A program made the translations under genes and the position numbers. This document shows, in pieces, positions 1 to 64,000 of a stretch of DNA of 64,000 nucleotides. The DNA comes from a virus. Lineage: Duplodnaviria > Heunggongvirae > Uroviricota > Caudoviricetes. Every line of letters starts with the position of its first letter. The first letter of the stretch is position 1. Under the pieces are notes generated by a model. It saw only the letters and a program-made list of their open reading frames with translations, did no database searches and was not told where the DNA came from. The stretch lies in the IMG/VR virus record IMGVR_UViG_3300021066_000001. One strand, 5' to 3'.

Positions 1-571
1 TCGGATCCTTGAACATCGTGATCGGTGCGCCGGCGACGACGAACATCGCGTCGGCCTTGCCGGTCTTGAGCCCGTTCAGGCCGTCGACCTGGCTCGCGGT
101 CAGCTCTTGCCACTTCGCGCCGGTCAGCTCCTTGAACACCTGGGTGGTGACGTACGTCGCCGAGCCTTGCGGGCCCTCGACGACGCGCTTTCCGGCGAGG
201 TCGGCGACGGACTTGGCCGGCGACTTCTCGGGAACAGCGACGTGGATCTCGGTCGAGAAGAAGGGAAAGACCATCTTGATCTTGTCCATCGTCGCCTTGT
301 CCTGGCCAGACATGAAGACCGCGGTGTCGATCGGAACGACGCCGAACTGAACGTCAGGCCGGCTCTTCACGGCGTAGATGTTCTCCTCGCCGCCGGCGGT
401 CTGGACGTTCTTGATCGAGAGGGTCGGACCGCTACAGGCGCGAACGATGTCTTGGACCATCGGGTAGTTGGTGCCGGTCGGCGGGCCCGAGGCGATGCCG
501 ATGGTGGACTGTTGGGCCAGCGCGGCGGTCGCGAGGGCCATCGAGGAGCAGATGACGAGGATGCGTTTCAT
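1..571 (-). CDS. Periplasmic solute-binding protein, partial (N-terminal 190 aa; runs off window start); TAXI/TRAP-like or PhnD-like SBP
   Basis: Not in ORF track (edge-truncated). Minus-strand translation MKRILVICSSMALATAALAQQSTIGIASGPPTGTNYPMVQDIV...GEENIYAVKSRPDVQFGVVPIDTAVF resembles TAXI-family SBPs (signal peptide, GxxxGxYY-like N-terminus). GGAGG SD 8 nt upstream; ATG at 571 overlaps stop of upstream gene (ATGA). Confidence 0.5.
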   Translation of the reverse strand, partial: MKRILVICSSMALATAALAQQSTIGIASGPPTGTNYPMVQDIVRACSGPTLSIKNVQTAGGEENIYAVKSRPDVQFGVVPIDTAVFMSGQDKATMDKIKMVFPFFSTEIHVAVPEKSPAKSVADLAGKRVVEGPQGSATYVTTQVFKELTGAKWQELTASQVDGLNGLKTGKADAMFVVAGAPITMFKDP

Positions 572-864
572 TTCTTGGCCTCCAGGAGCTTGCTCATCCC
601 AGCCGAGCTGGGACGGTTGACGGGTTGAGGGTCCGCGGCAGGGGGAGCTTGGACCGGCGCAGGTGCGGCCGGCTGAGCGACAGGCGCCGGCTGCGGCTTC
701 GGCGCCTCGATCGTTTGCACGACCGCTGGTTGCTGGGCAGCTTCTTGCACGACGGCGGTGGTCGACTTGAACGCGCCGCGCTCGTGAAGCTCCTTGAGAG
801 CGTATCCGGCGCCGCCCGCCACCGCGAGGATGAGCAAGAACTTCGGCAAGGGTTTTAGTTTCAT
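568..864 (-). CDS. Secreted/membrane-anchored Pro/Ala-rich protein
   Basis: ORF track; N-terminal signal/TM (KFLLILAVAGGAGYAL), PAPV-rich low complexity. Confidence 0.5.
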   Translation of the reverse strand: MKLKPLPKFLLILAVAGGAGYALKELHERGAFKSTTAVVQEAAQQPAVVQTIEAPKPQPAPVAQPAAPAPVQAPPAADPQPVNRPSSAGMSKLLEAKK

Positions 865-887
865 GTGGCCTCACTTATCATGGAATG

Positions 888-917
888 ATTAGAACATACC
901 TCAACGAGAGAGTAAAC
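888..917 (-). promoter_or_regulatory. sigma70/T4-early-like promoter, -35 GTTTAC / 18-nt spacer / -10 TCTAAT
   Basis: minus-strand GTTTAC at 917..912, TCTAAT at 893..888, upstream of the ATG at 864. Confidence 0.35.
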
Positions 918-1021
918 TCACTCTTGATCTCTTTTTGCGGCCTGGCGCAAGCTTCGCCGCCAGAGACGGGTCAGGAACATTCGCCACAACAGCTTGATCG
1001 GATTTCGCGTGCCGTAAATGC

Positions 1022-1687
1022 TCACTTGAACGCCTGCCAAAGCCCGGTACCCACCGAACCGCCGCAAAGCGCCGTCTTGAAGCCTGCCTCTAGTAAGAGG
1101 GCGTAGAGATTCTCTGGACTGATCCACTTAAAATGGGTGACGTGCGGCGGCAGGCCGTCACGAGCTTGCACGTGGTATACCGTGTCGCCGACGAGGTAGG
1201 ATACCTCCACGAAGTTGTGACCGTCGAGCGTGTATTCACGCACCTTCGGAGCACGCGGCGGCGCGACGTTGAACGTGTTGAAGGCGAAGACGCCCCCGGG
1301 CGCGAGCACCGCGTACACGTCCCGCGCGGTCTCGGGAGTCAGCCAATAGTTGATCCCCTGTTGGCACGCGACGACGTCGTACGGCACGTCGTGCACCCAC
1401 CACCGACGCAAGACGTGCTCTACCTGGTCGTGGAAGATGCGGTTGGCGCGGTTGCATGCCCAGAGCGCGGTCCGTGCCTCGGCGGTGAGCATGTCGGGCT
1501 CGTCGTCGACGTAGGACACCCGCGCGGCTCCCGCGTTGATCGCGTGCAGGGAGAGGCGCCCGCCTCCGCCGCAGAGGTCAAGCACGTGCTTACCTTCTAG
1601 CACAACGCCCTCTAGCAGCTCGGCCGGCGTCCGCTTGAAGAAGCGCTGGTAGAGCTGCTCGTAGACCTCGTGGATGGGGTAACGCAT
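1022..1687 (-). CDS. Class I SAM-dependent methyltransferase
   Basis: VLDLCGGGGRLSLHA (motif I GxGxG), acidic residue after beta2 (YVDDEPDM). Confidence 0.7.
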   Translation of the reverse strand: MRYPIHEVYEQLYQRFFKRTPAELLEGVVLEGKHVLDLCGGGGRLSLHAINAGAARVSYVDDEPDMLTAEARTALWACNRANRIFHDQVEHVLRRWWVHDVPYDVVACQQGINYWLTPETARDVYAVLAPGGVFAFNTFNVAPPRAPKVREYTLDGHNFVEVSYLVGDTVYHVQARDGLPPHVTHFKWISPENLYALLLEAGFKTALCGGSVGTGLWQAFK

Positions 1688-2775
1688 CAGTACTTGATCA
1701 GGAAGGCGCCGTGGCCCTCGATGTTGAAGATGTCTTCTTGAGGAATCACTCGCTCGGCATCGCGCACGGTGCCCGCTGGGGCGTAGGGAAGAGTGGGTGC
1801 TCCAGGCACTTGACGGTGCCAGTGGATGATCGATTGACAGGTCGTTTTCTTGAAGATCATGTCGAGGAGCGGGGCGTTGAGGGTCGCTTTCCGCCCCTCG
1901 GTGATCACCTCACGAAACGTGTGATCGACGACCTTCACGTAGACCCGGTCATCGAGCTCATTCTTGCCGCGCCCGGTGGTCAGAAAGCTGCCGTTGATTC
2001 CACGCACCGCGATCGTGCCGAAGACGTAGCCCTCAGGAGTCGTCTCGAACATCTTCTCGTGAGAGCGCACCTCGCTCTCGAATCGCTTGAACATCAACGC
2101 CCAGATCGGATTTGCCGTTGAGCGGGGTGCCTCTTGATCGACCGTCGTCGTGTAGTACTTGTCGGCGGCGCACTCGAGGATGAACTTCTTGAGGTCACCG
2201 GCCTTGCGATCTAGCACCCCGCGCTCGCGGGTGACGATCAGCTTCCGAGAGAGATCGTTCGTGTCGTTCGCAAAGACGGCCGTCGCCTTAGCCTCGAGGA
2301 CGATCCCGTACGCGGCAGAGATGAGCTCCTCCTCTTGAACGTTCGTCAACAGCTTGAACGCGAAGAGCTTTGTCCACGGAGCCGCCTTCTTGACCTCGTC
2401 GACGATCCGAGGAGCGATCGTGAAGTTGATCGGGATGACGTCTCCGGGCTTGTAGTTGTGGCTCGGAAACTTCGTCGTCATCTCGACAGCCGGAATCAGG
2501 TTAGCGACGGCGGCGCCGAGCACGACGGCGTCGAAGTCCTTGGCCATCTTCGTCACCAGGTCTAGATAGTCGTGGATGCCGCGGTGGGTGATGATCCGCA
2601 GGTCGACCGATCCGGTCGGAAGCTCAGCTCCCTTCGCCGTGAGATAGGTGACCTCGGCGTGGTAGCTCAGCTCCTCAGCGAGTTCGGCCATCAATCCGCC
2701 TCTGAACCGGTTCGTGATGATCTTGACCGGGTCGAGGTGAGCGTGGACCGGACCGCCGGTGACGAGGATTCTCAT
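1687..2775 (-). CDS. CoaB-like (phosphopantothenate-cysteine ligase / DFP family) domain fused to a C-terminal domain of unknown function
   Basis: Start trimmed to the internal ATG (MRILVTGGPVHAHLDPVKIITN...), abutting the next gene's stop. Matches E. coli Dfp CoaB domain blocks: ITAGPTREPxDPVR, CAAVADY ~ GAAVANL, ICANDV ~ VFANDT. Confidence 0.6.
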   Translation of the reverse strand: MRILVTGGPVHAHLDPVKIITNRFRGGLMAELAEELSYHAEVTYLTAKGAELPTGSVDLRIITHRGIHDYLDLVTKMAKDFDAVVLGAAVANLIPAVEMTTKFPSHNYKPGDVIPINFTIAPRIVDEVKKAAPWTKLFAFKLLTNVQEEELISAAYGIVLEAKATAVFANDTNDLSRKLIVTRERGVLDRKAGDLKKFILECAADKYYTTTVDQEAPRSTANPIWALMFKRFESEVRSHEKMFETTPEGYVFGTIAVRGINGSFLTTGRGKNELDDRVYVKVVDHTFREVITEGRKATLNAPLLDMIFKKTTCQSIIHWHRQVPGAPTLPYAPAGTVRDAERVIPQEDIFNIEGHGAFLIKY

Positions 2776-3338
2776 TAGCTGTCTTCGCTCTTGTCTTGCC
2801 TGTTCCAGAGGTTGAGACACTTGCGGGCTCGCCTCGCCCACTCCCTCGGCGTCATGTCGAAGTTGGCGTCGCCGAAGAGGATCAGCGCGTTGTCCTTGGG
2901 GACACCGAAGATGATGCCGAGGTTGCGGAAGGGATCGTCCTCCACAAAGCATTGGAGGCTGGGGTTGAGCTGCTCGTCGAACTCCAGGCTGACGTTGCCG
3001 TCACCCTCCAGCTTCAGCTCGAGACCGAGCTTCCGAAAGTAAGGGAGCACAGCGGCGTGGCCAGCCGCGCAGGCGGTCGTTCCGCAGCGCCCGATGTGGC
3101 ACTCCGACAGCGTGTCGCCCGGGACGAGACCCATCTTCTCGGCCTTCGCCTGCCGCGAGGTGACGGTTCGGCCAGGAATCGTGGCCCAGTAGGCCATGTT
3201 GAAGTGCTTGCCTCGCTCGGGCGGCAGCTTCTCCATGTGCTCGATGAGCTTCTTCAGCCGCTTGTCTCCGAAATGTTCTGTGAAGTTCAAGTGCGATCTC
3301 CGTGGATTGTAACAATTAATGTAGATGTAACTTTGCAT
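2775..3338 (-). CDS. Hypothetical protein, KHFNM...CGTxACAxG family (paralog of 40105..40605)
   Basis: Shares the KHFNM-x-W...CGT(T/S)ACA(A/L)G(H/F)AAV.P.F..LGLE motif with the ORF at 40105..40605. Confidence 0.6.
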   Translation of the reverse strand: MQSYIYINCYNPRRSHLNFTEHFGDKRLKKLIEHMEKLPPERGKHFNMAYWATIPGRTVTSRQAKAEKMGLVPGDTLSECHIGRCGTTACAAGHAAVLPYFRKLGLELKLEGDGNVSLEFDEQLNPSLQCFVEDDPFRNLGIIFGVPKDNALILFGDANFDMTPREWARRARKCLNLWNRQDKSEDS

Positions 3339-3608
3339 CTATGAAGAGACGATGAACCTGAGGGTTTTCACGTTGGCCGGAATCTTGTCTAGGTCGACCT
3401 CGAACCCCGACTCCCAGTCTCCGTGGTAGTCACGTGTAGGGACCTCGACCTCCAGGCCCGACGGATCTGGATCTTGCCCACCGAAGAACTCTGAGACGCT
3501 CTCAGGCACTTCGACATTTGCCTTCTTGCAAGCGTCCCAGACCTCCTTCATCTCTCTCCACTTTTCGTCAGGCGGCACAAATCCCATCACGTGCAAAGAT
3601 AAGCTCAT
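3339..3608 (-). CDS. Hypothetical protein (89 aa)
   Basis: ORF track, start trimmed to the internal ATG that overlaps the stop of the ABC ATPase. Confidence 0.4.
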   Translation of the reverse strand: MSLSLHVMGFVPPDEKWREMKEVWDACKKANVEVPESVSEFFGGQDPDPSGLEVEVPTRDYHGDWESGFEVDLDKIPANVKTLRFIVSS

Positions 3609-4447
3609 CAGATGCTCCCGAAGAGACCCTTGATCTCGCGGACCGTGGGCCAGAAGTTGGGGTGAGCGGTAACGTCGCTCGTCCAAGCGAGACCTCGAGC
3701 GATCAGGTCATACTCCTTGACGAGGTACGCGCCAGGAACGAAGTCGCCCTTGTCGTCACGATCACGCCCCAGGACCCAGATCGTGTCGGCGATCGCGACC
3801 GCTTGCTCGATGTCGTGGGTGGTGACGATGATCGTGTTGTACTCGTTCTGCTGGGAGACCTGGAGCACGAGCTTAGCCGCGATCTCCTTGTTGATCGGGT
3901 CGAGCCCCGAGAAGGGCTCGTCCATCAAGATGTAGAAGCTGCTGCACAGCACCTGCTGGATGATCGCGACCCGCTGGCGCATCCCGCCTGAGATCTGAGA
4001 CGGGTAGAGATTCTTGGTGTGGGTCAGGCCGAACTTCTCCATCAGTTCGACGACGTCCTCATCGGACTTCTGGTGGCGACCAGCCGCTAGCTTTAGGTTG
4101 CTCCAGATCGTTCGGTGCTTGAGAAGCGGGTAGCTCTGAAAGACGACGCCGACGTCTCCGGCCTGGGGCTCCTTGTAGGTAGCCGCAGCCTTGTCGCTGC
4201 CGGGGTTCACGCGGTAGCTGATCTTGCCAGACGTCGAGCGCTGAAGCCCGGCCAGACACTTGAAGAGCTGAGTCTTGCCGACGCCCGACGGTCCGAGCAG
4301 CGCAACGACCTGTCCCTGCGTCAGCCCGGGCCGCTTGATGTTGTCGACCTTGAGGTTGACGTCTCGGAGGATCACCTTGGGTCCGTACGAGAGGCCTAGC
4401 CCCTCGACGGTAAGCAAGCGGCTGCCGAGAGAGAAGTCGCGACTCAC
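3608..4447 (-). CDS. ABC transporter ATP-binding protein (SsuB/TauB/NrtD-like family)
   Basis: Walker A GPSGVGKT, signature LSGGMRQRVAI, Walker B ILMDEPFSGLD, H-loop TTHD. Confidence 0.85.
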   Translation of the reverse strand: MSRDFSLGSRLLTVEGLGLSYGPKVILRDVNLKVDNIKRPGLTQGQVVALLGPSGVGKTQLFKCLAGLQRSTSGKISYRVNPGSDKAAATYKEPQAGDVGVVFQSYPLLKHRTIWSNLKLAAGRHQKSDEDVVELMEKFGLTHTKNLYPSQISGGMRQRVAIIQQVLCSSFYILMDEPFSGLDPINKEIAAKLVLQVSQQNEYNTIIVTTHDIEQAVAIADTIWVLGRDRDDKGDFVPGAYLVKEYDLIARGLAWTSDVTAHPNFWPTVREIKGLFGSI

Positions 4448-4746
4448 GACGCCCTCGAGCTGCCCTTGCAGATCACCGCACGTTGTCCAGTTAAGCCAGA
4501 ATGCGGAATCACCTTCGCGATCGCTCGCCGAAGCTCCTCAAGATCGGCTCGATCCTTCTCTAGCTCCATCACGTGGGAGGCGACGCGGCTGATCATCGTC
4601 GCCTTGAAGACCTGCGCGGTCATCTGACCAGGCTTCTTCTCGTACCCCTTCTCGAGGTCGAAGCAAGAGAGCAGAGAGTAGAGCTGCTCGATCGTGAGGT
4701 ACGAGAGCACCTCGGTGAAGATGTCACGCTGCTTTAGATCCATCAC
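4444..4746 (-). CDS. Hypothetical protein
   Basis: ORF track; 4-nt overlaps with neighbours. Confidence 0.4.
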   Translation of the reverse strand: MMDLKQRDIFTEVLSYLTIEQLYSLLSCFDLEKGYEKKPGQMTAQVFKATMISRVASHVMELEKDRADLEELRRAIAKVIPHSGLTGQRAVICKGSSRAS

Positions 4747-5051
4747 GGCCTCCTGAGGTTAAACATGCGAACGGTGTACCAGATCGCGAGCGGCCAGTAG
4801 ATCCAGCCAAACAGCACGCAAACGAAAAGCTCACCGGGGTGATACTTCTTGTCGACCGTCGCCAGAGCCGCCCAGCTGAGAAGTCCAGCCCCAAAGATGT
4901 AATAGCAGATGGGGGCGAAGTGGTCGTCTGGCGCGGCGATGAACCAGGGATGATGCTTGAAGGTCCCGAGAATCACGGCCGCGACGATGATCGCGACGAC
5001 CACCCCCAAGATCACCATGACCTCAAACTTGTCGCGAGGGCGGGCTTTCAT
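4743..5051 (-). CDS. Small integral membrane protein
   Basis: Start trimmed to the ATG overlapping the permease stop (ATGA); three hydrophobic segments. Confidence 0.45.
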   Translation of the reverse strand: MKARPRDKFEVMVILGVVVAIIVAAVILGTFKHHPWFIAAPDDHFAPICYYIFGAGLLSWAALATVDKKYHPGELFVCVLFGWIYWPLAIWYTVRMFNLRRP

Positions 5052-5827
5052 CGAGCGCTCGTCAACGCGACGTAGGGGCAGATGATGTTGCGAATCCACC
5101 TCAGCGCGTAGTCCTGGAGAATTCCGTAGACCAAGATGGTTAATTGTATCGCAAAGATCGCGTCGAGATTTAGGTGCTTGCTCATGTTCATCAGCAACGC
5201 TCCGATCCCGCCCTCATACCTGACGAGCCCCTCCACCATCGAGAGGAGAGTCCACCCGATCGCGGCGTTTTGCCTGATCAGGTCGAACGCTTCATCCATG
5301 CGGCCACGCACGACCACCTCGAAGGTGGCGCGCCACCCCGAGAGCCCGAGGGTCTTCGCGTAGTCGATCTCCTCCTGCGTCACGCTGTCGATGATCGCGA
5401 GCATGTTAGTCAGCAAGAAGGCGGTCATCCCGAAGGTCAAGAGCCAGATCTTGAGCGCGGCGCCGTCGGACGTCCACAGGGTGAAGAAGAAGGTGATGCC
5501 CGCGAAGCCGAGAAATCTCAGCGAGGTCATCCACCTGATGATCGGCTTGAAGGCGGGCGCGGTGTAGAGCACACCCAGGCCGAGCGTGATCGCCGACGCG
5601 TAGAAGATCGCCGACGCGATCGTGACGGAGCTCTTCCAGAGCTCGACGAGCATCCCCTGGGTCGTCGCTAGCATCTCCCAGGCTTGCAAGATCTCTAGCG
5701 GGTTTGGGATGAGCTTGTACGGCGAGATGAACCAGAGAACGAGCAAGATGATCGCTTGCCCGATCGCTAGGATCTTGAGTGACCCGACCGGCTCAAACGG
5801 AACTACGTAGCTCTTCAACGATCCCAC
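5048..5827 (-). CDS. ABC transporter permease (SsuC/TauC-type inner-membrane component)
   Basis: Multiple TM helices; EAA-like loop region (...DYAKTLGLSGWRATFEVVVRG...). Confidence 0.75.
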   Translation of the reverse strand: MGSLKSYVVPFEPVGSLKILAIGQAIILLVLWFISPYKLIPNPLEILQAWEMLATTQGMLVELWKSSVTIASAIFYASAITLGLGVLYTAPAFKPIIRWMTSLRFLGFAGITFFFTLWTSDGAALKIWLLTFGMTAFLLTNMLAIIDSVTQEEIDYAKTLGLSGWRATFEVVVRGRMDEAFDLIRQNAAIGWTLLSMVEGLVRYEGGIGALLMNMSKHLNLDAIFAIQLTILVYGILQDYALRWIRNIICPYVALTSAR

Positions 5828-5912
5828 TCGACGCCTCCGTCGTTAGTTTGGGCGAGCACCTTGGGTTCGAACCAAGATCTTACGAGCCAACTCCCTCGTG
5901 CTCGCTTACGTC

Positions 5913-7697
5913 TTAGTTCGCGCGGAGGATAACCTCGACGCGACGGTTCCTCGAGCGCCCGGCGGCGCTCGCGTTGCTCTCCACCGGCATGTCCTGGCCG
6001 TAGCCGCGGGTGGCGATCCGGCTCTCCGGGAAGGCCTCGCGCGAGTTCGTCATCAGGAAGTTCTTCACCGCGTCCGCGCGCTCCTTCGAGAGCGATTGGT
6101 TGCGGGTCGGGTCACCGGTGCTGTCGGTATGTCCGTTGATCTGGACCGACATCCCCGAGACCGCTACCTGGTTGAGGAGCTCGTCCAGCACCGTCGCTGC
6201 CCTCTCGTTGAAGGTCGCCTTGCCGCTGTCGAATTCGATCGTCCAGGCGCGTTTGGCGACGACGTCACCGCGGGCCGCGTCACGGTAGACCGGCAGATCG
6301 GCCTTCGCCATTCGGGTCACCTTGCTGGCGACGCTCTCGATGTACTTCGAGGTCACCACCTGGTTGTAGGGCACCAGGCGCGGCAGCTCGGACGGGTAGA
6401 AGCGGTTGTCCATCTCGCCGAAGACGGTGTAGACGCGCTTGTAGATGTCGTCCTTGCCGCCGACGCCGAAGAGGTGGACGTTGTCCGCGAGGCCGATCGT
6501 GGTCGATCCGCCCAGCTGAACGCCGTACATCTCCTTGCCCTTGAAGTACGTCTTCCAGTAGGCGCCGTCCTCCTCCTTGAAGACCTTGGCGGCGGTCTCG
6601 GCGGCCTGGGTCAGCGCGACGTCGTTCGAGCGGACCAGCTCGCCGCCCTCCCAGGCTGCCGAGAGCATGCCCTCGACGAAGCGGGAGTTCTGCGCCATCC
6701 ACTGCTTGTTCCCGATCACGATCGACGGCATCATCATCGCGTACTCCCTCGTCGACGCGACGGAGGCGATGCCGGCGCAGGCGAGGCGCTTCTCGTTGCA
6801 CTTGGTGACGACGTTGACGTCGCCCGGCGTCCAGGTCGCGGTCCCGTTCTGGCAGGCCTTGACCGTCTTGCCGGTCTTCTTTCCGTTGTTCACCTCGGGT
6901 CGGTTCTCGCAGTAGCCGTTGATCAACTTCTCGTCGGCCTCGGTGAAGGCGCTGACCGAGACGAAGTTCATCGCGTTCGGGTCATACGTCTTCTCGTCCG
7001 GGTTGACCGGGATGCCGTTGTCACCCGCCCACTTCATGCAGATGTGAACGTCGCCGTCGCGGAGAACGCCGCCGATCAGCGAGCCGCGCGCCTTTTGCGG
7101 GTCGGCCTTGACGGCCGCCGGCAGCATGCACTTGTCCTCGCCGCGGGAGAAGCCGATCGCGCCGACCACCTGGATCTCCTGGCCGAGCTTGTTCAGCACC
7201 TGCTGGGCGCCGTACGCGAAGCCGGGCAGGGCGTCACCCATGATGACGGCGAACGCCGCTCCTCGGTTCGGCACCGCGACGCCCTTGGAGACGTCCTCGG
7301 CGAAGGCGACCAGCTCGGCGGTGATCTTGCCGTAGTCGTCCTCGCGCTGCACGTCGAGCTTGACCCCGGCCTTGGCCATCAGGCTGTTCGGAGCCGTTGA
7401 CGGGCCGCCGTTCGCGTACATCAGGCCCAGCGTCCCGTTCCAGGGAATCGTCAGGAACTTCACCCGGATGTCGCTGTTCCCGGCCGGCGCGAGCGCCACC
7501 TGGGTGACCTGCGCTCCTGCGCTCGGGGCCGGGGCGCCGAGGTTGCCTGACGGCAGGTCGACGCGAGTCGGCACGCTCGACGCGACGGTGGGTTTGGTGT
7601 TGAAATAACCGCGTTGGTCCGCATAGTTGTAGCCGAAGTAGGCTGCGATTGCCACGACGGCCACGACCAGGGCTTTGCCTCCAGCTTTCAATTGCAT
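5913..7697 (-). CDS. ABC-type substrate-binding protein (NMT1/SsuA/TauA-like) fused to a C-terminal OmpA/MotB peptidoglycan-binding domain
   Basis: N-terminal signal/TM; C-terminal OmpA_C hallmark TIEFDSGKATF...VQINGHTDSTGDPTRNQSLSKERADAVKNFL...RRVEVIL. Confidence 0.7.
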   Translation of the reverse strand: MQLKAGGKALVVAVVAIAAYFGYNYADQRGYFNTKPTVASSVPTRVDLPSGNLGAPAPSAGAQVTQVALAPAGNSDIRVKFLTIPWNGTLGLMYANGGPSTAPNSLMAKAGVKLDVQREDDYGKITAELVAFAEDVSKGVAVPNRGAAFAVIMGDALPGFAYGAQQVLNKLGQEIQVVGAIGFSRGEDKCMLPAAVKADPQKARGSLIGGVLRDGDVHICMKWAGDNGIPVNPDEKTYDPNAMNFVSVSAFTEADEKLINGYCENRPEVNNGKKTGKTVKACQNGTATWTPGDVNVVTKCNEKRLACAGIASVASTREYAMMMPSIVIGNKQWMAQNSRFVEGMLSAAWEGGELVRSNDVALTQAAETAAKVFKEEDGAYWKTYFKGKEMYGVQLGGSTTIGLADNVHLFGVGGKDDIYKRVYTVFGEMDNRFYPSELPRLVPYNQVVTSKYIESVASKVTRMAKADLPVYRDAARGDVVAKRAWTIEFDSGKATFNERAATVLDELLNQVAVSGMSVQINGHTDSTGDPTRNQSLSKERADAVKNFLMTNSREAFPESRIATRGYGQDMPVESNASAAGRSRNRRVEVILRAN

Positions 7698-7728
7698 GGT
7701 TAAAGCTCCCGTTGGTGGTTTGAAAGAG

Positions 7729-8838
7729 TTACTTCTTTGCTCTACCAGAGCCGAAGAACTGGTCCTGGTAGTCTCCGCCGCTCACGGAGACCGCCTCGTC
7801 GGCGGCGATCCGGGTCGGCAGGGATTCGGTGACGTGGTGCTCGATGAGGAGACGCTTCTCGCCGCCAAGCAGCAGCGAGTCGGTCTGGTTCTCGAACTTC
7901 GCCAGCTTCTCGAGCGCTTCGGCTTGCCACACGCCGTTTTGCAGGTCGATGCCCTCGAGGACGCCGCGCGTCGAGTCCATGAAGTCTTCGATCTCGCCGA
8001 GCTTCTTGCCGTACTCGGCGGCGGTGTACTCCATCGCCTGCTCGAACAGCTCGTACTCGTCGCCTGAGCCGCGGAGAATCGCCATCGCCTTCGACATCGC
8101 CTTGTGCGACGCCCTGATCATGTCGCGCTCTTGCTCCCTGACGCTCACCTCGTTCTTGATCTCGGTGATCGCGTTGGCCGACGCGATCTCATACTTGATC
8201 AGCGCCTTGTAGAGCATCTGCATCTTCGACAGCGCACCCTCGAGCCGCTTGTTGAGGGCGGTCAGCCGGCCGTGCTGGTTGCTGTTGATGCCCATCTGCG
8301 ACTTGGCGGAGAGGACGGCCTCCTGGTCGCCGCGCGCCTCGGCCTTGAGCCCCATCTCTCGAGCCGCCGCGACCATCTTGAGAGCCTTTGCGGCCTCGTC
8401 CTGGTTTTTCTGGATCTTCTGTTCGGCGATCGAGATCTGCCCCTTGAGGGCCGACTTGCTCTCCCGGAGCTCGGTGAGCTTCTCGTTGAGGGTCGAGATG
8501 TACCCCTTCATGATCCCGATCGGGTCGATCTCGACGAACCACTGGGTGATCCACCGCATCACGCTCTTGAAGCCGTAGTTGACCAGCAACCACACCTTCC
8601 GGTTGGTGACGAAGAGCGCCAGGAGCGCGAGGCCGACGGCCGAGATCGTCGCGGCGATCGCCGCGTTGAAGAGCGCCGCGAGGTTGTTGAACATCGTGAT
8701 GAAGATCGGCGAGATGACGTTGAAGCCCATCGCGACGCCGAGTGCGATGAGGGCGATGACGATCATGCCGGTGGTGCCTTCTGGCTTGCTCCAGAAGGAC
8801 TTCGGCTTGAAGTCGCTGGGGACGGACGTGGGTAGCAT
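7729..8838 (-). CDS. Membrane-anchored PspA/IM30 (phage-shock protein A)-like coiled-coil protein
   Basis: Two N-terminal TM helices followed by ~250 aa of heptad-rich sequence resembling PspA/Vipp1 (LIQEMED.LVE-like block MRWITQWFVEIDPIGIMKGYISTLNEKL...). Confidence 0.45.
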   Translation of the reverse strand: MLPTSVPSDFKPKSFWSKPEGTTGMIVIALIALGVAMGFNVISPIFITMFNNLAALFNAAIAATISAVGLALLALFVTNRKVWLLVNYGFKSVMRWITQWFVEIDPIGIMKGYISTLNEKLTELRESKSALKGQISIAEQKIQKNQDEAAKALKMVAAAREMGLKAEARGDQEAVLSAKSQMGINSNQHGRLTALNKRLEGALSKMQMLYKALIKYEIASANAITEIKNEVSVREQERDMIRASHKAMSKAMAILRGSGDEYELFEQAMEYTAAEYGKKLGEIEDFMDSTRGVLEGIDLQNGVWQAEALEKLAKFENQTDSLLLGGEKRLLIEHHVTESLPTRIAADEAVSVSGGDYQDQFFGSGRAKK

Positions 8839-8860
8839 CGGTTTGCCTCCGGGTTGGTGA

Positions 8861-9574
8861 TTAGGTGAGGAGAGCCGAGAGGCTCGCCTTCTCGCCCTCG
8901 AGCTCGCTCTTGACGTGCTCGACGGTCAGCTCGAAGCGAGCCGCGACAGCGCGGATCTCGGCTTCGGCGGCGTCGGCCTCGGCGCTGAGCTCGTTGATCT
9001 TGGCCGCGCTCTCACTGATCTGGTTCTCGAGCGACATGATCTCGCCGCGCAGCTGCTCGATGCGCTTCAGGGATGTCTCGTTGGCGGCCTTGAGCCTCGT
9101 CGCTTCGGTGCGAGAGGTCCCCGACTTGGCCGCGATCTCGCTCTCGGTCTTGGCGGTGAACCTGCGCGCCTCTGCGACGAGGTCCATCAGGTGGATGTCG
9201 ATCGCCTTGACGATGTCCGACGACGAGCGTTGGCTCGTGGCGAAGGCCGCCTTGATGCGCGTTGACTTGTCGGGGATGACGTTGACCAGGAGGTTGGACT
9301 TTTCCTGGAGATCGGTGTAAGCCGAGGCGCGCTTCGCGATCATCTTTTGAAGCGCTTCATACATCTCCGGGTCGTAACCGACCGCGACGCGGGCGGGAGC
9401 GGTACCTCCGGGGGCGGTTGCGACTGGCTTCGTCGGCGCCGGCTTGGGCGCTTGCTTGTCATCGGGAAGCTCGACGAGCACGCCGGCCGCGGCCCGTCCG
9501 AGTGACTTCAAACCACCGAAGAAGCCAGAGTTGTCATCGGCCATGTGAGCTTGTTTCTCCTTTCGCGCTCGCAC
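8861..9574 (-). CDS. Coiled-coil protein, unknown function
   Basis: ORF track; Ala/Glu-rich heptad composition. Confidence 0.5.
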   Translation of the reverse strand: MRARKEKQAHMADDNSGFFGGLKSLGRAAAGVLVELPDDKQAPKPAPTKPVATAPGGTAPARVAVGYDPEMYEALQKMIAKRASAYTDLQEKSNLLVNVIPDKSTRIKAAFATSQRSSSDIVKAIDIHLMDLVAEARRFTAKTESEIAAKSGTSRTEATRLKAANETSLKRIEQLRGEIMSLENQISESAAKINELSAEADAAEAEIRAVAARFELTVEHVKSELEGEKASLSALLT

Positions 9575-9612
9575 TTTGGTGAAGGCAGCGAGCTTTCCTC
9601 AAGTTCTAGGAA

Positions 9613-9642
9613 GTTATATCATCTTTCCAAGAACAAGTAAAC
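9613..9642 (-). promoter_or_regulatory. T4-early-like promoter GTTTAC-N18-TATAAC
   Basis: minus strand GTTTAC 9642..9637, TATAAC 9618..9613, ~38 nt ahead of the ATG at 9574. Confidence 0.4.
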
Positions 9643-9663
9643 TCACATGGCACAAATTTTAGC

Positions 9664-10548
9664 TTAGACCGCCACCTCAAGCTTCACGAACGGATGAGAT
9701 CTGTATCCGACGATGTCGAAGTCCTCGGGCTTGTAGCCGTCGATGTCAGTGTTGTCGGTCAAGATGTCTAGACCGGTCGGACAGTCGATCGGTGCTCTGT
9801 CAGGAGAGCTTAAGATCTCCCTCATCTTCTCGACGTGGTTGAGATAGATGTGGGCGTCGCCGTAGTTGATCTTGAGATGCCGCGGCTTCAAGCTGGTCGC
9901 TCGAGCGAGGAGATGAGTGAGCAATGCGTACTGCGCGATGTTGAACGGGCCGCCCAGGCAAGTGTCCCACGACCGGATCGCCATCATCAGGTCGAGGTGA
10001 CCGTCGTTCGAGACGTAGCACTGGAAGTCACGATGACAGGGCGGCAGCCCCATCTTCTCGACGTAGGCCGGGTTCCACGCGGACACGATCAAGCGACGAT
10101 CACGAGGTCTCGTCTTGATGCGCTCGATCAAGTTCTTGATCTGGTCGATCGGCGGCTCGAAGACGACCGTGCGACCAGGCTCACGCGTCAGGATCGAGTG
10201 GTGCTTGAACCGGTCCTCGCCGAACGCCTCGTAAGCTGCACCCGGCCAACGACGCCACTGCACGCCGTAAACCGGACCCAAACTTCCGTCTGGCTTCGCC
10301 CATTGATCCCAGATATGAACGCCGTGGTCATGCAGGTACTTGATGTTAGGCTCGCCGCGGAGAAACCAGAGCATCTCGATGAACGCATGCTTCCACAGCG
10401 TCTTCTTGATCGTGACGAGCGGAAAGCGCTGACGAAGATCGAAGGAGAGTTGGCCGCCGAAGATCGAGAGAGTGCCGACTCCGGTACGATCCTCGCGGCG
10501 CTCTCCCTCGGAGAGAATCTTGTTGAGCAAGTCTACGTATTGTTTCAC
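9664..10548 (-). CDS. thyA: Thymidylate synthase (ThyA family; dUMP hydroxymethylase cannot be excluded)
   Basis: RRLIVSAWNP, LPPCH catalytic Cys, FQCYV, GGPFNIAQYALL (Asn = uracil-type specificity), GDAHIY; ~30-aa C-terminal extension. Confidence 0.85.
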   Translation of the reverse strand: MKQYVDLLNKILSEGERREDRTGVGTLSIFGGQLSFDLRQRFPLVTIKKTLWKHAFIEMLWFLRGEPNIKYLHDHGVHIWDQWAKPDGSLGPVYGVQWRRWPGAAYEAFGEDRFKHHSILTREPGRTVVFEPPIDQIKNLIERIKTRPRDRRLIVSAWNPAYVEKMGLPPCHRDFQCYVSNDGHLDLMMAIRSWDTCLGGPFNIAQYALLTHLLARATSLKPRHLKINYGDAHIYLNHVEKMREILSSPDRAPIDCPTGLDILTDNTDIDGYKPEDFDIVGYRSHPFVKLEVAV

Positions 10549-11171
10549 GGACGCCTCTTGAAGGTAAGGTATGGGGTCACCGCCCCGGTGTGAAAGAAGA
10601 CCTCATACTCGGGGATGTCTTCACCGACGTTGAGGAGATCAAACTGATCTGAGTAAACAGTCGCTTCGAACTTGAGGCTCGCGTAGTCATACTCGACCTT
10701 CATCGGAATCGCGTGCTGCCAGAGAAGTCGAACCATCCCCGGACTGTGGTCGAGCACACCTCGGTCGTAGCTGATCTTGCCGTAGCGACGATCTAATTTT
10801 TGCGTTGATTGAGCTGCTTGAGCCTGCAAGTGTCCGCCGGTGCTCGTGCTAGTGATGATCAAGCTTGGATTGGCGGTCGTGCTCGTAGAACCGCTAGCTC
10901 CAGATGAGCCTCCGCCCGCTGCCCCGGTGATGATCGATCCGTTGGCCGACGAGCCGCCAGAGCCCCCGGCCGCTGCGCTGTAGTTGTAGATGATGATCTG
11001 ACTCGGCGACAGCGTCGCGCTTCCCACGATGGTGACGGCAGGATTCACGTCGGTGGCAACGAACTCGGCCTTGTCCTCGGCTGGAGTCGCAGCTTGAGGC
11101 TGGCTCTGGTCGCCAAAGACGTCTCGCCGCATCGCGTCGATCTCGACGAGGAGCTCCGAGAGTGACGCCAT
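10545..11171 (-). CDS. Hypothetical Gly/Ser-rich protein
   Basis: ORF track, start trimmed to the ATG abutting the upstream stop; low-complexity GGSGGSS middle. Confidence 0.4.
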   Translation of the reverse strand: MASLSELLVEIDAMRRDVFGDQSQPQAATPAEDKAEFVATDVNPAVTIVGSATLSPSQIIIYNYSAAAGGSGGSSANGSIITGAAGGGSSGASGSTSTTANPSLIITSTSTGGHLQAQAAQSTQKLDRRYGKISYDRGVLDHSPGMVRLLWQHAIPMKVEYDYASLKFEATVYSDQFDLLNVGEDIPEYEVFFHTGAVTPYLTFKRRP

Positions 11172-11836
11172 CAGGCCGCCCCCAGGTACTTCTGAACGAG
11201 CTCCTCGGTGCGCGGCGGAATCCACCCAGCTGGCTTGCGTACGTCCCAGGTCGAGCCGCGCTTGGAGTCCGCCGCGTTAAGCACTCGCTCCTTCGCCATG
11301 TTAGCTCGTTGCACGTCAGTCCACAGCTCATTCCACTGGATGAGGGTGAAACCCATCCGGTAAGCACCGTACAGGCAATTTTGATAGAGGGAGACGAGCG
11401 CGTTCTTGACCCCAACCTCGTGGTTCGAGATGAACGCTAGGATGTAGTCGTCGATGTTCTTCCGCAGCACCCGGTGAAAGATCTGGTGATTCTCAGGGGT
11501 GAGCAGGTGGGGCTTGAGCCCGGTAAACTTGTCGGCCTCTTGGGACGAGAAGAGCATCTCCTCAGGCGTCCCTGCCTCGACGAGCTTGTTGAACTCGGGA
11601 ACGTCGATTCCGTGAAGGAGGGCACAACCGCAGGTGATGTAGACCAGGTCGATCAGCGAGTCGATCGCTGTCGCTAGATCTTGACGCATGTACGCGTCGA
11701 CGTACTCCTCAAGCTCCTCGTGGAAGAACTTGACTCGAAACTCGAAGAGACCTTGCTCGAGCTTCGTGAAGTGAGGAGGGGTTACGAGCGCGAACTTGTC
11801 GTGAAAGTCGCGTACATCCTGACAGTAGTTGACCAT
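11171..11836 (-). CDS. All-alpha NTP pyrophosphohydrolase (MazG/dimeric dUTPase-like)
   Basis: FFHEELEEYVDAYMRQDLATAIDSLIDL matches the EExxE...ExxD metal-binding pattern. Confidence 0.45.
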   Translation of the reverse strand: MVNYCQDVRDFHDKFALVTPPHFTKLEQGLFEFRVKFFHEELEEYVDAYMRQDLATAIDSLIDLVYITCGCALLHGIDVPEFNKLVEAGTPEEMLFSSQEADKFTGLKPHLLTPENHQIFHRVLRKNIDDYILAFISNHEVGVKNALVSLYQNCLYGAYRMGFTLIQWNELWTDVQRANMAKERVLNAADSKRGSTWDVRKPAGWIPPRTEELVQKYLGAA

Positions 11837-11896
11837 TGAATGCTCCGAAGATAGAGCATTCTAAGCTCCCGGTCAACTAAAGGAAATTTTACCGAG

Positions 11897-12130
11897 TCAG
11901 AAGATTCCCAGATGCTTCAAGAGCAGCATGATCGCGGTGACAGGGAGAACGACCGCCCAGGTCTTCCAGTCTCGCAAGAAGTAGATGAATAGCTCAAACG
12001 ATTGAGTGACGCCGTCAAGCATGATCTGCCGAGTTTCTCTGATCAGCGCCGTGACCGTCAAGAAGCCGATGGTGACGACGAGAATCGTCACCATCAGCCA
12101 CGGGTGGCTCCCGAGAAGCTCGACGATCAC
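11897..12130 (-). CDS. Small membrane protein
   Basis: Two hydrophobic helices. Confidence 0.45.
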   Translation of the reverse strand: MIVELLGSHPWLMVTILVVTIGFLTVTALIRETRQIMLDGVTQSFELFIYFLRDWKTWAVVLPVTAIMLLLKHLGIF

Positions 12131-12786
12131 TAGCGGAGCGAACCCTTGCCGAGCTCGGCGTGCGAGTACTCGAGCGACTCGAAGTCGGTCGAGAGGGTCT
12201 TGGCGAGGTGATCGCGCAGGTGGGCGAGGTCGGCTGCCAGGGTCGGCTGGTCATGCGCGACGATCTTGGCGCGCGCCGTGTTGTAGAAGATCGCGGCGCC
12301 GACGATGACGTCGAAGAGGATCTCGATCTTGCCCGTCACCTTGTTCTTCGCGTACTTCGGCGCCTGGACCGCGCTGTAGCGCCAGCCGCGCACGCCCTTG
12401 ACGCGCGACTTCTCGGCCCAGCGCTTGATGACGTCGCCGATCTCGCCGCGTAGATCGGCGAGATCGTGAGCCGAGGACGCGTTCGTGATCACCTTGAGCT
12501 TGATCGCAGACAGCTCCGGAACAGCGGCCACCGCCGAGTGGATGTTCGGAACGTCGACCGAGCGATAGTTCGCCTTGTTCTCAAAGAGAACGTTGGCCGA
12601 CATGCGCTTCAAGCGCTTGTCGGTGAGCAGAGCGACGATCGCGTCGGTCGCGTTGGGGACGACAAGCTCGGTGAAGTCCGGCTGATTGTCCATCTGACCC
12701 TCCGGGCCGAACGCCGAGGTCGCGACGTCGAAGCCGCGAACGATGAAGGGACGTGCTCTCTTGGACTTCTGGGTGCTGAGGTTCAT
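12130..12786 (-). CDS. Hypothetical protein
   Basis: ORF track, codon-usage consistent. Confidence 0.5.
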   Translation of the reverse strand: MNLSTQKSKRARPFIVRGFDVATSAFGPEGQMDNQPDFTELVVPNATDAIVALLTDKRLKRMSANVLFENKANYRSVDVPNIHSAVAAVPELSAIKLKVITNASSAHDLADLRGEIGDVIKRWAEKSRVKGVRGWRYSAVQAPKYAKNKVTGKIEILFDVIVGAAIFYNTARAKIVAHDQPTLAADLAHLRDHLAKTLSTDFESLEYSHAELGKGSLR

Positions 12787-12812
12787 GGGTATCTCCCGTG
12801 AGAAAAGTGGAA

Positions 12813-14162
12813 TTACTTCGAGTCGAACTCGATGAGGTAGCGCGGCCGCGCTTGCGACAGGCGGTAGACGATCATCTCGTTATTCATCACGCCCGACTTT
12901 TTGGCTTGAGCGTACATCGAGTCGTAGCCGCTGGGCAGCCGGCCAGTCGGGTTGCTGGGCGTGTAGTAGTTGCCCATCGCGACGTCGAAGAGGAACATGA
13001 AGCAGTTGGAGTCGCGGCGGCCGCCGTCCCAGTAGCCGTAGCTGTAGTTGAGGGATTTGGTCGACTGGTCGCTGAAGTAGAGGCCGTCGCCGAACATGCG
13101 GCCGGTGATGTTGATCGAGCCGCCGCTGCGCGGAATGATCAGGCCCGACTTCAGGATCGACAGCACGTTGAAGACGCGCGTGCCGTGCCAGAGGGTCCAG
13201 TTGTTCTTCGCCGCCTGGGCGACCGGGTCATTCTCGAACGCCTTGGAGGCGCCCGGCAGGTCGACCTCGAAGAAGCGCACCGGCTTGAGGTGACGCGACT
13301 CGTGGATGTTGTTCGCGCTCTCGCGGAACATCTTGATGATGCGATCGATCATCTTGCCGTCCGTGAGGACCTTGATCTCGGAGTCGAAGACGTTCGGCAT
13401 GTCGGCGATCGACTTGTCGGCCGCGATCGCGCTCTTCGCCCTAGACTCGGCGAGGTCGGCCGAAGCTTCCATCTGGTCCAGCATCGTGTTCTGGCGCTGG
13501 AGGGCGTTCATGTCGGGGATGAAGGCGCGGTGCCAGCCGCGCGAGTGGCCGACCTTTTGCGGCACCTTGCGGAGATAGGCGCCCAGCTTGTTCATGAAGG
13601 CAGGGTTGTCGAAGTCACCGCGCTGGACGTAGACCGCGAGGTCCTGGAGGATCGTGCGAGCGTCGATGATCGAAACCTTGCCGATCACGCCGACGGCCGA
13701 CGAGATCACGCCCGTCTTCAGGTCGATGTCGATCATGCCACCGGACGAGGCGATCAGCTCATGCTTGTTCGCCTTGACGAGCCGCTCGACGAGGTCATGG
13801 AGAACAGGGTCAGCGGCCTTGACGAGCTGTGACTTGGCCGCCTCGACCAGGACGACCTGGCTCTTGACCGGACCGGTGGGCCCGGTCGGTTGGCGCTCAG
13901 CGATGACGTTGACGATCTCGTAGCCCTTGAGGAGCTTCTCGGCGATCTTGCCGGCGAGGTTGAGTTGCTTCGGGGGCTCGACGTTCAGCGTGTCACGGCC
14001 GACGCGGCCGTACTTGACGATGATGCCGGCGGGGTCCTTGACGAACTCCCAGACCTTGTTATTGTTGTTCTCGGGGTCAGTGCAGACGAACTTTGCGGTG
14101 TCGAGCTGTGCGTATTGTGCGGCGAGCTTTTTTGCGGCTTCTTTATCGAGTTGGACGACCAT
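12813..14162 (-). CDS. PARP-family ADP-ribosyltransferase with N-terminal WGR domain
   Basis: WGR-like KVWEF...KYGRVG; catalytic H-Y-E signature: TLWHGT (His-Gly-Thr), GRMFGDGLYFSDQSTKSLNYSY (Tyr), NEMIVY...YLIEF (Glu). T4-late-like TATAAATAG 53 nt upstream. Confidence 0.7.
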   Translation of the reverse strand: MVVQLDKEAAKKLAAQYAQLDTAKFVCTDPENNNNKVWEFVKDPAGIIVKYGRVGRDTLNVEPPKQLNLAGKIAEKLLKGYEIVNVIAERQPTGPTGPVKSQVVLVEAAKSQLVKAADPVLHDLVERLVKANKHELIASSGGMIDIDLKTGVISSAVGVIGKVSIIDARTILQDLAVYVQRGDFDNPAFMNKLGAYLRKVPQKVGHSRGWHRAFIPDMNALQRQNTMLDQMEASADLAESRAKSAIAADKSIADMPNVFDSEIKVLTDGKMIDRIIKMFRESANNIHESRHLKPVRFFEVDLPGASKAFENDPVAQAAKNNWTLWHGTRVFNVLSILKSGLIIPRSGGSINITGRMFGDGLYFSDQSTKSLNYSYGYWDGGRRDSNCFMFLFDVAMGNYYTPSNPTGRLPSGYDSMYAQAKKSGVMNNEMIVYRLSQARPRYLIEFDSK

Positions 14163-14214
14163 GATTTCCTCTTATCGCGATTATGATGGATGCCCTAAGT
14201 TCTAGGTGCACAAT

Positions 14215-14223
14215 CTATTTATA
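14215..14223 (-). promoter_or_regulatory. T4-late-type promoter TATAAATAG (the TAG doubles as the stop of the upstream small gene)
   Basis: Exact TATAAATA on the minus strand, 53 nt before the PARP-like gene ATG; AGAGGAAA SD follows. Confidence 0.5.
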
Positions 14224-14418
14224 GGAAGAGATCAATCTCAATTCGGGGCGGCGCTTGCGGGGAGAGGGCGGTGTAGCCGAGCGCTCTCCGTCGCTGAAGC
14301 CGAACTTGTAGAAGAACACCGCGAAGCTCAGGTAAGCCGCGCCCATGAGTCCAAACGCGATGTAAAGGGCGTCATCACCGCGGAACGGAGCCAGGTAGAG
14401 AGCGGTGCACACCGCCAT
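14215..14418 (-). CDS. Small membrane protein (67 aa)
   Basis: Trimmed from ORF 14215..14649 to the ATG before the hydrophobic C-terminal half; the upstream part overlaps a better ORF in another frame. Confidence 0.35.
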   Translation of the reverse strand: MAVCTALYLAPFRGDDALYIAFGLMGAAYLSFAVFFYKFGFSDGERSATPPSPRKRRPELRLISSYK

Positions 14419-14476
14419 GATTCCGAGCGACGGCAGCCGCAGAGGAGCATGAGCATCGTAACGAGGAAGGAGGGCT

Positions 14477-14788
14477 TCACCGGTTGTACCAGAGGACGTG
14501 GGTCGCCCACTCGGGGGCAAATTGCTCTCCAGAGAGAATCTTGGAGGGTTTGATCCAGTTTGTGATGTCGCTGTAGACGACATGTGTAGCTGTTGCCCAG
14601 TCGCCCATTCCGTCATAATCGATGAAACCGCCTGCTTGGCAGGCCTCAACGAACTCCTCGATCGTCATCAGATCGCCGTTGGAAGCTTGCTTGACGAATC
14701 GCCCCTCATCTTGCTCGACGTCTTCGAACTCGATGAGCTTCGCATTTTCCGGAATCATGAAGGTAATTTTATCACAAAACTCGAGCAA
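14477..14788 (-). CDS. Hypothetical acidic protein
   Basis: ORF track. Confidence 0.5.
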   Translation of the reverse strand: MLEFCDKITFMIPENAKLIEFEDVEQDEGRFVKQASNGDLMTIEEFVEACQAGGFIDYDGMGDWATATHVVYSDITNWIKPSKILSGEQFAPEWATHVLWYNR

Positions 14789-14807
14789 AGAACACGAAAG
14801 TGAGAGC

Positions 14808-15119
14808 TTATTGCATTAATCTGGCGATCTCGAGGGCATGTTTCACGGTGATCATCTCGCTTCCCATCTTTTTATCGATGGTCCTGATGAACTCGCGCGC
14901 CCACGGCGGTAACGCCATCGTCGTCTTGTAAGGACGAGATCCGAAGCCCCAGTTTACCCCACTACCTCCTACTCTCACTCGCTGTACGCGAAACTTTCTC
15001 GTGAGATAAACCGCGATGGGACACATCGCGCAATTGTTCGCCTTCGCGAACAGCTCGTAGGGATTGCGCTTCGCCTTGTTCTCGAGCCAAGCTTGAAACT
15101 CGCTCTTGATTAATCTCAC
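14808..15119 (-). CDS. Hypothetical protein
   Basis: ORF track. Confidence 0.45.
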   Translation of the reverse strand: MRLIKSEFQAWLENKAKRNPYELFAKANNCAMCPIAVYLTRKFRVQRVRVGGSGVNWGFGSRPYKTTMALPPWAREFIRTIDKKMGSEMITVKHALEIARLMQ

Positions 15120-15310
15120 GCTCCCTCCAGCGTCGCGTTGTGAAGCTCGACGATCCTGCGGCCGACCTTGTAGCCGACGTTAAAGGCAACGGCCCCGTAC
15201 GCTTCGATGTCCTTACGGTGCTCGAGCAAGACGTGAAACTTCTCCTCGGTGTAGATCGAGCCGTCGATCACCTGCCAGCGCACCTTCGTGACGTCCTTGA
15301 GCGCTCTCAC
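15116..15310 (-). CDS. Hypothetical small protein
   Basis: ORF track; 4-nt overlaps. Confidence 0.4.
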   Translation of the reverse strand: MRALKDVTKVRWQVIDGSIYTEEKFHVLLEHRKDIEAYGAVAFNVGYKVGRRIVELHNATLEGA

Positions 15311-15954
15311 GTCGCCGCCTGAACGAAGGCCTGGAGCAAGCTCTCCTCGATCACGTCAGGTCGTTGGTAGAGGCTCGATGCGACAAGGATGAACTCGAGG
15401 AGCGGCTTGAACGTCCCGACGTTCTCGGCGGTCATCCCGCTCGCGACGGCGAGCCTCCCGCCGGCGGCCGAGCTCATCCGAGCGATCTTCTCGAAGGTGG
15501 GCGGCTTTCCTGTCCCCGGACCGCTAGTGGTCGGGATGAAGCCGAGCTTGACCGCGTTCTCGGCCGCCTTCTCGGGATCGCTCTCTGGGGCTTGATACTT
15601 GAAGGCGGTCGCGGCGAAGACGAAGCCACCGAAGTACTCTCGCGAGTTGGCGAGCTCTTGCTGCTCCGCGGTCGGTCCCGCCGACGAGAGCTGCTGGTCG
15701 AACCAGAGCATGTCGAGCTCGTGGCTGAGCATCTGAACGTAGGCGATGTTCTCTGGCACCGAGAGCAGGTTGACGCCGACCTTCAACTTCGGGTGAGCGC
15801 GCTTGACCTTGACGGCAGCCTTGAGAAGCTTGATGTCCTGGTTCGCGTGGGAGATTAGAAACGTGCCGTAGCAGCCAGCGGCCGCGATCTTGGCGGCCTC
15901 CTGGAGGGCGTGACGATCGTCGTGAAAGTGGATGACCGGGCAGATCTTGCTCAT
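15307..15954 (-). CDS. Hypothetical protein, possibly a TIM-barrel (BtpA/SgcQ-like?) enzyme
   Basis: Start trimmed to the ATG overlapping the upstream stop (ATGA); weak resemblance only. Confidence 0.3.
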   Translation of the reverse strand: MSKICPVIHFHDDRHALQEAAKIAAAGCYGTFLISHANQDIKLLKAAVKVKRAHPKLKVGVNLLSVPENIAYVQMLSHELDMLWFDQQLSSAGPTAEQQELANSREYFGGFVFAATAFKYQAPESDPEKAAENAVKLGFIPTTSGPGTGKPPTFEKIARMSSAAGGRLAVASGMTAENVGTFKPLLEFILVASSLYQRPDVIEESLLQAFVQAAT

Positions 15955-16760
15955 CCGAGGTGCTTCTCCCTCATGCGCTCGAGAGTAACTTGTGCGCCTC
16001 GCGGAGGGATTGCTCCGAAGACGACCTCTCGGTAGGTGCGCAGGTAGCTGATGGCTTGTGCTTGGGTCCAAGCGTGGATCACGTAGTAGAAGGCTCCCTC
16101 TTGCTGGGTGTCAGGGACATCCTTGAACGCGGAGGAGAGCTTCTTCACCTGTTCCTTCTCGAGGCCGATGAAGCAGAGCTCCCAGACTCGCTTGCGCCGC
16201 CGGATCTCAAGCTTGATCTGCTCGCCGCGAGAGTTGAGGCGAGGACTCATCGGCTCGGTGATCGGGATGATCTCAAACCAGGACACCCGCACGTCGTCAT
16301 AGCGAGCGTGCGGTGGCCAGTACCGATTCGGAACCTCTCTCAGGTCGTAATCGACGTAGCCCTCGGAGGATCTGTCACCGCGGCTTGGCACCTCGAAGAA
16401 CATCCACGCGAGGGACAGCCAATCGATGACGCGCTCTCGCTCCGTGAAGTTGCGAAGTCGTCCCATGCATCCCCGGTGCACGTGCTGTCGGGTCTCGCGA
16501 TCATAGACCTGGTCGTCGAGAGACTCCGACGAGTTGACCCACCGCTGGCCGCAGAGCGGACACTTTTGTCCGACCAGATTGGCGCCCATGCGCCATGCCA
16601 CCAACTCTCCGTCCTCGCTGAGAACGCCGATCATGAACTGGTTGAACTCGTCGTAGCCGGTGAGCTGGTCGTGCGTCACCGGACGCTTGATGAATCCTCT
16701 CACCTGAGCCATCAGCTTCGAGCTCATGCCCAGATCCTCATGAAGATGTCGGCGGTCCAC
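15951..16760 (-). CDS. Hypothetical protein with CxxC...HxxC zinc-binding motif
   Basis: ORF track; CPLCGQRW...HVHRGC. Confidence 0.45.
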   Translation of the reverse strand: MDRRHLHEDLGMSSKLMAQVRGFIKRPVTHDQLTGYDEFNQFMIGVLSEDGELVAWRMGANLVGQKCPLCGQRWVNSSESLDDQVYDRETRQHVHRGCMGRLRNFTERERVIDWLSLAWMFFEVPSRGDRSSEGYVDYDLREVPNRYWPPHARYDDVRVSWFEIIPITEPMSPRLNSRGEQIKLEIRRRKRVWELCFIGLEKEQVKKLSSAFKDVPDTQQEGAFYYVIHAWTQAQAISYLRTYREVVFGAIPPRGAQVTLERMREKHLG

Positions 16761-17512
16761 CCGTTGACGATGTCCGAAACCTGTCCGTCGCCGAGCTCGA
16801 TGAGGCGCCAGCCGCCGTCGACGCGCTGAGCGACGTCGAGCGAGAAGAACTTGCTGCGGACCTCGGGAATGATGTCGTAGACAAACATCGGCACAGGCAC
16901 GTCACCGAGCGAAAACAGCGTCCCGTTCAAGATGAAGTAGCGACGCTCGCTACCAGCAACATACTCTTCGGCGCGTCGAAAGGTAATTCCTCCCTCGAGC
17001 TCGCGGTACTGGCGCATCGCCCTGATGATCTCCGTCACCTTCTCTGGAGAGTCGGCGATCGAGCCTGGAGCCGTCTTGAGGGACTTGACGTAGTCCTTGA
17101 TGAAGATCTCGCCCCAGCCGAGCTTGGCGAACTCGGCGGCGTGGTCATCGTTGAGGTTGTAAAACCGCGACTCGGTGGTGTACTGCTGGATCACCGGGTT
17201 GTGGTACCACCCGTAGATCCAGTGAGTGCGGGCGTACTCGTCGACCTGAGTGAGCGGTGTGGCGCCGCGTGAGAGGATCGCGTCAACGAGCTGTCCGTAC
17301 TGCGGCACCGTAAGCATCCATCCCCGATAGACGACGGTCGCCTCCTCGGGGATCTTGCCGATTCCCTTGAAGGTGTACGAGCGCTGAAGCTCGTCGAGGT
17401 CGAAGAGCGACGCTGAGAAGCCCATGCTGAGGGCGAGCGCATGCTGATCCGCGACGAGCTCGTCGGGTTTCTTCCTGCCGAGCGGGTCGCAAGGAAAGAG
17501 GAAGTGAATCAC
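16724..17512 (-). CDS. ATP-grasp fold protein
   Basis: Length and motif pattern (IFIKDYVKS...GSIADSPEK...RRYFILNGTLF...RLIELGDGQVSD) are consistent with phage ATP-grasp/DUF4343 proteins. Confidence 0.45.
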   Translation of the reverse strand: MIHFLFPCDPLGRKKPDELVADQHALALSMGFSASLFDLDELQRSYTFKGIGKIPEEATVVYRGWMLTVPQYGQLVDAILSRGATPLTQVDEYARTHWIYGWYHNPVIQQYTTESRFYNLNDDHAAEFAKLGWGEIFIKDYVKSLKTAPGSIADSPEKVTEIIRAMRQYRELEGGITFRRAEEYVAGSERRYFILNGTLFSLGDVPVPMFVYDIIPEVRSKFFSLDVAQRVDGGWRLIELGDGQVSDIVNGWTADIFMRIWA

Positions 17513-18702
17513 TCGGCCTCCGCGTTCGTCTGGACCAGGTTGAGCTGCTCGAGCGGGTACTCGTCGAGGTGGTGCTTCAAGAAGTAGCCCTTGTAGTCCG
17601 GCTCCTGGCCCGAGTAGCGCTTCATCAGGAGGCCGAAGTACGGGTAGCCGTCCTTGTGCTTGATCGCGAACGACTTCTTGTCGAGGGCCTTGCTCGCCTC
17701 GTACGTCTTCTCGACATCCTCGATGATCTTGTCGATGCGCGCCACCACCTCGGCCTCGATCTTGAGGATCTCCGAGATGTCGACGCCCTCGCCCACCAAC
17801 TTGCCCTTGAGGTCATCGAGCTGCTCACCGACCACCGCCTCCGCGATGTCGCGCACACGCAGGAACGTCATGTACTTGTGGCGCTCGATGTAGTCCTTGG
17901 TCTTGAGCTTGACCATCTCGCCGCTCTTGAACTGGATCACCCAGCCCTCGACGCCGGTCTTCGACGCCAGCAAGTCGATCACCTCGGCGTCGACGACGTG
18001 ATCCGCCTCGTCGCCGAACAAGATCGCGCGGGCCTCGACGTCCTCTTGCACCAGCGGCACCTCGAAGGTGCGGTGCAGATCGTAGAGCTCTTCGTACGTC
18101 ATGTAGCGACCGGTCACGTTGTCGCGAACGTGCAGCAGGTCGAGCGACGGCTCCTGGTAAGCCAGAACGATGCGCGACGTCGGCGACGTCCACTCGAAGA
18201 TCGCCGTCATGCCGAGCGACACGACGTGCTCGCAGAGCGAGTCGTAGCGATGCCGGATGTCTGGGTCTGAGTCGAGCCACTTGTACGTCGCCTTGACGAC
18301 GTCCGACTCGAACGACTTCTTCGACTTAAGCTTGTAGAGGCGGTTGCGCGACATGTCAAACATGTCGACCGTGTGGATCATCGAGCCGTCACGCTTCACC
18401 ATCACGCGAGTCATCTCGTCCCACGGTAGCGCGTCGACGCGCGACTCCGGGCGCTCGTTGAGGTTGAAGAACTTGTGGAGCGGACGCGAGATGATGCGAC
18501 CGTCCTTGAAGACGACGCCGCGCGCCTCGCGCGAGAACGGGCAGTCGAACGTCCCCTCCGCCGCGACGACGTACGAGCACACGACGGTGCCGTTCGACTG
18601 CTCCATGAAGCGGATCTCGGTCTTGTCCGCGACCGCTTGGCGCATCAAGATGTCGTTGCTGAGGTTGGGGAACATGAGGCCTCGATGGAGTCCGACGTAC
18701 AT
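17509..18702 (-). CDS. rnlA: RNA ligase, Rnl1 family (T4 RnlA-like)
   Basis: Nucleotidyltransferase motifs: KxDGS (VKRDGSMI), EGWVIQF (motif IV), VKLKTKDY (motif V). Confidence 0.75.
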   Translation of the reverse strand: MYVGLHRGLMFPNLSNDILMRQAVADKTEIRFMEQSNGTVVCSYVVAAEGTFDCPFSREARGVVFKDGRIISRPLHKFFNLNERPESRVDALPWDEMTRVMVKRDGSMIHTVDMFDMSRNRLYKLKSKKSFESDVVKATYKWLDSDPDIRHRYDSLCEHVVSLGMTAIFEWTSPTSRIVLAYQEPSLDLLHVRDNVTGRYMTYEELYDLHRTFEVPLVQEDVEARAILFGDEADHVVDAEVIDLLASKTGVEGWVIQFKSGEMVKLKTKDYIERHKYMTFLRVRDIAEAVVGEQLDDLKGKLVGEGVDISEILKIEAEVVARIDKIIEDVEKTYEASKALDKKSFAIKHKDGYPYFGLLMKRYSGQEPDYKGYFLKHHLDEYPLEQLNLVQTNAEAE

Positions 18703-18909
18703 TCAGCTGCAGAAGAGAATGCGGAGGTTGGTCATGCGGGTCCGGCAGTGCGCGCAGACCACTTGACCGTCGGACTTCAGCGTGAACATGTCACCTTGGC
18801 ACTTTGTGCAGTAGTACTCGATCACCGATTGTATCGCCGGCGCCGCACGCAGCGGCTTGAAGTCTGAGAGCTTGATGACTTCAGCGCACTTGCCGAGGTT
18901 TGAGTTCAA
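18703..18909 (-). CDS. Small zinc-ribbon protein
   Basis: CTKCQG...CAHCRTRM; TTG start with GGAGG SD. Confidence 0.45.
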   Translation of the reverse strand: MNSNLGKCAEVIKLSDFKPLRAAPAIQSVIEYYCTKCQGDMFTLKSDGQVVCAHCRTRMTNLRILFCS

Positions 18910-18939
18910 CTTCGCCTCCGAAGTTGTGGAATATAGAGA

Positions 18940-18969
18940 ATTGTATCACTCTTGAGAGGCGAAGTAAAC
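18940..18969 (-). promoter_or_regulatory. T4-early-like promoter TCTGGTTTAC-N18-TACAAT (extended -10)
   Basis: minus GTTTAC 18969..18964, TACAAT 18945..18940 with TG extension; lies immediately after the terminator. Confidence 0.45.
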
Positions 18970-18975
18970 CAGAAA

Positions 18976-19004
18976 AAGAGGGAGACTCGTTGAGTCTCCC
19001 TCTT
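18976..19004 (-). terminator. Rho-independent terminator
   Basis: 13-bp perfect stem (AAGAGGGAGACTC / GAGTCTCCCTCTT), 3-nt loop, then a TTTTT run on the minus strand; lies downstream of gene 19021..19203. Confidence 0.7.
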
Positions 19005-19020
19005 GTGAGACGTGGTGATC

Positions 19021-19203
19021 TTACTTCTTGGATGCGCCCGAGCGCTTGGCCGCCATCTCCCTGCGAGCGTCGACCTTGGCTGCCCTCTTCTCCTTCTTCT
19101 CGGCTACCTTCTGAGCGTGTGTCTTTTGCTCAGGCTTGGCCGGGTCCTTGGCGACCGCGGAGAGAGTGAAGAGCGCAACGACGAGAGCTAGGATGAGTTT
19201 CAT
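19021..19203 (-). CDS. Small secreted Lys-rich protein
   Basis: Signal peptide MKLILALVVALFTLSAVA followed by a K-rich tail. Confidence 0.5.
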   Translation of the reverse strand: MKLILALVVALFTLSAVAKDPAKPEQKTHAQKVAEKKEKRAAKVDARREMAAKRSGASKK

Positions 19204-19367
19204 GTGGTTCTCCGAGTGATATGATGCCGCTAGTGTGGCCTATTTACTAGAGCGGTACTTCCCGCACCCCTTGACGCAGAGAGTCTTCGGAGAGTGATAT
19301 CGAGAGTGAAAGGTGCGAAAGTCGTGCCAGCAAAGGACCCGCCTGAGAATCCAGTAGAGCTTGTTGA

Positions 19368-19550
19368 TCATAGCTTCCGGTCTTCCTCCTCCTTGGCTAG
19401 CTGATAGAGCAAGCCGAGAAAGAGGCCGACCATGATGACGAGAAACACGGTCGCCGAGATCGCCGCGGTCAGGGGATGTCCGAAGATAGCTGAGAGAAGG
19501 CCGAAGATACCGACCACGACCGCTAGCATCACGACGTGGTAGAAGTTCAC
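19368..19550 (-). CDS. Small membrane protein
   Basis: Two TM helices. Confidence 0.45.
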   Translation of the reverse strand: MNFYHVVMLAVVVGIFGLLSAIFGHPLTAAISATVFLVIMVGLFLGLLYQLAKEEEDRKL

Positions 19551-19963
19551 CTCACCACCCAGTACTTTCCGCCCTCTCGCGGGTGAGGCTCACAGATCTT
19601 TCCGTTGACGATCGCCTTGTTGCCGAAGATGCACGAGCCCCGGATGCAGTTATATCCGTTGTGATAGAGGACGTCGCACTGAAAGGTCGACATCTGCCCC
19701 ACCCTGATCCTCGGCTCGACGAGCGTCGAGCCTTGCGGGGCGAACCAGTAGTCGGCCTCGGCCGTAGAAAAGTTGACCTCCATCAGCGCGGCGAAGAGCT
19801 CGCTTCTGAGGATGAGAGAGTCTTGCTCGGCCTCGACGTATGCGAAGTGCCGGCCGTCTCGCTCTGGCACCTCGAGCATCTCCCCTGGCTTCACCGAATA
19901 CAGGTAGATCGGTAGCGACTTGAAGTCGAGCTCGATCGTGTCACCAGATCGTGGGAGATTCAC
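19547..19963 (-). CDS. Hypothetical protein
   Basis: ORF track. Confidence 0.5.
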   Translation of the reverse strand: MNLPRSGDTIELDFKSLPIYLYSVKPGEMLEVPERDGRHFAYVEAEQDSLILRSELFAALMEVNFSTAEADYWFAPQGSTLVEPRIRVGQMSTFQCDVLYHNGYNCIRGSCIFGNKAIVNGKICEPHPREGGKYWVVR

Positions 19964-20538
19964 TCGATCATCTCGTCGATCTGCTTGAAGAGGTTCGAGA
20001 GCCCTAGGCTCTTGTCGTTGACGATCAGGTGATCGAACCCCTTGACGAAGCTGATCCCCTGCTCTGACTCGTGAGCGTACCGGTCATCCTTGGTGAGGTC
20101 GGGGACCTGCAAGTAGATGAGCACGGCGCCTGGTTGCTCCCTGAGCCACTCGGCCTCGTTCTCGAAGCGGACGTCGGTGATGATCGTGCCGCGCTTGATC
20201 TTGATGTTGTTCATCACCTCAAGCGCGGCACGCTGGATCCAGACGTCCTTGCGAAGCATGTTGCGACCGTACTCGGTGCCGAGGAGCTGCATCGCGCGCC
20301 TGGGCGAGAAACCCCAGAACGGGTCGATCTGCTCCTTGAGCACGCGGTCCTCCATCTGCTCTGGCGTGAAGCCGAAGAGGATGACGCACGCCTGCTTGAT
20401 CGGCTTGGCGAAGGCATAGCGGTTGAAGCGATCTGGAAACTTCGCTTGCAGGTAGTTCGCAACGGTGTCCTTGCCGCCGTTGAGAGGACCGTGGATCCCG
20501 ATGAGGTTGACGGAGTTGACGGAGACTTTTGAGAGCAT
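19960..20538 (-). CDS. Deoxynucleoside monophosphate kinase (T4 gp1-like)
   Basis: GPLNGGKDT P-loop and overall similarity to T4 gene 1 dNMP kinase. Confidence 0.7.
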   Translation of the reverse strand: MLSKVSVNSVNLIGIHGPLNGGKDTVANYLQAKFPDRFNRYAFAKPIKQACVILFGFTPEQMEDRVLKEQIDPFWGFSPRRAMQLLGTEYGRNMLRKDVWIQRAALEVMNNIKIKRGTIITDVRFENEAEWLREQPGAVLIYLQVPDLTKDDRYAHESEQGISFVKGFDHLIVNDKSLGLSNLFKQIDEMIE

Positions 20539-20585
20539 GCTCCATCTTAACTTTGGAGAGCGCGCCGGGATATTTTTCTAAATAG

Positions 20586-21146
20586 GTGATGCTGCTCAGC
20601 GAGCTCGCCATCTCAGACGTCACCTTTCACGTGAGCGAAGACCGTGAGGGTGACAATAACCGCGGCTTCCGCGTGGATCGCATCGAAGCGAAGCGTGACG
20701 GGAAGGTGATCGGCTACATCCAGGTCTCTTACATCCCGAGCGAGCGCTTCAAGAAGTTCTACACTAGCCTCGAGCAATACACCCGACACATCGCTGGAGG
20801 GCATCCGCCCAGCGAGGATCCTGAGACCCGCAAGCGCCAGGAGCGAGCGTTTCGAGACTTCGAGCACTACCACGTTGACAAGCCGTTCGTCGAGTTCATC
20901 AGGGTGATGGACGAGATCGACGGAGCAGATAGGAGCTATCGTCGCCAGGGTTTAGGCCTCGAGCTCTACAAGCAGATGTTCAAGTACCTGAAGAGGCGTG
21001 GGCTCAAGCTCTACGCCTCGAACCTCCAATCAGACGAGGCTAAGGCCGCGTGGGACAAAATGGAGAAGATCTTCGTGGTGAAGCGCGAGATGTTTCGCGT
21101 GCACCGCAAGGATGTCGAGCGCCGCTACCTCGCCGCGCTCAGGTAG
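20586..21146 (+). CDS. Hypothetical protein, possibly GNAT-like acetyltransferase
   Basis: RRQGLGLELYKQMFKYL resembles the GNAT motif A (Q/RxxGxG/A); weak. Preceded by CTAAATAG. Confidence 0.35.
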   Translation: MMLLSELAISDVTFHVSEDREGDNNRGFRVDRIEAKRDGKVIGYIQVSYIPSERFKKFYTSLEQYTRHIAGGHPPSEDPETRKRQERAFRDFEHYHVDKPFVEFIRVMDEIDGADRSYRRQGLGLELYKQMFKYLKRRGLKLYASNLQSDEAKAAWDKMEKIFVVKREMFRVHRKDVERRYLAALR

Positions 21147-21331
21147 TTCTCAAGCTCAACCTTCAGCATGATGCAGTCCGCCTTCCACGGCGGGCCCTCC
21201 TGGCGGTGTCTCTTGTCCTTGCGGATGACCTGCGCCTCGTCCCAGCAGAGCTTGGAGGTCGGGTAGTAACCGCCGATGTTCGAGGTGTGAGAGTTGTAGA
21301 CGATCAAGACGTAGATGACGATCGACTTCAC
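21125..21331 (-). CDS. Small protein, member 2 of a tandem paralog pair (68 aa, GTG start)
   Basis: VKSIVIYVLIVYNSHTSN...WKADCIMLKV; its GTG overlaps the TGA of member 1 (GTGA). ORF track shows only a longer TTG-extended version. Confidence 0.45.
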   Translation of the reverse strand: MKSIVIYVLIVYNSHTSNIGGYYPTSKLCWDEAQVIRKDKRHRQEGPPWKADCIMLKVELENYLSAAR

Positions 21332-21495
21332 TTCGCGCCGACCATGATCGCGTAGCAGTCGGCCCTGAGCTTCCCGGCGTTGGACTTTTCGATTCGCTCC
21401 ATCTTGGTCTTGCAAGTGACCGCGTCTCTCATCTCCTCGATGCTTGAGAAGTTAGCGTTGTAGGTGACGAGGATCCAGATGATGAGCGGTTTCAC
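21328..21495 (-). CDS. Small protein, member 1 of a tandem paralog pair (55 aa, GTG start); absent from the ORF track
   Basis: VKPLIIWILVTYNANFSS...KLRADCYAIMV aligns with member 2 (VKxxIIxxLVxYN...KADC..I.V); upstream in-frame stop at 21528..21530. Confidence 0.4.
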   Translation of the reverse strand: MKPLIIWILVTYNANFSSIEEMRDAVTCKTKMERIEKSNAGKLRADCYAIMVGAK

Positions 21496-21761
21496 GTGAC
21501 GACCTAGAGGTTCGTGAAGGCGGCCGTTTTATTCTCGAGGATTTGAGTGAGCTTCATGTGATATTTAACAGAAGCAGGCGAGCATCTCCCACTCTCGACG
21601 GGTGGGGCGGCAGAGCACCTCTGATCCCGGGGAGGCGGCTCTGTCATCTAGGGTGATGTGTTCTCGCTCAACGAGTCGCTGCGGCAAGTCCCAGATGACG
21701 CGAGCAGGAACTCGCATCCTGGCGCCGTAGTGAAGCTCTTGCCCGTTCGAGAGAACGATCC

Positions 21762-22811
21762 TCACGTCAGCTTCTTGAGTGCCCTCAAGACACACTCTGG
21801 CACGTACTGACGCACCGCGCTCTCCCACCCCTCGAGGTGAAGCATGCTCTTGACGACCGACGAGCTCACCTCTGTTAGGTGCGACGGCGGCATCAGGAAG
21901 ACCGTCTCGACCTCTGGCGCGATCTTCTTGTTGACCAGGTTGAGCTGTGTCTCGTAGTCGAAGTCAGTGACGTTGCGGATGCCCCGGAAGACAAACTTGG
22001 AGCCTGTCTCTCTAGCGTAGGCGACGAGCATCTTGTTCTGGGGAAGCGCCGTGATGTTGACCGCTCCTTCTGCCAGGGGCGTCTCTCTGATCGCTTCGGC
22101 CACGAGGGCTTTCCGCTCCTCGAAGTCAAACAGGCCCTTCTTGTTCGGATTATACGCAACCACGACATCGACGGCGTCAACGAGGTCAAGAGCTTTTTCG
22201 ATCAGCCACATGTGACCCTCGGTGATCGGATCGAACGAGCCAGCGACGATCCCTCGCGTGATGCCCCTGGCGACGTCGACCGCCCGTAGCGCCGCCATGT
22301 TGAGATCAGAGTCGGTCGTGTCGATGATCAAGTCGCACTTGTGTGCGTGATCGTGCCAGTCTCCCTGGCTAGCGATGATCGCCTTGATCTTCTCACGGGT
22401 GAAGCCGTTCCGCTTCATCACGCGTTCGATGCGAGTCTCCTCGTCTGCGACAATCGCGATGACCTTGTCGAATTGGTCATCCATCCCCATCTCGAAGAGG
22501 AGGGGAAACTCGACGATGATGTCTCGCTTTCCCGCGTTGAGAAGCAGATTGAGCTTGAGGGACATGAAGGAGCCAAAGAGACCCTCTACCCAGCGCAGCT
22601 TCTCAGGTGCTTGGAAGACGATGTCCGAGATCGCCTTGCGATCGCTGGTCCCGAAGTACTCGAAGAGCTTCGCCTTGATCTCGGTGTCCTCGTAGAGCTC
22701 ACGCACCAGGTCGTCGATGTTGACGAAGTTGAACTCCGTGAGGAGAAGCTTGAGCTTGTTGACGAGCGTCGTCTTTCCGCTTCCGATGCCGCCGGTGATG
22801 GCTATCTTCAC
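21762..22811 (-). CDS. Fusion protein: dephospho-CoA kinase (CoaE-like, N-terminal) + phosphopantetheine adenylyltransferase (CoaD, C-terminal)
   Basis: N-terminus MKIAITGGIGSGKTT...NIDD (CoaE P-loop + DxD). C-terminus GSFDPITEGH...FRGIRNVTDFDYETQLNLVNK...VFLMPPSHL..SSSVVK aligns closely with E. coli CoaD. Confidence 0.75.
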   Translation of the reverse strand: MKIAITGGIGSGKTTLVNKLKLLLTEFNFVNIDDLVRELYEDTEIKAKLFEYFGTSDRKAISDIVFQAPEKLRWVEGLFGSFMSLKLNLLLNAGKRDIIVEFPLLFEMGMDDQFDKVIAIVADEETRIERVMKRNGFTREKIKAIIASQGDWHDHAHKCDLIIDTTDSDLNMAALRAVDVARGITRGIVAGSFDPITEGHMWLIEKALDLVDAVDVVVAYNPNKKGLFDFEERKALVAEAIRETPLAEGAVNITALPQNKMLVAYARETGSKFVFRGIRNVTDFDYETQLNLVNKKIAPEVETVFLMPPSHLTEVSSSVVKSMLHLEGWESAVRQYVPECVLRALKKLT

Positions 22812-24202
22812 GCGCGAAGTTCCTTAGAGAGGTCAAGCGCCTCGAGGTCGCGGACGTATAGGGTGACGTTCGTCGAGTCTCTGTAGAACTTCAGCTGGAT
22901 TTGAGTGTCGGTGATCTGCTTCTCGAGCTTCTCGATCTCGTCCCTAGTCAGGCGGTAGAGCGGGATCGCCATCAGCTGGTCGATCAGGGTGAACTTCAGG
23001 TCGGCGAGCAGCTGCTGCCACTCCACCTTGGTCTTCTTGGAGAACTTGGAAGCGTTATCGCCGTGAGTGTAGTGCTTGACCCAGCGGAGCCGCTCGTTGA
23101 GCTCGACGAGCTCCGCCTCGAGCTGCTTGATCACCGCTTGGCGGCGCTCCTCGTACTTGTCGAGACGAAAGTCGATGAAGTAGTCGATCAGCTCCTCCGG
23201 GCCAGAGAAGCGCTTCAGCTTGCCGTGCGGCAGCCACACGGTGAAGTTCTCCGTGACGCGCCAGACCAGCTTGAACTTCTTGACGAGCTCCTCGTCGTCG
23301 GCGTAGCCGGTGGTCCGTGGCACCGTGATCACCCAGTCCCAACCCTGCGAGGTCGAGTTCGCCTGGAAGCTCTTGATGTAGCCGGCGTCCTCGAGGGTGT
23401 AGAGGTACTGCTTGTAGTTCTCCTCCCACGTGCCCGGCGGCAGCTCCGTGATGCGGAGCGTCGTCGAGTTGACCTTCTCGATCTTGCCCTTGACGGTCAC
23501 TTGCTTCGTGGCCGGGTCCTTGGTGACCTCACCGGTGTAGCCGCGGAACCACGGGACCAGGGGCTTGGGCTTGCCGCCCTTCAGGGCCGCCAGGATGTAC
23601 CGCTTCAGGTCCTCCGGGTTGTACTGGAGGAAGGAGGAGGCATGTCCGGTGCCCATCGAGTCGTTCCCGTTGATCAAGACGTTCGGGAGGATCGGGTAGT
23701 AGAACTTCGGCTCGATCTGGTCACCGTCGTTCTCGAGGTATTCCAGGATGAGGTCATCTTCCTTGATGAAGATCTTCCGGAAGATCGGGTTCAGGTCGGT
23801 AAAGATATAGCGGTCGGCGCCAGCGGCCGGCGAGAGCCGGTTACCGAACTGCCCGATCGGCTGCAGGTAATTGATATTGTTGGTCCCCGGGAAATTCTGG
23901 GCGAGACCGACGATCGCGCCAGAGAGGGAGCCCTCGCCGTGATCGTAGTGGGTGATCTCAGCGATGAAGTTGGCTAGCTGAGCGACCTTGATGCCGTTAC
24001 CCGGGGTGATGCTGGGCGCCTTTTTGAGGGTCCCGTAGATCACCTTGCGCTGGCTGATCTTGAAACCGTCGACGATCGACGGGATCATCCGGCGGTTGTT
24101 GTACATGCTGAACTCGCGAACCGGACCGTCGAAGAGCTCCTTGACGGATTCGGCGCGATTCGGGTTGAACTCTGGAATCGGCGCCTGGGTAGGTCTCGTC
24201 AT
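22808..24202 (-). CDS. Type II DNA topoisomerase, A-like subunit (T4 gp52-like)
   Basis: DGFKISQRKVIYG (DGLKPxQRK motif), and a downstream block consistent with the catalytic Tyr region (AAGADRYIFTD). Confidence 0.8.
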   Translation of the reverse strand: MTRPTQAPIPEFNPNRAESVKELFDGPVREFSMYNNRRMIPSIVDGFKISQRKVIYGTLKKAPSITPGNGIKVAQLANFIAEITHYDHGEGSLSGAIVGLAQNFPGTNNINYLQPIGQFGNRLSPAAGADRYIFTDLNPIFRKIFIKEDDLILEYLENDGDQIEPKFYYPILPNVLINGNDSMGTGHASSFLQYNPEDLKRYILAALKGGKPKPLVPWFRGYTGEVTKDPATKQVTVKGKIEKVNSTTLRITELPPGTWEENYKQYLYTLEDAGYIKSFQANSTSQGWDWVITVPRTTGYADDEELVKKFKLVWRVTENFTVWLPHGKLKRFSGPEELIDYFIDFRLDKYEERRQAVIKQLEAELVELNERLRWVKHYTHGDNASKFSKKTKVEWQQLLADLKFTLIDQLMAIPLYRLTRDEIEKLEKQITDTQIQLKFYRDSTNVTLYVRDLEALDLSKELRA

Positions 24203-24208
24203 AGGTGC

Positions 24209-24219
24209 ATTATATCACA
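24209..24219 (-). promoter_or_regulatory. Extended -10 promoter TGTGATATAAT, 6 nt from the ATG (leaderless configuration)
   Basis: Minus-strand TGTGATATAAT-gcacct-ATG. Confidence 0.4.
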
Positions 24220-24253
24220 AAATGTGCATATTTTGTCACAAAACTTAGAGCTT

Positions 24254-24424
24254 TCACGGCGTAAGCGTGAATTCGTGCTCCATGTAGTCGGCTTCGCACT
24301 CGATCAAGTCTCGATGACGACACTCGTTGCAAGCGGTACCGAGCCCATGATTCTCGTAGCACGCTCCGCATTCGGAGCAAACCGGGTAGCCGTCCTCGTC
24401 AAATTCTTGGGGATGCAAGCTCAT
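24254..24424 (-). CDS. Small zinc-ribbon protein (56 aa)
   Basis: CSECGAC...CNECRH; ATG overlaps the topoisomerase B stop (ATGA). Confidence 0.45.
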   Translation of the reverse strand: MSLHPQEFDEDGYPVCSECGACYENHGLGTACNECRHRDLIECEADYMEHEFTLTP

Positions 24425-26364
24425 TCTACCTCCTCCGCGCTTTCTATGTCCAGCGTCTCGACGTCGTCGTCGGTCAGCTTCAGCCACTCCTTCCGCTTGT
24501 CGGATGAGCCGTACGCCTTCGAGAAGACTAGCTCGATGACGTCGTGGTCGTCTTGGCTCCGCGCCTCGATGCGAATCAGGTGGTCGTTGATGCTCTGGAA
24601 GTACTCGGTGAACTCCTCGTCTTGCGAGGTCGCTAGCCCCTTGTAGTACTTGGAGCGGTACTTCGTGCCCTTGTGCTTCTCCTCCCACTCCTTGAAGTCC
24701 TTGATCTCATAGAAGGAGAGCGGCTTCTTGCTGTTGCCGACCCAGACCTTGACGATGGGCGTCATGAAGCGGTGGATGACACCGAGCTTGAAGAGCTCAG
24801 GCCAGAAGCGGTGGAAGTTGTTGATCAGCAGGCCCTGGATGTGGGCGCCGTCGTGGTCCGCGTCGGTCATCAAGCCGATCTTGGCGTAGCGGAGCTGGTG
24901 GATGCTCTTGACCGGCTCCCCGATCTTCAGCCCCATCGCCACCATGATGTTGAAGAACTCCTCGTTTGCGGTGATCTTGCTCACCTTGGCCGAGCTGACG
25001 TTGAGCGGCTTGCCGCGCAGCGGGAGAAAGCCCATGCGGTCACGGTCGCCAGTGCTCTTGCCCACCTTCGCAGCCGAGTCACCCTCGGTCAGGAAGAGGA
25101 TGCACTTCTGGGGGTGCTTGCCGGCCCAGTTGGCGTCCTGGAGCTTGACGATGCGGCGAGCTGGCGTCTTGTCGGCCTCCTTGTCGAGGTCCTTCAGCTG
25201 CTCGCGCTCCTTGACGAGGGTCTTCGCCTCGTGCCAGCGGATGATCGCCTGGACGATCTCGCTCTTGTGGATCTCCTTGACCATCCGATCGGACGGCGCC
25301 CAGCTCGTGCCGAACTCCTTGACCGCCGTCGTCAAGTTCTCCTTCGTCTGCGAGTTGTACCGCGGACGGTGAATGCGAGCATTGATGAAGAGGTGGAAGT
25401 GGGCGAAGATGTCAGACGGCTTGAGGTCGATCTTGTTCTTCCGCTTGATCAGCTCGCGCAGCTGGTTGGCCAGCTGGTATGCGACGTAGTCGACGTGCGT
25501 GCCGCCGATCGTCGTCTCGGTGCTGTTGACGAAGGAGACGTGCTGCAGGCCGTCCTCGCTCCGGGCGACGCCGATCTGCCAGTCCGAGTTCGCCTCGTAG
25601 ATGAAGTCCTTGCCGTAGAGGTGAATGTAGTCCTCGAAGGACTTGACCTGGATGCGCTCACCGTTGAGGAAGACCTTGAGACGCGGGTTGCATGCCGCGA
25701 CGTCGTAGACTCGCTTGACGAGCTTGGCGTAGTTGCCGTCGTCGAGCGTCACCTTGAGGTGAGCGTAATCCGGAGTGTAGGTGATCCGAGTAAAGCCCTT
25801 CGCGCCGTCCCTGATCTTGGGCTCGGTGACCTGACGCATGTTGTTCGACCAGGTCTGCTTGAAGGCCTTCTTGCCGTCACAGGTCTCGACCGTGAACTCG
25901 GTCGAGAAGATGTTGGTGAGCGACGCACCCTCCCCGTTTTGGCCGGTGAGGTCGGCCGCGGCGTCCTTGTCGTCGTCGTTGAAGTTCGAGCCTGACCGGA
26001 GGTACCCGAAGATCATCGTCGGGATGTGCTCGCCGTACTCACCGTGGATGACGACCGGGATGCCTCCGTTGTCCTCGACCGAGATCATGCCGGTCTTCCG
26101 ATCGATCTCCACCTTGACAGCGTCGAGGCGAGCACCCTCGGGGGTCTTCGAGAAGTCGACCGAGTTTGAGATGATCTCGTCGAACAGCTTGAGAAAGCCG
26201 GGCGCCCACGAGAGCTCCCTCTCGACCATCTTGCCACCCTCGACCACCCACGTCTTCGCGGTGACTGGCTCCTTGGCACCGATGTAGCGGTTCGGTCGAA
26301 GCAAGACGTGCTCGACGTCCGTCAGCTTCTGGTACTTCTTCTCGATCGAACGTTGACTTGTCAT
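24421..26364 (-). CDS. Type II DNA topoisomerase, ATPase/Toprim subunit (T4 gp39+gp60-like, GyrB family)
   Basis: GHKL ATPase N-terminus, Toprim LTEGDSAAKVGKS...D.D, 647 aa. Confidence 0.85.
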   Translation of the reverse strand: MTSQRSIEKKYQKLTDVEHVLLRPNRYIGAKEPVTAKTWVVEGGKMVERELSWAPGFLKLFDEIISNSVDFSKTPEGARLDAVKVEIDRKTGMISVEDNGGIPVVIHGEYGEHIPTMIFGYLRSGSNFNDDDKDAAADLTGQNGEGASLTNIFSTEFTVETCDGKKAFKQTWSNNMRQVTEPKIRDGAKGFTRITYTPDYAHLKVTLDDGNYAKLVKRVYDVAACNPRLKVFLNGERIQVKSFEDYIHLYGKDFIYEANSDWQIGVARSEDGLQHVSFVNSTETTIGGTHVDYVAYQLANQLRELIKRKNKIDLKPSDIFAHFHLFINARIHRPRYNSQTKENLTTAVKEFGTSWAPSDRMVKEIHKSEIVQAIIRWHEAKTLVKEREQLKDLDKEADKTPARRIVKLQDANWAGKHPQKCILFLTEGDSAAKVGKSTGDRDRMGFLPLRGKPLNVSSAKVSKITANEEFFNIMVAMGLKIGEPVKSIHQLRYAKIGLMTDADHDGAHIQGLLINNFHRFWPELFKLGVIHRFMTPIVKVWVGNSKKPLSFYEIKDFKEWEEKHKGTKYRSKYYKGLATSQDEEFTEYFQSINDHLIRIEARSQDDHDVIELVFSKAYGSSDKRKEWLKLTDDDVETLDIESAEEVE

Positions 26365-26370
26365 TTGAGC

Positions 26371-26381
26371 ATTATATCACA
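26371..26381 (-). promoter_or_regulatory. Extended -10 promoter TGTGATATAAT, 6 nt from the ATG (leaderless configuration)
   Basis: Minus-strand TGTGATATAAT-gctcaa-ATG; same 11-mer as at 24209. Confidence 0.4.
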
Positions 26382-26626
26382 TTTTTAGAGAAAAGTTATA
26401 TTCTAGTTCTAGTTATGAGCTTTTCTCAAGAGTCTGAGTGTACTTTTTAGGCGTTTTGTGTTACAATACTCATTATGGCGATACGCATCGCACCCTCTCG
26501 CAGATACGAGAGAGTCGCCCACTTGATGTCGTACACGACGTGGGTGACGCTCACCTGTCTCCACAATCCCCATCGGGCGTGGTGCCTGCTCCCCGAGATG
26601 TATCACCGTCAATACTGGGGACTCCC

Positions 26627-26827
26627 GTGTCTCTGAGGTGCTTCGCTTGCGGGAAGAAGCTAGGCAAGAACCCGACCCTCGTCGACACCCGCGACGCGCA
26701 GCTCGTCTACGTCGGAAGCGAGTGCTTGAAGCTGATCCTCGCCGCGGGCGAGGCTGGCTACCAGCCGCCGGGAATCGGGCCACGCTTGTATCCGATGAGG
26801 AAGGAAAATCCGCGCTCAGGCGACTGA
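26627..26827 (+). CDS. Small CxxC protein (66 aa, GTG start)
   Basis: VSLRCFACGKK...YVGSEC; GGGGA 7 nt upstream; lies in an otherwise non-coding gap between minus-strand genes; trimmed from ORF 26438..26827. Confidence 0.3.
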   Translation: MSLRCFACGKKLGKNPTLVDTRDAQLVYVGSECLKLILAAGEAGYQPPGIGPRLYPMRKENPRSGD

Positions 26828-26882
26828 CATGAGGCACGCTAACCGGTACCAAACGAGCGCTCGAGGTAGGTAGGTAACCACC

Positions 26883-27497
26883 TCAAATGGAGCAAAGGGA
26901 CCTCAGGCCACCAGCCGAACGGACCTTTCCCATCTGCAAGTATCTGCCGCCGCTCTTGTAGTTGCTCTGGACCCAATACTTGAGCTCGGGGTTGAGCATC
27001 GACGCGTCGATCAAGAACCATGGCCTCACCTCGCTCGCGACGAGCACCCACGCGATGATCGCGTGAAAGTCTCTCCACCGTGACATCGGAGTCACCATGC
27101 GATGCATGTCCTCCTCAGAGAATGAGAAGAATTGCCGAGGATTGCCGTTCGCGTCGTAGCGTGATTGAGCCTTGAGCTCGAGAAGGTAACCGTCGGCGCT
27201 CACGTCCCAAAAGTACTGGCCGCTCTCCTTCTCGACGTTCCAAACGACGTGCATTCCAGCTCGCTCAAGGCGACGCACGATCGCGAGCTCGCCGAGCTTC
27301 CCGTGAATGCAATCCTCGCGCACCTTCTCGAACGTGCGCCCGCGGGCCGCCTCTGGGCTCGAGAAGATCTTCTCAGCCATCTGGTCGATCCTGATCGCAG
27401 TTTGCGGAGAGAGCCAGATGCTCTCTAAGTCAATCGGGGTTGAGAGCTCACGAACGAGCCAGCGAGCGATCGTTGAGTCGAGGGTGATCTCGTTCAC
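26883..27497 (-). CDS. Hypothetical protein with a possible PD-(D/E)xK nuclease motif
   Basis: ...GKLGELAI...FWDVSADGYLLELKAQ (D-x(n)-E-x-K arrangement). Confidence 0.35.
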   Translation of the reverse strand: MNEITLDSTIARWLVRELSTPIDLESIWLSPQTAIRIDQMAEKIFSSPEAARGRTFEKVREDCIHGKLGELAIVRRLERAGMHVVWNVEKESGQYFWDVSADGYLLELKAQSRYDANGNPRQFFSFSEEDMHRMVTPMSRWRDFHAIIAWVLVASEVRPWFLIDASMLNPELKYWVQSNYKSGGRYLQMGKVRSAGGLRSLCSI

Positions 27498-27654
27498 CAG
27501 GTGGGAATCTTTGACCTGAGGTAGGTAGTTCGTTGAGCGCCGCTCTTTCTCGCGGCTTGCTCGAGGATGCGCATGACGCGATCATGTGACAGCTCTGGAC
27601 GGAGCTGATCACCGTGAGGATAGCGCAGCTTGTTGTACCACGAGATCATCCAGC

Positions 27655-27939
27655 TCATACGATTTCTCCGGAGAGATGCTTGAATGCGTCTCTAAAGCTC
27701 AAGAAGCGAGGTACCTGCAGCACGTCCATCTTCTTGTTGAACGTGTCAACGAGGTGAAACGTCCAGGGAATGAGATAACCTGTCGTCTTTCTCCACTTCG
27801 CGTTCGTCCACGAGCGCTCTTGAAGCGAGTTGACGGCCTTGGGAGTGTCACCCTCGGCCCAGTCGTACTCGACGTGGTTGTGCTCCCAGCGCCCCTTCTC
27901 GTTGAGGCGCTCCCAGCACGTGGCGAATTCCCAGGTCAC
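27655..27939 (-). CDS. Hypothetical Trp-rich protein
   Basis: ORF track. Confidence 0.45.
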   Translation of the reverse strand: MTWEFATCWERLNEKGRWEHNHVEYDWAEGDTPKAVNSLQERSWTNAKWRKTTGYLIPWTFHLVDTFNKKMDVLQVPRFLSFRDAFKHLSGEIV

Positions 27940-27940
27940 T

Positions 27941-28156
27941 CTAGCTCTTGTGAAAAATTGAAGTGATCCTCTGCCAGAGGGTGGGCTTCACCTGGTAGTG
28001 ATGCTTGACGAAGTCCTTGATCCCGTCCCACGCCCGGCAGACGTTCTCTTGATCTCCGTAGTGAGCCGTGCGATAAGCCTGACAGCGCTCGTAGAACTCT
28101 CGGGACTCGAGCGGGTCTTCACCCTTGGCTACCGGAAAAACTTCTCGGTAGGTCAT
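27941..28156 (-). CDS. Hypothetical small protein (71 aa)
   Basis: Trimmed to the ATG overlapping the upstream stop (ATGA). Confidence 0.4.
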   Translation of the reverse strand: MTYREVFPVAKGEDPLESREFYERCQAYRTAHYGDQENVCRAWDGIKDFVKHHYQVKPTLWQRITSIFHKS

Positions 28157-28761
28157 CGTGCTAGCGGGCAAGCCTTGACGGCTGTCATCAACTCGTGCTC
28201 GATCGAGCCCGGCAGATAGGCGCGGCGCACGACGATGTCGCCCTCTTCGGCGCCTGGAACTTCGCCAGCGAAAGCTGGCGCACCGAGGTAGAAGAGCGCC
28301 GTCTTGGACGTGCTCTTGAAGGGCCACGCCGCTTGAAAGTCCGCGCCGTTCGTCACGGCGTTGTTCGCCGTGCGATAGTCAACGACGTCGAAGAGCTCCT
28401 CGGGTAGCACGAGACCGACCCCGGTTTGGAGCCCCTTGAGCGCCGCTTCGCTCTCGTTGAAGGTGCCCCACGGCAAGCAAAGCTGCTCGCCTGCGCGCGA
28501 GATGACGTCGGTGAGCTTGTCGAGGTTCTCGGCGTAGCCAGCGCTGCACACGATCATCGTCTCGTGCTTCGCCATCCACTCGCGGAGAACGTTGCCGCGC
28601 TTGGCCTCAGGATCCCCAGAGCGATGTTCCGCGGTCATCGGTCGGAGGTACTTGTAGATCGTGCGATGTACGACGTGCGCCGACTGGATGCCACCGTGGA
28701 TCGGGCCACCCATGCCGCCGGTGTACATGTTAATGAAAGTGTAGAAGCGAAGTGCCGTCAT
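28153..28761 (-). CDS. Hypothetical protein
   Basis: ORF track. Confidence 0.5.
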   Translation of the reverse strand: MTALRFYTFINMYTGGMGGPIHGGIQSAHVVHRTIYKYLRPMTAEHRSGDPEAKRGNVLREWMAKHETMIVCSAGYAENLDKLTDVISRAGEQLCLPWGTFNESEAALKGLQTGVGLVLPEELFDVVDYRTANNAVTNGADFQAAWPFKSTSKTALFYLGAPAFAGEVPGAEEGDIVVRRAYLPGSIEHELMTAVKACPLAR

Positions 28762-29285
28762 GTCACCTCTCTGCTGGCGAAGGTCTTGGAGAATCTCTCG
28801 TAGATGCGAGAGAAGATTTTATCATGAGTGTGCGAGACGAAGAAGGCATGCTCGGCGATGAGTTTCACGAGCTCGTCAGCCGTGTTCTCGTCTTTGCTAG
28901 TTGGATCCATCTTGTAAACGATGCCAGCCGCGATCGTTGAATAAACGCCGGTCTTGTAGCTCCGCTTGGCGGCATGCTCCGAGATCATGTAGACGTACAA
29001 CCCACGACCGGTGTTCCTGCCAAAGAAGCTCATGTTCTTGGTGATGATCCGAAACGATCCAAACCTGACGTCGGCGTCGCCGCTGATTGAACCGATCACC
29101 GGATGGAAATGGTCGCTCGAGGAGAGCGTCGCGTAAGCTCTCGCGTTCTCGAGAAAGACGGCAGGCTCAAAGTCATTGAACCGCGCCGAAGTGCCGCAAA
29201 ACCCGTCGAACGACGGTGCCCCGTCCACCACGCTTCCATCGGCGAAGATCATGAGACGACGGGTGCTCATCGGCACTCCGAGCAA
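28758..29285 (-). CDS. Hypothetical protein
   Basis: ORF track. Confidence 0.5.
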   Translation of the reverse strand: MLGVPMSTRRLMIFADGSVVDGAPSFDGFCGTSARFNDFEPAVFLENARAYATLSSSDHFHPVIGSISGDADVRFGSFRIITKNMSFFGRNTGRGLYVYMISEHAAKRSYKTGVYSTIAAGIVYKMDPTSKDENTADELVKLIAEHAFFVSHTHDKIFSRIYERFSKTFASREVT

Positions 29286-29560
29286 CCGGCCGAGGCCTCG
29301 CCGTCGTGGTAACCGTCCCGGTTCGCGTCAGAGACGCGCTCGTCGATGTAGTCGTCCAGGGTCATCGGTGCGTAGTTGAGGCCGAACGAGTAGTTCGCCG
29401 CCGCGGCCTTCTTCTTCGCCGCCTCGAGAGCCGTCTCAGCGGCTTTCTTCGAGACGTACACTTCGGAGCCCAGGCGTGACACGTGGCCGTACTTGCCGCC
29501 GCCTGCGGCTAGCACGTAGAGCTCCGTGTCCTTGAATTCCGTCCTTTCGGTGACCTTCAT
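29267..29560 (-). CDS. Hypothetical protein
   Basis: ORF track; GGAGG SD; TTGAGTTAAAAT promoter-like motif 25 nt upstream. Confidence 0.5.
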   Translation of the reverse strand: MKVTERTEFKDTELYVLAAGGGKYGHVSRLGSEVYVSKKAAETALEAAKKKAAAANYSFGLNYAPMTLDDYIDERVSDANRDGYHDGEASAGCSECR

Positions 29561-29600
29561 AGCGCCTCCACTAGAAGTTGAGACATTTTAACTCAATTCG

Positions 29601-29888
29601 TCACAAAAAGATACAGCATGAAGAGACAGAATGGAACGCTGAAGAAGATGAACCCGAGAATCGCAAGACCTGGAAGGGCCTCGAGGAGAGTGACATCTCC
29701 GTAGTCGCGGTGCTCCTCGGCGCGAGCTCCAGGGTTGTAGTTGGGATCAAGCTCGAGGATCGGTTTCCGCCGAGCGCGTAGTAGATCTTGAGCTGCTCGG
29801 GAGAGAGCTCCTCAGGGTGGATGAGATTGAGGGTGCCGGTGATCGTCTCACCGGGCGGAGAGCTCGGTGAGCGGTGAGGAGGCGGCAT
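29601..29888 (-). CDS. Hypothetical protein, possibly frameshifted (see findings)
   Basis: N-terminal half looks protein-like (..EQLKIYYALGG); the C-terminal half is low-complexity, while the -1 frame encodes a convincing TM tail. Confidence 0.25.
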   Translation of the reverse strand: MPPPHRSPSSPPGETITGTLNLIHPEELSPEQLKIYYALGGNRSSSLIPTTTLELAPRSTATTEMSLSSRPFQVLRFSGSSSSAFHSVSSCCIFL

Positions 29889-30031
29889 CAGTGATCTCCC
29901 GGACCGATGCCGTGGCCGAGGCTGATGTCGATCTCGTGGCGGCGGTAGAGCCAATCTCGAAACCACTCGATGAGGACCAACCCGAGCACCGGAACGACGA
30001 CGAAGGCGAGATAGATGAGAAGGTCGATCAT
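29888..30031 (-). CDS. Small membrane protein (47 aa); absent from the ORF track
   Basis: MIDLLIYLAFVVVPVLGLVLIEWF...; ATG overlaps the upstream stop (ATGA). Confidence 0.4.
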   Translation of the reverse strand: MIDLLIYLAFVVVPVLGLVLIEWFRDWLYRRHEIDISLGHGIGPGDH

Positions 30032-30744
30032 GGCTTGAAGGAGAGCCGGGTCAACCCGCCAGAGACCCGGTCGATCTTGAGCTGCTCCCGCTTGAGCTTT
30101 CCGAGGTAGATGGGCGTGCCGGTGTCGTAGTCGAAGATGAGATAAGACTTCTTCCCGACCGGTCCGTGCTCGAGAAGATCGTCAAGGTATCGCTCCTCTG
30201 ACCGACGGTAGGCCGCAGGGTACGCCGCTCTAAGCTCCTCCAGCTTTTTCTTTGATATGTTCGCAAAGTGTTGAGGGAGGCTAACGCGACCAGCTCGATC
30301 TGCTCTCTCGAAGAGCTTGAGAGTCCTGTAGAAGTACTTAAGAGACGCAGGCACCTCATCAATTCCAAGCATGAACGAGTGGTAGCGTTGTCCAGAGCGC
30401 CGAGCGCATTTAATCTCCAGAACAGGCTTCCCTCCGATAACGACATCATGATTGGACGAGGAGCCTCCGAGCTCGACGTCGTCGAAGATAAACCAGACGA
30501 GAACCTCTCCGCGCCCGAGACGGGTACCGAGACCCTTGACGTGGCCGTGGGTGTCGAAGAGGCGGCGTGCGAAGCCGGGATACGCTGCGACGAAGTTGAG
30601 GAGCCCCGAGAGAAGATTGTTCTCGGTGAGGGACGCCACGGTATGCTCGAGGGGCGACTCGTCTCCCCCGTTGCGCTTGGCGAGGTACTTTCCGCGAAGG
30701 AGTTGCTTGGACGGACGCTCATCTAGTGCTCTTTTTCTTGTCAT
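30028..30744 (-). CDS. Hypothetical protein
   Basis: ORF track. Confidence 0.5.
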   Translation of the reverse strand: MTRKRALDERPSKQLLRGKYLAKRNGGDESPLEHTVASLTENNLLSGLLNFVAAYPGFARRLFDTHGHVKGLGTRLGRGEVLVWFIFDDVELGGSSSNHDVVIGGKPVLEIKCARRSGQRYHSFMLGIDEVPASLKYFYRTLKLFERADRAGRVSLPQHFANISKKKLEELRAAYPAAYRRSEERYLDDLLEHGPVGKKSYLIFDYDTGTPIYLGKLKREQLKIDRVSGGLTRLSFKP

Positions 30745-31030
30745 TCCGAGCTATCTTATCCTCGCGCTCGGCTGCTAGGAATTTTGCCTTAGCGACGATC
30801 TCTCTAGATGATACCTCTAGAGCTCCGTTCTCGATCGCGACGGCGCGACGCTTTTCGGTCAAGTCGTAGTGCGGATACCTCGTATTTTGAAAGCTACCTC
30901 GGCTGAGGCCGACAGTTTCGGCCATCTGGTGGAGCTCCTCGAGGGTGTCAGCGACCAGGTGGCAGTAGTTGGGAGAGCGCGGCGTCGCTCCGGGCTTTCG
31001 CCAGGTCGCCTTGTCGACGTAGGCGGCCAC
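30719..31030 (-). CDS. DUF4031-family protein
   Basis: MAAYVDKATW...CHLVADTLEELHQMAETVGLSRGSFQ...PHYDL matches the DUF4031 signature. Confidence 0.6.
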   Translation of the reverse strand: MAAYVDKATWRKPGATPRSPNYCHLVADTLEELHQMAETVGLSRGSFQNTRYPHYDLTEKRRAVAIENGALEVSSREIVAKAKFLAAEREDKIARNDKKKSTR

Positions 31031-31032
31031 AG

Positions 31033-31467
31033 TCAGCTCATCAAGCTCTTCACCATGGTGAAAAACATGGCGAAGACGATAGAAGCAAGCAAGGAGATCG
31101 GAAGCAACAAAATGAGATAGAAGCCGAAGTTATCACGAAGCTTGAGCTCAGGAACCGGCTCCCAATCCAGAAGCCGCTGGAGCGCAGGCTTGCGCTCACG
31201 CTTGAGGTTGAGGTACTCGTCGAAGCGCTCATTCGCGTCGAGTAAGATGCCGTCGATGTCGTCGAGCATGCTCGCGTCGATGGTCTTGCGCTCCTCAGGC
31301 TCTCGTCCGGTCAGCAGCTTGTAGAGGCGCTTCTCTTCGTCGGTGAGATTACTCCCGCTCGAGACAGGCTCAGGCGGTAGATTCGTAGAGGGTGGGGGCG
31401 GAGGGTGCGGCGAGAGAATCCCCGCTCTAGCGCGCCGACGGCGCCTTCGTCTAGTCCGCAGGCTCAC
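31033..31467 (-). CDS. Hypothetical membrane-anchored protein (Pro-rich N-terminus, C-terminal TM)
   Basis: ORF track. Confidence 0.45.
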   Translation of the reverse strand: MSLRTRRRRRRRARAGILSPHPPPPPSTNLPPEPVSSGSNLTDEEKRLYKLLTGREPEERKTIDASMLDDIDGILLDANERFDEYLNLKRERKPALQRLLDWEPVPELKLRDNFGFYLILLLPISLLASIVFAMFFTMVKSLMS

Positions 31468-31516
31468 GTTCAGTCAGCGCCTTGTAGCCAAAACTTTCCC
31501 TTGCGCTCGACGATCG

Positions 31517-32380
31517 TCACTTCGAGATCTGGATCGGCGTCGCGGCGCCGTTAACGATCACGCATGAGGCCTTGTCGCGGCACGCGGCCGCGAAGATCTT
31601 CGCCTTCTCTAGCTCGATGAACTGGGTGGTGTCCATCCGCATCGCCTCGCGGTAAGCGTTGTCGGCCTTGGCGCGCGAGGCCTCGGCGGCGCTCCGAGCG
31701 TCCTCGGCCTTCTTGCGCTCGTCCTCGGACTTTTTGCGCTGCTGTTGAGCGGCGGTCCGATCCATCTCGTCGACGACCGGCTGGTTCGGACGTCCGCGGC
31801 CGATGCTCATGTCGCGAATCGTCACCTTGAGTCCCGACTCAGCGATCACCTTCGCGAAGGTCTCGCGAACGCTCCGTTCCATCTCGTCGCTGGTCTTGTT
31901 ATCGGTCATCAAGGGGGTCATCTGGTACCTCTTCGCCTCGTTGCGAACGATCGTCCGGTATGGCTCCTTGAGGTTGTGGTCGTACCACTTCGTCCAGCCG
32001 AACTTTTGGACGTTGTACGCCGCATCATGCCACTGGAGGACGATGTAGGTATTGAAGTCAAGGAAGTTGTTGTCCGCGGTCACCAGATCGTCTAACGGCT
32101 CGTCGTACCGAATCGGCGTCGTCTCGACGTTCAGGCCAACGGTTGAGAACCAGTACCAACCTGTGCCAGGCTGCTGCGTCTGGGTGCGCGCGCCACCCTG
32201 GCCGCCGAACCACGGCTTGTCGATCAATACCGTCTCGTGCCCCGGCGGGGTCTCGATCCGGTGCCACCCGAACTTGCTCAGCCAGATGAGGATCGAGAGG
32301 ACGATCAGCACGTGCAGAAAGATCTTTCCGACGTGCAGGTGGAAGTTGTCGCGCTCGTCGTAGCTGTAATACTTGAACAT
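31517..32380 (-). CDS. SPFH/band-7 (prohibitin/stomatin-like) domain membrane protein
   Basis: N-terminal TM helix, central band-7-like region, Ala/Glu/Lys-rich coiled-coil tail. Confidence 0.55.
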   Translation of the reverse strand: MFKYYSYDERDNFHLHVGKIFLHVLIVLSILIWLSKFGWHRIETPPGHETVLIDKPWFGGQGGARTQTQQPGTGWYWFSTVGLNVETTPIRYDEPLDDLVTADNNFLDFNTYIVLQWHDAAYNVQKFGWTKWYDHNLKEPYRTIVRNEAKRYQMTPLMTDNKTSDEMERSVRETFAKVIAESGLKVTIRDMSIGRGRPNQPVVDEMDRTAAQQQRKKSEDERKKAEDARSAAEASRAKADNAYREAMRMDTTQFIELEKAKIFAAACRDKASCVIVNGAATPIQISK

Positions 32381-32390
32381 GTTCTCTCCC

Positions 32391-32846
32391 TTAACAGTAA
32401 GCTTCGGCTTCGCTGCGAGTGTGAAAGAAGTGGATGCCAGACGTGCACTCGAGCAGCGACACGCCGAACCTGAATCTCGGCTTCACGGTCGCGCCAAGCC
32501 GATAGATGAACCTTGAATTGTAACGAGAGCGCGCCTTCTTGAATGACTTTGGACGTCGCTTGCCTCGGCCGCTCAGCTCACGAATTCCCACGACCTGAGC
32601 TCGCGAGGCGCGACACTTGCCGAACTCGACAGCTCTAGGATCACGCTTGAACCACCCGTACGGAGCCTTGACGATCGCACCGGCCGGGAGGATCAGCGTG
32701 ACGATGACGCGCATAGAGTCATCCATGCTGTAAGCGGTCTTGTAGACTCGCCGCGATCGGTCGAGCCTCATCAAGACATCCACGTCAGGGCTAGTTCGCG
32801 CCCACGGCGGGTGAAGCCTCTTCTTCTCGTGCGGCAGAAGTTTCAT
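32391..32846 (-). CDS. Hypothetical basic protein, member of a tandem paralog pair (GKCRA...GIHF motif)
   Basis: Start trimmed to the ATG just after the upstream stop; shares FGKCRA.RAQVV.I...F.Y..G......F.....C..GIHFFHTRSEA with 32848..33291. Confidence 0.5.
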   Translation of the reverse strand: MKLLPHEKKRLHPPWARTSPDVDVLMRLDRSRRVYKTAYSMDDSMRVIVTLILPAGAIVKAPYGWFKRDPRAVEFGKCRASRAQVVGIRELSGRGKRRPKSFKKARSRYNSRFIYRLGATVKPRFRFGVSLLECTSGIHFFHTRSEAEAYC

Positions 32847-32847
32847 G

Positions 32848-33291
32848 TCAGTGGTTGAACGCTTCTCTCTTCGTGCGGTAAAAGTGAATGCCGTTGCCGC
32901 AAGTTGAGAAGGTCTCTTCGAAGTAACCTCTCGGCCTGGCGATCTTTCCCTTGTAGTACCTGAACTCATCGTCCCACTGTGAGCGCGCTGTCGCCACGCT
33001 CTGTCCAAATTGCGGCTTCACGCCGTGAGTCCCCCAGCTCTTGAACACGTGAATCGCCACGACCTTCGCTTGTTCGGCTCGGCACTTGCCATATCCGCGC
33101 GGAGTTCGATAGAGAAGCCCCGCGTAGCACTTCACCCGTGTTCCTTTCGGAATCCAGAGAGTTGCGATTCCTGGCATCTCTCCATGATCCTTCACGAAGA
33201 CCCTCACCTTCTTGTACGCGTAAAATCCCCGCTTGGTCGTCGTGAGAACATCACGCTCGTACGTATCGAATCGTACCCACCTATCGCTCAT
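32848..33291 (-). CDS. Hypothetical basic protein, member of a tandem paralog pair (GKCRA...GIHF motif)
   Basis: YGKCRAEQAKVVAIHVF...CGNGIHFYRTKREA. Confidence 0.5.
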   Translation of the reverse strand: MSDRWVRFDTYERDVLTTTKRGFYAYKKVRVFVKDHGEMPGIATLWIPKGTRVKCYAGLLYRTPRGYGKCRAEQAKVVAIHVFKSWGTHGVKPQFGQSVATARSQWDDEFRYYKGKIARPRGYFEETFSTCGNGIHFYRTKREAFNH

Positions 33292-33854
33292 CCAGTGATC
33301 ACCGTCATGACGTGGTCGAAGCCCTCGCTCTTCGAGGGAGCCAGATAGCTCTTGTTCATGTTCTCGAGGACGTCGTCTGGCACGGACTTCCCGTCCTGGA
33401 GCTTGCGCGTCTCGAGACGCGCGCGGCGGATGTCCTCCGGGAGCTCGAACGCCAGGCCGAGCTTGAAGTAGTTGCGCGGCGCACGAGCGAGCGTCTTGTT
33501 ACGCGCCTTGGGCGTCAGGTTCGTGCGGTCAACGATCAGGTTGAAGCCGCCGGCGAACGCGTCGCCGATGTCGCGCTTGAACTGAAGCTCGAGCGCTTTG
33601 AAGTTGAGGCGACGGTACGCGGCGTCGTAAGAGACATTGTTCTCTCGCGCGTACTTCTCGACGAGCTCGTCCGTCGACGCGACGATGAAGTCGACCTTGA
33701 GCTCCTCGGCGAAGCGTTGCTGGAGAAGCTTGAGGAAGGTCGACTTGCCGCTGCCAGGAGTTCCAGACGCGACGATGCACCACGGCGCATCTGGCTGTGA
33801 TTGACGCAACCAGATCAAGTGTTGAACCGCCGCGTTTGACGTGTTACGCATCAT
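33288..33854 (-). CDS. P-loop kinase, polynucleotide-kinase (T4 Pnk kinase domain / AAA_33)-like
   Basis: Walker A IVASGTPGSGKSTF, DRTNLTPKARN (like Pnk DTNLNPERR). Start moved to the internal ATG-ATG (33854) that sits 8 nt after an extended -10 GGTGATACAAT. Confidence 0.6.
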   Translation of the reverse strand: MMRNTSNAAVQHLIWLRQSQPDAPWCIVASGTPGSGKSTFLKLLQQRFAEELKVDFIVASTDELVEKYARENNVSYDAAYRRLNFKALELQFKRDIGDAFAGGFNLIVDRTNLTPKARNKTLARAPRNYFKLGLAFELPEDIRRARLETRKLQDGKSVPDDVLENMNKSYLAPSKSEGFDHVMTVITG

Positions 33855-33862
33855 GTCAGGAG

Positions 33863-33873
33863 ATTGTATCACC
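33863..33873 (-). promoter_or_regulatory. Extended -10 promoter GGTGATACAAT (leaderless configuration)
   Basis: Minus-strand GGTGATACAAT-ctcctgac-ATGATG. Confidence 0.35.
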
Positions 33874-33907
33874 GGCGCGTTCGCGAGTAAACTGCGAAGA
33901 TGTAACA

Positions 33908-34561
33908 TCAACGCTTGCTTAGGTAGATCACGCTAAAGATCACGGCGGCGCCAGAGAGCCCCATCCAGAGCAACGCCCACATGACCGCAGGAATTCCAGT
34001 CATGCTCTGCATGATGAGCGCGTCGGTGAAAGTTTGCGAGGAGACGCTCATGCGAAAGAGGCCACCGAGATCGTAGAAGGAGTTAACGATGAGTTGCATC
34101 CCGAGAAACGCGACGATCAGGTCGGCGACATGCTGTGGAAGCTTCGTTAGCAAGAGAAAGCCGATCCCGACCAGCGCGAGCGCGCACGCGAGACCGATCG
34201 GGGAGAAGAACGAGACGAGGAAGAACATGACCGCACCCACCGCCATCAGGCAGCCGCCGATGAGCCGCGTGCCGCGGCCTCCCGTGGCGAGCACCATCAA
34301 CAAGCCGGTGACGGTGGTACCTACATACCCGGCCGACGCGGTCACCACGTGAAAGCCTCCGCTGACCATCGTCACTCCTGACGTGTCTTGGAAGATGCTG
34401 ATGCTGTGCACGCTACCGCCGGTCAGCCAGGAGGCGACCGCGTGACACATCTCGTGGATCGTCGTGTCGAACAGCGTCAGAGGATATGTCAGAACCCCCA
34501 ACCCGGGGACGTACGAGAGAACGACCGTCGCGATGACGGCGACGGCTAGGGCGACGTTCAC
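33908..34561 (-). CDS. Integral-membrane zinc metalloprotease (HExxH; M50/DUF3267-like)
   Basis: TTIHEMCHAVASWLTGG, multiple TM helices; GTG start overlapping the upstream stop (GTGA). Confidence 0.55.
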   Translation of the reverse strand: MNVALAVAVIATVVLSYVPGLGVLTYPLTLFDTTIHEMCHAVASWLTGGSVHSISIFQDTSGVTMVSGGFHVVTASAGYVGTTVTGLLMVLATGGRGTRLIGGCLMAVGAVMFFLVSFFSPIGLACALALVGIGFLLLTKLPQHVADLIVAFLGMQLIVNSFYDLGGLFRMSVSSQTFTDALIMQSMTGIPAVMWALLWMGLSGAAVIFSVIYLSKR

Positions 34562-34815
34562 TTCTTGATCTTGTGGGGCTCGAGCCAGTGCTCGATCAGC
34601 GTCCACTGAGCCTCGCCGAGGCTCCCGGCGTGGAGCTTCGCGTTGTCCTGTGCGCGCCTGATCAGCTCGTCGATCGTTTCGTTGTGCTGGTCCTTGAATG
34701 AGTCGAGAAGCTCTTGCGCTTCGGTAGGTGTCAAGACGATCACGCCCTCTCCGTCACGCTTCACCTTCGCGAGGGCTTGGATGAGCTTGATCACCACAGG
34801 GGTAGAAACGATCAA
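34558..34815 (-). CDS. Hypothetical protein
   Basis: ORF track. Confidence 0.45.
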   Translation of the reverse strand: MIVSTPVVIKLIQALAKVKRDGEGVIVLTPTEAQELLDSFKDQHNETIDELIRRAQDNAKLHAGSLGEAQWTLIEHWLEPHKIKK

Positions 34816-34843
34816 TGTCAGCTTCCGTTGTTGGAAAAGTCAA

Positions 34844-35242
34844 TCATGCGATCACCCCTCGTCTCATGAGATAGCGAATCGACGCGCACGTCTCGATGTA
34901 GCCGTAGCGGTAGGGATGCTTTCGCCCGCCAGGCTTCGTGTACATGTTGCGGAGCACGGCGAGGTAGTTCGTCTTGATCGCTCGCATCGAGACGCTAGCC
35001 GACTCGCGGCCGTCACGATTGCGGTAGAAGTCATACCGGCTCAGCTCGCACTCGAGGTCGAAGGGCTTGTAAACCGGCGGCTTCTTCTTTTCCTCATCTC
35101 CCTTGAAGAGACGCTCGATCTTGAGCTTGAGCTCCTCGACGTCTGGATCTATCTCGACTCCACGATACGTCTCGTCGAACGTGCCTCGAATTGCCGTCTC
35201 TAGGGCCGCGAGCAACTGTCGCAGCTTGGTGATCTTCTCCAT
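34844..35242 (-). CDS. Hypothetical protein
   Basis: ORF track. Confidence 0.5.
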   Translation of the reverse strand: MEKITKLRQLLAALETAIRGTFDETYRGVEIDPDVEELKLKIERLFKGDEEKKKPPVYKPFDLECELSRYDFYRNRDGRESASVSMRAIKTNYLAVLRNMYTKPGGRKHPYRYGYIETCASIRYLMRRGVIA

Positions 35243-35254
35243 CTGTCTATCTGT

Positions 35255-35512
35255 CTATCTCTTCACCTGCTTGGCGTGCAGCACTCGCTCGAGGTCGTTC
35301 TTGAGTTGAAGCATCGAGAGCTTCTCGGCGATCCAGAAGTCAGGATCACCCGTGCGAGCCTTCGCGACGCCGTATGGCATCTCGTTCGTGCTCAGAAAGT
35401 ACTCGAAGAGCTTCTCGTAGAGGGGAGTGTCGAGGTCAAGATCGGCCTCGCCGCTCGCGATGTCGACGATCTGCTTGCGATCAGCGTCGTTGAAGATTTC
35501 TTCGGTGACCAT
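35255..35512 (-). CDS. Hypothetical acidic protein
   Basis: ORF track; ATGATACAAT extended -10 plus GGAG SD upstream. Confidence 0.5.
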   Translation of the reverse strand: MVTEEIFNDADRKQIVDIASGEADLDLDTPLYEKLFEYFLSTNEMPYGVAKARTGDPDFWIAEKLSMLQLKNDLERVLHAKQVKR

Positions 35513-35582
35513 CTCGCCTCCGAGAATAGATGAAGAATTGTATCATCTCTCAGCTCCAAAGTACACTGGCTAAATATCTCTC

Positions 35583-36053
35583 ATGAAGCTCAGTGATCTG
35601 TACGAGTCCGACGCGAGAGACACCGTCGACGAGATCGAGGTGACCGACGGGATCCAAGCCGCCGAGGAGGCCTGGGCGGGAGGCGTCGGTGACTTCGGCG
35701 ATCCTGAGGCCGCGTATCACGTCCAAGCGATGCCCGGCTACTTCGCCTACCGCTCTGAGCTCGAGGAGCGGCTCCGCGAGAAGCACGGCGACACGCTCAC
35801 GCTCTACCGGAGCATCACCCCCAAGAAGCTGGAGGACTGGAAGAACGGCGCCGATCTAGACCCGATGGGCTTCACGACGAGCAAGAAGTTCGCCGAGAGC
35901 TGGGGCAACTTTGCGGGGAACCGCGGTAAGAAGATGCTCGTGATCAAGGTCGACGTTCCCGTCGGAGCGATCATCATGCGGGGCAAGGCCGAGGAACACG
36001 AGCTCGTCGTTGACGCGAACGAGATCTCAGCTCACACGATCAAGGTCGTCTAG
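35583..36053 (+). CDS. Hypothetical protein (plus strand)
   Basis: ORF track; preceded by GCTAAATAT 6 nt before the ATG. Confidence 0.5.
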   Translation: MKLSDLYESDARDTVDEIEVTDGIQAAEEAWAGGVGDFGDPEAAYHVQAMPGYFAYRSELEERLREKHGDTLTLYRSITPKKLEDWKNGADLDPMGFTTSKKFAESWGNFAGNRGKKMLVIKVDVPVGAIIMRGKAEEHELVVDANEISAHTIKVV

Positions 36054-36297
36054 ACTTCTTTCGGAAGCTCTCTCGCCACTGGCCAACCTCGTACATCTTC
36101 CCGGCGAGCCAGAAGAGGAGCCAGATGGCCGTCATGTTCAGCGAGATCGAGATGAACTCCAAGAGTGAACCTCTCGTTTGCCAGAACAGCACGAAGCTGC
36201 CCTTGAGACCCACTCCCGTCGGCAAATCACCGATTCGTCTCCCCCACTCCTCCTCGGTTCTAAATCGCCAGATCGGCTTTTCGGCGGTGCGCTTCAC
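36040..36297 (-). CDS. Possible small membrane protein
   Basis: ORF track; hydrophobic C-terminal half; start uncertain. Confidence 0.3.
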   Translation of the reverse strand: MKRTAEKPIWRFRTEEEWGRRIGDLPTGVGLKGSFVLFWQTRGSLLEFISISLNMTAIWLLFWLAGKMYEVGQWRESFRKKSRRP

Positions 36298-36298
36298 C

Positions 36299-37108
36299 TT
36301 AAGCTCTCAGCTGCGCGGGGGAGACGACCAGGTCAACCGTCCACCCGATCGGCAGGTAGGCTGGCTTCATCTTGTCGATGAAGTGTTGACGCCACTCGAT
36401 GACGAAGTCCTCGATCGTGCCCTCCTCGATCAGCTTCTGCGCGACACGATACCCGTGCGTCTCCTCCGGGAGAGTGCGGCGGTGCTTCAAGCTGAGGGCC
36501 GTCAGATATAGATCCATCAGGTCGCCGTCATCGGGGTCATGACCGAGGTGCAGGGCAACCCACCTCGTTAGCTCAGCTCTCCGCTCCGCGGGGATCTTGT
36601 CCTTGAGCTTTCTCGACAGCAGCGTTCTCGAGATCATCCCGACCTTGATCGCGATCTCGCGCCCCTCGTTCTTGAGCGGCCCAGCCTCGATCCCGTAGCG
36701 CTTCGCGATCACGCGCTGGAGCTCGAGGGAGTGGCGCTCGTACTCCTCGTGGTGCTCGAGGCACAGCAGGAGGATGTCGTGAGAGCGCCGTGACTTGTAC
36801 TCGAGCGGCAGGTAGCGCCGATACTGGTATGGAACGACGTGGTGACGCGTCACCTCGGTCGAGCCGCAAACTACGCAGATGCTCTCCTTCTCCGAGAGGA
36901 AGTACTCCGCACCGTGATCACGGTGCCCCGGCCCGTGCGGGATGAACGTCAGCTGGAAGACCGGCGGGTGCTTGGAGACGAGCTTGGCGAGCCCGCGCTT
37001 GATGTACCAGTCAGCACGGTCCTCGCCGCACATGCACATGGGCTGACCGTCCATGTCCAACATCTTCCAGTTGGAGTAGGCCTTACGACTTAACGGCTGT
37101 CCCGCCAT
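36299..37108 (-). CDS. HNH endonuclease domain protein
   Basis: CVVCGSTEVTRHHVVPYQYRR...LLCLEHH (Cx2C...HH...Cx2HH). Confidence 0.6.
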   Translation of the reverse strand: MAGQPLSRKAYSNWKMLDMDGQPMCMCGEDRADWYIKRGLAKLVSKHPPVFQLTFIPHGPGHRDHGAEYFLSEKESICVVCGSTEVTRHHVVPYQYRRYLPLEYKSRRSHDILLLCLEHHEEYERHSLELQRVIAKRYGIEAGPLKNEGREIAIKVGMISRTLLSRKLKDKIPAERRAELTRWVALHLGHDPDDGDLMDLYLTALSLKHRRTLPEETHGYRVAQKLIEEGTIEDFVIEWRQHFIDKMKPAYLPIGWTVDLVVSPAQLRA

Positions 37109-37532
37109 CGCTCTCTCTCGGGTTCAAGAGGTTGAAGACCGTCTCGAGGTCACGCTTGCGATCGTGGATCGACCGGTAATCGACGCTCGACACCGGGAAG
37201 GACGCCGGACCAGAGCGCTTCGCAGACTCCTTGCGCTCCCTCTCAGGCACTAGGCGCTCGTACATCTTGCGGAGAAGCATGTCGTCCCAGAACGTCAAGA
37301 CCTCCGCGTCACGATAGTCCTCGACCATCGAGCTCGGGAGGCTAGCCTTGCTGACCAGATCGTAGAGCCTGAGGGTCGCCGACACCATCGCGGATCCCTC
37401 GTCGAAGAAGCCGGGAGTGTTGACGAGCCTGGCCGACGCGTCCATCAGCTTGCGGACATCATCGAGAAGCAGCTCGCGCAGATCGGTGCGAAGCTTGACT
37501 TCTCGGCGCGCGGATTCTTCGGAGGGGCTCAC
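37083..37532 (-). CDS. Hypothetical protein (GTG start)
   Basis: ORF track; TTGAGTTAAAAT 6 nt upstream of the GTG. Confidence 0.45.
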   Translation of the reverse strand: MSPSEESARREVKLRTDLRELLLDDVRKLMDASARLVNTPGFFDEGSAMVSATLRLYDLVSKASLPSSMVEDYRDAEVLTFWDDMLLRKMYERLVPERERKESAKRSGPASFPVSSVDYRSIHDRKRDLETVFNLLNPRESDGGTAVKS

Positions 37533-37577
37533 TTGAGAATTTTAACTCAAAACTCTCAAAAAGAACAGGCTTGAGCG

Positions 37578-37775
37578 CTACGGAAGCTTTTCGAGCCACG
37601 TGATCAAGCACTTCTTTTGGCAAAAGTGATGATCGAGATCAGGTGGAAAGTACCGGTAAGGATCCATTCCCGTCGAGCTGAATCTGGGTTGCGTCGTATC
37701 CTGTAACCGAAACACCAGATGCTCATCCTCTCTCGTCAGGTCGCGAGCACACTCATCACAGATGATTTTGATCAT
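37578..37775 (-). CDS. Small zinc-finger protein
   Basis: CDEC...HHFCQKKC. Confidence 0.45.
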   Translation of the reverse strand: MIKIICDECARDLTREDEHLVFRLQDTTQPRFSSTGMDPYRYFPPDLDHHFCQKKCLITWLEKLP

Positions 37776-38878
37776 GCGGTCACCTGATAGCCAGCGACCA
37801 CGTCACCCTTCTCCAGGTGTCCGCGGCTGTGGGCCTTCCGTCGCCACTTCAAGCCACCGCACTGCAGGCAACGCCATTGCTCGATCGCTTGCTCCTCCCA
37901 GTCGTGCATGCAGCTCGCGTTCCGAGCCGTCTTGTCATGGCAGAAGTGGGCGCGGACGTCATGACGTCGCCGCCACAGTCCGCCGCCCTTTCCGCCGAGG
38001 CGCTTGATCTTCGGGATCGGATTGAGCTTGAAGGTGATCACCGAATGCTTCAGCAGCGTTCGCGGCTTGTTGCGGATCATCTGCTGCTTCGGCCCGAGCT
38101 CGGTCAAGTATGTGACCTTGCTCGAACGATTGAGAAGCAAGAGGAGCGCGACGAGGATGCGAAGCTCACCCGCCGAGCCTTGAAACATCCGCATGAAGGT
38201 CTGGCGAACCTCATCTCGATGCTGGTCGTAGATGATCTCGACGGAGTGATTTGCTCGAAGCGATCTCGCAAACTCAGTCTGCGTGGGCGTCAATTGCTCG
38301 ATCATGTCGGTCTCGAAGGCTACCTTTCCGACCGTCAGACCAGTCTGTCGTCTGATTATGTCCGCCATCATCTTGTGGAGCGACTCGCCCCAGAAGAAGG
38401 CGTCAAGCTGAAAGCGCGAGATGCCGATCGTCTCACAGAACTCGAGCTCGCTCTTGTGGTCAAACGGCTGAAAGAGCTTGTACTTCATCGGTGAGAGCAA
38501 CGCGTCCTTGAACCGTCCGTGCTCATCGGTCGCGTTCGCGATCACGTAGGCCGACGGCCAGTTGATCAAGAAGCCCAAGAGGAAGTCAGAATCGGCGTCA
38601 GGCACTCGCCCTGTCAGCGCTTCATAGTGGATGCGAGAGTTGAACTCGACCCAGGTGAGCGGAAACGGCGGGAGCGCAAACTCTTGCCCAAACGCGATCG
38701 CTTCCGGGAGATCGCGTTGCATCTCGCCGAGGTAGCGTGACGCCGCGTCGTCCAGGACGAACCGCTTCGCCTCGATGAGCTTGTCCCGGACGACGTTGTA
38801 CGTGCGCTTGCTGTGCTTCCAGGTCGACTCGTACTTCGTCGCCAGAAACATGTCCGCGAGCGTGGGTTGGCGCTTCAT
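37772..38878 (-). CDS. Hypothetical protein with C-terminal Cys/His cluster
   Basis: ORF track; ...CHDKTARNASCMHDWEEQAIEQWRCLQCGG. Confidence 0.5.
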   Translation of the reverse strand: MKRQPTLADMFLATKYESTWKHSKRTYNVVRDKLIEAKRFVLDDAASRYLGEMQRDLPEAIAFGQEFALPPFPLTWVEFNSRIHYEALTGRVPDADSDFLLGFLINWPSAYVIANATDEHGRFKDALLSPMKYKLFQPFDHKSELEFCETIGISRFQLDAFFWGESLHKMMADIIRRQTGLTVGKVAFETDMIEQLTPTQTEFARSLRANHSVEIIYDQHRDEVRQTFMRMFQGSAGELRILVALLLLLNRSSKVTYLTELGPKQQMIRNKPRTLLKHSVITFKLNPIPKIKRLGGKGGGLWRRRHDVRAHFCHDKTARNASCMHDWEEQAIEQWRCLQCGGLKWRRKAHSRGHLEKGDVVAGYQVTA

Positions 38879-39047
38879 GAGCAGCTTACATACCTCAATC
38901 GTTGATAGCGCTTCATCTCATCCGTGTGAATCAAGCCGCATCTCGATGAAGCATGAGGATCTAACACCTCGACGATCAGCACCTTGTTGGATCTTGGCTG
39001 GTAGATCTGCATCCGCCACTTAGAATTGACAAGATTGAGTTGGCGTC

Positions 39048-39476
39048 TCATGAGTTGTACACGATTCGCAGGTACGGGTCGTTGACTACTCTCTCGCGGT
39101 AGAGGTGCGGGAATTTCTCCTTGAGCTCGTGCACGGTCGCCTTGAGCTTACGCGGGCCGAGAGGTGACGGCGCGTTGAGCATGTACGTGACCGAATGCAC
39201 GTCCTCATCGTTGAAGCTGATCTCCGCAGGCGAGAATAGCTCACGCTCGTCCTCAAACATCGGATGCTTGAGTTGCGGCTGGGGACCGTACTCCACCTCG
39301 CGCAGCTGGTTGAACCACGGGGAGCGATGGAACGTGATCTTGAACGGGCCGTGAGAACCCAGCTCTCTCCAGTAGCTCAAGCTGACGCCCGAGTGAATCT
39401 TGCTCTCGCGAATGCGTCGCTCGTCGAGAACCTTGAGCGGGTTCGAGCAGTTGTAGTAAGCAATGACGAGGATCAC
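39048..39476 (-). CDS. Hypothetical protein
   Basis: ORF track. Confidence 0.5.
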   Translation of the reverse strand: MILVIAYYNCSNPLKVLDERRIRESKIHSGVSLSYWRELGSHGPFKITFHRSPWFNQLREVEYGPQPQLKHPMFEDERELFSPAEISFNDEDVHSVTYMLNAPSPLGPRKLKATVHELKEKFPHLYRERVVNDPYLRIVYNS

Positions 39477-40108
39477 TTCTTGTGCTTGTAGCGGATCTGC
39501 TTCCAGAGCGCGTTCTCGACGACGTGCGGCTCGACCTTGTCGCTCTTGAGGAGCTTGATCGTCATGCCGACGAGCGCGCTCACCGCCTTCGTGTTCCCCA
39601 TGAGCGCAGCCTCGATCATCGCGGTGTTCGTCTCGACCACCTTCTTGATCGTCTCGTGGAAGATCTCGTTCTCGTCCTTGACGACGCCGGTGTGCTCGAT
39701 GACCCTACACTTGGCCATCTCCTCTCTGACCGCCGTGATCGCCTCGCGAAATCTCTCGCGGGTTTGCTTCGTTTGGGCGATGACGCCGGCGGAGAACTCC
39801 TTGTGAAAACGTGGATCTGCTACCAGGCCATCCGGGAGAATGCGGCCAGCGTACGGCCGATCGACGATCGGCTGGTGGCGATCGATCTTCGCTTGCGCGG
39901 CAGCCTCAACAGCAGCGACGAAGACGTCGAACTGCTCGGCGGTGAAGCCACCGTTAGAGAGCACTGCCTTGAGCGCCTTCTCGTTGTTCAGGTCGTCGCC
40001 GATTTCCCACTTTCCGATGATGTTGACGCACCCATCGATCTCCCGTTGGGAGATCGGATCAGAGTTGTCATGATCGAAGTGATAGAGCTTGCTGATGACG
40101 CATCTCAT
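39473..40108 (-). CDS. Hypothetical protein
   Basis: ORF track. Confidence 0.5.
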   Translation of the reverse strand: MRCVISKLYHFDHDNSDPISQREIDGCVNIIGKWEIGDDLNNEKALKAVLSNGGFTAEQFDVFVAAVEAAAQAKIDRHQPIVDRPYAGRILPDGLVADPRFHKEFSAGVIAQTKQTRERFREAITAVREEMAKCRVIEHTGVVKDENEIFHETIKKVVETNTAMIEAALMGNTKAVSALVGMTIKLLKSDKVEPHVVENALWKQIRYKHKK

Positions 40109-40605
40109 CGGGAGCTCCCGGATAGAATTCGCTTTCTAGCCGCGGCCGTCGCGTCATGCGGGAGGGGACCGATCTCGCGGTGAGCGTACTCCGCCCACTG
40201 CTTGGGAGTGCGAATGTAAGAGATGTTGCCGAAGAGCGTCTTCGCGTCGTCATAGCCGATGTCGAAGAACTTCTTCGCCGCCTCGAAGGGGGAGTAGCCT
40301 CGCCCCTTCACCCTGAATTGATAACTTGAGTCCTCCCATCTCATCTCTAGCCCCAGCTCTTGAAACTTTGGCTTCACCGCGGCGAAGCCGAGGGCGCAGG
40401 CCGAGGTGCCGCAATCCATTACGTGCGTTCGAGTAATCCGGGTGCCCTCGCGAGCGATCTCGTGCCAGCCTCGGTGATCCAAGAAGGCTCCCATGTTGAA
40501 GTGCTTGTGTGTCTCGGGAGCTTGTTTTCTCATGTAAGCGATCAGCTCGTGAAGCAGCACCATCGCGCGGAGAGTGAGAAGACGTGGGCCGTAGAGCTTT
40601 TTCAT
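40105..40605 (-). CDS. Hypothetical protein, KHFNM...CGTSACALG family (paralog of 2775..3338)
   Basis: Shared motif block with 2775..3338. Confidence 0.6.
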   Translation of the reverse strand: MKKLYGPRLLTLRAMVLLHELIAYMRKQAPETHKHFNMGAFLDHRGWHEIAREGTRITRTHVMDCGTSACALGFAAVKPKFQELGLEMRWEDSSYQFRVKGRGYSPFEAAKKFFDIGYDDAKTLFGNISYIRTPKQWAEYAHREIGPLPHDATAAARKRILSGSSR

Positions 40606-40619
40606 CGCGTGATCTCCGG

Positions 40620-41153
40620 TCAGAACTTGCAGAGCGAAAAGGTCTTGTACTCACCCGCGTCGAAGAGCTTCTTCGCGCCGTTGAGCTCTAGGAGCTCGAT
40701 GATGAAGGCGCACTCGAGGACGATTCCCCCAGCCTTCTCGATGAGATAAGCCGCCGCGGTCGCGGTGCCTCCGGTCGCCAGGAGGTCGTCGACGAGGAGG
40801 ACATTGTCTCCGCGCCTGATCACGCCAGCCTGAATCTCGACGCAATCGGTGCCGTACTCGAGCGCGTACTCCATTTGAAGCGTGGCGCCCGGAAGCTTGC
40901 CCCTCTTGCGGATCGGCACGAAGGGGAGGTCAAGCGCAAGAGCCAAGGGTACTCCGAAGAGAAAGCCGCGAGACTCGAGCGCGGCGATCGCCGTCGGCGA
41001 CTCGTAGCCGCGGCTCGGTTGGTAGCGGTGAGCGAGTTGGTTGATCACGTCTTGAAAGTCGACCGGCGACGCGAGAAGCGGGCAGATGTCCTTGAACATG
41101 ATGCCCGGTTTCGGAAAGTCGGGGACGTCTCTGATCAGCTTGTTGAGGATCAA
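40620..41153 (-). CDS. apt: Adenine phosphoribosyltransferase
   Basis: FKDICPLL, PRPP-binding VLLVDDLLATGGTA, 177 aa. Confidence 0.8.
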   Translation of the reverse strand: MILNKLIRDVPDFPKPGIMFKDICPLLASPVDFQDVINQLAHRYQPSRGYESPTAIAALESRGFLFGVPLALALDLPFVPIRKRGKLPGATLQMEYALEYGTDCVEIQAGVIRRGDNVLLVDDLLATGGTATAAAYLIEKAGGIVLECAFIIELLELNGAKKLFDAGEYKTFSLCKF

Positions 41154-41491
41154 TGGAGGCTCCTAGCGAAGGTCTTCCCCTTGAGCTCGTCCTTGACGGC
41201 GGGCGACTCGTTGAGGAGGCTGATCAGCGACGCGGCGATCGTGTGGTAGATCTCCTCGCACTGATTCGAGTTTACGTATGGGTAGATCCCGATGTCGGTG
41301 ACGATCAGGTCAGAGTTGGAGGTCCGCCCGCGCATTCTCTCGGGGAGCACATCCTCGGTCTGGATCGTAAACCCGGTGAGCGTCGGGCAGCTCTCAAAGA
41401 TCTGCTTGACTCTCTTCGCGACTTCTGGGGTCATAAAAATGACGCTCCAAGCACCAAGCCGAAGAGCAACCCGATCACGAAGGTGTCCCAC
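41150..41491 (-). CDS. Hypothetical protein
   Basis: ORF track. Confidence 0.45.
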   Translation of the reverse strand: MGHLRDRVALRLGAWSVIFMTPEVAKRVKQIFESCPTLTGFTIQTEDVLPERMRGRTSNSDLIVTDIGIYPYVNSNQCEEIYHTIAASLISLLNESPAVKDELKGKTFARSLH

Positions 41492-41501
41492 TGGATGTAC
41501 A

Positions 41502-41786
41502 TCACATCACCCAGCCGTACGGTGAGTTCTTGTTGAGGAAGACCTTCTTCCCGCGCACCTCGAAGTACTCGCCGCGCTTGCTCGAGAGGAGCGGCGCGCG
41601 CCGGATCATGCCGATCTTGCAGCCGTGCCCCGAGCGAAACGAGTAAGCGACGACGCGCTTGCCGATCTCCATGATGACGAGATCGGCACCGCGGTTGCGC
41701 TGAGTGCCAAAGGCGGTCACGTACTTGACCGGAACGTGAAAGAAGCGTTGGTCCATCGGTTGGCTGGGACGCAGGAGGGTAGTCAC
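41502..41786 (-). CDS. Hypothetical protein
   Basis: ORF track. Confidence 0.45.
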   Translation of the reverse strand: MTTLLRPSQPMDQRFFHVPVKYVTAFGTQRNRGADLVIMEIGKRVVAYSFRSGHGCKIGMIRRAPLLSSKRGEYFEVRGKKVFLNKNSPYGWVM

Positions 41787-42025
41787 TGGATGCGCTCCAC
41801 GTGGGTGACAGGGGACTCTTCCGAGTCGTCGGGAGAGCGGAGAGCGAGGCGATCGCCGACGTTAAGCTCGGTGACCTGATCGAGCTCATCGGCCGTGAGG
41901 TTGATGTCGCTCACGAGCTCAAGCAGACGGAGCGGCTTCGAGCACGCCATCGTCTGCTTGAGCTCGTTGATCCACCCGTACGGGCCGCCGACGACCAGGT
42001 ACTCCTTCGGCTGCTTGCCGCTCAT
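41783..42025 (-). CDS. Hypothetical protein
   Basis: ORF track. Confidence 0.45.
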   Translation of the reverse strand: MSGKQPKEYLVVGGPYGWINELKQTMACSKPLRLLELVSDINLTADELDQVTELNVGDRLALRSPDDSEESPVTHVERIQ

Positions 42026-42648
42026 CGCTTCACCCTCGCTAGAAAATCATCGATCGTCGATTCGACGGCCCGATAGAGCTTCTTGTCGCCCCTCGTCAGG
42101 CCGGGCAGCGCGTCACGCTTCTCGCAGAAGTACTTGACCGCGAAGCCGCCGACCGCCTTGAGCGACATCCCCGACAGGTTGTGGAGGATGTCAGCCAGCT
42201 TGATCGTTTGCACCTTCGGCAGACGATCGCGCTTGTGCTCCCGGGCGAGGCGCTTCGCGCGGTTGAGGTCCGGGTACTTCGCCTTGGTGAACTCGTCGGT
42301 GCACTGGTCGACGTACTTGCCGACCACCTGGCCGAACTTGGCGGTGACGTCGGCGAGGGTCGTCTTCGTGTCCTCGACGGTGTCGTGGAGGAGAGCGGCG
42401 ATGATCTGGTCCTCGTCTCCGCCCGCGAGCCGAACCAGCTCGGCGACGATGACGACGTGCTCGACGTAGAGGACGGACTCGCCGGCCTGAGCCGAGTACT
42501 TGCGAATCTGGCGACCGAGAAGGTCGCGCTCGACCGTCTCCTTGGCGTGGTTGTTGTGCCGGTCTTCGGCGTAAAGAACGCCCGTCATGACGCGCGCGCT
42601 GAGAGCTTCGAGATTCTGGCGGGCTTCGGCGTAGGACGGGATGTGCAT
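42022..42648 (-). CDS. HD-domain (p)ppGpp hydrolase, small alarmone hydrolase (SpoT/Mesh1-like)
   Basis: AALLHDTVEDT matches the Rel/SpoT hydrolase HD motif; 208 aa single domain. Confidence 0.65.
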   Translation of the reverse strand: MHIPSYAEARQNLEALSARVMTGVLYAEDRHNNHAKETVERDLLGRQIRKYSAQAGESVLYVEHVVIVAELVRLAGGDEDQIIAALLHDTVEDTKTTLADVTAKFGQVVGKYVDQCTDEFTKAKYPDLNRAKRLAREHKRDRLPKVQTIKLADILHNLSGMSLKAVGGFAVKYFCEKRDALPGLTRGDKKLYRAVESTIDDFLARVKR

Positions 42649-42653
42649 AGTGA

Positions 42654-42683
42654 ATTATACTCAATTTGACGCCAAAAGTAAAC
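42654..42683 (-). promoter_or_regulatory. T4-early-like promoter TCTGGTTTAC-N18-TATAAT, 5 nt from the ATG
   Basis: minus GTTTAC 42683..42678, TATAAT 42659..42654; near-identical copy at 42924..42953. Confidence 0.5.
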
Positions 42684-42719
42684 CAGACTTCACACTAATC
42701 GCGTGAAATCTAGAATTTG

Positions 42720-42917
42720 TTAGCGAGCTTTGTCGAGGACGCGCCAGACGACCGCGCGAATTGTGCCGTGTCCAGAGCCGTCGGGAGTGGACCAACCGCG
42801 GCGGAGCTTAGTCATGACGCCAAAGTCACGCCCGTTCGCCATGATGCGTTTCTGGGTAGGGCTCAGGGTGATGACGTGAGCCGTCCCAGCGTCGGTGACA
42901 ATTTTGCGGGTGTTCAT
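42720..42917 (-). CDS. Hypothetical small protein
   Basis: ORF track. Confidence 0.45.
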   Translation of the reverse strand: MNTRKIVTDAGTAHVITLSPTQKRIMANGRDFGVMTKLRRGWSTPDGSGHGTIRAVVWRVLDKAR

Positions 42918-42923
42918 AGAGAG

Positions 42924-42953
42924 ATTATAAACTCAAAATGAGCAAAAGTAAAC
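42924..42953 (-). promoter_or_regulatory. T4-early-like promoter TCTGGTTTAC-N18-TATAAT, 6 nt from the ATG
   Basis: minus GTTTAC 42953..42948, TATAAT 42929..42924; shares ~40 nt of similarity with 42654..42700. Confidence 0.5.
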
Positions 42954-43005
42954 CAGATCACCTCAAAAAGACGATGATCTGGCTTATTTTACCGCAATTA
43001 CTAGT

Positions 43006-44502
43006 TTAAGCCATTGCTCTCGCGCGAACGTCGTCGAGCTTCTCGTCGATGAGCAGCACGCCGTTCTCGTAGATCGTGACCATCTGGTCCTGGTACTCGG
43101 CGTCGATCTTCGAGTCCATGTCGAGCGTCACGTACTCGCCGGTGAGAGCGCTCCGGTACAGCGAGAGGCGCCCGCCCTGCGACTTCTTGCCAGCGTCGGT
43201 GATCGGGTTCTTCGCGATCGGCTCCCAGCGGTTTCCGCGGCGAATCGCCGACGCCTTCTGCGCGAAAGAGTAGGTGTCACGGTTGACCTTCTGGAGGAGC
43301 GCGCCGCCAGAGCCGAACACGATGTTGCAGGCCGCGAAGCCCATCTCGGTGACCTGGTCGAGCACCGCGTTCATCAGGTCGAAGTCGACCCCGTCGCCCC
43401 AAATGACTCCGACGTTGTTGATCACGAGAAAGCCTTTCGAGTTCTTCGTGGTGCCGAACGCCGCGGCGAGCTTGCGGAGAATCGCCGGGAGGAGCTCGAG
43501 AGGGTCGCCCGAGTCTGGGCGGAGAACCACCTTGGCGCCAGAAGCGACGATCATGTCCCTCAGTGAGCAAACGACATCGGTCTCACGGAGGGTGTCGTAA
43601 CCGTCGATGACGATCGACACGATGCCGCCCGGCTTGGCCTGAGTCTTGATCACCGTCTCCAGGTACTCGCGCTGACCCATCGCGCCATACGCGGTCTGCA
43701 CGCTGTGCTCGGTGGCAAAAACGCTGTAGGCCGCCATGTCACAGTTGTAGTAGAAGTTCGCCGCGCGTACGCCGTCGATCGTGTCCGATCCGCCGAAATA
43801 GATCAGGTGGGACATGCCGCCGTTTTCGGCTTGCTCTCCGCAAGTGACCCCGCGGCCGCCGAAATCGTGGAGAGCGATCGCGGTCCAGGGCACCGGCGCC
43901 GGATCGTTCGACATCGCGTCATACAGACGCAGCGCACGCCAATTCTTGTAGTCGTTCGACGCGATCGTCGTCATATACCAGACGACGCGCTGAACCGCGG
44001 TCTCGATGTACGACGCGAGCCAGAACAGGTCGGGATCGGTGCACTCGATCGTCCAGAGAGCGTTGCCGCTCGGGACTCGCGTGCCTTCGCGAACGCCGCG
44101 GATCTTCAACGGCAGAAAGCCGTTGTACTTCTTGACGACCTTTTCCCAGCCAGCACGGTTGAAGGTGACGGCGCCTTCACCAGCGATCAAGTGCTTCTTG
44201 GCAAAGGCCTCGGCCTCGTCGATCATCTCCATGGTGATCTGCTTAGAGAGCAGCACCTTTTTGATGAACATCTGCATGCCGACGGGGACGATCGTTTCGC
44301 CCTTTTTACGGGCCGCGAGATAGGAGAACATTCCGTTCGTCGCGGCCGGGTAGATCGCCCAGTGGCCGAGCTTGTAGCTATCCGCTTCGAGCGGAATGTT
44401 GCGGGGCATCAGCGGCTGGCCGCCGCTCCACGCGGTGATGGTCTTCTGGTCAGGTGTGTCTCCGGGTTCCCGGAGGGGTGCAAGTTCAACTGCATTTTTC
44501 AT
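43006..44502 (-). CDS. nadV: Nicotinamide phosphoribosyltransferase (NAMPT/NadV)
   Basis: 498 aa; N-terminal ...LEADSYKLGHW and overall NAMPT-like length and blocks. Confidence 0.8.
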   Translation of the reverse strand: MKNAVELAPLREPGDTPDQKTITAWSGGQPLMPRNIPLEADSYKLGHWAIYPAATNGMFSYLAARKKGETIVPVGMQMFIKKVLLSKQITMEMIDEAEAFAKKHLIAGEGAVTFNRAGWEKVVKKYNGFLPLKIRGVREGTRVPSGNALWTIECTDPDLFWLASYIETAVQRVVWYMTTIASNDYKNWRALRLYDAMSNDPAPVPWTAIALHDFGGRGVTCGEQAENGGMSHLIYFGGSDTIDGVRAANFYYNCDMAAYSVFATEHSVQTAYGAMGQREYLETVIKTQAKPGGIVSIVIDGYDTLRETDVVCSLRDMIVASGAKVVLRPDSGDPLELLPAILRKLAAAFGTTKNSKGFLVINNVGVIWGDGVDFDLMNAVLDQVTEMGFAACNIVFGSGGALLQKVNRDTYSFAQKASAIRRGNRWEPIAKNPITDAGKKSQGGRLSLYRSALTGEYVTLDMDSKIDAEYQDQMVTIYENGVLLIDEKLDDVRARAMA

Positions 44503-44561
44503 CGTAAGCTCCTTACGGTTAAATTACAGGCTTGCGTCTTTCGCTCACCTGGTGCTGCAAT

Positions 44562-45731
44562 TCACTTGATCTTTCCGCCCACGTTCGCTCGCTCGAGGCG
44601 GTCGGCGAAGTCCGAGATGATGTCCCAGTGGTCATCGAAGAGCTGGTCCGACATGTTGATCGCTTCGCCGACCGGAAACCACTTCGCCTTGACGGCGTCA
44701 TCGGAGCCCTTCACCTTGGGCAACTTGATCTTGCCGTCGACGACGATGTCAGCCAGCTCGAAGCAGTAGGCCATCGAGACGACGCGGCCGCGGCCGGGCG
44801 AGCGATCCGGGTGCTCGAAGAAGTGGTTGAACTTCAGCGAGTTGCGGAGGGCGAGCTCGGGGACGTCGAGCTTAGTCTCTTCGTAGAGCTCACGAACGGC
44901 GGTGTCGAAGGTCCACTCGAACTCGTCGACGTGGCCGCCCGGGAGCGCCCAGAGGCCCTTGCCGGGTGCAGCGCGGCGTTGGACGAGGAGGATGTGGCCG
45001 GTCTGAAAGACGACGGCGTCGGCCGCGAACTCGATGATCGGGTACTTGCGCACCGTTGAGAGGGCCTTCTTCGCCTCGTTCTTCTTGCGCTCTACCTCGA
45101 ACTCCTCGAGGAGGAGTGAGTAGGCCGGCGTCTCCTTGAAGCGCTCGAGGAAAGCGCGTGACTCGTGAGGGATGAACGCGCGGAGCAGCATCTCGCGGTT
45201 GCCGTCGGTGATCTGGTTGCCCTCGAACTCGTTGCGGAAGAAGAGGTTGCGGAGGGCGGTCGCGGAGAGAACCTTGCTGACGTTGCGGTTCTCCTCAACG
45301 AAGTCCCGCTTCCAGTTGGCCTGGGCGAGGAGCATCTGCAGGTAGAACGTACTAGCGTCGCGCTCGGAACCGGTGAGGTAAACCTCCCTGGCATCGGGCG
45401 CCGCGCGTCTGACCTCGGCCTGGACCTCGGCGAGCCACTTGGTATTGTTATACCTGTAGTCGCGGGCGAAGACGACCTCGAGGTCCGCTAGATCCGACCC
45501 TGGGCGAGGGGCGTTAGCGTTGAACCAATTCTCGTACCAGTTCATGATCACAGCGGCACGTTCGCCGCCGGTGAAGGGATTCTTGGTGGTGCGAGGCTGC
45601 CAGGTCGAGCCGATGACGACGATGACCTTGTTGCTGAGGTTGAGCGCTCGCTCGAGAAGCTCAGCGTGCCCGACGTGGAACAACGAAAACCTACCGATGA
45701 GGACCGTGAGGTCCCGTTTGCTACCTGTCAC
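44562..45731 (-). CDS. natV: Bifunctional NMN adenylyltransferase (NadM-type) / Nudix hydrolase
   Basis: HxGH nucleotidyltransferase motif (GRFSLFHVGH), Nudix box GGHVDEFEWTFDTAVRELYEETKL; GTG start with AAGGAG SD. Confidence 0.8.
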   Translation of the reverse strand: MTGSKRDLTVLIGRFSLFHVGHAELLERALNLSNKVIVVIGSTWQPRTTKNPFTGGERAAVIMNWYENWFNANAPRPGSDLADLEVVFARDYRYNNTKWLAEVQAEVRRAAPDAREVYLTGSERDASTFYLQMLLAQANWKRDFVEENRNVSKVLSATALRNLFFRNEFEGNQITDGNREMLLRAFIPHESRAFLERFKETPAYSLLLEEFEVERKKNEAKKALSTVRKYPIIEFAADAVVFQTGHILLVQRRAAPGKGLWALPGGHVDEFEWTFDTAVRELYEETKLDVPELALRNSLKFNHFFEHPDRSPGRGRVVSMAYCFELADIVVDGKIKLPKVKGSDDAVKAKWFPVGEAINMSDQLFDDHWDIISDFADRLERANVGGKIK

Positions 45732-45825
45732 GAAGAAGCTCCTTCTATCGTGGTTGAGCGCGACCCGTCTATCGGGTCACGATGCTATTTAAGGACATCC
45801 TAACACAGTCATGCTAGGATGTAAA

Positions 45826-46161
45826 CTATTTCAGTCCCATGCACCGGTTGATCTGGACACGAAGGCGGCTCATGTAGTCCTCAAGCTGGTCACGCGAGAC
45901 GCTGATGTCCTGGTTGAGACGATAACTAAAGTAGTACCTGACCCCAGGCCCGTATGCTCCTCGCAATCCGCTAGCTTGCCAAACGATCTGGTCGCCGAAG
46001 ACGACGTGGGTGACGGCGCTCAGGTTGACGAGCACGCCGTGGCCTGCCTCGTACATGCAAACTCCAGCTGATCTAGGGCGATCATGGTCATTCTCAGACC
46101 CCGACCCTGCAAGAGCCGACATGCATGTGAGCGAGAGAGCGAGAGCAAGGATGATCTTCAT
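45826..46161 (-). CDS. Small secreted protein
   Basis: Signal peptide MKIILALALSLTCMSALA. Confidence 0.5.
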   Translation of the reverse strand: MKIILALALSLTCMSALAGSGSENDHDRPRSAGVCMYEAGHGVLVNLSAVTHVVFGDQIVWQASGLRGAYGPGVRYYFSYRLNQDISVSRDQLEDYMSRLRVQINRCMGLK

Positions 46162-46604
46162 AGGCCAGATTGATAGATGAGCTTGATCTTGAGGAACTTT
46201 TCGATCTCTTCCCAGTTTTCAGCCTGGGTGCAGGGTTCAGCGATCAGCTGCTTGAAGTTTCTAAGCGCATCGTCGTCCGTCCAGCGATTCTTGATGAACG
46301 TCTTGTCGGCCAGGTCATAGATGATCGACGCCGAGTACTTCCCCTTCAGCGGGATCCTCCACGCGAAGTCATTCCCGGGACTCACCCTCCGTCCAACCTC
46401 GATGATAAAGTTTTCGTTCTTGCCTGACCTCGTGAACGCCGGACCGAATGACAAAAACATGAAATGGTGATCCGGGCGCATCTCTCTGATGTGGGGCCAA
46501 TCGAAGTCGTCAGGCGGAGTGGGAGCTACGATGTGTCCAGCTCGCTTGAACACCTCATAGAGCTCATCGCTCAAAGCTCGATCACCTGCCCCTTCTGCGC
46601 CCAA
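46158..46604 (-). CDS. Hypothetical protein
   Basis: ORF track. Confidence 0.45.
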   Translation of the reverse strand: MGAEGAGDRALSDELYEVFKRAGHIVAPTPPDDFDWPHIREMRPDHHFMFLSFGPAFTRSGKNENFIIEVGRRVSPGNDFAWRIPLKGKYSASIIYDLADKTFIKNRWTDDDALRNFKQLIAEPCTQAENWEEIEKFLKIKLIYQSGL

Positions 46605-47461
46605 CCCTTGAAGCCGTCAGCAACGGCGTCGGCCTTCGGTCCAAACTGATAGTGGTAGAGCCACATCTTCGCCTTCGTCTCGGCGGGAAGCGTCTTGAGC
46701 TGGTCGTAGTGCGCGTGAACCCGTGACTTGAAGGGAGTCGTCTCGCAGTCGTGGAGAATCAGATCGGCCGCGTTGTAAAAGTCGACGATCTGCTCGGGAT
46801 TGAACTGGGTGTCCGACGTCCAGAAGACGTTCTTGCCGTTCGCCTTGAACTCGAGCCCGAACGACGGCATGATGCGATTGTCCGACATGATGTGAACGAC
46901 CTGGATCAGCTTCATGTTCAGGCCGCACCAGCTGAACTGTCCCTTCTTGCCGACGCGCTGCAAATTGAAGTAGGTGTCGAGGTCAGCCGCCTCTCCCTGC
47001 TTGGAGTCCATGCCGCCGGACAGCGACTTGCTCCAGAGCTCGTACGCGAGGGAGCGATCGATGATCAGGTTGGGCTTCGGCTTTCCGGCAAAGTGGGTCA
47101 TGAAGCCGATGTACTCCATGCCGCCGACGTGATCGGCGTGCGGGTGGCTGATGTAGACGTCGTTGATGTCCCACGCCGTTAGGCCTTGCTCGCCGAGCGA
47201 GAAACGGACGTCGCCTCCGGCGTCCCAGAGCATGCGCCGCGTGCCGAGGGTCGGGTGCGTGGCGGTCAAGACGAGGTTGCTCTGCCAGTTGCTGGTGCGG
47301 CCGGCCTTGAGAGCCTCGATGTCGGTGTAGAACGCCGCGCCAGTGCCGAGAAACTGGATCTGGTACTTGTAGCCGAGATTGAGATCCTTGAGATCTCCGA
47401 TCTTGAAGCTGATCGTCTTGTCGAGATCGATCGTTTGGTCGAGCTTTTCGGTGCTTTCCAT
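46571..47461 (-). CDS. Metallo-beta-lactamase-fold hydrolase (RNase Z/ElaC-like; candidate Apyc1-type cyclic-nucleotide phosphodiesterase)
   Basis: FLGTGAA, HPHADHVGG (HxHxDH), downstream His/Asp ligands. Confidence 0.6.
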   Translation of the reverse strand: MESTEKLDQTIDLDKTISFKIGDLKDLNLGYKYQIQFLGTGAAFYTDIEALKAGRTSNWQSNLVLTATHPTLGTRRMLWDAGGDVRFSLGEQGLTAWDINDVYISHPHADHVGGMEYIGFMTHFAGKPKPNLIIDRSLAYELWSKSLSGGMDSKQGEAADLDTYFNLQRVGKKGQFSWCGLNMKLIQVVHIMSDNRIMPSFGLEFKANGKNVFWTSDTQFNPEQIVDFYNAADLILHDCETTPFKSRVHAHYDQLKTLPAETKAKMWLYHYQFGPKADAVADGFKGWAQKGQVIEL

Positions 47462-47678
47462 CGTCTCTTCTCCGTGGAGGTTATTTCAAACTACCTGTTG
47501 CTCCATCGGCGGAGCCTTGCTCCGTCAACTTGTCTGTATCCTATCACGTTTTCGCGAGAGGTACAAACAACTTCGTCACTTTGATCCAAAAATTTCGATG
47601 ATTACTCCACAGATGAGAAAGATGATGATGAGAAGGACGATGGGGTGCTCGTGTGCTCGTGCGCCCAGTTCCAGAATG

Positions 47679-47891
47679 TCATGGACAACTCACTATGTTT
47701 AAGAGGGTAAAGATCTTCTGCATCCAGACGCCGCAGAAGTAGCTACACACGCACGCGCCCCAGCACATCTTCTCGCGCGCAGACTCAGAGAAGATCGGCC
47801 AAGATAGAGACCCCACCGCAAGACCTACTACCGCGATGAGCGAGAGGCCCAACAAGGCCCCGTAGAGAACCGCGACGTAAACGTTGCTCAC
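47679..47891 (-). CDS. Small membrane protein (70 aa, GTG start)
   Basis: Trimmed from ORF 47679..48185 to the GTG overlapping the upstream stop (GTGA); hydrophobic YVAVLYGALLGLSLIAVVGLAV. Confidence 0.35.
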   Translation of the reverse strand: MSNVYVAVLYGALLGLSLIAVVGLAVGSLSWPIFSESAREKMCWGACVCSYFCGVWMQKIFTLLNIVSCP

Positions 47892-48841
47892 TTGTACTCC
47901 CAGTCCGAGCGACGCTCGACGATCGTCAAGCACTTGGCCGATCCACCGGCCTTCAGGTACTCCGACAGGTCGGTCTCGAGGGGGATGAAATTTTCGTCGT
48001 CGAGAAATCTCTGAAGCCGGCCGCTCAGCTTGTGAGCGATCACGCACTCCTGGATCCCGACCGCGTTTGCCGAGAAGTCGATCGCCTCGCTCTCGTCGAG
48101 AAACGTCCACGCCGTGCCGAGGTCGTTGAACATGTCCTCTAGACGAAGTCGTGAGGCGCGGTCGAAGGCCTCCGGATAGAACCACCCGACCGACGCGTCA
48201 CCCTGTCCGTGCCAGAAGAAGCACGTGTCTAGGTGATAGAAGCGAGGATCAACGAGACGTACCGGGATGATCTGCTGCGCGTCATCCTCCGTGTAATAGG
48301 CGCAGAGCTGCTTGACGAACTCCTCGGAGGTACGATGACCGTAGCCGACGACTAGATAGTCACCTGCGCGCAGGAGGTCTCCGTCACCCTCAAACGAGGG
48401 GAGAACCTTGCCAGGATGGAGCTCTCTGATGATCTCGTGGCGGTGCCACGAGAAGTGATCCTCAAAAAAGTTTTGCTCGATCACTCTCTCCTGCTTGGCG
48501 AACCTTGAGGGGAGGAAGATGTAGTCACCTGACCCGTCGCTCTTGGGGAGAAACGAGCCGGCGTTCGCGATGAAGACGGCGTCTGGCGCGTTGTCGAGGT
48601 GAAAGGGAATGACGCTCGGATCGGCCTGGTGCACGTACGCGCCCGCGTGCTCGAGGTGATAGACGAGGTTCAACCACTGCTTCTTGGCGAGGCTCAGGTC
48701 GACGGTGCCGATCTTGTCGATCATCCATGGGTTGATCTCATAGTCGACGCCGTAGACGCTCGGCCTCGAGACGTGGAGAGTAGCTGGCTTGAGTTGCTCC
48801 TCAAGCAGGAGCTCCTTGAGCGGTCGTTGTTCTGTCGTCAT
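47888..48841 (-). CDS. Amidinotransferase-superfamily enzyme (ADI/DDAH/agmatine-deiminase-like guanidino-group-modifying fold)
   Basis: C-terminal GGSAKCLT matches the catalytic-Cys motif (GGG..HCMT) of this superfamily; 317 aa. Confidence 0.45.
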   Translation of the reverse strand: MTTEQRPLKELLLEEQLKPATLHVSRPSVYGVDYEINPWMIDKIGTVDLSLAKKQWLNLVYHLEHAGAYVHQADPSVIPFHLDNAPDAVFIANAGSFLPKSDGSGDYIFLPSRFAKQERVIEQNFFEDHFSWHRHEIIRELHPGKVLPSFEGDGDLLRAGDYLVVGYGHRTSEEFVKQLCAYYTEDDAQQIIPVRLVDPRFYHLDTCFFWHGQGDASVGWFYPEAFDRASRLRLEDMFNDLGTAWTFLDESEAIDFSANAVGIQECVIAHKLSGRLQRFLDDENFIPLETDLSEYLKAGGSAKCLTIVERRSDWEYK

Positions 48842-48867
48842 CCCATCTCTCCCAGTTCGCGCGGTAT

Positions 48868-49341
48868 TTACGGAACCGGGATGACAGAGATGGAGTGCTT
48901 GGCTGAGCCAGAGATGAGCCTGGTCGAGTACGAGACGTAGACGAGAACGCGCCGCTCCTTGTCGTAGAAACGCTTCACCTTGAGGTGCTTGAAGATGGGT
49001 GAGCGACTCTCTCGAAAGACCTCCTCACCCTGCTCGATCGCGATCCTGAGGATCAGCGAGGGGCCGATCTGGCGACACGCGATCGAGGCGTCGGAGGTCT
49101 CTTCGGCGAAGGGGTTGAGCGTGCCCCTGACCGTGTAGCTGATGTAGCAGTAAGCTCCCTCGACCTTTGGATCGGCGAAGGCGTCGATCGCGATCTTGCT
49201 GTTGGGGCCCATGAAGTTGATCTCGGTCGTCACCTCACCGATCCGATCGCGAGCGTGTGCGCTGGTCATGAAGCCGCAGATCGCCATGAGGAGAACGAAG
49301 ATCGCGAAGACCGCGCCGTGCAGATCCATCTTTTTGGTCAT
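48868..49341 (-). CDS. Secreted or lipoprotein-like protein
   Basis: Signal peptide with a Cys in the hydrophobic core region (VFAIFVLLMAICGF). Confidence 0.45.
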   Translation of the reverse strand: MTKKMDLHGAVFAIFVLLMAICGFMTSAHARDRIGEVTTEINFMGPNSKIAIDAFADPKVEGAYCYISYTVRGTLNPFAEETSDASIACRQIGPSLILRIAIEQGEEVFRESRSPIFKHLKVKRFYDKERRVLVYVSYSTRLISGSAKHSISVIPVP

Positions 49342-49350
49342 GTGCTTATC

Positions 49351-49605
49351 CTATAATCTTACGTTGAGCCAAGAGATGTGAAGATTAGTACCGCTGAGGA
49401 GGACTTCGTACCCCATCTCCTGAAGCTTCGTCATCACGATCGAGACGTCCGTACCGGCGTTGAGAGCCGATGTCGCGACGGTATACTTGAAGAGGCCGTT
49501 CTTCGCGCGCCTAGCGATCTCCTCGGAGATCACGTACACGGTTTGAACGCTAGTGTTAGTTTTTGCTCGCTCAGCGAGCACCTTAGCTTCTCTGGCGTTG
49601 ATCAC
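49351..49605 (-). CDS. Hypothetical protein (84 aa, GTG start)
   Basis: Trimmed to the GTG overlapping the upstream stop (GTGA). Confidence 0.4.
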   Translation of the reverse strand: MINAREAKVLAERAKTNTSVQTVYVISEEIARRAKNGLFKYTVATSALNAGTDVSIVMTKLQEMGYEVLLSGTNLHISWLNVRL

Positions 49606-49811
49606 TCGTCCCTCGCTAGGATCGGGCTGAGCGTGCACCCGAGGGGAGAGTCGCTCGATCTTGAGTCGCGAAAATTCTTGTAGCTCCCGCCGCAGCCCCG
49701 GCACTTGAGATACGTCGAGGTGTGTGCTCCGTAGATGTGAGTGTTCTCAAGATCCGCCCGATTGACCTCGAAGTGCACCATCTGACATCTCAAGCAGGTG
49801 ACCTCGTTCAT
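49602..49811 (-). CDS. Small zinc-ribbon protein
   Basis: CLRCQ...CRGCGG. Confidence 0.4.
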   Translation of the reverse strand: MNEVTCLRCQMVHFEVNRADLENTHIYGAHTSTYLKCRGCGGSYKNFRDSRSSDSPLGCTLSPILARDE

Positions 49812-49859
49812 GACGGAGATATTATCTCAACCAGACCTAGGTGTAAACTAGAGCCTAGG

Positions 49860-50549
49860 TTATTTGATGAACTTCTTAGGGTCTGGTTGTTGCTCCGCGA
49901 TTCGCTGAATCTCGCCGTTCTCATGCTTCCACCGCACGTTTAGCACGGGCATCTGGTGCTGCTGGATGCGATTGAAAGCTTCTACGGCGATCTCGAGGAT
50001 CTTTTGCGGAGAAACGAAGGCGCCAGACCCGTCATGGACGTCGAGGAGAACCTTGTGGGTGATGAGTGAGCGATCGAAGGCCCGGTAAAAGTCGTTCTGC
50101 TCCTCCTCCCTCTGAGTGACGTCAAACGACTTGCCGTCATCGGAGATGAAGTTCCAGTCGGAGGTGTGGAGAAGAATGAGGAGCGTTCGCTCATCGAACT
50201 TGGAACCGATGCTCTTGAAGTGGCGCTCGAGCTCGAAGACGTACGTTCCGTCGTACTTGCGGTACCTCGGGGCGTACACAAACTCTCCCAGGTGAGCTCG
50301 ATCTAGGATCAGCTTCGCCTCTGAGGAGAGCATCCTGAGCATGGTGGTGAAGGACTCGAGCTGGTATTGCTTCAAGGCCTCACGGCTTCGCTCTTGCTGG
50401 TGGAGAATCGGCCCTGTCAGGTAGCGATCGAGGAGCTTGGGCTTCTCGTAGTGAATGACTTGAAAGTAACCGAGCCGCTGGAGAAGACCCTCGATCAGCG
50501 TGCCCTTGCCGAGACGATCGCAGCCCTCGATGATGATCGACGAGAACAT
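49860..50549 (-). CDS. Thymidylate-kinase-like P-loop (d)NMP kinase
   Basis: IIIEGCDRLGKGT (like IEGxDGAGKTT); start trimmed to an internal ATG. Confidence 0.5.
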   Translation of the reverse strand: MFSSIIIEGCDRLGKGTLIEGLLQRLGYFQVIHYEKPKLLDRYLTGPILHQQERSREALKQYQLESFTTMLRMLSSEAKLILDRAHLGEFVYAPRYRKYDGTYVFELERHFKSIGSKFDERTLLILLHTSDWNFISDDGKSFDVTQREEEQNDFYRAFDRSLITHKVLLDVHDGSGAFVSPQKILEIAVEAFNRIQQHQMPVLNVRWKHENGEIQRIAEQQPDPKKFIK

Positions 50550-50749
50550 CAGAACGCGATGAGACCGGTGATGACCGAGAAGATCGCAGCGGCGAAGCAA
50601 CCGAGGCCGATGAGGGTAGGAAATACTCCGGCCAAGCCGTCGGCGAATGTGCCAGAGCCCCCGCTAGCGTTCGCTCCCCAGAACATGAACGTTCCTCCGA
50701 GAGCGCACAAGAAGATCGGCACGTACCACCAGTGAAGAATGATCGTCAT
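50549..50749 (-). CDS. Small membrane protein
   Basis: Two TM helices. Confidence 0.45.
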   Translation of the reverse strand: MTIILHWWYVPIFLCALGGTFMFWGANASGGSGTFADGLAGVFPTLIGLGCFAAAIFSVITGLIAF

Positions 50750-50755
50750 GTCCCT

Positions 50756-51127
50756 TTACTTGGCGAGCTTGAGATTGGCGCCGCCGGGCATCTGGCTTGG
50801 GCTAGCGAGAGCGATGCTCGTCGTCTGTTGCATGTAGATCTTCTCGAGCTCGGGATCTGGCGCGTAGACCGCGATCGCGATGTCCTTCAGGTCGACACTG
50901 AGCTTGACGTCCTGGTTGCCCAGAGTCCAGGGCATGATCGCGAGACCCTTCCCGAGCGGGTGGAAGCCGACGACCCGGGTGTCGGTGAGAACGACCGCGA
51001 GGCTCTTGAGAGGTTGACCTTCCTGAAGCAGATCGTCGAGGTTGATGCCGACGGACGAGAGGGGCGACTCGGTGGCCTTAGCGATGATGTCCTCGCCGGT
51101 GGTGAGCTTGATGCAGATGATCTTCAT
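50756..51127 (-). CDS. Hypothetical protein
   Basis: ORF track. Confidence 0.5.
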   Translation of the reverse strand: MKIICIKLTTGEDIIAKATESPLSSVGINLDDLLQEGQPLKSLAVVLTDTRVVGFHPLGKGLAIMPWTLGNQDVKLSVDLKDIAIAVYAPDPELEKIYMQQTTSIALASPSQMPGGANLKLAK

Positions 51128-51801
51128 GTGATCTCCAGGTATTTGAAGTGTCTTGAGTAGACGTGTAACGAGCCGGCGTTCCAGAAGATGGGTCCCTCCT
51201 GGAGGTTCGGGTAGGTGTAGCGAAGGTCACCGAGAAGCTGGTCCCTGACGTGCTTCTGCCAGTGAAAGTCGTTGTTGTAGCCAAACACCGCGTCGTTCGA
51301 CCGCATGTCGACCTTAGTGACGAGGGCTTCCTCGCGGATGAAGTATTGCACAGTGTTGGTGCAGATGAAGTCTTGCATCCCGTCACGGTTGAAATCGACG
51401 TGCATCGATGGCCGAGTGTAGATCATGACCGCGCGGCGTGACGTCGAGTCCCGGTCAAGCTCGGTCAGAACGTTCTGGTATTGCATTCCGTTCTGAAACC
51501 CGTAGATGCACCAGCCGTAGTTGGAGTTGATCTCGCGCTTAGAGCTAGCTACCTGAGACCAGATCTGCGGCGGGCCGCCCGGGATGTCGTCGACGTTGAG
51601 AGACATGCTCTCGTACCACTGGAGCTCGCGCTTCGCCCACTCCTCGTTGAGGGAGCCGAAGATTGTCGGCTCGTCAGCCAGAAAGCACGCGTTGATGATC
51701 TCAACGGTCTGCGCGCCCGTCTTGTTGTTGCCGATCGTCATGAACTTTTGATTTCGGTAGAGCTCGATGAGCTGAGCTCGGATGTCGCGCACTAGCATCA
51801 A
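51124..51801 (-). CDS. Deoxycytidylate 5-hydroxymethyltransferase (T4 gp42 homolog)
   Basis: Matches T4 gp42 blocks: KTG.QTVEII.A.F.ADEP.IFG.LN, SKREINSNYGW, SRRAVMIYTRPSM, FICTNTVQY, MRSNDAVFG, WNAGSLHVYSRHF. Confidence 0.85.
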   Translation of the reverse strand: MMLVRDIRAQLIELYRNQKFMTIGNNKTGAQTVEIINACFLADEPTIFGSLNEEWAKRELQWYESMSLNVDDIPGGPPQIWSQVASSKREINSNYGWCIYGFQNGMQYQNVLTELDRDSTSRRAVMIYTRPSMHVDFNRDGMQDFICTNTVQYFIREEALVTKVDMRSNDAVFGYNNDFHWQKHVRDQLLGDLRYTYPNLQEGPIFWNAGSLHVYSRHFKYLEIT

Positions 51802-52112
51802 GCTCGCTTCCCTCCGCCTGAGCGGTGGGGCTTGACCGGACGACCCTTGTCGATCTCGACTCCGAGTTGCTCCACGAACTTTTTCACGTCACTCGGAGCT
51901 ACATCTACCTCAATGAGAGCAACGCTTCTTCCCTTGCGACGTACTCTCTCGCGAGCTCCCTGGTGGGGAAAGTAACCGCGCTTGTCTCCTCGGGCGCGAG
52001 CCTCAAGCAAGAGCTTGCGACTGGTTGTGTGAAGCACGGGAGTAAAGTCGATCTTTGTGGGATCGACAGGAATTCCTGCGATGTTTATCGGCTTAGTGTC
52101 TTCGGAGTTCAT
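51798..52112 (-). CDS. Hypothetical protein (weak SUI1/YciH-like resemblance)
   Basis: RRKGRSVALIEVDVAPSDVKKFVEQL vs SUI1 GRKGKGVCLITGLDLDDAELTKLAAEL; weak. Confidence 0.35.
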   Translation of the reverse strand: MNSEDTKPINIAGIPVDPTKIDFTPVLHTTSRKLLLEARARGDKRGYFPHQGARERVRRKGRSVALIEVDVAPSDVKKFVEQLGVEIDKGRPVKPHRSGGGKRA

Positions 52113-52115
52113 TTG

Positions 52116-53204
52116 TCATTCTACCTTGCCGCCAGCTAGCCGTAAATTTTCCCGGAGGTACTCGTTGTTTGGCTCGATCGCTAGAGCTTGACGAATCAAC
52201 TCGACGCCCTCAGCGCGCATCCCCATCCAGTAAGCGGAGACACCCGCGAGGTTGTGCGGCTCATATCCCCATGCCGACGGCTCGTTGAGATAGACGTTTG
52301 GGCGCTCCTTGATCGCGAGCGCTCGAGTCATCGCCGCGTAGCAGCCGACGTGGTCCTTCCGCGTCTCATAGAGAAACTTTCCGTACTCGACCCAGGGCTC
52401 TCGGGTACGGGGCTCCTCGGCGCAAGCACGTAGTAACCAGCGCTCGGCCTCGTCAAGCTGACCGAGCGCTTGCAAGCAACGCGCGATGTAACGCATCGAG
52501 GCAGCTCGCTCGGCGTTCCAGGTCGCTCGCTTGAGGGTGAGGTGACGCTTCAGCTCGGCGATCGCGTGGTCCCACATCCCGTAGTACATGTACTCGCGAC
52601 CGAGATAGTGAGAGTTGCGGTCATCCTCTGGCTCCTCACGCACCGACAGCTCGAGGAGCGAGAGGTAGGAGCCTCGTGACTTCGTCGGGTCGGGGTAGTG
52701 ATAGAGCTTGAACCCGTCGACGAAGAGCTGCGTCTCTTCGCCCTTGTAGAAGGCGAGGGTCTCGTGGACAGGCTTGACCCAACGAAAGCCTCCTCGGGTG
52801 TGGATCTTGTCGTACCAGTATGTCGTCCCCTCTCGACCGTCAGGGAGAGTGTTCCACACGTACTGGTAGCGGACTCGATCTGGCTTCTTTTCTGCCTTGA
52901 GATAAGCCTCCTCGAGGCACTTGCGCCACCCGGGCGAGAGCACCTCATCGAGGTCGATGCACACGCAGAGGTCGACGTCGGCGGGTACGAGCTGCATCGA
53001 GATGTTTCGAGCGACGTCGAACCGCCACGGCTTGAGCTTGATGACATCGACCTGCGCGCCGCGGCGCCGTAGGGCTTCGACCGTACCGTCGGTAGAGCCG
53101 GTGTCGGTAACGTAGACGCCGTCAGCCTCGTTGCAAATCGAGTTCATGAAGCGATCAACGAACTTCTCCTCGTTGAGCGCGATGGTGTAGACGACGATCT
53201 TCAT
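52116..53204 (-). CDS. GT-A fold (GT2-like) glycosyltransferase fused to C-terminal TPR repeats
   Basis: YVTDTGSTDGT nucleotide-sugar-binding motif, DLD (DxD), then 3-4 TPR-like repeats (AELKRHLTL..., YIARCLQALGQLDEAERW...). Confidence 0.6.
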   Translation of the reverse strand: MKIVVYTIALNEEKFVDRFMNSICNEADGVYVTDTGSTDGTVEALRRRGAQVDVIKLKPWRFDVARNISMQLVPADVDLCVCIDLDEVLSPGWRKCLEEAYLKAEKKPDRVRYQYVWNTLPDGREGTTYWYDKIHTRGGFRWVKPVHETLAFYKGEETQLFVDGFKLYHYPDPTKSRGSYLSLLELSVREEPEDDRNSHYLGREYMYYGMWDHAIAELKRHLTLKRATWNAERAASMRYIARCLQALGQLDEAERWLLRACAEEPRTREPWVEYGKFLYETRKDHVGCYAAMTRALAIKERPNVYLNEPSAWGYEPHNLAGVSAYWMGMRAEGVELIRQALAIEPNNEYLRENLRLAGGKVE

Positions 53205-53563
53205 GCCAGCAACTTCCAGAACTCTCGGTCGACGATCTCCGACATGCCAGCCTCTAGCAAACGCGACTGCGTCGTGAGCTTCACGGAGATCTCATTCATC
53301 TTCTTCACTGACTCGCTCTCTACCTCACTAACTCGTCTCGCGTAGATGGGATAGGATGGGAAGAAGAAGTCGCCTAACGCTTGCTCTAGCGCTGCTGGAA
53401 GAGCATCCGCCATCGCTCGCTCGTCGTAGAGCCGGCCGCCGGCGTTTGTCTTCGTGACTTGGAGCTCGTCCAACATGAACAAGTCAGCCGTGCGTCCTCT
53501 GATCTCAGCAGCCATCCGCGTCTCTCGCTTCCTCACGCAACCACCCCTCTTGCCAGAGCTCAC
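53201..53563 (-). CDS. Hypothetical protein
   Basis: ORF track; start uncertain. Confidence 0.4.
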   Translation of the reverse strand: MSSGKRGGCVRKRETRMAAEIRGRTADLFMLDELQVTKTNAGGRLYDERAMADALPAALEQALGDFFFPSYPIYARRVSEVESESVKKMNEISVKLTTQSRLLEAGMSEIVDREFWKLLA

Positions 53564-53709
53564 GGCGATGATCCACGTACGGACATTGCTCGTACATCGC
53601 GCCCTCCCAGTACGCGTCGGCGCCCTCGCTCACCACGAGCTCGTCGACGTGACGCTGGCGATACGCGTCGAGCGGATCGAACCCGTCGATGAGCGGGAGC
53701 GAGCTTACG

Positions 53710-54117
53710 TCATCTGTCATTTCCATTACCCTTGAGCACTCCTCGAGACCATCTATCGGCGAGCTTGGTGACGTTGTAAGACATCACCTCTTGAGGATTT
53801 AGGTCGTGAGCCGTCGCGATCCTCACTAGATAGTAAAGGATGTCTCCGAGCTCCTTCTTGAGCTGATCCCTGTCAAGCTTGCCGTCACGCACCCACTTCT
53901 TGAGGAGCTCCATCACCTCGCCGGTCTCACCTGACAGGCCGACGGTCATGATGTAGTGGTCGCGCAGCTTCAGCTTTCCCTCGTTGAGCCACACCGCGTC
54001 GACGAACTTCGCGTACTCGTTGAGGGTGATGTCCCCCTTCGCGGCCGCCTCGACGATGTTTCGTTCCTTAGCTTGCTGCTTGTTTTCCCTCGTGCTAGCT
54101 CTTCTGCGTGGAATCAT
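53710..54117 (-). CDS. MazG-like nucleoside triphosphate pyrophosphohydrolase (candidate dCTPase/dUTPase)
   Basis: GLSGETGEVMELLKKW...ELGDILYYLVRIA matches the phage MazG EExxE/ExxD core. Confidence 0.65.
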   Translation of the reverse strand: MIPRRRASTRENKQQAKERNIVEAAAKGDITLNEYAKFVDAVWLNEGKLKLRDHYIMTVGLSGETGEVMELLKKWVRDGKLDRDQLKKELGDILYYLVRIATAHDLNPQEVMSYNVTKLADRWSRGVLKGNGNDR

Positions 54118-55813
54118 TGACTTCCTGCTTTAGTTGCTCGAACGCCTCACCCCAGCACGACGGGTCGTAGTGGTAGCTTGACGGGCGATGGGTGATCTGT
54201 TCTGCTTGCATGACGTAAGATCTAGCTTCAGCGAGCATCCCGGCTTGCTTGTAGATGCGCGCCGCGTAGGTCTTGTACTCTCTCGACGCCGGGCTCTCGG
54301 CGATCGCTCTCACCATGTGTTGAGCCGCGTCGTTTAAGGCACCGGCGGTCTGGAACGCGCCTGCCACCTGGGCGTGGAGGAATCCACGGTCCGCGTTAGG
54401 GCACTCTAGCGCCTTCTCGTACGCTCTCAACGCGTCATCGAAGCGCCCGACCTTGAGCAAATCCGCCGCGTAGAACGAGTAGAGCTTCCAGCGGGTTGAG
54501 TCCTCGCGGAGAGCTTGCTCGAGGAGCGGGAGGTACGTTGACCGATCCTTTAAGGGGTCAGGTTTCTGAACCATCTTGATCCCGCCGAGCCACTTGATGA
54601 TCTCAGCTTGTCTGTTGATCTTGACGAGTACCTCATGCACCGGGAGCTTCCACTGGTAGCCGTGACGGTTGTGGATGCGCTCGTGCCAGTGGCTCGAGAT
54701 CTGCGTACCGGCGCCGTGCCAGTCCCAGATCGACTCGAAGCGGTGGTGATAGCGATCACGCGGGCGACCGATCTCTTGCAAGTCCTTCTCGATCTCCTCG
54801 ATGAGGAGCTCTCTCCAGTTAGGCGTATCCATCAGCTCGTCGGCGTCGATCGAAACACACATGTCGATGTCCTCAGGAACGAGACAGAGAGCGGCGTTTC
54901 GCGCGTCGTCAAATCGCCAGGGATCGACGTGGAGCTTGACTACCCTCATGGTGTTCGTCGACGCGCCGCGCAGGTGACCTGAGTGATCGTAGTGAAACTG
55001 AAGGTCCCTCTCGTGGCCGTGGCTCTCGGTGCGCTCCTCCACGAATCGTACGAGTTGCGTGAAGGTCTCGTCCGATGATCCGGTGTCGCAGAAGACGATG
55101 AAATCAGCCTCTTGGATCGACTCGTAGCAGCGCTTGATGAACTTGCTCTCGTTCTTGCAGATCCCGTAGACGGCGATCTGGGGCTTCAGCACGTCGTGCA
55201 GAAGCTCCTTGACGAACGGCGTTGACGAGAGGAAATAGATGCCGATCTCGGCCTCGCGACCCCACGAGACGACGTGCTCACCGACGCACTCCATGAACTC
55301 CTCGTGAGTCCAGTCATCCTTGAGATGAGCCTCGTACGGGTTGCCATTGTACTCGTCCTGCGGATAGTGCCCGAGGGGAACGCTGACGATCACGAGCCGG
55401 CCGAGTCCGAGCGCGTTCTTGATCAGCTTCACAGCTCCCTCTGGCCCGTCCTTGGGGAGATGCTCGATCACGTCACCGAGAAAGATGATGTCGAAAATCG
55501 GAGCTGGACAGGGCGACAGCCAGTTCGGTGCTCTCCAACCGGTCAGCAAAATTTGACCGTGGGCGACGTGGAGCTTATCGTACTTCTCGAGTAGCCCGAA
55601 CTCTGCGACGTAGGGTTCCCAGATCTCGATGCCTTCCCAGTGAAACTTTGGCCGGGGTAGGTGGCTTTTCGCATAGCGGTCAGAGTACGTGCCTGAGCCA
55701 GCACCGAAATCTAGGACCCGGTGTTCGCTGTAAAAGAGCTTAGAGATCTGGTGATTGATGCGGAGGATCGCGCGATCAATCAACTGCTTCCCGGAGTCTG
55801 AACTAAATGGCAT
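54095..55813 (-). CDS. Three-domain protein: class I SAM methyltransferase + GT-A (GT2-like) glycosyltransferase + TPR repeats
   Basis: N-terminus VLDFGAGSGTYS (MTase motif I); middle IVFCDTGSSDET...D.D; C-terminus TPR-like (YEKALECPNADRGFLHAQVAGAFQTAGALNDA...). Paralogous to 52116..53204 in the GT+TPR part. Confidence 0.6.
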   Translation of the reverse strand: MPFSSDSGKQLIDRAILRINHQISKLFYSEHRVLDFGAGSGTYSDRYAKSHLPRPKFHWEGIEIWEPYVAEFGLLEKYDKLHVAHGQILLTGWRAPNWLSPCPAPIFDIIFLGDVIEHLPKDGPEGAVKLIKNALGLGRLVIVSVPLGHYPQDEYNGNPYEAHLKDDWTHEEFMECVGEHVVSWGREAEIGIYFLSSTPFVKELLHDVLKPQIAVYGICKNESKFIKRCYESIQEADFIVFCDTGSSDETFTQLVRFVEERTESHGHERDLQFHYDHSGHLRGASTNTMRVVKLHVDPWRFDDARNAALCLVPEDIDMCVSIDADELMDTPNWRELLIEEIEKDLQEIGRPRDRYHHRFESIWDWHGAGTQISSHWHERIHNRHGYQWKLPVHEVLVKINRQAEIIKWLGGIKMVQKPDPLKDRSTYLPLLEQALREDSTRWKLYSFYAADLLKVGRFDDALRAYEKALECPNADRGFLHAQVAGAFQTAGALNDAAQHMVRAIAESPASREYKTYAARIYKQAGMLAEARSYVMQAEQITHRPSSYHYDPSCWGEAFEQLKQEVNDSTQKS

Positions 55814-55820
55814 CTGTGAA

Positions 55821-55829
55821 CATAAATAT
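55821..55829 (+). promoter_or_regulatory. T4-late-like promoter variant CATAAATAT
   Basis: 52 nt before the collagen-like gene ATG, the same spacing as the TATAAATAG/PARP pair. Confidence 0.3.
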
Positions 55830-55881
55830 GCTCAATAGTAACTTGCATCAATTCACGCGGATATTTTTCTAAGGACTAGCG

Positions 55882-58032
55882 ATGAGCTTGACAGGACCTA
55901 CCGGGCCACAAGGATTTCCTGGACCCACAGGACCCACCGGGTGGACCGGACCTGTAGGCGCGACTGGAGCCTCGCTCACTGGTCCGACCGGTCCTGCTAG
56001 CGGACCCACCGGAGCCACAGGGCCGCAAGGATTTCCGGGTGTCACTGGTCCGACCGGTGTCATTGGTCCGACTGGAGCGACCGGGGCAAGCGGCGTCGCA
56101 GGAGCCCGCGGACAAACCGGTCCGACTGGAGCTACCGGCGCCGATGGGGTCTCCCTCACGGGACCGACCGGGGCGACCGGAGCAGGGGGTGATGACGGAG
56201 CTGACGGAGCTACAGGCCCGACCGGTCCGACTGGAGCGACTGGCGCCTCAGGGCTTTCTGTAACTGGACCTACTGGTGCGAAGGGCGCGACCGGCCCGAC
56301 GGGGCTTTTAGGAGCTACTGGTCCGACCGGAGCTGCAGGTCTCTCGCTGACCGGGCCTACCGGCGCGAGCGGGGTAGCTGGCCCGACAGGAGCCGGCGGA
56401 GCTACAGGAGCTACAGGAGCTTCTGGTATCTCGGTAACCGGTCCGACTGGAGCCAAGGGACCTACCGGCGCGACAGGTGCATCGGTGACTGGACCGACAG
56501 GGCCCTCGATCACGGGACCTACCGGTCAATCTGGAGCTCGAGGAGAGACAGGCCCGACCGGAGCTACCGGTGCCGCTGGGATCTCCCTCACAGGCCCGAC
56601 CGGAGCTACAGGAGCTGGTGGGGATGACGGATCGGACGGAGCTACAGGACCGACCGGCCCGACCGGAGCTACAGGAGCAGCTGGCATCTCGGTCACTGGC
56701 CCGACCGGCGCGAAGGGAGCGACCGGGCCGACGGGTTGGACAGGCCCATCGGGGGAGACCGGTGCGTCGCTGACAGGACCGACCGGACAGTCTGGAGCTC
56801 GCGGAGAGACCGGTCCGACAGGAGCTACAGGAGCGGCTGGAGTTTCACTTACCGGTCCGACCGGAGCTACAGGAGCTGGCGGAGATGACGGGTCTGACGG
56901 AGCTACAGGACCTACCGGTCCGACCGGAGCGACGGGGGCGGCCGGCGTCTCGATGACCGGTCCGACCGGCGCGAAGGGAGCGACCGGGCCGACAGGAGCT
57001 TCGGTGACCGGACCGACAGGAACGTCTCTCACTGGACCGACAGGGCAATCTGGAGCTCGCGGAGAGACAGGGCCGACGGGATGGACAGGGCCAGCAGGGT
57101 CTAACGGAGCGGCGGGACCGACGGGGGCGACAGGTCAATCAGGACAGCGCGGAGAGACCGGTCCTACTGGGCTCTCGCTGACAGGGCCCACGGGAGCTTC
57201 TCTGACAGGGCCCACGGGAGCTGCAGGAGCTCGCGGACAGACCGGTCCGACCGGAGCGACGGGCACCACAGGTCCGACAGGTCCAAACATCACTGGTCCG
57301 ACAGGAGCTCAAGGGCAGCCAGGAGCAACTGGACCGACGGGATCGCAGGGAGTGACAGGTCCGACCGGATGGACAGGTCCGAGCGTTACGGGTCCGACCG
57401 GCGTCACCGGGCCCCTCGGTCCGACAGGCTCCACAGGCGCGACAGGCCCCTCGGGCGGACCGACTGGACCGACAGGCTGGACGGGTCCGAGCGTCACGGG
57501 ACCGACCGGACCGCAGGGAACAACTGGACCGACCGGAACAACAGGGCCGAGCGTTACAGGCCCAACTGGAACGGGTGGTGCTACTGGACCGACTGGGGCA
57601 ACTGGGCCGCAGGGGACAGGTGGGCCGACAGGGCCGAACGGGCTCGTCGGCGGAGCTGGTCCGACAGGTCCTACAGGAATTCGTGGTCCGACCGGCCCGA
57701 CCGGATGGACAGGTCCGAGCGTTACGGGCCCGACCGGCGTCAAGGGAGCTACCGGGCCGACAGGCCCCGCGAACACGATCATCGACGGCAGCGCAACGTT
57801 CAACCCTGGCAATTTGGTTGACGGCGCGGGTGAGTCGACGACGGTGACCGCGACCGGCGCAGCGCTGGGCGACTTCGCTGTCGCATCCTTTTCGCTCGAC
57901 ACGCAAGGTCTCACGGTCACCGCGAACGTCACCGCAGCTGACACTGTCACGGTCAGGTTCCAAAATGAGACCGGTGGCGCGATCGACCTCAACAGCGGCA
58001 CGCTCCGCGTCAGGGTGTGGAAGCTCGCATGA
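55882..58032 (+). CDS. Collagen-like (interrupted Gly-X-Y) fibre protein with C-terminal globular domain; probable tail fibre
   Basis: ~620 aa of GPTGxTG triplets, internal tandem repeats, C-terminal ~90 aa non-collagenous beta-rich domain. Confidence 0.75.
56152..57090 (+). repeat. Intragenic tandem repeats (~85-140 aa units, 3 copies) inside the collagen-like gene
   Basis: [16 protein letters not shown](A/S)[31 protein letters not shown] ... [14 protein letters not shown] recurs at aa ~91, ~235 and ~322. Confidence 0.7.
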
Positions 58033-58886
58033 AGCTGATCGAGATCACCGGCGAGAAGAGATATGAAGCTCTTGAAGATGACTACTCTACCCTCCTCCTC
58101 GAGGGCGGCATGGCGCTCAAGGGATGCACGAAGATCTCGCAGGTCGAGGCGCGCCACCTGATTCCTGACTTGATCAAGAAGATCGCGGCTAAGCTCGAGA
58201 TCCCGGCGTCGAAGATCAAGAACGCTGGCTCCGCGGGCAAGAAGCCACACGACCAGGACATCTCTGGAGACATCGACCTAGCCGTCGAGGCTCCGCGTAA
58301 CAAGGTCGAGCAAGCTCTCGCTGACCTCGCGTACGACGATCATCGAGCGATGCCAGCGATCAACGTCTACTCGTTCAACACGAAGCACCTTGATAAGCTG
58401 ATCCAGGTCGATCTGATTCCCGTCGACGACCTCAAGTACGCCGAGTGGTCCTACCTCGCGCACAACAATGACCTCAAGATGGGTCTCAAGGGCGCTCACC
58501 GCAACGAGCTCTTCTTTGCGGTCGCGAAGCACGCGAATCGCCACGTTCTTGACACCGACAAGGACGGTGAGCCGGTTGAGGTTGAGCGTTACTTCTATGA
58601 CCTGAGCAAGGGTCTGATGACCGGAAAGGCTACCCGCAAGGGGAAGCGCGGGACCACTAAGACCTGGACGACGACCGACAAGCACGTGCTAACGAAAGAT
58701 CCCGAAAAGATCGCGCGCATTCTCTTCGGTAGCACCGCCGAGAAGTGCTCGACGTTCAAGGGCACTCTCGCCGCGATCCGAGACGACAAGTTTCCGTACC
58801 CTGACCTGCGTGACAAGATGCTTGATACGGCGCGCGAGGGGATTCGCAACAAGGGACTTCGCGTCCCGCAGGAGCTGCTAAATTGA
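58029..58886 (+). CDS. Pol-beta-superfamily nucleotidyltransferase domain protein
   Basis: [20 protein letters not shown] fits hG[GS]x(9-13)DhD; ATG overlaps the collagen gene stop (ATGA). Confidence 0.5.
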
Positions 58887-59233
58887 AACTCCCTCTGCTT
58901 GAAGAACTGCTGACCCTCCGAGAAGCGTGGAGCACCGAGCTTCATGACGACCGCGCAGCCGCGCTGAGGATGACGGTCAAGGAGCTCGGCTTCAAGGAAC
59001 AAGACCCGAACACCTTCAAGAGAGAGGACGGGCAGGTCGGCGTGCTGATCCACCTTGAGGGTGACGCTTGGAAGGTCTTTACCACGTCGGCCGTGCGAGA
59101 GGTCGCCGTCGAGCATGCCGCTGGCATGGGGGCCGCGCGTCTCAAGCAGTTCATCGACCGCAAGCTTCCCTCGGTTCTCCGCGGTCTCAAGTCAGAGGCC
59201 AACATGGTGCGCGCCCGCGGGCAAGACGAGTGA
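58883..59233 (+). CDS. Hypothetical protein (possible HEPN-like Rx4-6H motif)
   Basis: VREVAVEH; 4-nt overlaps on both sides. Confidence 0.35.
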   Translation: MKLPLLEELLTLREAWSTELHDDRAAALRMTVKELGFKEQDPNTFKREDGQVGVLIHLEGDAWKVFTTSAVREVAVEHAAGMGAARLKQFIDRKLPSVLRGLKSEANMVRARGQDE

Positions 59234-59673
59234 AGTTATCTCTGCTTCTAGAGGATCGTGAGTTCAAGCGGAGCTCGGAGATGCCGCAGTTCTTCGAGAT
59301 GCCCTTCCCGGTCTTTTACGAGCTGTCCGACCGTCGTAACTTTTCAGCGATCTTGCACGTCCAAGACTTGCTCCGTCGCTTCGGCAAGGAGCGCGACGTC
59401 AAGCTCTCGACGCTGACGTCGATCCAGTATTATCTCAATCCGCAAGAGCTTGACTACAAGCTCCGTCACCCTGACACGGATCCGATCCTCGTCGGAAAGA
59501 TCAACGGAATGAACTTGATTCTCGACGGATCACACCGCGCGGCGGTCGCGTGGAGCCAGGGAAAGACGTCGATTCGTGCCCGCTTTCTCGATTTCGGCAA
59601 GCTGAAGACCAAGAACGTCGACAATGACTACCTCGTCAAGAAGTTTGACGCGGCAAGACCGAAAGGTCGATGA
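59230..59673 (+). CDS. ParB N-terminal (ParB/Srx-like nuclease) domain protein, GTG start
   Basis: GKINGMNLILDGSHRAAVAW (DGxHR motif); GTG overlaps the upstream TGA. Confidence 0.5.
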   Translation: MKLSLLLEDREFKRSSEMPQFFEMPFPVFYELSDRRNFSAILHVQDLLRRFGKERDVKLSTLTSIQYYLNPQELDYKLRHPDTDPILVGKINGMNLILDGSHRAAVAWSQGKTSIRARFLDFGKLKTKNVDNDYLVKKFDAARPKGR

Positions 59674-60019
59674 ACGGGCAGAGCCAGCCCTTGTTCGCTC
59701 GCTTCACCAGCGGCTCGTCCCACAAGATGATCGTGTAAGCCAGGCGGCCGTGCGGCTTGAGGGTGCCGTAGACGTCATCCTTCTCCACTAGCATCGATCC
59801 CGGAAGGGAATCTCTGATCGCTAGAGCTAGCACGTCAGCAGGTGACGCGGCCCTGATCCAGGGCACCGCGATCAGGTCGATGTCGCGCTTGAGAGAGCCA
59901 TGCACCCCGATCGCGTACCCGCACCCCCAGCTGATCTCCCGAATCGAGTCGATGTGGCGGAGGTAGGCCTCTTGGCAGGCTCTCACCTTTAGAGCCTCTT
60001 CCTCCGCCGTGTGCGGCAT
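59636..60019 (-). CDS. Hypothetical protein
   Basis: ORF track; convergent with the plus-strand island. Confidence 0.45.
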   Translation of the reverse strand: MPHTAEEEALKVRACQEAYLRHIDSIREISWGCGYAIGVHGSLKRDIDLIAVPWIRAASPADVLALAIRDSLPGSMLVEKDDVYGTLKPHGRLAYTIILWDEPLVKRANKGWLCPFIDLSVLPRQTS

Positions 60020-60481
60020 TTACTTAAGCTCGATCAGCTTGGGCTTCGCCTCAGGCGGCAGCTCACGCTTGATCTGGACCGCCAAAATCCCGTCCTGGAA
60101 CGTCGCCTCATCTACGTCGGCGTGGTCTGGCAGCGTGAACGACAAGGTAAAGTCCCGCGCTCCGATGCCTCGCTTGACATAGACAGGACCGTCCTCCTCG
60201 GTCTTCGACTTCGTTGACCCCTTGATCGTCAGCTTTCGCCCCTGATGCTCGACCGTGATCTGGTCACGCTTGAAGCCAGCGAGCGCGAGCTCGATCGCCC
60301 ACGTCTGGTCGTCGATTTTGACGATGTTTGACGGCGGGTACGTGTCGTTGAACGAGAGCAAGCTCAGATCGCGGTCGAGCCCGTCAAGCAGGTCGAAGCC
60401 GCGGAGCGAGCCTAGCCGGTTGAGGTCGTTGAAGAGATCAGCGACGGTGTCTGAGAGATGCGGAAAGAGAGAGGTTTTCAT
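60020..60481 (-). CDS. Hsp20/alpha-crystallin small heat-shock protein
   Basis: ACD core ...IELALAGFKRDQITVEHQGRKLTIKG...ATFQDGILAVQI. Confidence 0.7.
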   Translation of the reverse strand: MKTSLFPHLSDTVADLFNDLNRLGSLRGFDLLDGLDRDLSLLSFNDTYPPSNIVKIDDQTWAIELALAGFKRDQITVEHQGRKLTIKGSTKSKTEEDGPVYVKRGIGARDFTLSFTLPDHADVDEATFQDGILAVQIKRELPPEAKPKLIELK

Positions 60482-60585
60482 CTGAGAATAACTCCTGTGT
60501 GGCAGTTATGACTGGTCGGAACCCGATAGGCGAACCGCCAGGTACTTCTAGCGCAAGACCCCACCTGGGCGTCCTGCGATTCTAT

Positions 60586-62610
60586 TTATTCAACGACCTC
60601 AAGAGCTAGGCCGCGGTAGCGCAAGAGCTTTTCCGTCGTGGCTGGATAGCACCCGAACTCCTCCAGTGACTTCGAGGCGGGACGTGAGGCGCCTCGCTTG
60701 AGAAACGAGTTATAGAAGCGACGTCCAGCTCCACGAAGTCCTGCCCTCTCGAACTCAGCGTAGACGTTCGCAGCGTACATCTCAGCCCAGAGATAACCGT
60801 AGTAGCCGACAGCGTAGCTGTCCATGTTCCCCGCGAAGAGGTGATGGAAGCCGCAGAGCAGGTTCGTGTCGTGCAGGTCGCCCAGGTAGGGAGCGTACTC
60901 GTCGATCAGCTTCGCCTCGATCTCCCACGGAGAGGTCTCCGAGCGATGAATCTCAAGGTCAAGCGTCGAGCGCTGGATCATTCTGGCTAGCTGATAACCC
61001 GTGTTGACGTGCTTGTTCGCGATCAACGCGTCGTAGAGAGTTTGTGGGATCTTCTCTCTCGACTTCCAGTGGGAAGCGACGTAGTCAAGAACGTTACGGT
61101 TCCAACAGAAGAACTCCATGAGCATCGAGGGAAGCTCGACGATGTCCCACTCGATCGCGCCGAGAGACGCGGTCTCGTACTCGCTCGAAGCGCAGGACAG
61201 CGCGTGCACGCAGTGACCCCACTCGTGGAAGATAGTTTGAAGCTCCTCGAAGTTCATCTTGCCGGGCGTGAAGTTGCAGTTTAAGTTTGCGGCAGGCGGG
61301 TAGATCTTTCCGCTGCTGCTCACCCTGCGACGAGAGAACTCGTCCATCCAGGCTCCGCCTGTCTTCTTCTCTCGAGCGTACAGGTCAACGTAGAGGAGAC
61401 CGTCTCCAACTCGAAAGACCCTCACTGAGGGGTGCCACGTTTGCACCTCCCTCGTCACCTCAATGATCTCGATCTCGTACATCTCGCGGGTCAGGTTGAT
61501 CAACCCCTCGAGAACGCCGTCGATGTCACGGAGATAGTCGTTGAGCACGACGCTGCTCAGACCGGTGCTTGAGCGAAACTTCTCCGTCAAGTACTCGAGG
61601 TCCCACGGCATCAGGTCGCTCTCGAACCCCCGTAGCTTTCCGAGCTCTCTGAGGCGGTCCAAGTCACGAGCTGCACCCTTCTTCGCGGAATCGGCCATCC
61701 GCTGGAGAAAGTCGCTGATCGTCTGAGGCGTGAGCGCCATCTTCTCGGAGGCAGCCAGATCTGCGTATGATCGAGTCGGGTCCTTGGTGATCGTCGTCGT
61801 GAGCTTCTTGCGAAGCTTGAGAATCTTGTTGATGATCTCAACGTTGCTGTACTTACCCGTGGTCGCGCGAGTCATCCGTGCCTGATAAAACAAGCGCCGC
61901 ACGTTACGGTCGTCGCAAAACTGCATGATCGCGTCATACGACGGATCTTGCATCGTGAAGACGTATCCGGTCAAGCCTCGCCGAGAGGCTTCCTCCTTGG
62001 CCGCGGCGAGCGCGTACTCTGGCAATCCCATGTGCCTCTGCCAATCCTCACAGCGCCAGTAAAACGCGTCGGTCGCTTCGAGAAGGTTGGTGTTGAACTT
62101 GGCGCTCAAGCTCGCTAGCTGGTGCACCGTCTTGTTGTAGATCTTGCGTTCACCCTCTTCTAGCTCGATGCCGCCCATCTTGAAGTCATAGATGATCGAC
62201 TCGAGGGCCTCACGCTGCTCTAACGTCAAGTCAGTGCGCTTTTCGAGGCTCAAGAAGCGAGCGTAGAGCTCATGGTTCTGGTTGAACCAGAGCTGGTAAT
62301 CATTGATCAGCTCTTGCGACTTGAGAAACGCGCGACGAACCTGAGGGGTTGACCTGACCTCGTTCAGGTGAGAGACGATCTGAAACGCTCTGTCGAAGGC
62401 CGCGTGCGCGTCATCGATCCGCTGCACGAAGTCCCACGACTCTGGAGCCGCCACCTCGTCGATGATCTTCTCCACCGTCGCGCGAGTCTGCGCCGCGATC
62501 ACCTTCATCGTCGAGTGGATCTTCGCGTGGTCGATGTCCGCGAAGCGGATCGGCCCCTCAAGATCGAGAAGAGGGTCTAGCTGGGTGAGAGACTGGGCGG
62601 AGGCAAACAT
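60586..62610 (-). CDS. M3-family zinc oligopeptidase (oligopeptidase A/Dcp/PepF-like)
   Basis: HEWGHCVH (HExxH) and a downstream Glu; 674 aa. Confidence 0.7.
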   Translation of the reverse strand: MFASAQSLTQLDPLLDLEGPIRFADIDHAKIHSTMKVIAAQTRATVEKIIDEVAAPESWDFVQRIDDAHAAFDRAFQIVSHLNEVRSTPQVRRAFLKSQELINDYQLWFNQNHELYARFLSLEKRTDLTLEQREALESIIYDFKMGGIELEEGERKIYNKTVHQLASLSAKFNTNLLEATDAFYWRCEDWQRHMGLPEYALAAAKEEASRRGLTGYVFTMQDPSYDAIMQFCDDRNVRRLFYQARMTRATTGKYSNVEIINKILKLRKKLTTTITKDPTRSYADLAASEKMALTPQTISDFLQRMADSAKKGAARDLDRLRELGKLRGFESDLMPWDLEYLTEKFRSSTGLSSVVLNDYLRDIDGVLEGLINLTREMYEIEIIEVTREVQTWHPSVRVFRVGDGLLYVDLYAREKKTGGAWMDEFSRRRVSSSGKIYPPAANLNCNFTPGKMNFEELQTIFHEWGHCVHALSCASSEYETASLGAIEWDIVELPSMLMEFFCWNRNVLDYVASHWKSREKIPQTLYDALIANKHVNTGYQLARMIQRSTLDLEIHRSETSPWEIEAKLIDEYAPYLGDLHDTNLLCGFHHLFAGNMDSYAVGYYGYLWAEMYAANVYAEFERAGLRGAGRRFYNSFLKRGASRPASKSLEEFGCYPATTEKLLRYRGLALEVVE

Positions 62611-62626
62611 CAGATCTCTTGTCCGA

Positions 62627-63130
62627 TCAACACGTTAGGTGCTTGGTGAGATCATATACCTGGTTGTACGTCAAGCCAAATTTATCCGCGACCATCTTGC
62701 GGATCGTGAGGTGACTGAGGAGAAAATCGTACTTTATGCGATGTTCGACCTCCTCGATGACCTGCTGCTCGACCTGGTGAGAGAGGATCTTGTGAGTGGC
62801 CAGAGCGTGCTCGATCTTGTTCTCTCGCCGATCGATCTTCTTGGCCCTGCCGTGCTTGCGGGGACGACCGCGCTTTCTCTTGACCTCGGGCTCAACCGAG
62901 TCGGGAATGACTTGCTCTCCGAGGAGGTAGGCCCAGAACGAGGGGACCTTCTTCTGGAGGACCTGCGAGGAGTCCTCGGTGAGACTGGGGATAGCGTCGC
63001 GAGCCTCTTGCTCCTGGGCGACCTGCTCTGCTAGCCCGTAGATCGAGTCACCCATCGGGTAGCCCATCGCTTCGACGTTCGGAACTGACTGCGGGATTAC
63101 TTCATCTTGCTCGGTTGAATTTTCGGCCAT
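62627..63130 (-). CDS. Hypothetical protein with basic AT-hook-like segment
   Basis: KRKRGRPRKHGRAKK. Confidence 0.45.
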   Translation of the reverse strand: MAENSTEQDEVIPQSVPNVEAMGYPMGDSIYGLAEQVAQEQEARDAIPSLTEDSSQVLQKKVPSFWAYLLGEQVIPDSVEPEVKRKRGRPRKHGRAKKIDRRENKIEHALATHKILSHQVEQQVIEEVEHRIKYDFLLSHLTIRKMVADKFGLTYNQVYDLTKHLTC

Positions 63131-63240
63131 GTAACATGTTGAAGGGAACTACTTATCTCAGTGAAGAGAGCAACGTCGTGAAACGAGGAAGTGGAAGATG
63201 GAGAGATTGTAACACATCTCTAGGAAACTAGAAATCGCGA

Positions 63241-63627
63241 TTACTTCTCGATGAAGCACTGGTTGACGAGGTCCATCGCGAGCTCCCCGCTCTCAAACTT
63301 TTTGCGAGCTTCTCCGAGCGGGATGAAGTAGTCGCGCGACGCGTCACGAACGTCACGGATCACGCGCGCGAAGGGTACTGGCTTGAAGGTCCGTGGTCCG
63401 CGCGAAGCTGGCCAACGCTTGTAGAGCTTGCGCTTCGTCATGACGGCGCGCTTGGCCGCTTGGCTGCGAGCGATGCGAGCTAGCTCGGCGGGAAGACATT
63501 TGGCGCAAACGTGGGGAGCACGTGGATCACCCACCGCTGGGGGAGCGAAGAGCTCTCCAGAATGTACGACCCTAGTGCATCTCTGGGTCACAGCTCTCGG
63601 TTCTTCACTGAGCTGTCCAGAGGCCAT
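63241..63627 (-). CDS. Hypothetical protein
   Basis: Trimmed from ORF 63241..63786 (the upstream part overlaps another ORF); start uncertain. Confidence 0.35.
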   Translation of the reverse strand: MASGQLSEEPRAVTQRCTRVVHSGELFAPPAVGDPRAPHVCAKCLPAELARIARSQAAKRAVMTKRKLYKRWPASRGPRTFKPVPFARVIRDVRDASRDYFIPLGEARKKFESGELAMDLVNQCFIEK

Positions 63628-63889
63628 GCGAGGCGAGTAGACGGCGCGCTTCCGCGAGATTGTCCTCATGCAGCTTGAGAACGGCTTGAAACTTCGGAAC
63701 GAGCGCGGCGAGACGCTCGTTAGGCGCGGCCTTGAGGGTGCGCTCGAGCTGCGCGACCTTGCGCGCGTACTCGTCGGTATTCGCACGAGCGCGCGCGTAC
63801 CTGTCGAGGAGAGCTTGCCAGGCGCGCGAGCGCGCCCTCTCCTGCGCTGAGACGCTCGGTGGGAAGAACCAAGTGAGAATAGAGAACAT
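63605..63889 (-). CDS. Hypothetical helical protein
   Basis: ORF track. Confidence 0.4.
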   Translation of the reverse strand: MFSILTWFFPPSVSAQERARSRAWQALLDRYARARANTDEYARKVAQLERTLKAAPNERLAALVPKFQAVLKLHEDNLAEARRLLASHGLWTAQ

Positions 63890-64000
63890 CAGTCGATGTA
63901 GCTCCAGATGCGGAGGCCGTTGACGCCGTGCTTCTCGAGGATCGCCTTGGCCGCCTCGGCGCAGGCCGTCATCAGGCCGTGCTCCTGGCGCATGCGGTAA
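63890..64000 (-). CDS. Hypothetical protein, C-terminal fragment (runs off window end)
   Basis: In-frame coding to the window edge ending ...GVNGLRIWSYID*. Confidence 0.35.

Follow-up and report, generated by a model that had tools for sequence, protein, structure and literature searches.

Two genes in a 64-kb window, the whole stretch of DNA analysed and part of a phage contig of ~396 kb, encode glycosyltransferases (GTs) combining a GT-A domain with a TPR domain, and with a probability of roughly two in three they form a protein O-glycosylation cassette acting on the collagen-like fibre encoded divergently beside them. This assignment rests on gene association and homology and is supported by comparative genomics, fold and acceptor motifs; the threonines of the phage's own fibre are most likely the decorated residues. 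A sequence-only reading had proposed both fibre glycosylation and glycosylation of hydroxymethylcytosine (hmC) in DNA; the former is favoured here and the latter disfavoured. The features discussed are collected in Table 1.

Table 1. Features of the glycosyltransferase region and its flanks
Feature	Coordinates	Strand	Description
dCMP hydroxymethylase, T4 gp42 type	51124..51801	-	225 aa; PDB 1b49 match
GT1	52116..53204	-	362 aa; GT-A (GT2-like), residues 1-~175; C-terminal TPR, ~178-360
MazG-like NTP pyrophosphohydrolase	53710..54117	-	between the GT1 and MT-GT genes; Pfam MazG, PHROG 229
MT-GT	54095..55813	-	572 aa; class-I SAM methyltransferase, ~1-205; GT-A, ~210-420; TPR, ~425-572
Intergenic spacer, MT-GT/collagen-like gene	55814..55881		68 bp, AT-rich, sequence read directly
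Collagen-like fibre gene	55882..58032	+	716 aa; Pfam Collagen

GT1 had been described as a GT2-like protein with TPRs, as indeed it is: it matches Pfam Glycos_transf_2 (9e-10), TPR and PHROG 13126 (1.4e-107), and carries the motifs DTGSTD, DLDE and PVHE, invariant as D34-T-G-S-x-D39, D84-L-D86-E87 (the DxD motif) and P145-V-H147-E148. The second enzyme, MT-GT, was rightly recognized as its paralog with an added SAM methyltransferase, the two being 33% identical over the GT and TPR parts; it retains CDTGSSD, DADE and PVHE, and matches Pfam Methyltransf_23 (2e-7, residues 18-174), TPR_19, weakly GT2, and PHROG 13126 (1.7e-53). The family to which both belong, "TPR-containing glycosyltransferases", is very large, with at least 4948 homologs of GT1 at E<=1e-10 and at least ~100 full-length homologs of MT-GT. 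The AF2 models have a pLDDT of 95.1 (GT1) and 94.8 (MT-GT, pTM 0.90). The structure search that had been proposed for both proteins returned SunS/ThuS as the best PDB match of each (for GT1, Foldseek E 2e-16 and TM 0.65, with GmaR next), and the DxD motif is present in both (DLDE and DADE).

The closest solved relatives of the family are protein or peptide glycosyltransferases, and the fold points to peptide substrates. SunS and ThuS (PDB 7msn, 7msk) share with GT1 the GT-A domain coupled to a helical, TPR-like peptide-binding domain, but sequence identity is only 16-20%, GT1 scores 24.6 bits with the NCBIfam SunS equivalog against a cut-off of 350, and these enzymes are glycocin S-glycosyltransferases acting on the Cys of a small bacteriocin peptide. 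By sequence, the PDB matches of GT1 are GmaR (1.2e-6, residues 7-171, the catalytic domain) and SunS (1.6e-4). GmaR of Listeria monocytogenes, a flagellin beta-O-GlcNAc transferase of the GT2 + TPR type (PDB 22ao/7x9r, PMC9638930), shares with GT1 the motifs DTGSTD, DxDE and (V/I)HE and likewise contains TPRs; its acceptors are Ser/Thr residues of a protein. It differs in being larger (a 448-residue chain in 7x9r), in acting also as an anti-repressor, and in its target, flagellin rather than collagen-like repeats. A still nearer parallel, judged by its published description, is SgtA of Clostridioides difficile (358 aa, N-terminal GT-A and C-terminal TPR), encoded beside bclA3, the gene for a collagen-like protein of the spore exosporium; it transfers beta-O-GlcNAc onto Thr of GPT/GAT-type peptides in an Mn2+-dependent reaction (PMC7157674), which fits a DxD enzyme. 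Like sgtA, the window genes adjoin a collagen-like gene, here one rich in the GPT and GAT triplets found in the SgtA acceptor peptides. The context is a spore in one case and a phage in the other; sgtA lies upstream of bclA3, most bacterial homologs lie downstream of the collagen gene and the window arrangement is divergent, and the window has, unlike the SgtA/BclA3 system, an extra paralog with a fused methyltransferase.

The predicted acceptor of the pair is the 716-aa collagen-like protein, in which GT1 is predicted to O-glycosylate Thr/Ser of the repeats. Its collagen nature had been read correctly (Pfam Collagen, 6e-54), but not its position "immediately downstream": the gene is on the opposite strand, divergent from the GT operon across 68 bp, and is therefore not downstream of it. 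The GT genes share their strand with nucleotide-metabolism genes and are interleaved with them, an arrangement that counts against the fibre as substrate. The spacer is presumed to be a divergent promoter region; a sigma-70 consensus scan of it gave no convincing site. The protein consists of 19 G-X-Y runs followed by a non-collagen C-terminal domain of ~86 aa, for which no Pfam match was obtained, and it has numerous matches to PHROG families labelled "tail fiber" and "collagen like minor tail"; it is presumed to be a virion component. Among its 183 G-X-Y triplets the Y residue is Thr 102 times and Ser 26 times, and GPT occurs 54 times, GAT 29 times; these two triplets are the acceptor motif of SgtA (PMC7157674), and the stretch [11 protein letters not shown] resembles a peptide substrate of SgtA, [15 protein letters not shown].

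The association with collagen-like genes extends across the family, as a scripted scan of 80 bacterial and 80 viral GT-family loci indicates. In bacteria a collagen-like ORF lies within 2 kb of the GT gene in 56/80 loci (within 300 bp in 49) and farther out in one, a 170-fold ratio of near to far density (binomial P 5e-33); the viral loci have one within 2 kb in 19/80 and farther out in 18 (2.8-fold, P 0.0015). No collagen-like ORF was seen in the available sequence of 23/80 bacterial and 43/80 viral loci, and the GT family may therefore serve further acceptors. The linkage was also seen by eye in Clostridiales CCNA10, and on the annotated Peribacillus plasmid p16118 a "collagen-like protein" is followed by a "glycosyltransferase", with "exosporium protein C" nearby; close bacterial relatives are positioned to glycosylate spore-surface collagen-like proteins.

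The whole pair recurs beside collagen-like or fibre genes in other genomes. In Cohnella sp. CFH 77786 a 567-aa MT-GT-TPR protein (36% full-length identity to the window's MT-GT) is followed by a 363-aa GT-TPR protein (54% identity to GT1), the pair adjoining a convergent gene for a 1936-aa collagen-like protein with GPT repeats; the vicinity holds no TS-like gene. A 222-kb contig of an unrelated phage (L168) has MT-GT and GT genes followed by a 2646-aa GPT-repeat collagen-like fibre and a Phage_tail_fib gene, and on a 193-kb phage contig the same two genes precede a 1341-aa Peptidase_S74 fibre. In the Actinomycetia phage DSL-LC01 a GT gene (45% identity) closes an operon that includes two collagen genes, and a 345-kb contig (L007) repeats the divergent layout of the window, with a 1410-aa collagen-like fibre opposite the GT pair. 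In Brevibacillus fluminis the pair occurs with no collagen gene close by. In L004/L005 (a 249-kb contig, 58%-identical relative) the order from MT-GT through GT1 to hydroxymethylase is kept, the collagen gene is absent at the equivalent position, and the 17 kb available contain no collagen-like ORF, which counts against the fibre as substrate.

The genes of nucleotide metabolism were also identified correctly beforehand. The dCMP hydroxymethylase matches T4 gp42 over its full length (PDB 1b49, E 2.3e-77) and keeps the catalytic Cys148 in CTNTVQY and the specificity Asp179 in NND, and the MazG-type gene matches Pfam MazG (2.3e-9) and PHROG 229 (8e-32). The hydroxymethylase gene directly follows GT1 in the same leftward gene string, the phage also has a dNMP-kinase-like gene and MazG-like genes, and, as far as sequence can tell, phage DNA containing hmC is a reasonable premise. 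It would then be conceivable, if improbable, that one or both GT-A + TPR enzymes attach a sugar to 5-hydroxymethylcytosine and the fused methyltransferase methylates it, the enzymes replacing the T4-type GT-B glucosyltransferases and shielding the DNA from restriction. In related jumbo-phage contigs the GT pair is followed by homologous or analogous hydroxymethylase genes; four related large-phage contigs have this order with the specificity Asp kept, among them the collagen-less L004/L005, and L007, with a hydroxymethylase of only 33% identity. The earlier statement that no GT-B is visible stands for the Pfam-scanned window ORFs of >=200 aa, among which no T4-type GT or other GT-B was detected; the window being 64 of ~396 kb, a dedicated DNA GT may sit elsewhere on the contig. 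The T4 alpha- and beta-GTs are GT-B enzymes, and the window GTs share the GT-A fold with a newer class of DNA GTs and a neighbouring pyrimidine hydroxymethylase with phage hmC/5hmC DNA GTs; glycosylation of phage DNA at 5hmC by GT-A enzymes is already known, some of these being encoded beside ThyS-like genes (bioRxiv 10.1101/2023.12.21.572611).

However, what speaks for the DNA as target is this hydroxymethylase adjacency, which is confined to one clade of related jumbo phages; the entire neighbourhood is syntenic there (dNMP kinase, CreA, DDAH-like, NadR and NAMPT genes), so that it carries little weight. Unlike DNA GTs, the family shows no association with TS or 5mYOX genes outside the clade: TS/HMase homologs occur near the GT in 0/80 bacterial and 1/80 viral loci, where linkage to collagen is tight instead. 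The published DNA GT-As are JGT/TarP-like, have R..DDD..EDY/F motifs and lack TPRs (Pyle et al., bioRxiv 10.1101/2023.12.21.572611), whereas the window GTs have DTGSxD/DxDE/PVHE motifs and TPRs, and GT1 matches TarP/TarS-type structures weakly (Foldseek TM ~0.35). GT1 is acidic (pI 6.15, inside the range of its bacterial relatives). Of 128 positions with >=90% conservation among 49 bacterial homologs adjacent to collagen genes it retains 113, and of the 57 such positions within the TPR domain, 49. Its identity is 54-55% to bacterial members linked to collagen and 58% to phage relatives linked to an HMase. Judged from its sequence, conservation and pI give no sign of an altered acceptor. The hydroxymethylase probably serves a separate function in nucleotide metabolism, and with the dNMP kinase and MazG it is read as a distinct set located in one syntenic block together with the GTs; the position of MazG next to a GT is not conserved among 160 related loci, although a GT/MTase/MazG neighbourhood is also seen in phages DSL-LC01 and Phrappuccino. 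Simultaneous action on fibre and hmC-DNA, or one paralog per target, is very improbable: the two paralogs do differ in architecture, and in the window and L007 alike the pair is flanked by hydroxymethylase and collagen genes, but the recurrence of the pair beside collagen in Cohnella and L168, where the hydroxymethylase is absent, counts against it, and the literature searched yielded no precedent.

It is also unlikely that the enzymes act on further virion proteins such as capsid, tail tube or other fibres, as in mycobacteriophages, or on a host surface or protein, so that the adjacent collagen-like product would not be the principal substrate. Distant homologs in the cultured jumbo phages PaBG, Lu11, Erwinia Y3 and Alcaligenes Afa-NA1 lie in the structural module, in the interval between DNA ligase and head maturation protease, without an adjacent collagen gene, in many family loci the available flanks contain no collagen-like ORF, L004/L005 keep the GTs without one, and the nearest phage relatives of the MT domain are methyltransferases beside mycobacteriophage GT clusters. 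Yet the structural-module homologs are only 25-37% identical, the closest homologs (45-55%) are collagen-linked, the window, L007, L168, DSL-LC01 and Cohnella all have GT(s) beside collagen-like or fibre genes, and more than 100 Thr triplets of acceptor type are available in the fibre.

If the fibre is the substrate, the TPR domain would bind the G-P/A-T repeats, while these are unfolded or trimerising, in the cytoplasm of the infected cell, and the metal-dependent GT-A domain (DxD) would move a sugar from a host UDP-sugar to the hydroxyl of Thr/Ser in the Y position of GPT/GAT triplets. The initiating enzyme would likely be GT1, and the sugar may be beta-O-GlcNAc, by analogy with SgtA and GmaR. 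MT-GT, the predicted second enzyme of the pair, contributing sugar addition and methylation, would add a further or alternative sugar, and its fused SAM-methyltransferase would methylate that glycan or, less likely, protein. The outcome would be a glycan-coated virion fibre, whose stability, adsorption or shielding could change.

Phage GTs accompanied by a methyltransferase have a parallel in mycobacteriophages. Freeman et al. are said to have described in 2023, in Cell Host Microbe, GTs and a methyltransferase that modify virion proteins, reportedly at the C-terminal ends of the subunits of capsid and tail tube and with small GT families without TPR. That system differs from the window in lacking a collagen-like acceptor and in its GT families. 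The earlier view that either hypothesis would be an undescribed phage module was overstated, since 5hmC GT-As, O-glycosylation of collagen repeats by the GT-A + TPR enzyme SgtA, and virion glycosylation in mycobacteriophages (capsid and tail tube, as cited in PMC12619734) are all published. The methyltransferase domain of MT-GT is 33-35% identical to methyltransferases adjoining GT clusters in Phrappuccino-type phages.

The two glycosyltransferases of the window, GT1 and its methyltransferase-bearing paralog MT-GT, probably form a phage-borne GT-A+TPR O-glycosylation system for collagen-like proteins, with the collagen-like fibre encoded next to the pair as its substrate (a probability of about 0.65). 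In the six-frame listing and the GC3-guided gene map, MT-GT opens a string of minus-strand genes running leftward from ~55813 to 47888. The sequence-only reading had placed the collagen gene immediately downstream of the glycosyltransferases; it lies instead on the opposite strand, divergent and outside their operon. This orientation is the sole correction, the remainder of the observation being borne out by the gene map and domain searches. A promoter and terminator scan of 47.5-59.8 kb gave nothing interpretable within the divergent spacer.

Coordinates of the glycosyltransferase locus and of other features of the window
Feature	Coordinates	Strand	Remark
DFP-like (CoaBC) protein	1687-2952		cofactor biosynthesis
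ABC-transporter ATPase	3608-4447		phage-encoded
Binding-protein-dependent permease component	5048-5827		phage-encoded
594-aa protein with C-terminal OmpA domain	5913-7697		phage-encoded
ORF, 368-369 aa	7729-8838	-	high GC3; no Pfam or PHROG match
Canonical thymidylate synthase	9664-10548	-	in addition to the hydroxymethylase
Second MazG/PRA-PH-like pyrophosphohydrolase	11171-11836	-	
CoaE + cytidylyltransferase-like fusion	21762-22811		cofactor biosynthesis
ORF, 368-369 aa	37772-38878	-	high GC3; no Pfam match
NAMPT	43006-44502		cofactor biosynthesis
NadR-like NMN adenylyltransferase/Nudix protein	44562-45731		cofactor biosynthesis
Metallo-beta-lactamase-fold protein	46571-47461	-	Apyc1 family match
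Arginine-dihydrolase/DDAH-like, 317 aa	47888-48841	-	end of leftward string
CreA	48868-49341	-	leftward string
dNMP/thymidylate-kinase-like gene	49860-50600	-	leftward string
Hydroxymethylase	51124-51801	-	then small ORFs
GT1, 362 aa	52116-53204	-	then 104-aa ORF
MazG-like	53710-54117	-	then two small ORFs
MT-GT, 572 aa	54095-55813	-	first in leftward string
Collagen-like gene	55882-58032	+	divergent from MT-GT, 68-bp AT-rich spacer
ORF, 289 aa	58017-58886	+	overlaps 3' end of collagen gene

GT1 consists of a Glycos_transf_2 domain (Pfam, 9e-10) and TPRs, and MT-GT of a Methyltransf_23 domain followed by GT and TPR parts, as had been proposed; both match PHROG 13126. Their GT+TPR parts are 33% identical and share the DTGSxD, DxDE, and PVHE motifs, the DxD version of MT-GT being DADE, while DTGSxD and D84-x-D86-E87 are invariant in an alignment of 46 homologs of GT1. 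In the AlphaFold2 model of GT1 (pLDDT 95.1) the GT-A domain takes up residues 1-~175 and the TPR helices residues 178-359; with Pfam, the DxD motifs, the modelled GT-A topology of both proteins (pLDDT ~95), and GT-A structure matches all in agreement, their assignment to the GT-A fold holds. The Foldseek search, which the sequence-only reading had named as a check, returned GT-A structures for both proteins, with the DxD site kept. The best whole-chain matches of GT1 are SunS and ThuS (E 2e-16, TM 0.65), with TPR proteins and GmaR next; for MT-GT (pLDDT 94.8, pTM 0.90) SunS/ThuS are again on top, most of the list being taken up by matches to the GT and TPR parts. The high pTM suggests that the methyltransferase domain may pack rigidly against the GT domain. 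By sequence, the solved structures nearest to GT1 are Listeria GmaR (1.2e-6) and then SunS/ThuS. GmaR is a flagellin O-GlcNAc transferase, and SunS and ThuS are glycocin S-glycosyltransferases. Membership of the SunS family (TIGR04195) was rejected at 24.6 bits against an equivalog cut-off of 350, the resemblance being in fold only; NCBIfam has no specific model for either protein, giving only sub-threshold SunS and TPR matches. The standalone methyltransferase at 1022-1687 was likewise discarded as a relative of the MT domain, having no similarity to it. At E<=1e-10 the GT1 family has no fewer than 4948 members, annotated at source as "tetratricopeptide repeat-containing glycosyltransferase", and the same GT-A+TPR fold is present in many uncultured phages and giant viruses in the viral structure library BFVD.

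The collagen-like ORF was recognized correctly from sequence (Pfam Collagen, E 6e-54) and contains 183 G-X-Y triplets, 102 of them with Thr at the Y position, including 54 GPT and 29 GAT; its C-terminal domain matches no Pfam family. From PHROG tail-fibre matches and analogous loci we infer that the protein is a virion fibre. The closest functional parallel is SgtA of C. difficile (CD3350 in strain 630), a 358-aa protein with a GT-A domain and four TPRs, the gene of which adjoins bclA3, and which uses UDP-GlcNAc and Mn2+ to place beta-O-GlcNAc on Thr of peptides with collagen repeats, among them [15 protein letters not shown] and [15 protein letters not shown] (PMC7157674). GT1 has the same architecture, N-terminal GT-A and C-terminal TPR, at nearly the same length; acceptor-type GPT/GAT triplets occur both in the SgtA peptides and in the window fibre, which also contains [11 protein letters not shown], and a glycosyltransferase gene adjoins the collagen-like gene here too, with 68 bp between the divergent MT-GT and collagen genes. 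On each feature tested, as compared with the published description of SgtA, the phage enzymes would thus appear to "work like" it. In the mechanism proposed, the TPR domain would bind the G-P/A-T repeat region, and a DxD/metal-dependent transfer would bring a sugar, possibly GlcNAc, from a host UDP-sugar to Thr/Ser, with GT1 as the likely initiator; MT-GT would then add a second or alternative sugar, and its fused methyltransferase domain would methylate the glycan in a SAM-dependent manner. The fusion itself is uncharacterised, and its domain composition predicts methylated sugars on the glycan.

The association of this family with collagen-like genes was counted in 160 loci, 80 of them viral and 80 bacterial, that hold relatives of GT1 at 43-58% identity; every six-frame ORF there was scored for collagen-like runs as well as for homology to the neighbour genes in the window. 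In the bacterial loci, mostly of spore-forming Bacillota, 56 have a collagen-like ORF within 2 kb (49 within 300 bp) and one farther away, corresponding to 0.215 vs 0.0013 per kb (binomial P 5e-33), and in 53 of the 56 it lies upstream of the glycosyltransferase on the same strand. The viral loci show a weaker enrichment, 19 near and 18 farther (0.066 vs 0.023 per kb, binomial P 0.0015). Direct checks gave the same picture: in Clostridiales bacterium CCNA10 the glycosyltransferase starts 97 bp past the end of a 462-aa GPT/GAT protein, and on Peribacillus plasmid p16118 an annotated "collagen-like protein" is followed by a "glycosyltransferase", with "exosporium protein C" nearby. Cohnella sp. 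CFH 77786 encodes a 567-aa protein 36% identical to MT-GT over its full length, methyltransferase domain included, followed by a 363-aa protein that shares 54% identity with GT1 and by a convergent protein of 1936 aa, which consists of GPT repeats for nearly its whole length and has a globular domain at its C-terminus; the trio is flanked by ordinary rhamnose-catabolism and transporter genes. Among phages, MT-GT and GT genes on a 222-kb contig are followed by the convergent gene of a collagen-like fibre 2646 aa long, with 215 G-X-Y triplets, and by a Phage_tail_fib gene, with no TS-like gene at the locus. A 193-kb phage contig carries MT-GT and GT genes followed by a 1341-aa Peptidase_S74 fibre. 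In Actinomycetia phage DSL-LC01 the glycosyltransferase (45% identity) is the last gene of an operon with two collagen genes. A "tryptophan halogenase" (an FAD-dependent enzyme, 6433-8004) lies between these and the glycosyltransferase in the same operon, and a UDP-galactopyranose mutase and a second glycosyltransferase are nearby; this gene content hints at a more elaborate fibre modification.

Since the pair stands beside a dCMP hydroxymethylase, glycosylation of hydroxymethylated DNA has to be weighed against that of the fibre. The hydroxymethylase is, as claimed, a T4 gp42 homolog (match to 1b49, E 2.3e-77, over residues 2-221, its whole length), its TS fold keeping the catalytic Cys148 and the cytosine-specifying Asp179 of T4, with "FICTNTVQY" and "YNNDFHW" aligned to "FMCTNTVQY" and "FRNDYAW" of T4. 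A canonical ThyA (Pfam 3.6e-95) accompanies it in the window, as in T4, and with this gene content 5-hydroxymethylcytosine in the phage DNA is plausible. The order of a glycosyltransferase pair followed by a TS-like gene recurs in a relative on a 249-kb contig (L004/L005; GT1 ~58-59% and hydroxymethylase 53% identical), on a 718-kb contig, and on a 345-kb contig, where the hydroxymethylase-like gene is just 33% identical but retains the Asp. The strongest point for a DNA target is that the 249-kb relative lacks the collagen gene at this position, no collagen-like ORF lying in the 17 kb covered; since a homolog of the window's 289-aa ORF there stands directly opposite MT-GT, at the collagen gene's place, the latter is an insertion or deletion at the locus. 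However, the whole block, including the dNMP kinase, CreA, DDAH-like, NadR, and NAMPT genes, is colinear in the related contigs, so that adjacency of the hydroxymethylase within this clade says little, and the 345-kb contig has the exact arrangement of the window, its collagen-like fibre gene (1410 aa) being divergent from the pair. A ThyS-like hydroxymethylase or 5mYOX neighbourhood is seen in the window and in three related jumbo-phage contigs and is absent from 159 of 160 other family loci (TS/HMase genes in 0/80 bacterial and 1/80 viral loci). GT1 shows no sign of a changed acceptor: of the 128 positions conserved at >=90% in 49 bacterial homologs that adjoin collagen genes, it keeps 113 (in the TPR domain, 49 of 57); it is acidic like them (pI 6.15), and is about equally similar to collagen-linked bacterial members (54-55%) and hydroxymethylase-linked phage members (58%). 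Conserved residues of its TPR groove are R196, H199, Y200, R203, H221, W229, E232, R233, R238, W256, R268, and E269. A DNA target for the pair is improbable.

The pair was also compared with known DNA glycosyltransferases. T4-type alpha- and beta-glucosyltransferases (GT-B) were rejected, there being no such Pfam matches and the predicted fold being GT-A + TPR; none is among the top 50 Foldseek matches listed (PDB, BFVD). Glycosylation of 5hmC-type DNA by GT-A phage enzymes has already been published, those enzymes being JGT/TarP-like with R..DDD..EDY/F motifs and no TPR (Pyle et al., bioRxiv 10.1101/2023.12.21.572611); by this description the window pair is set apart by its DTGSxD, DxDE, and PVHE motifs and its TPRs, and TarS/TarP-type Foldseek matches to GT1 are weak (TM ~0.35, TarP at rank 31 or lower). 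Co-option of a TPR-bearing spore-coat/fibre-type GT-A pair to put a (methylated) sugar on 5-hydroxymethylcytosine DNA, replacing or besides fibre glycosylation, is given little credence; it would represent a third structurally distinct DNA glycosyltransferase class, in which a sugar methyltransferase would for the first time be fused to the enzyme. That the pair serves both fibre and DNA in this phage is highly improbable. Another protein or an envelope component as the target is unlikely too, if the least so of the alternatives. More distant homologs, 25-37% identical, in PaBG, Lu11, Erwinia Y3, and Alcaligenes Afa-NA1 are part of the morphogenesis module, where they have the ligase gene on one side and the head protease gene on the other.

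Whichever the acceptor, the term "undescribed phage module" was too strong, as neither enzyme type nor idea is categorically new: besides GT-A DNA glycosylation, glycosylation of virions by phage glycosyltransferases is known for mycobacteriophages, according to work cited in PMC12619734, and the MT domain resembles methyltransferases adjoining glycosyltransferase clusters in such phages. Literature searches combining phage collagen-like fibres with a dedicated glycosyltransferase returned no paper describing the link. Should fibre glycosylation be confirmed, large phages, probably of Gram-negative hosts, would carry a portable two-enzyme cassette sugar-coating collagen-like fibres and common to phages and spore-forming Bacillota at ~50% identity. 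With a family this large, hundreds of its members lying in viral contigs, such glycosylation could be common and yet have received hardly any study; adsorption, the stability of virions, and the way in which therapeutic phages are recognized by the immune system would all be affected. The hypothesis lends itself to direct testing. Annotation is misleading here, as genes of the family are routinely called "beta-1,4-glycosyltransferase / LOS" or presumed to protect DNA, and a glycosyltransferase adjoining a hydroxymethylase is not automatically DNA-modifying.

The exact GT1 protein is found on a 395,674-bp metagenomic contig (ENA ERZ27257322 k141_1025171). A search for near-identical DNA of the region in 50,697 phage records gave no match, hence no annotated close relative. 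The T4-like topoisomerase II of the window is closest to those of Xanthomonas and Ralstonia jumbo phages (~47%), so that the host is probably Gram-negative; an RNA ligase is encoded along with the NAMPT/NadR and CoA-pathway genes. The MazG call holds (Pfam, PHROG), but MazG was rejected as a conserved partner of the glycosyltransferases, being missing from 160 related loci. A neighbourhood of a glycosyltransferase, a class-I SAM methyltransferase, and a MazG-like gene was seen in three unrelated phages: that of the window, DSL-LC01 (10607-13799), and Mycobacterium phage Phrappuccino (2994-6288). The two ORFs of 368-369 aa are the window's only unannotated genes of T4-type glucosyltransferase size. 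A few kb from the glycosyltransferase block of the 249-kb relative (14348-17114) are a HAD + NTP_transferase fusion, a short-chain dehydrogenase, and a DHQ-synthase/Fe-ADH-like gene, sugar-nucleotide-type genes with no equivalent in the window. The 289-aa ORF matches no family in Pfam, PHROG, or NCBIfam, and a Pol-beta nucleotidyltransferase-like GS...DxD motif can be discerned in it by eye. The DDAH-like protein (NCBIfam Arg_dihydro, 4.8e-47, below cut-off) is encoded downstream of the hydroxymethylase block in the related jumbo-phage contigs as well, its place being constant. It is also worth mentioning that the protein with a metallo-beta-lactamase fold scores 70 bits (2.2e-19) with the Pfam model of the anti-Pycsar Apyc1 family, the cut-off of which is 50; its gene is a candidate for counter-defence.
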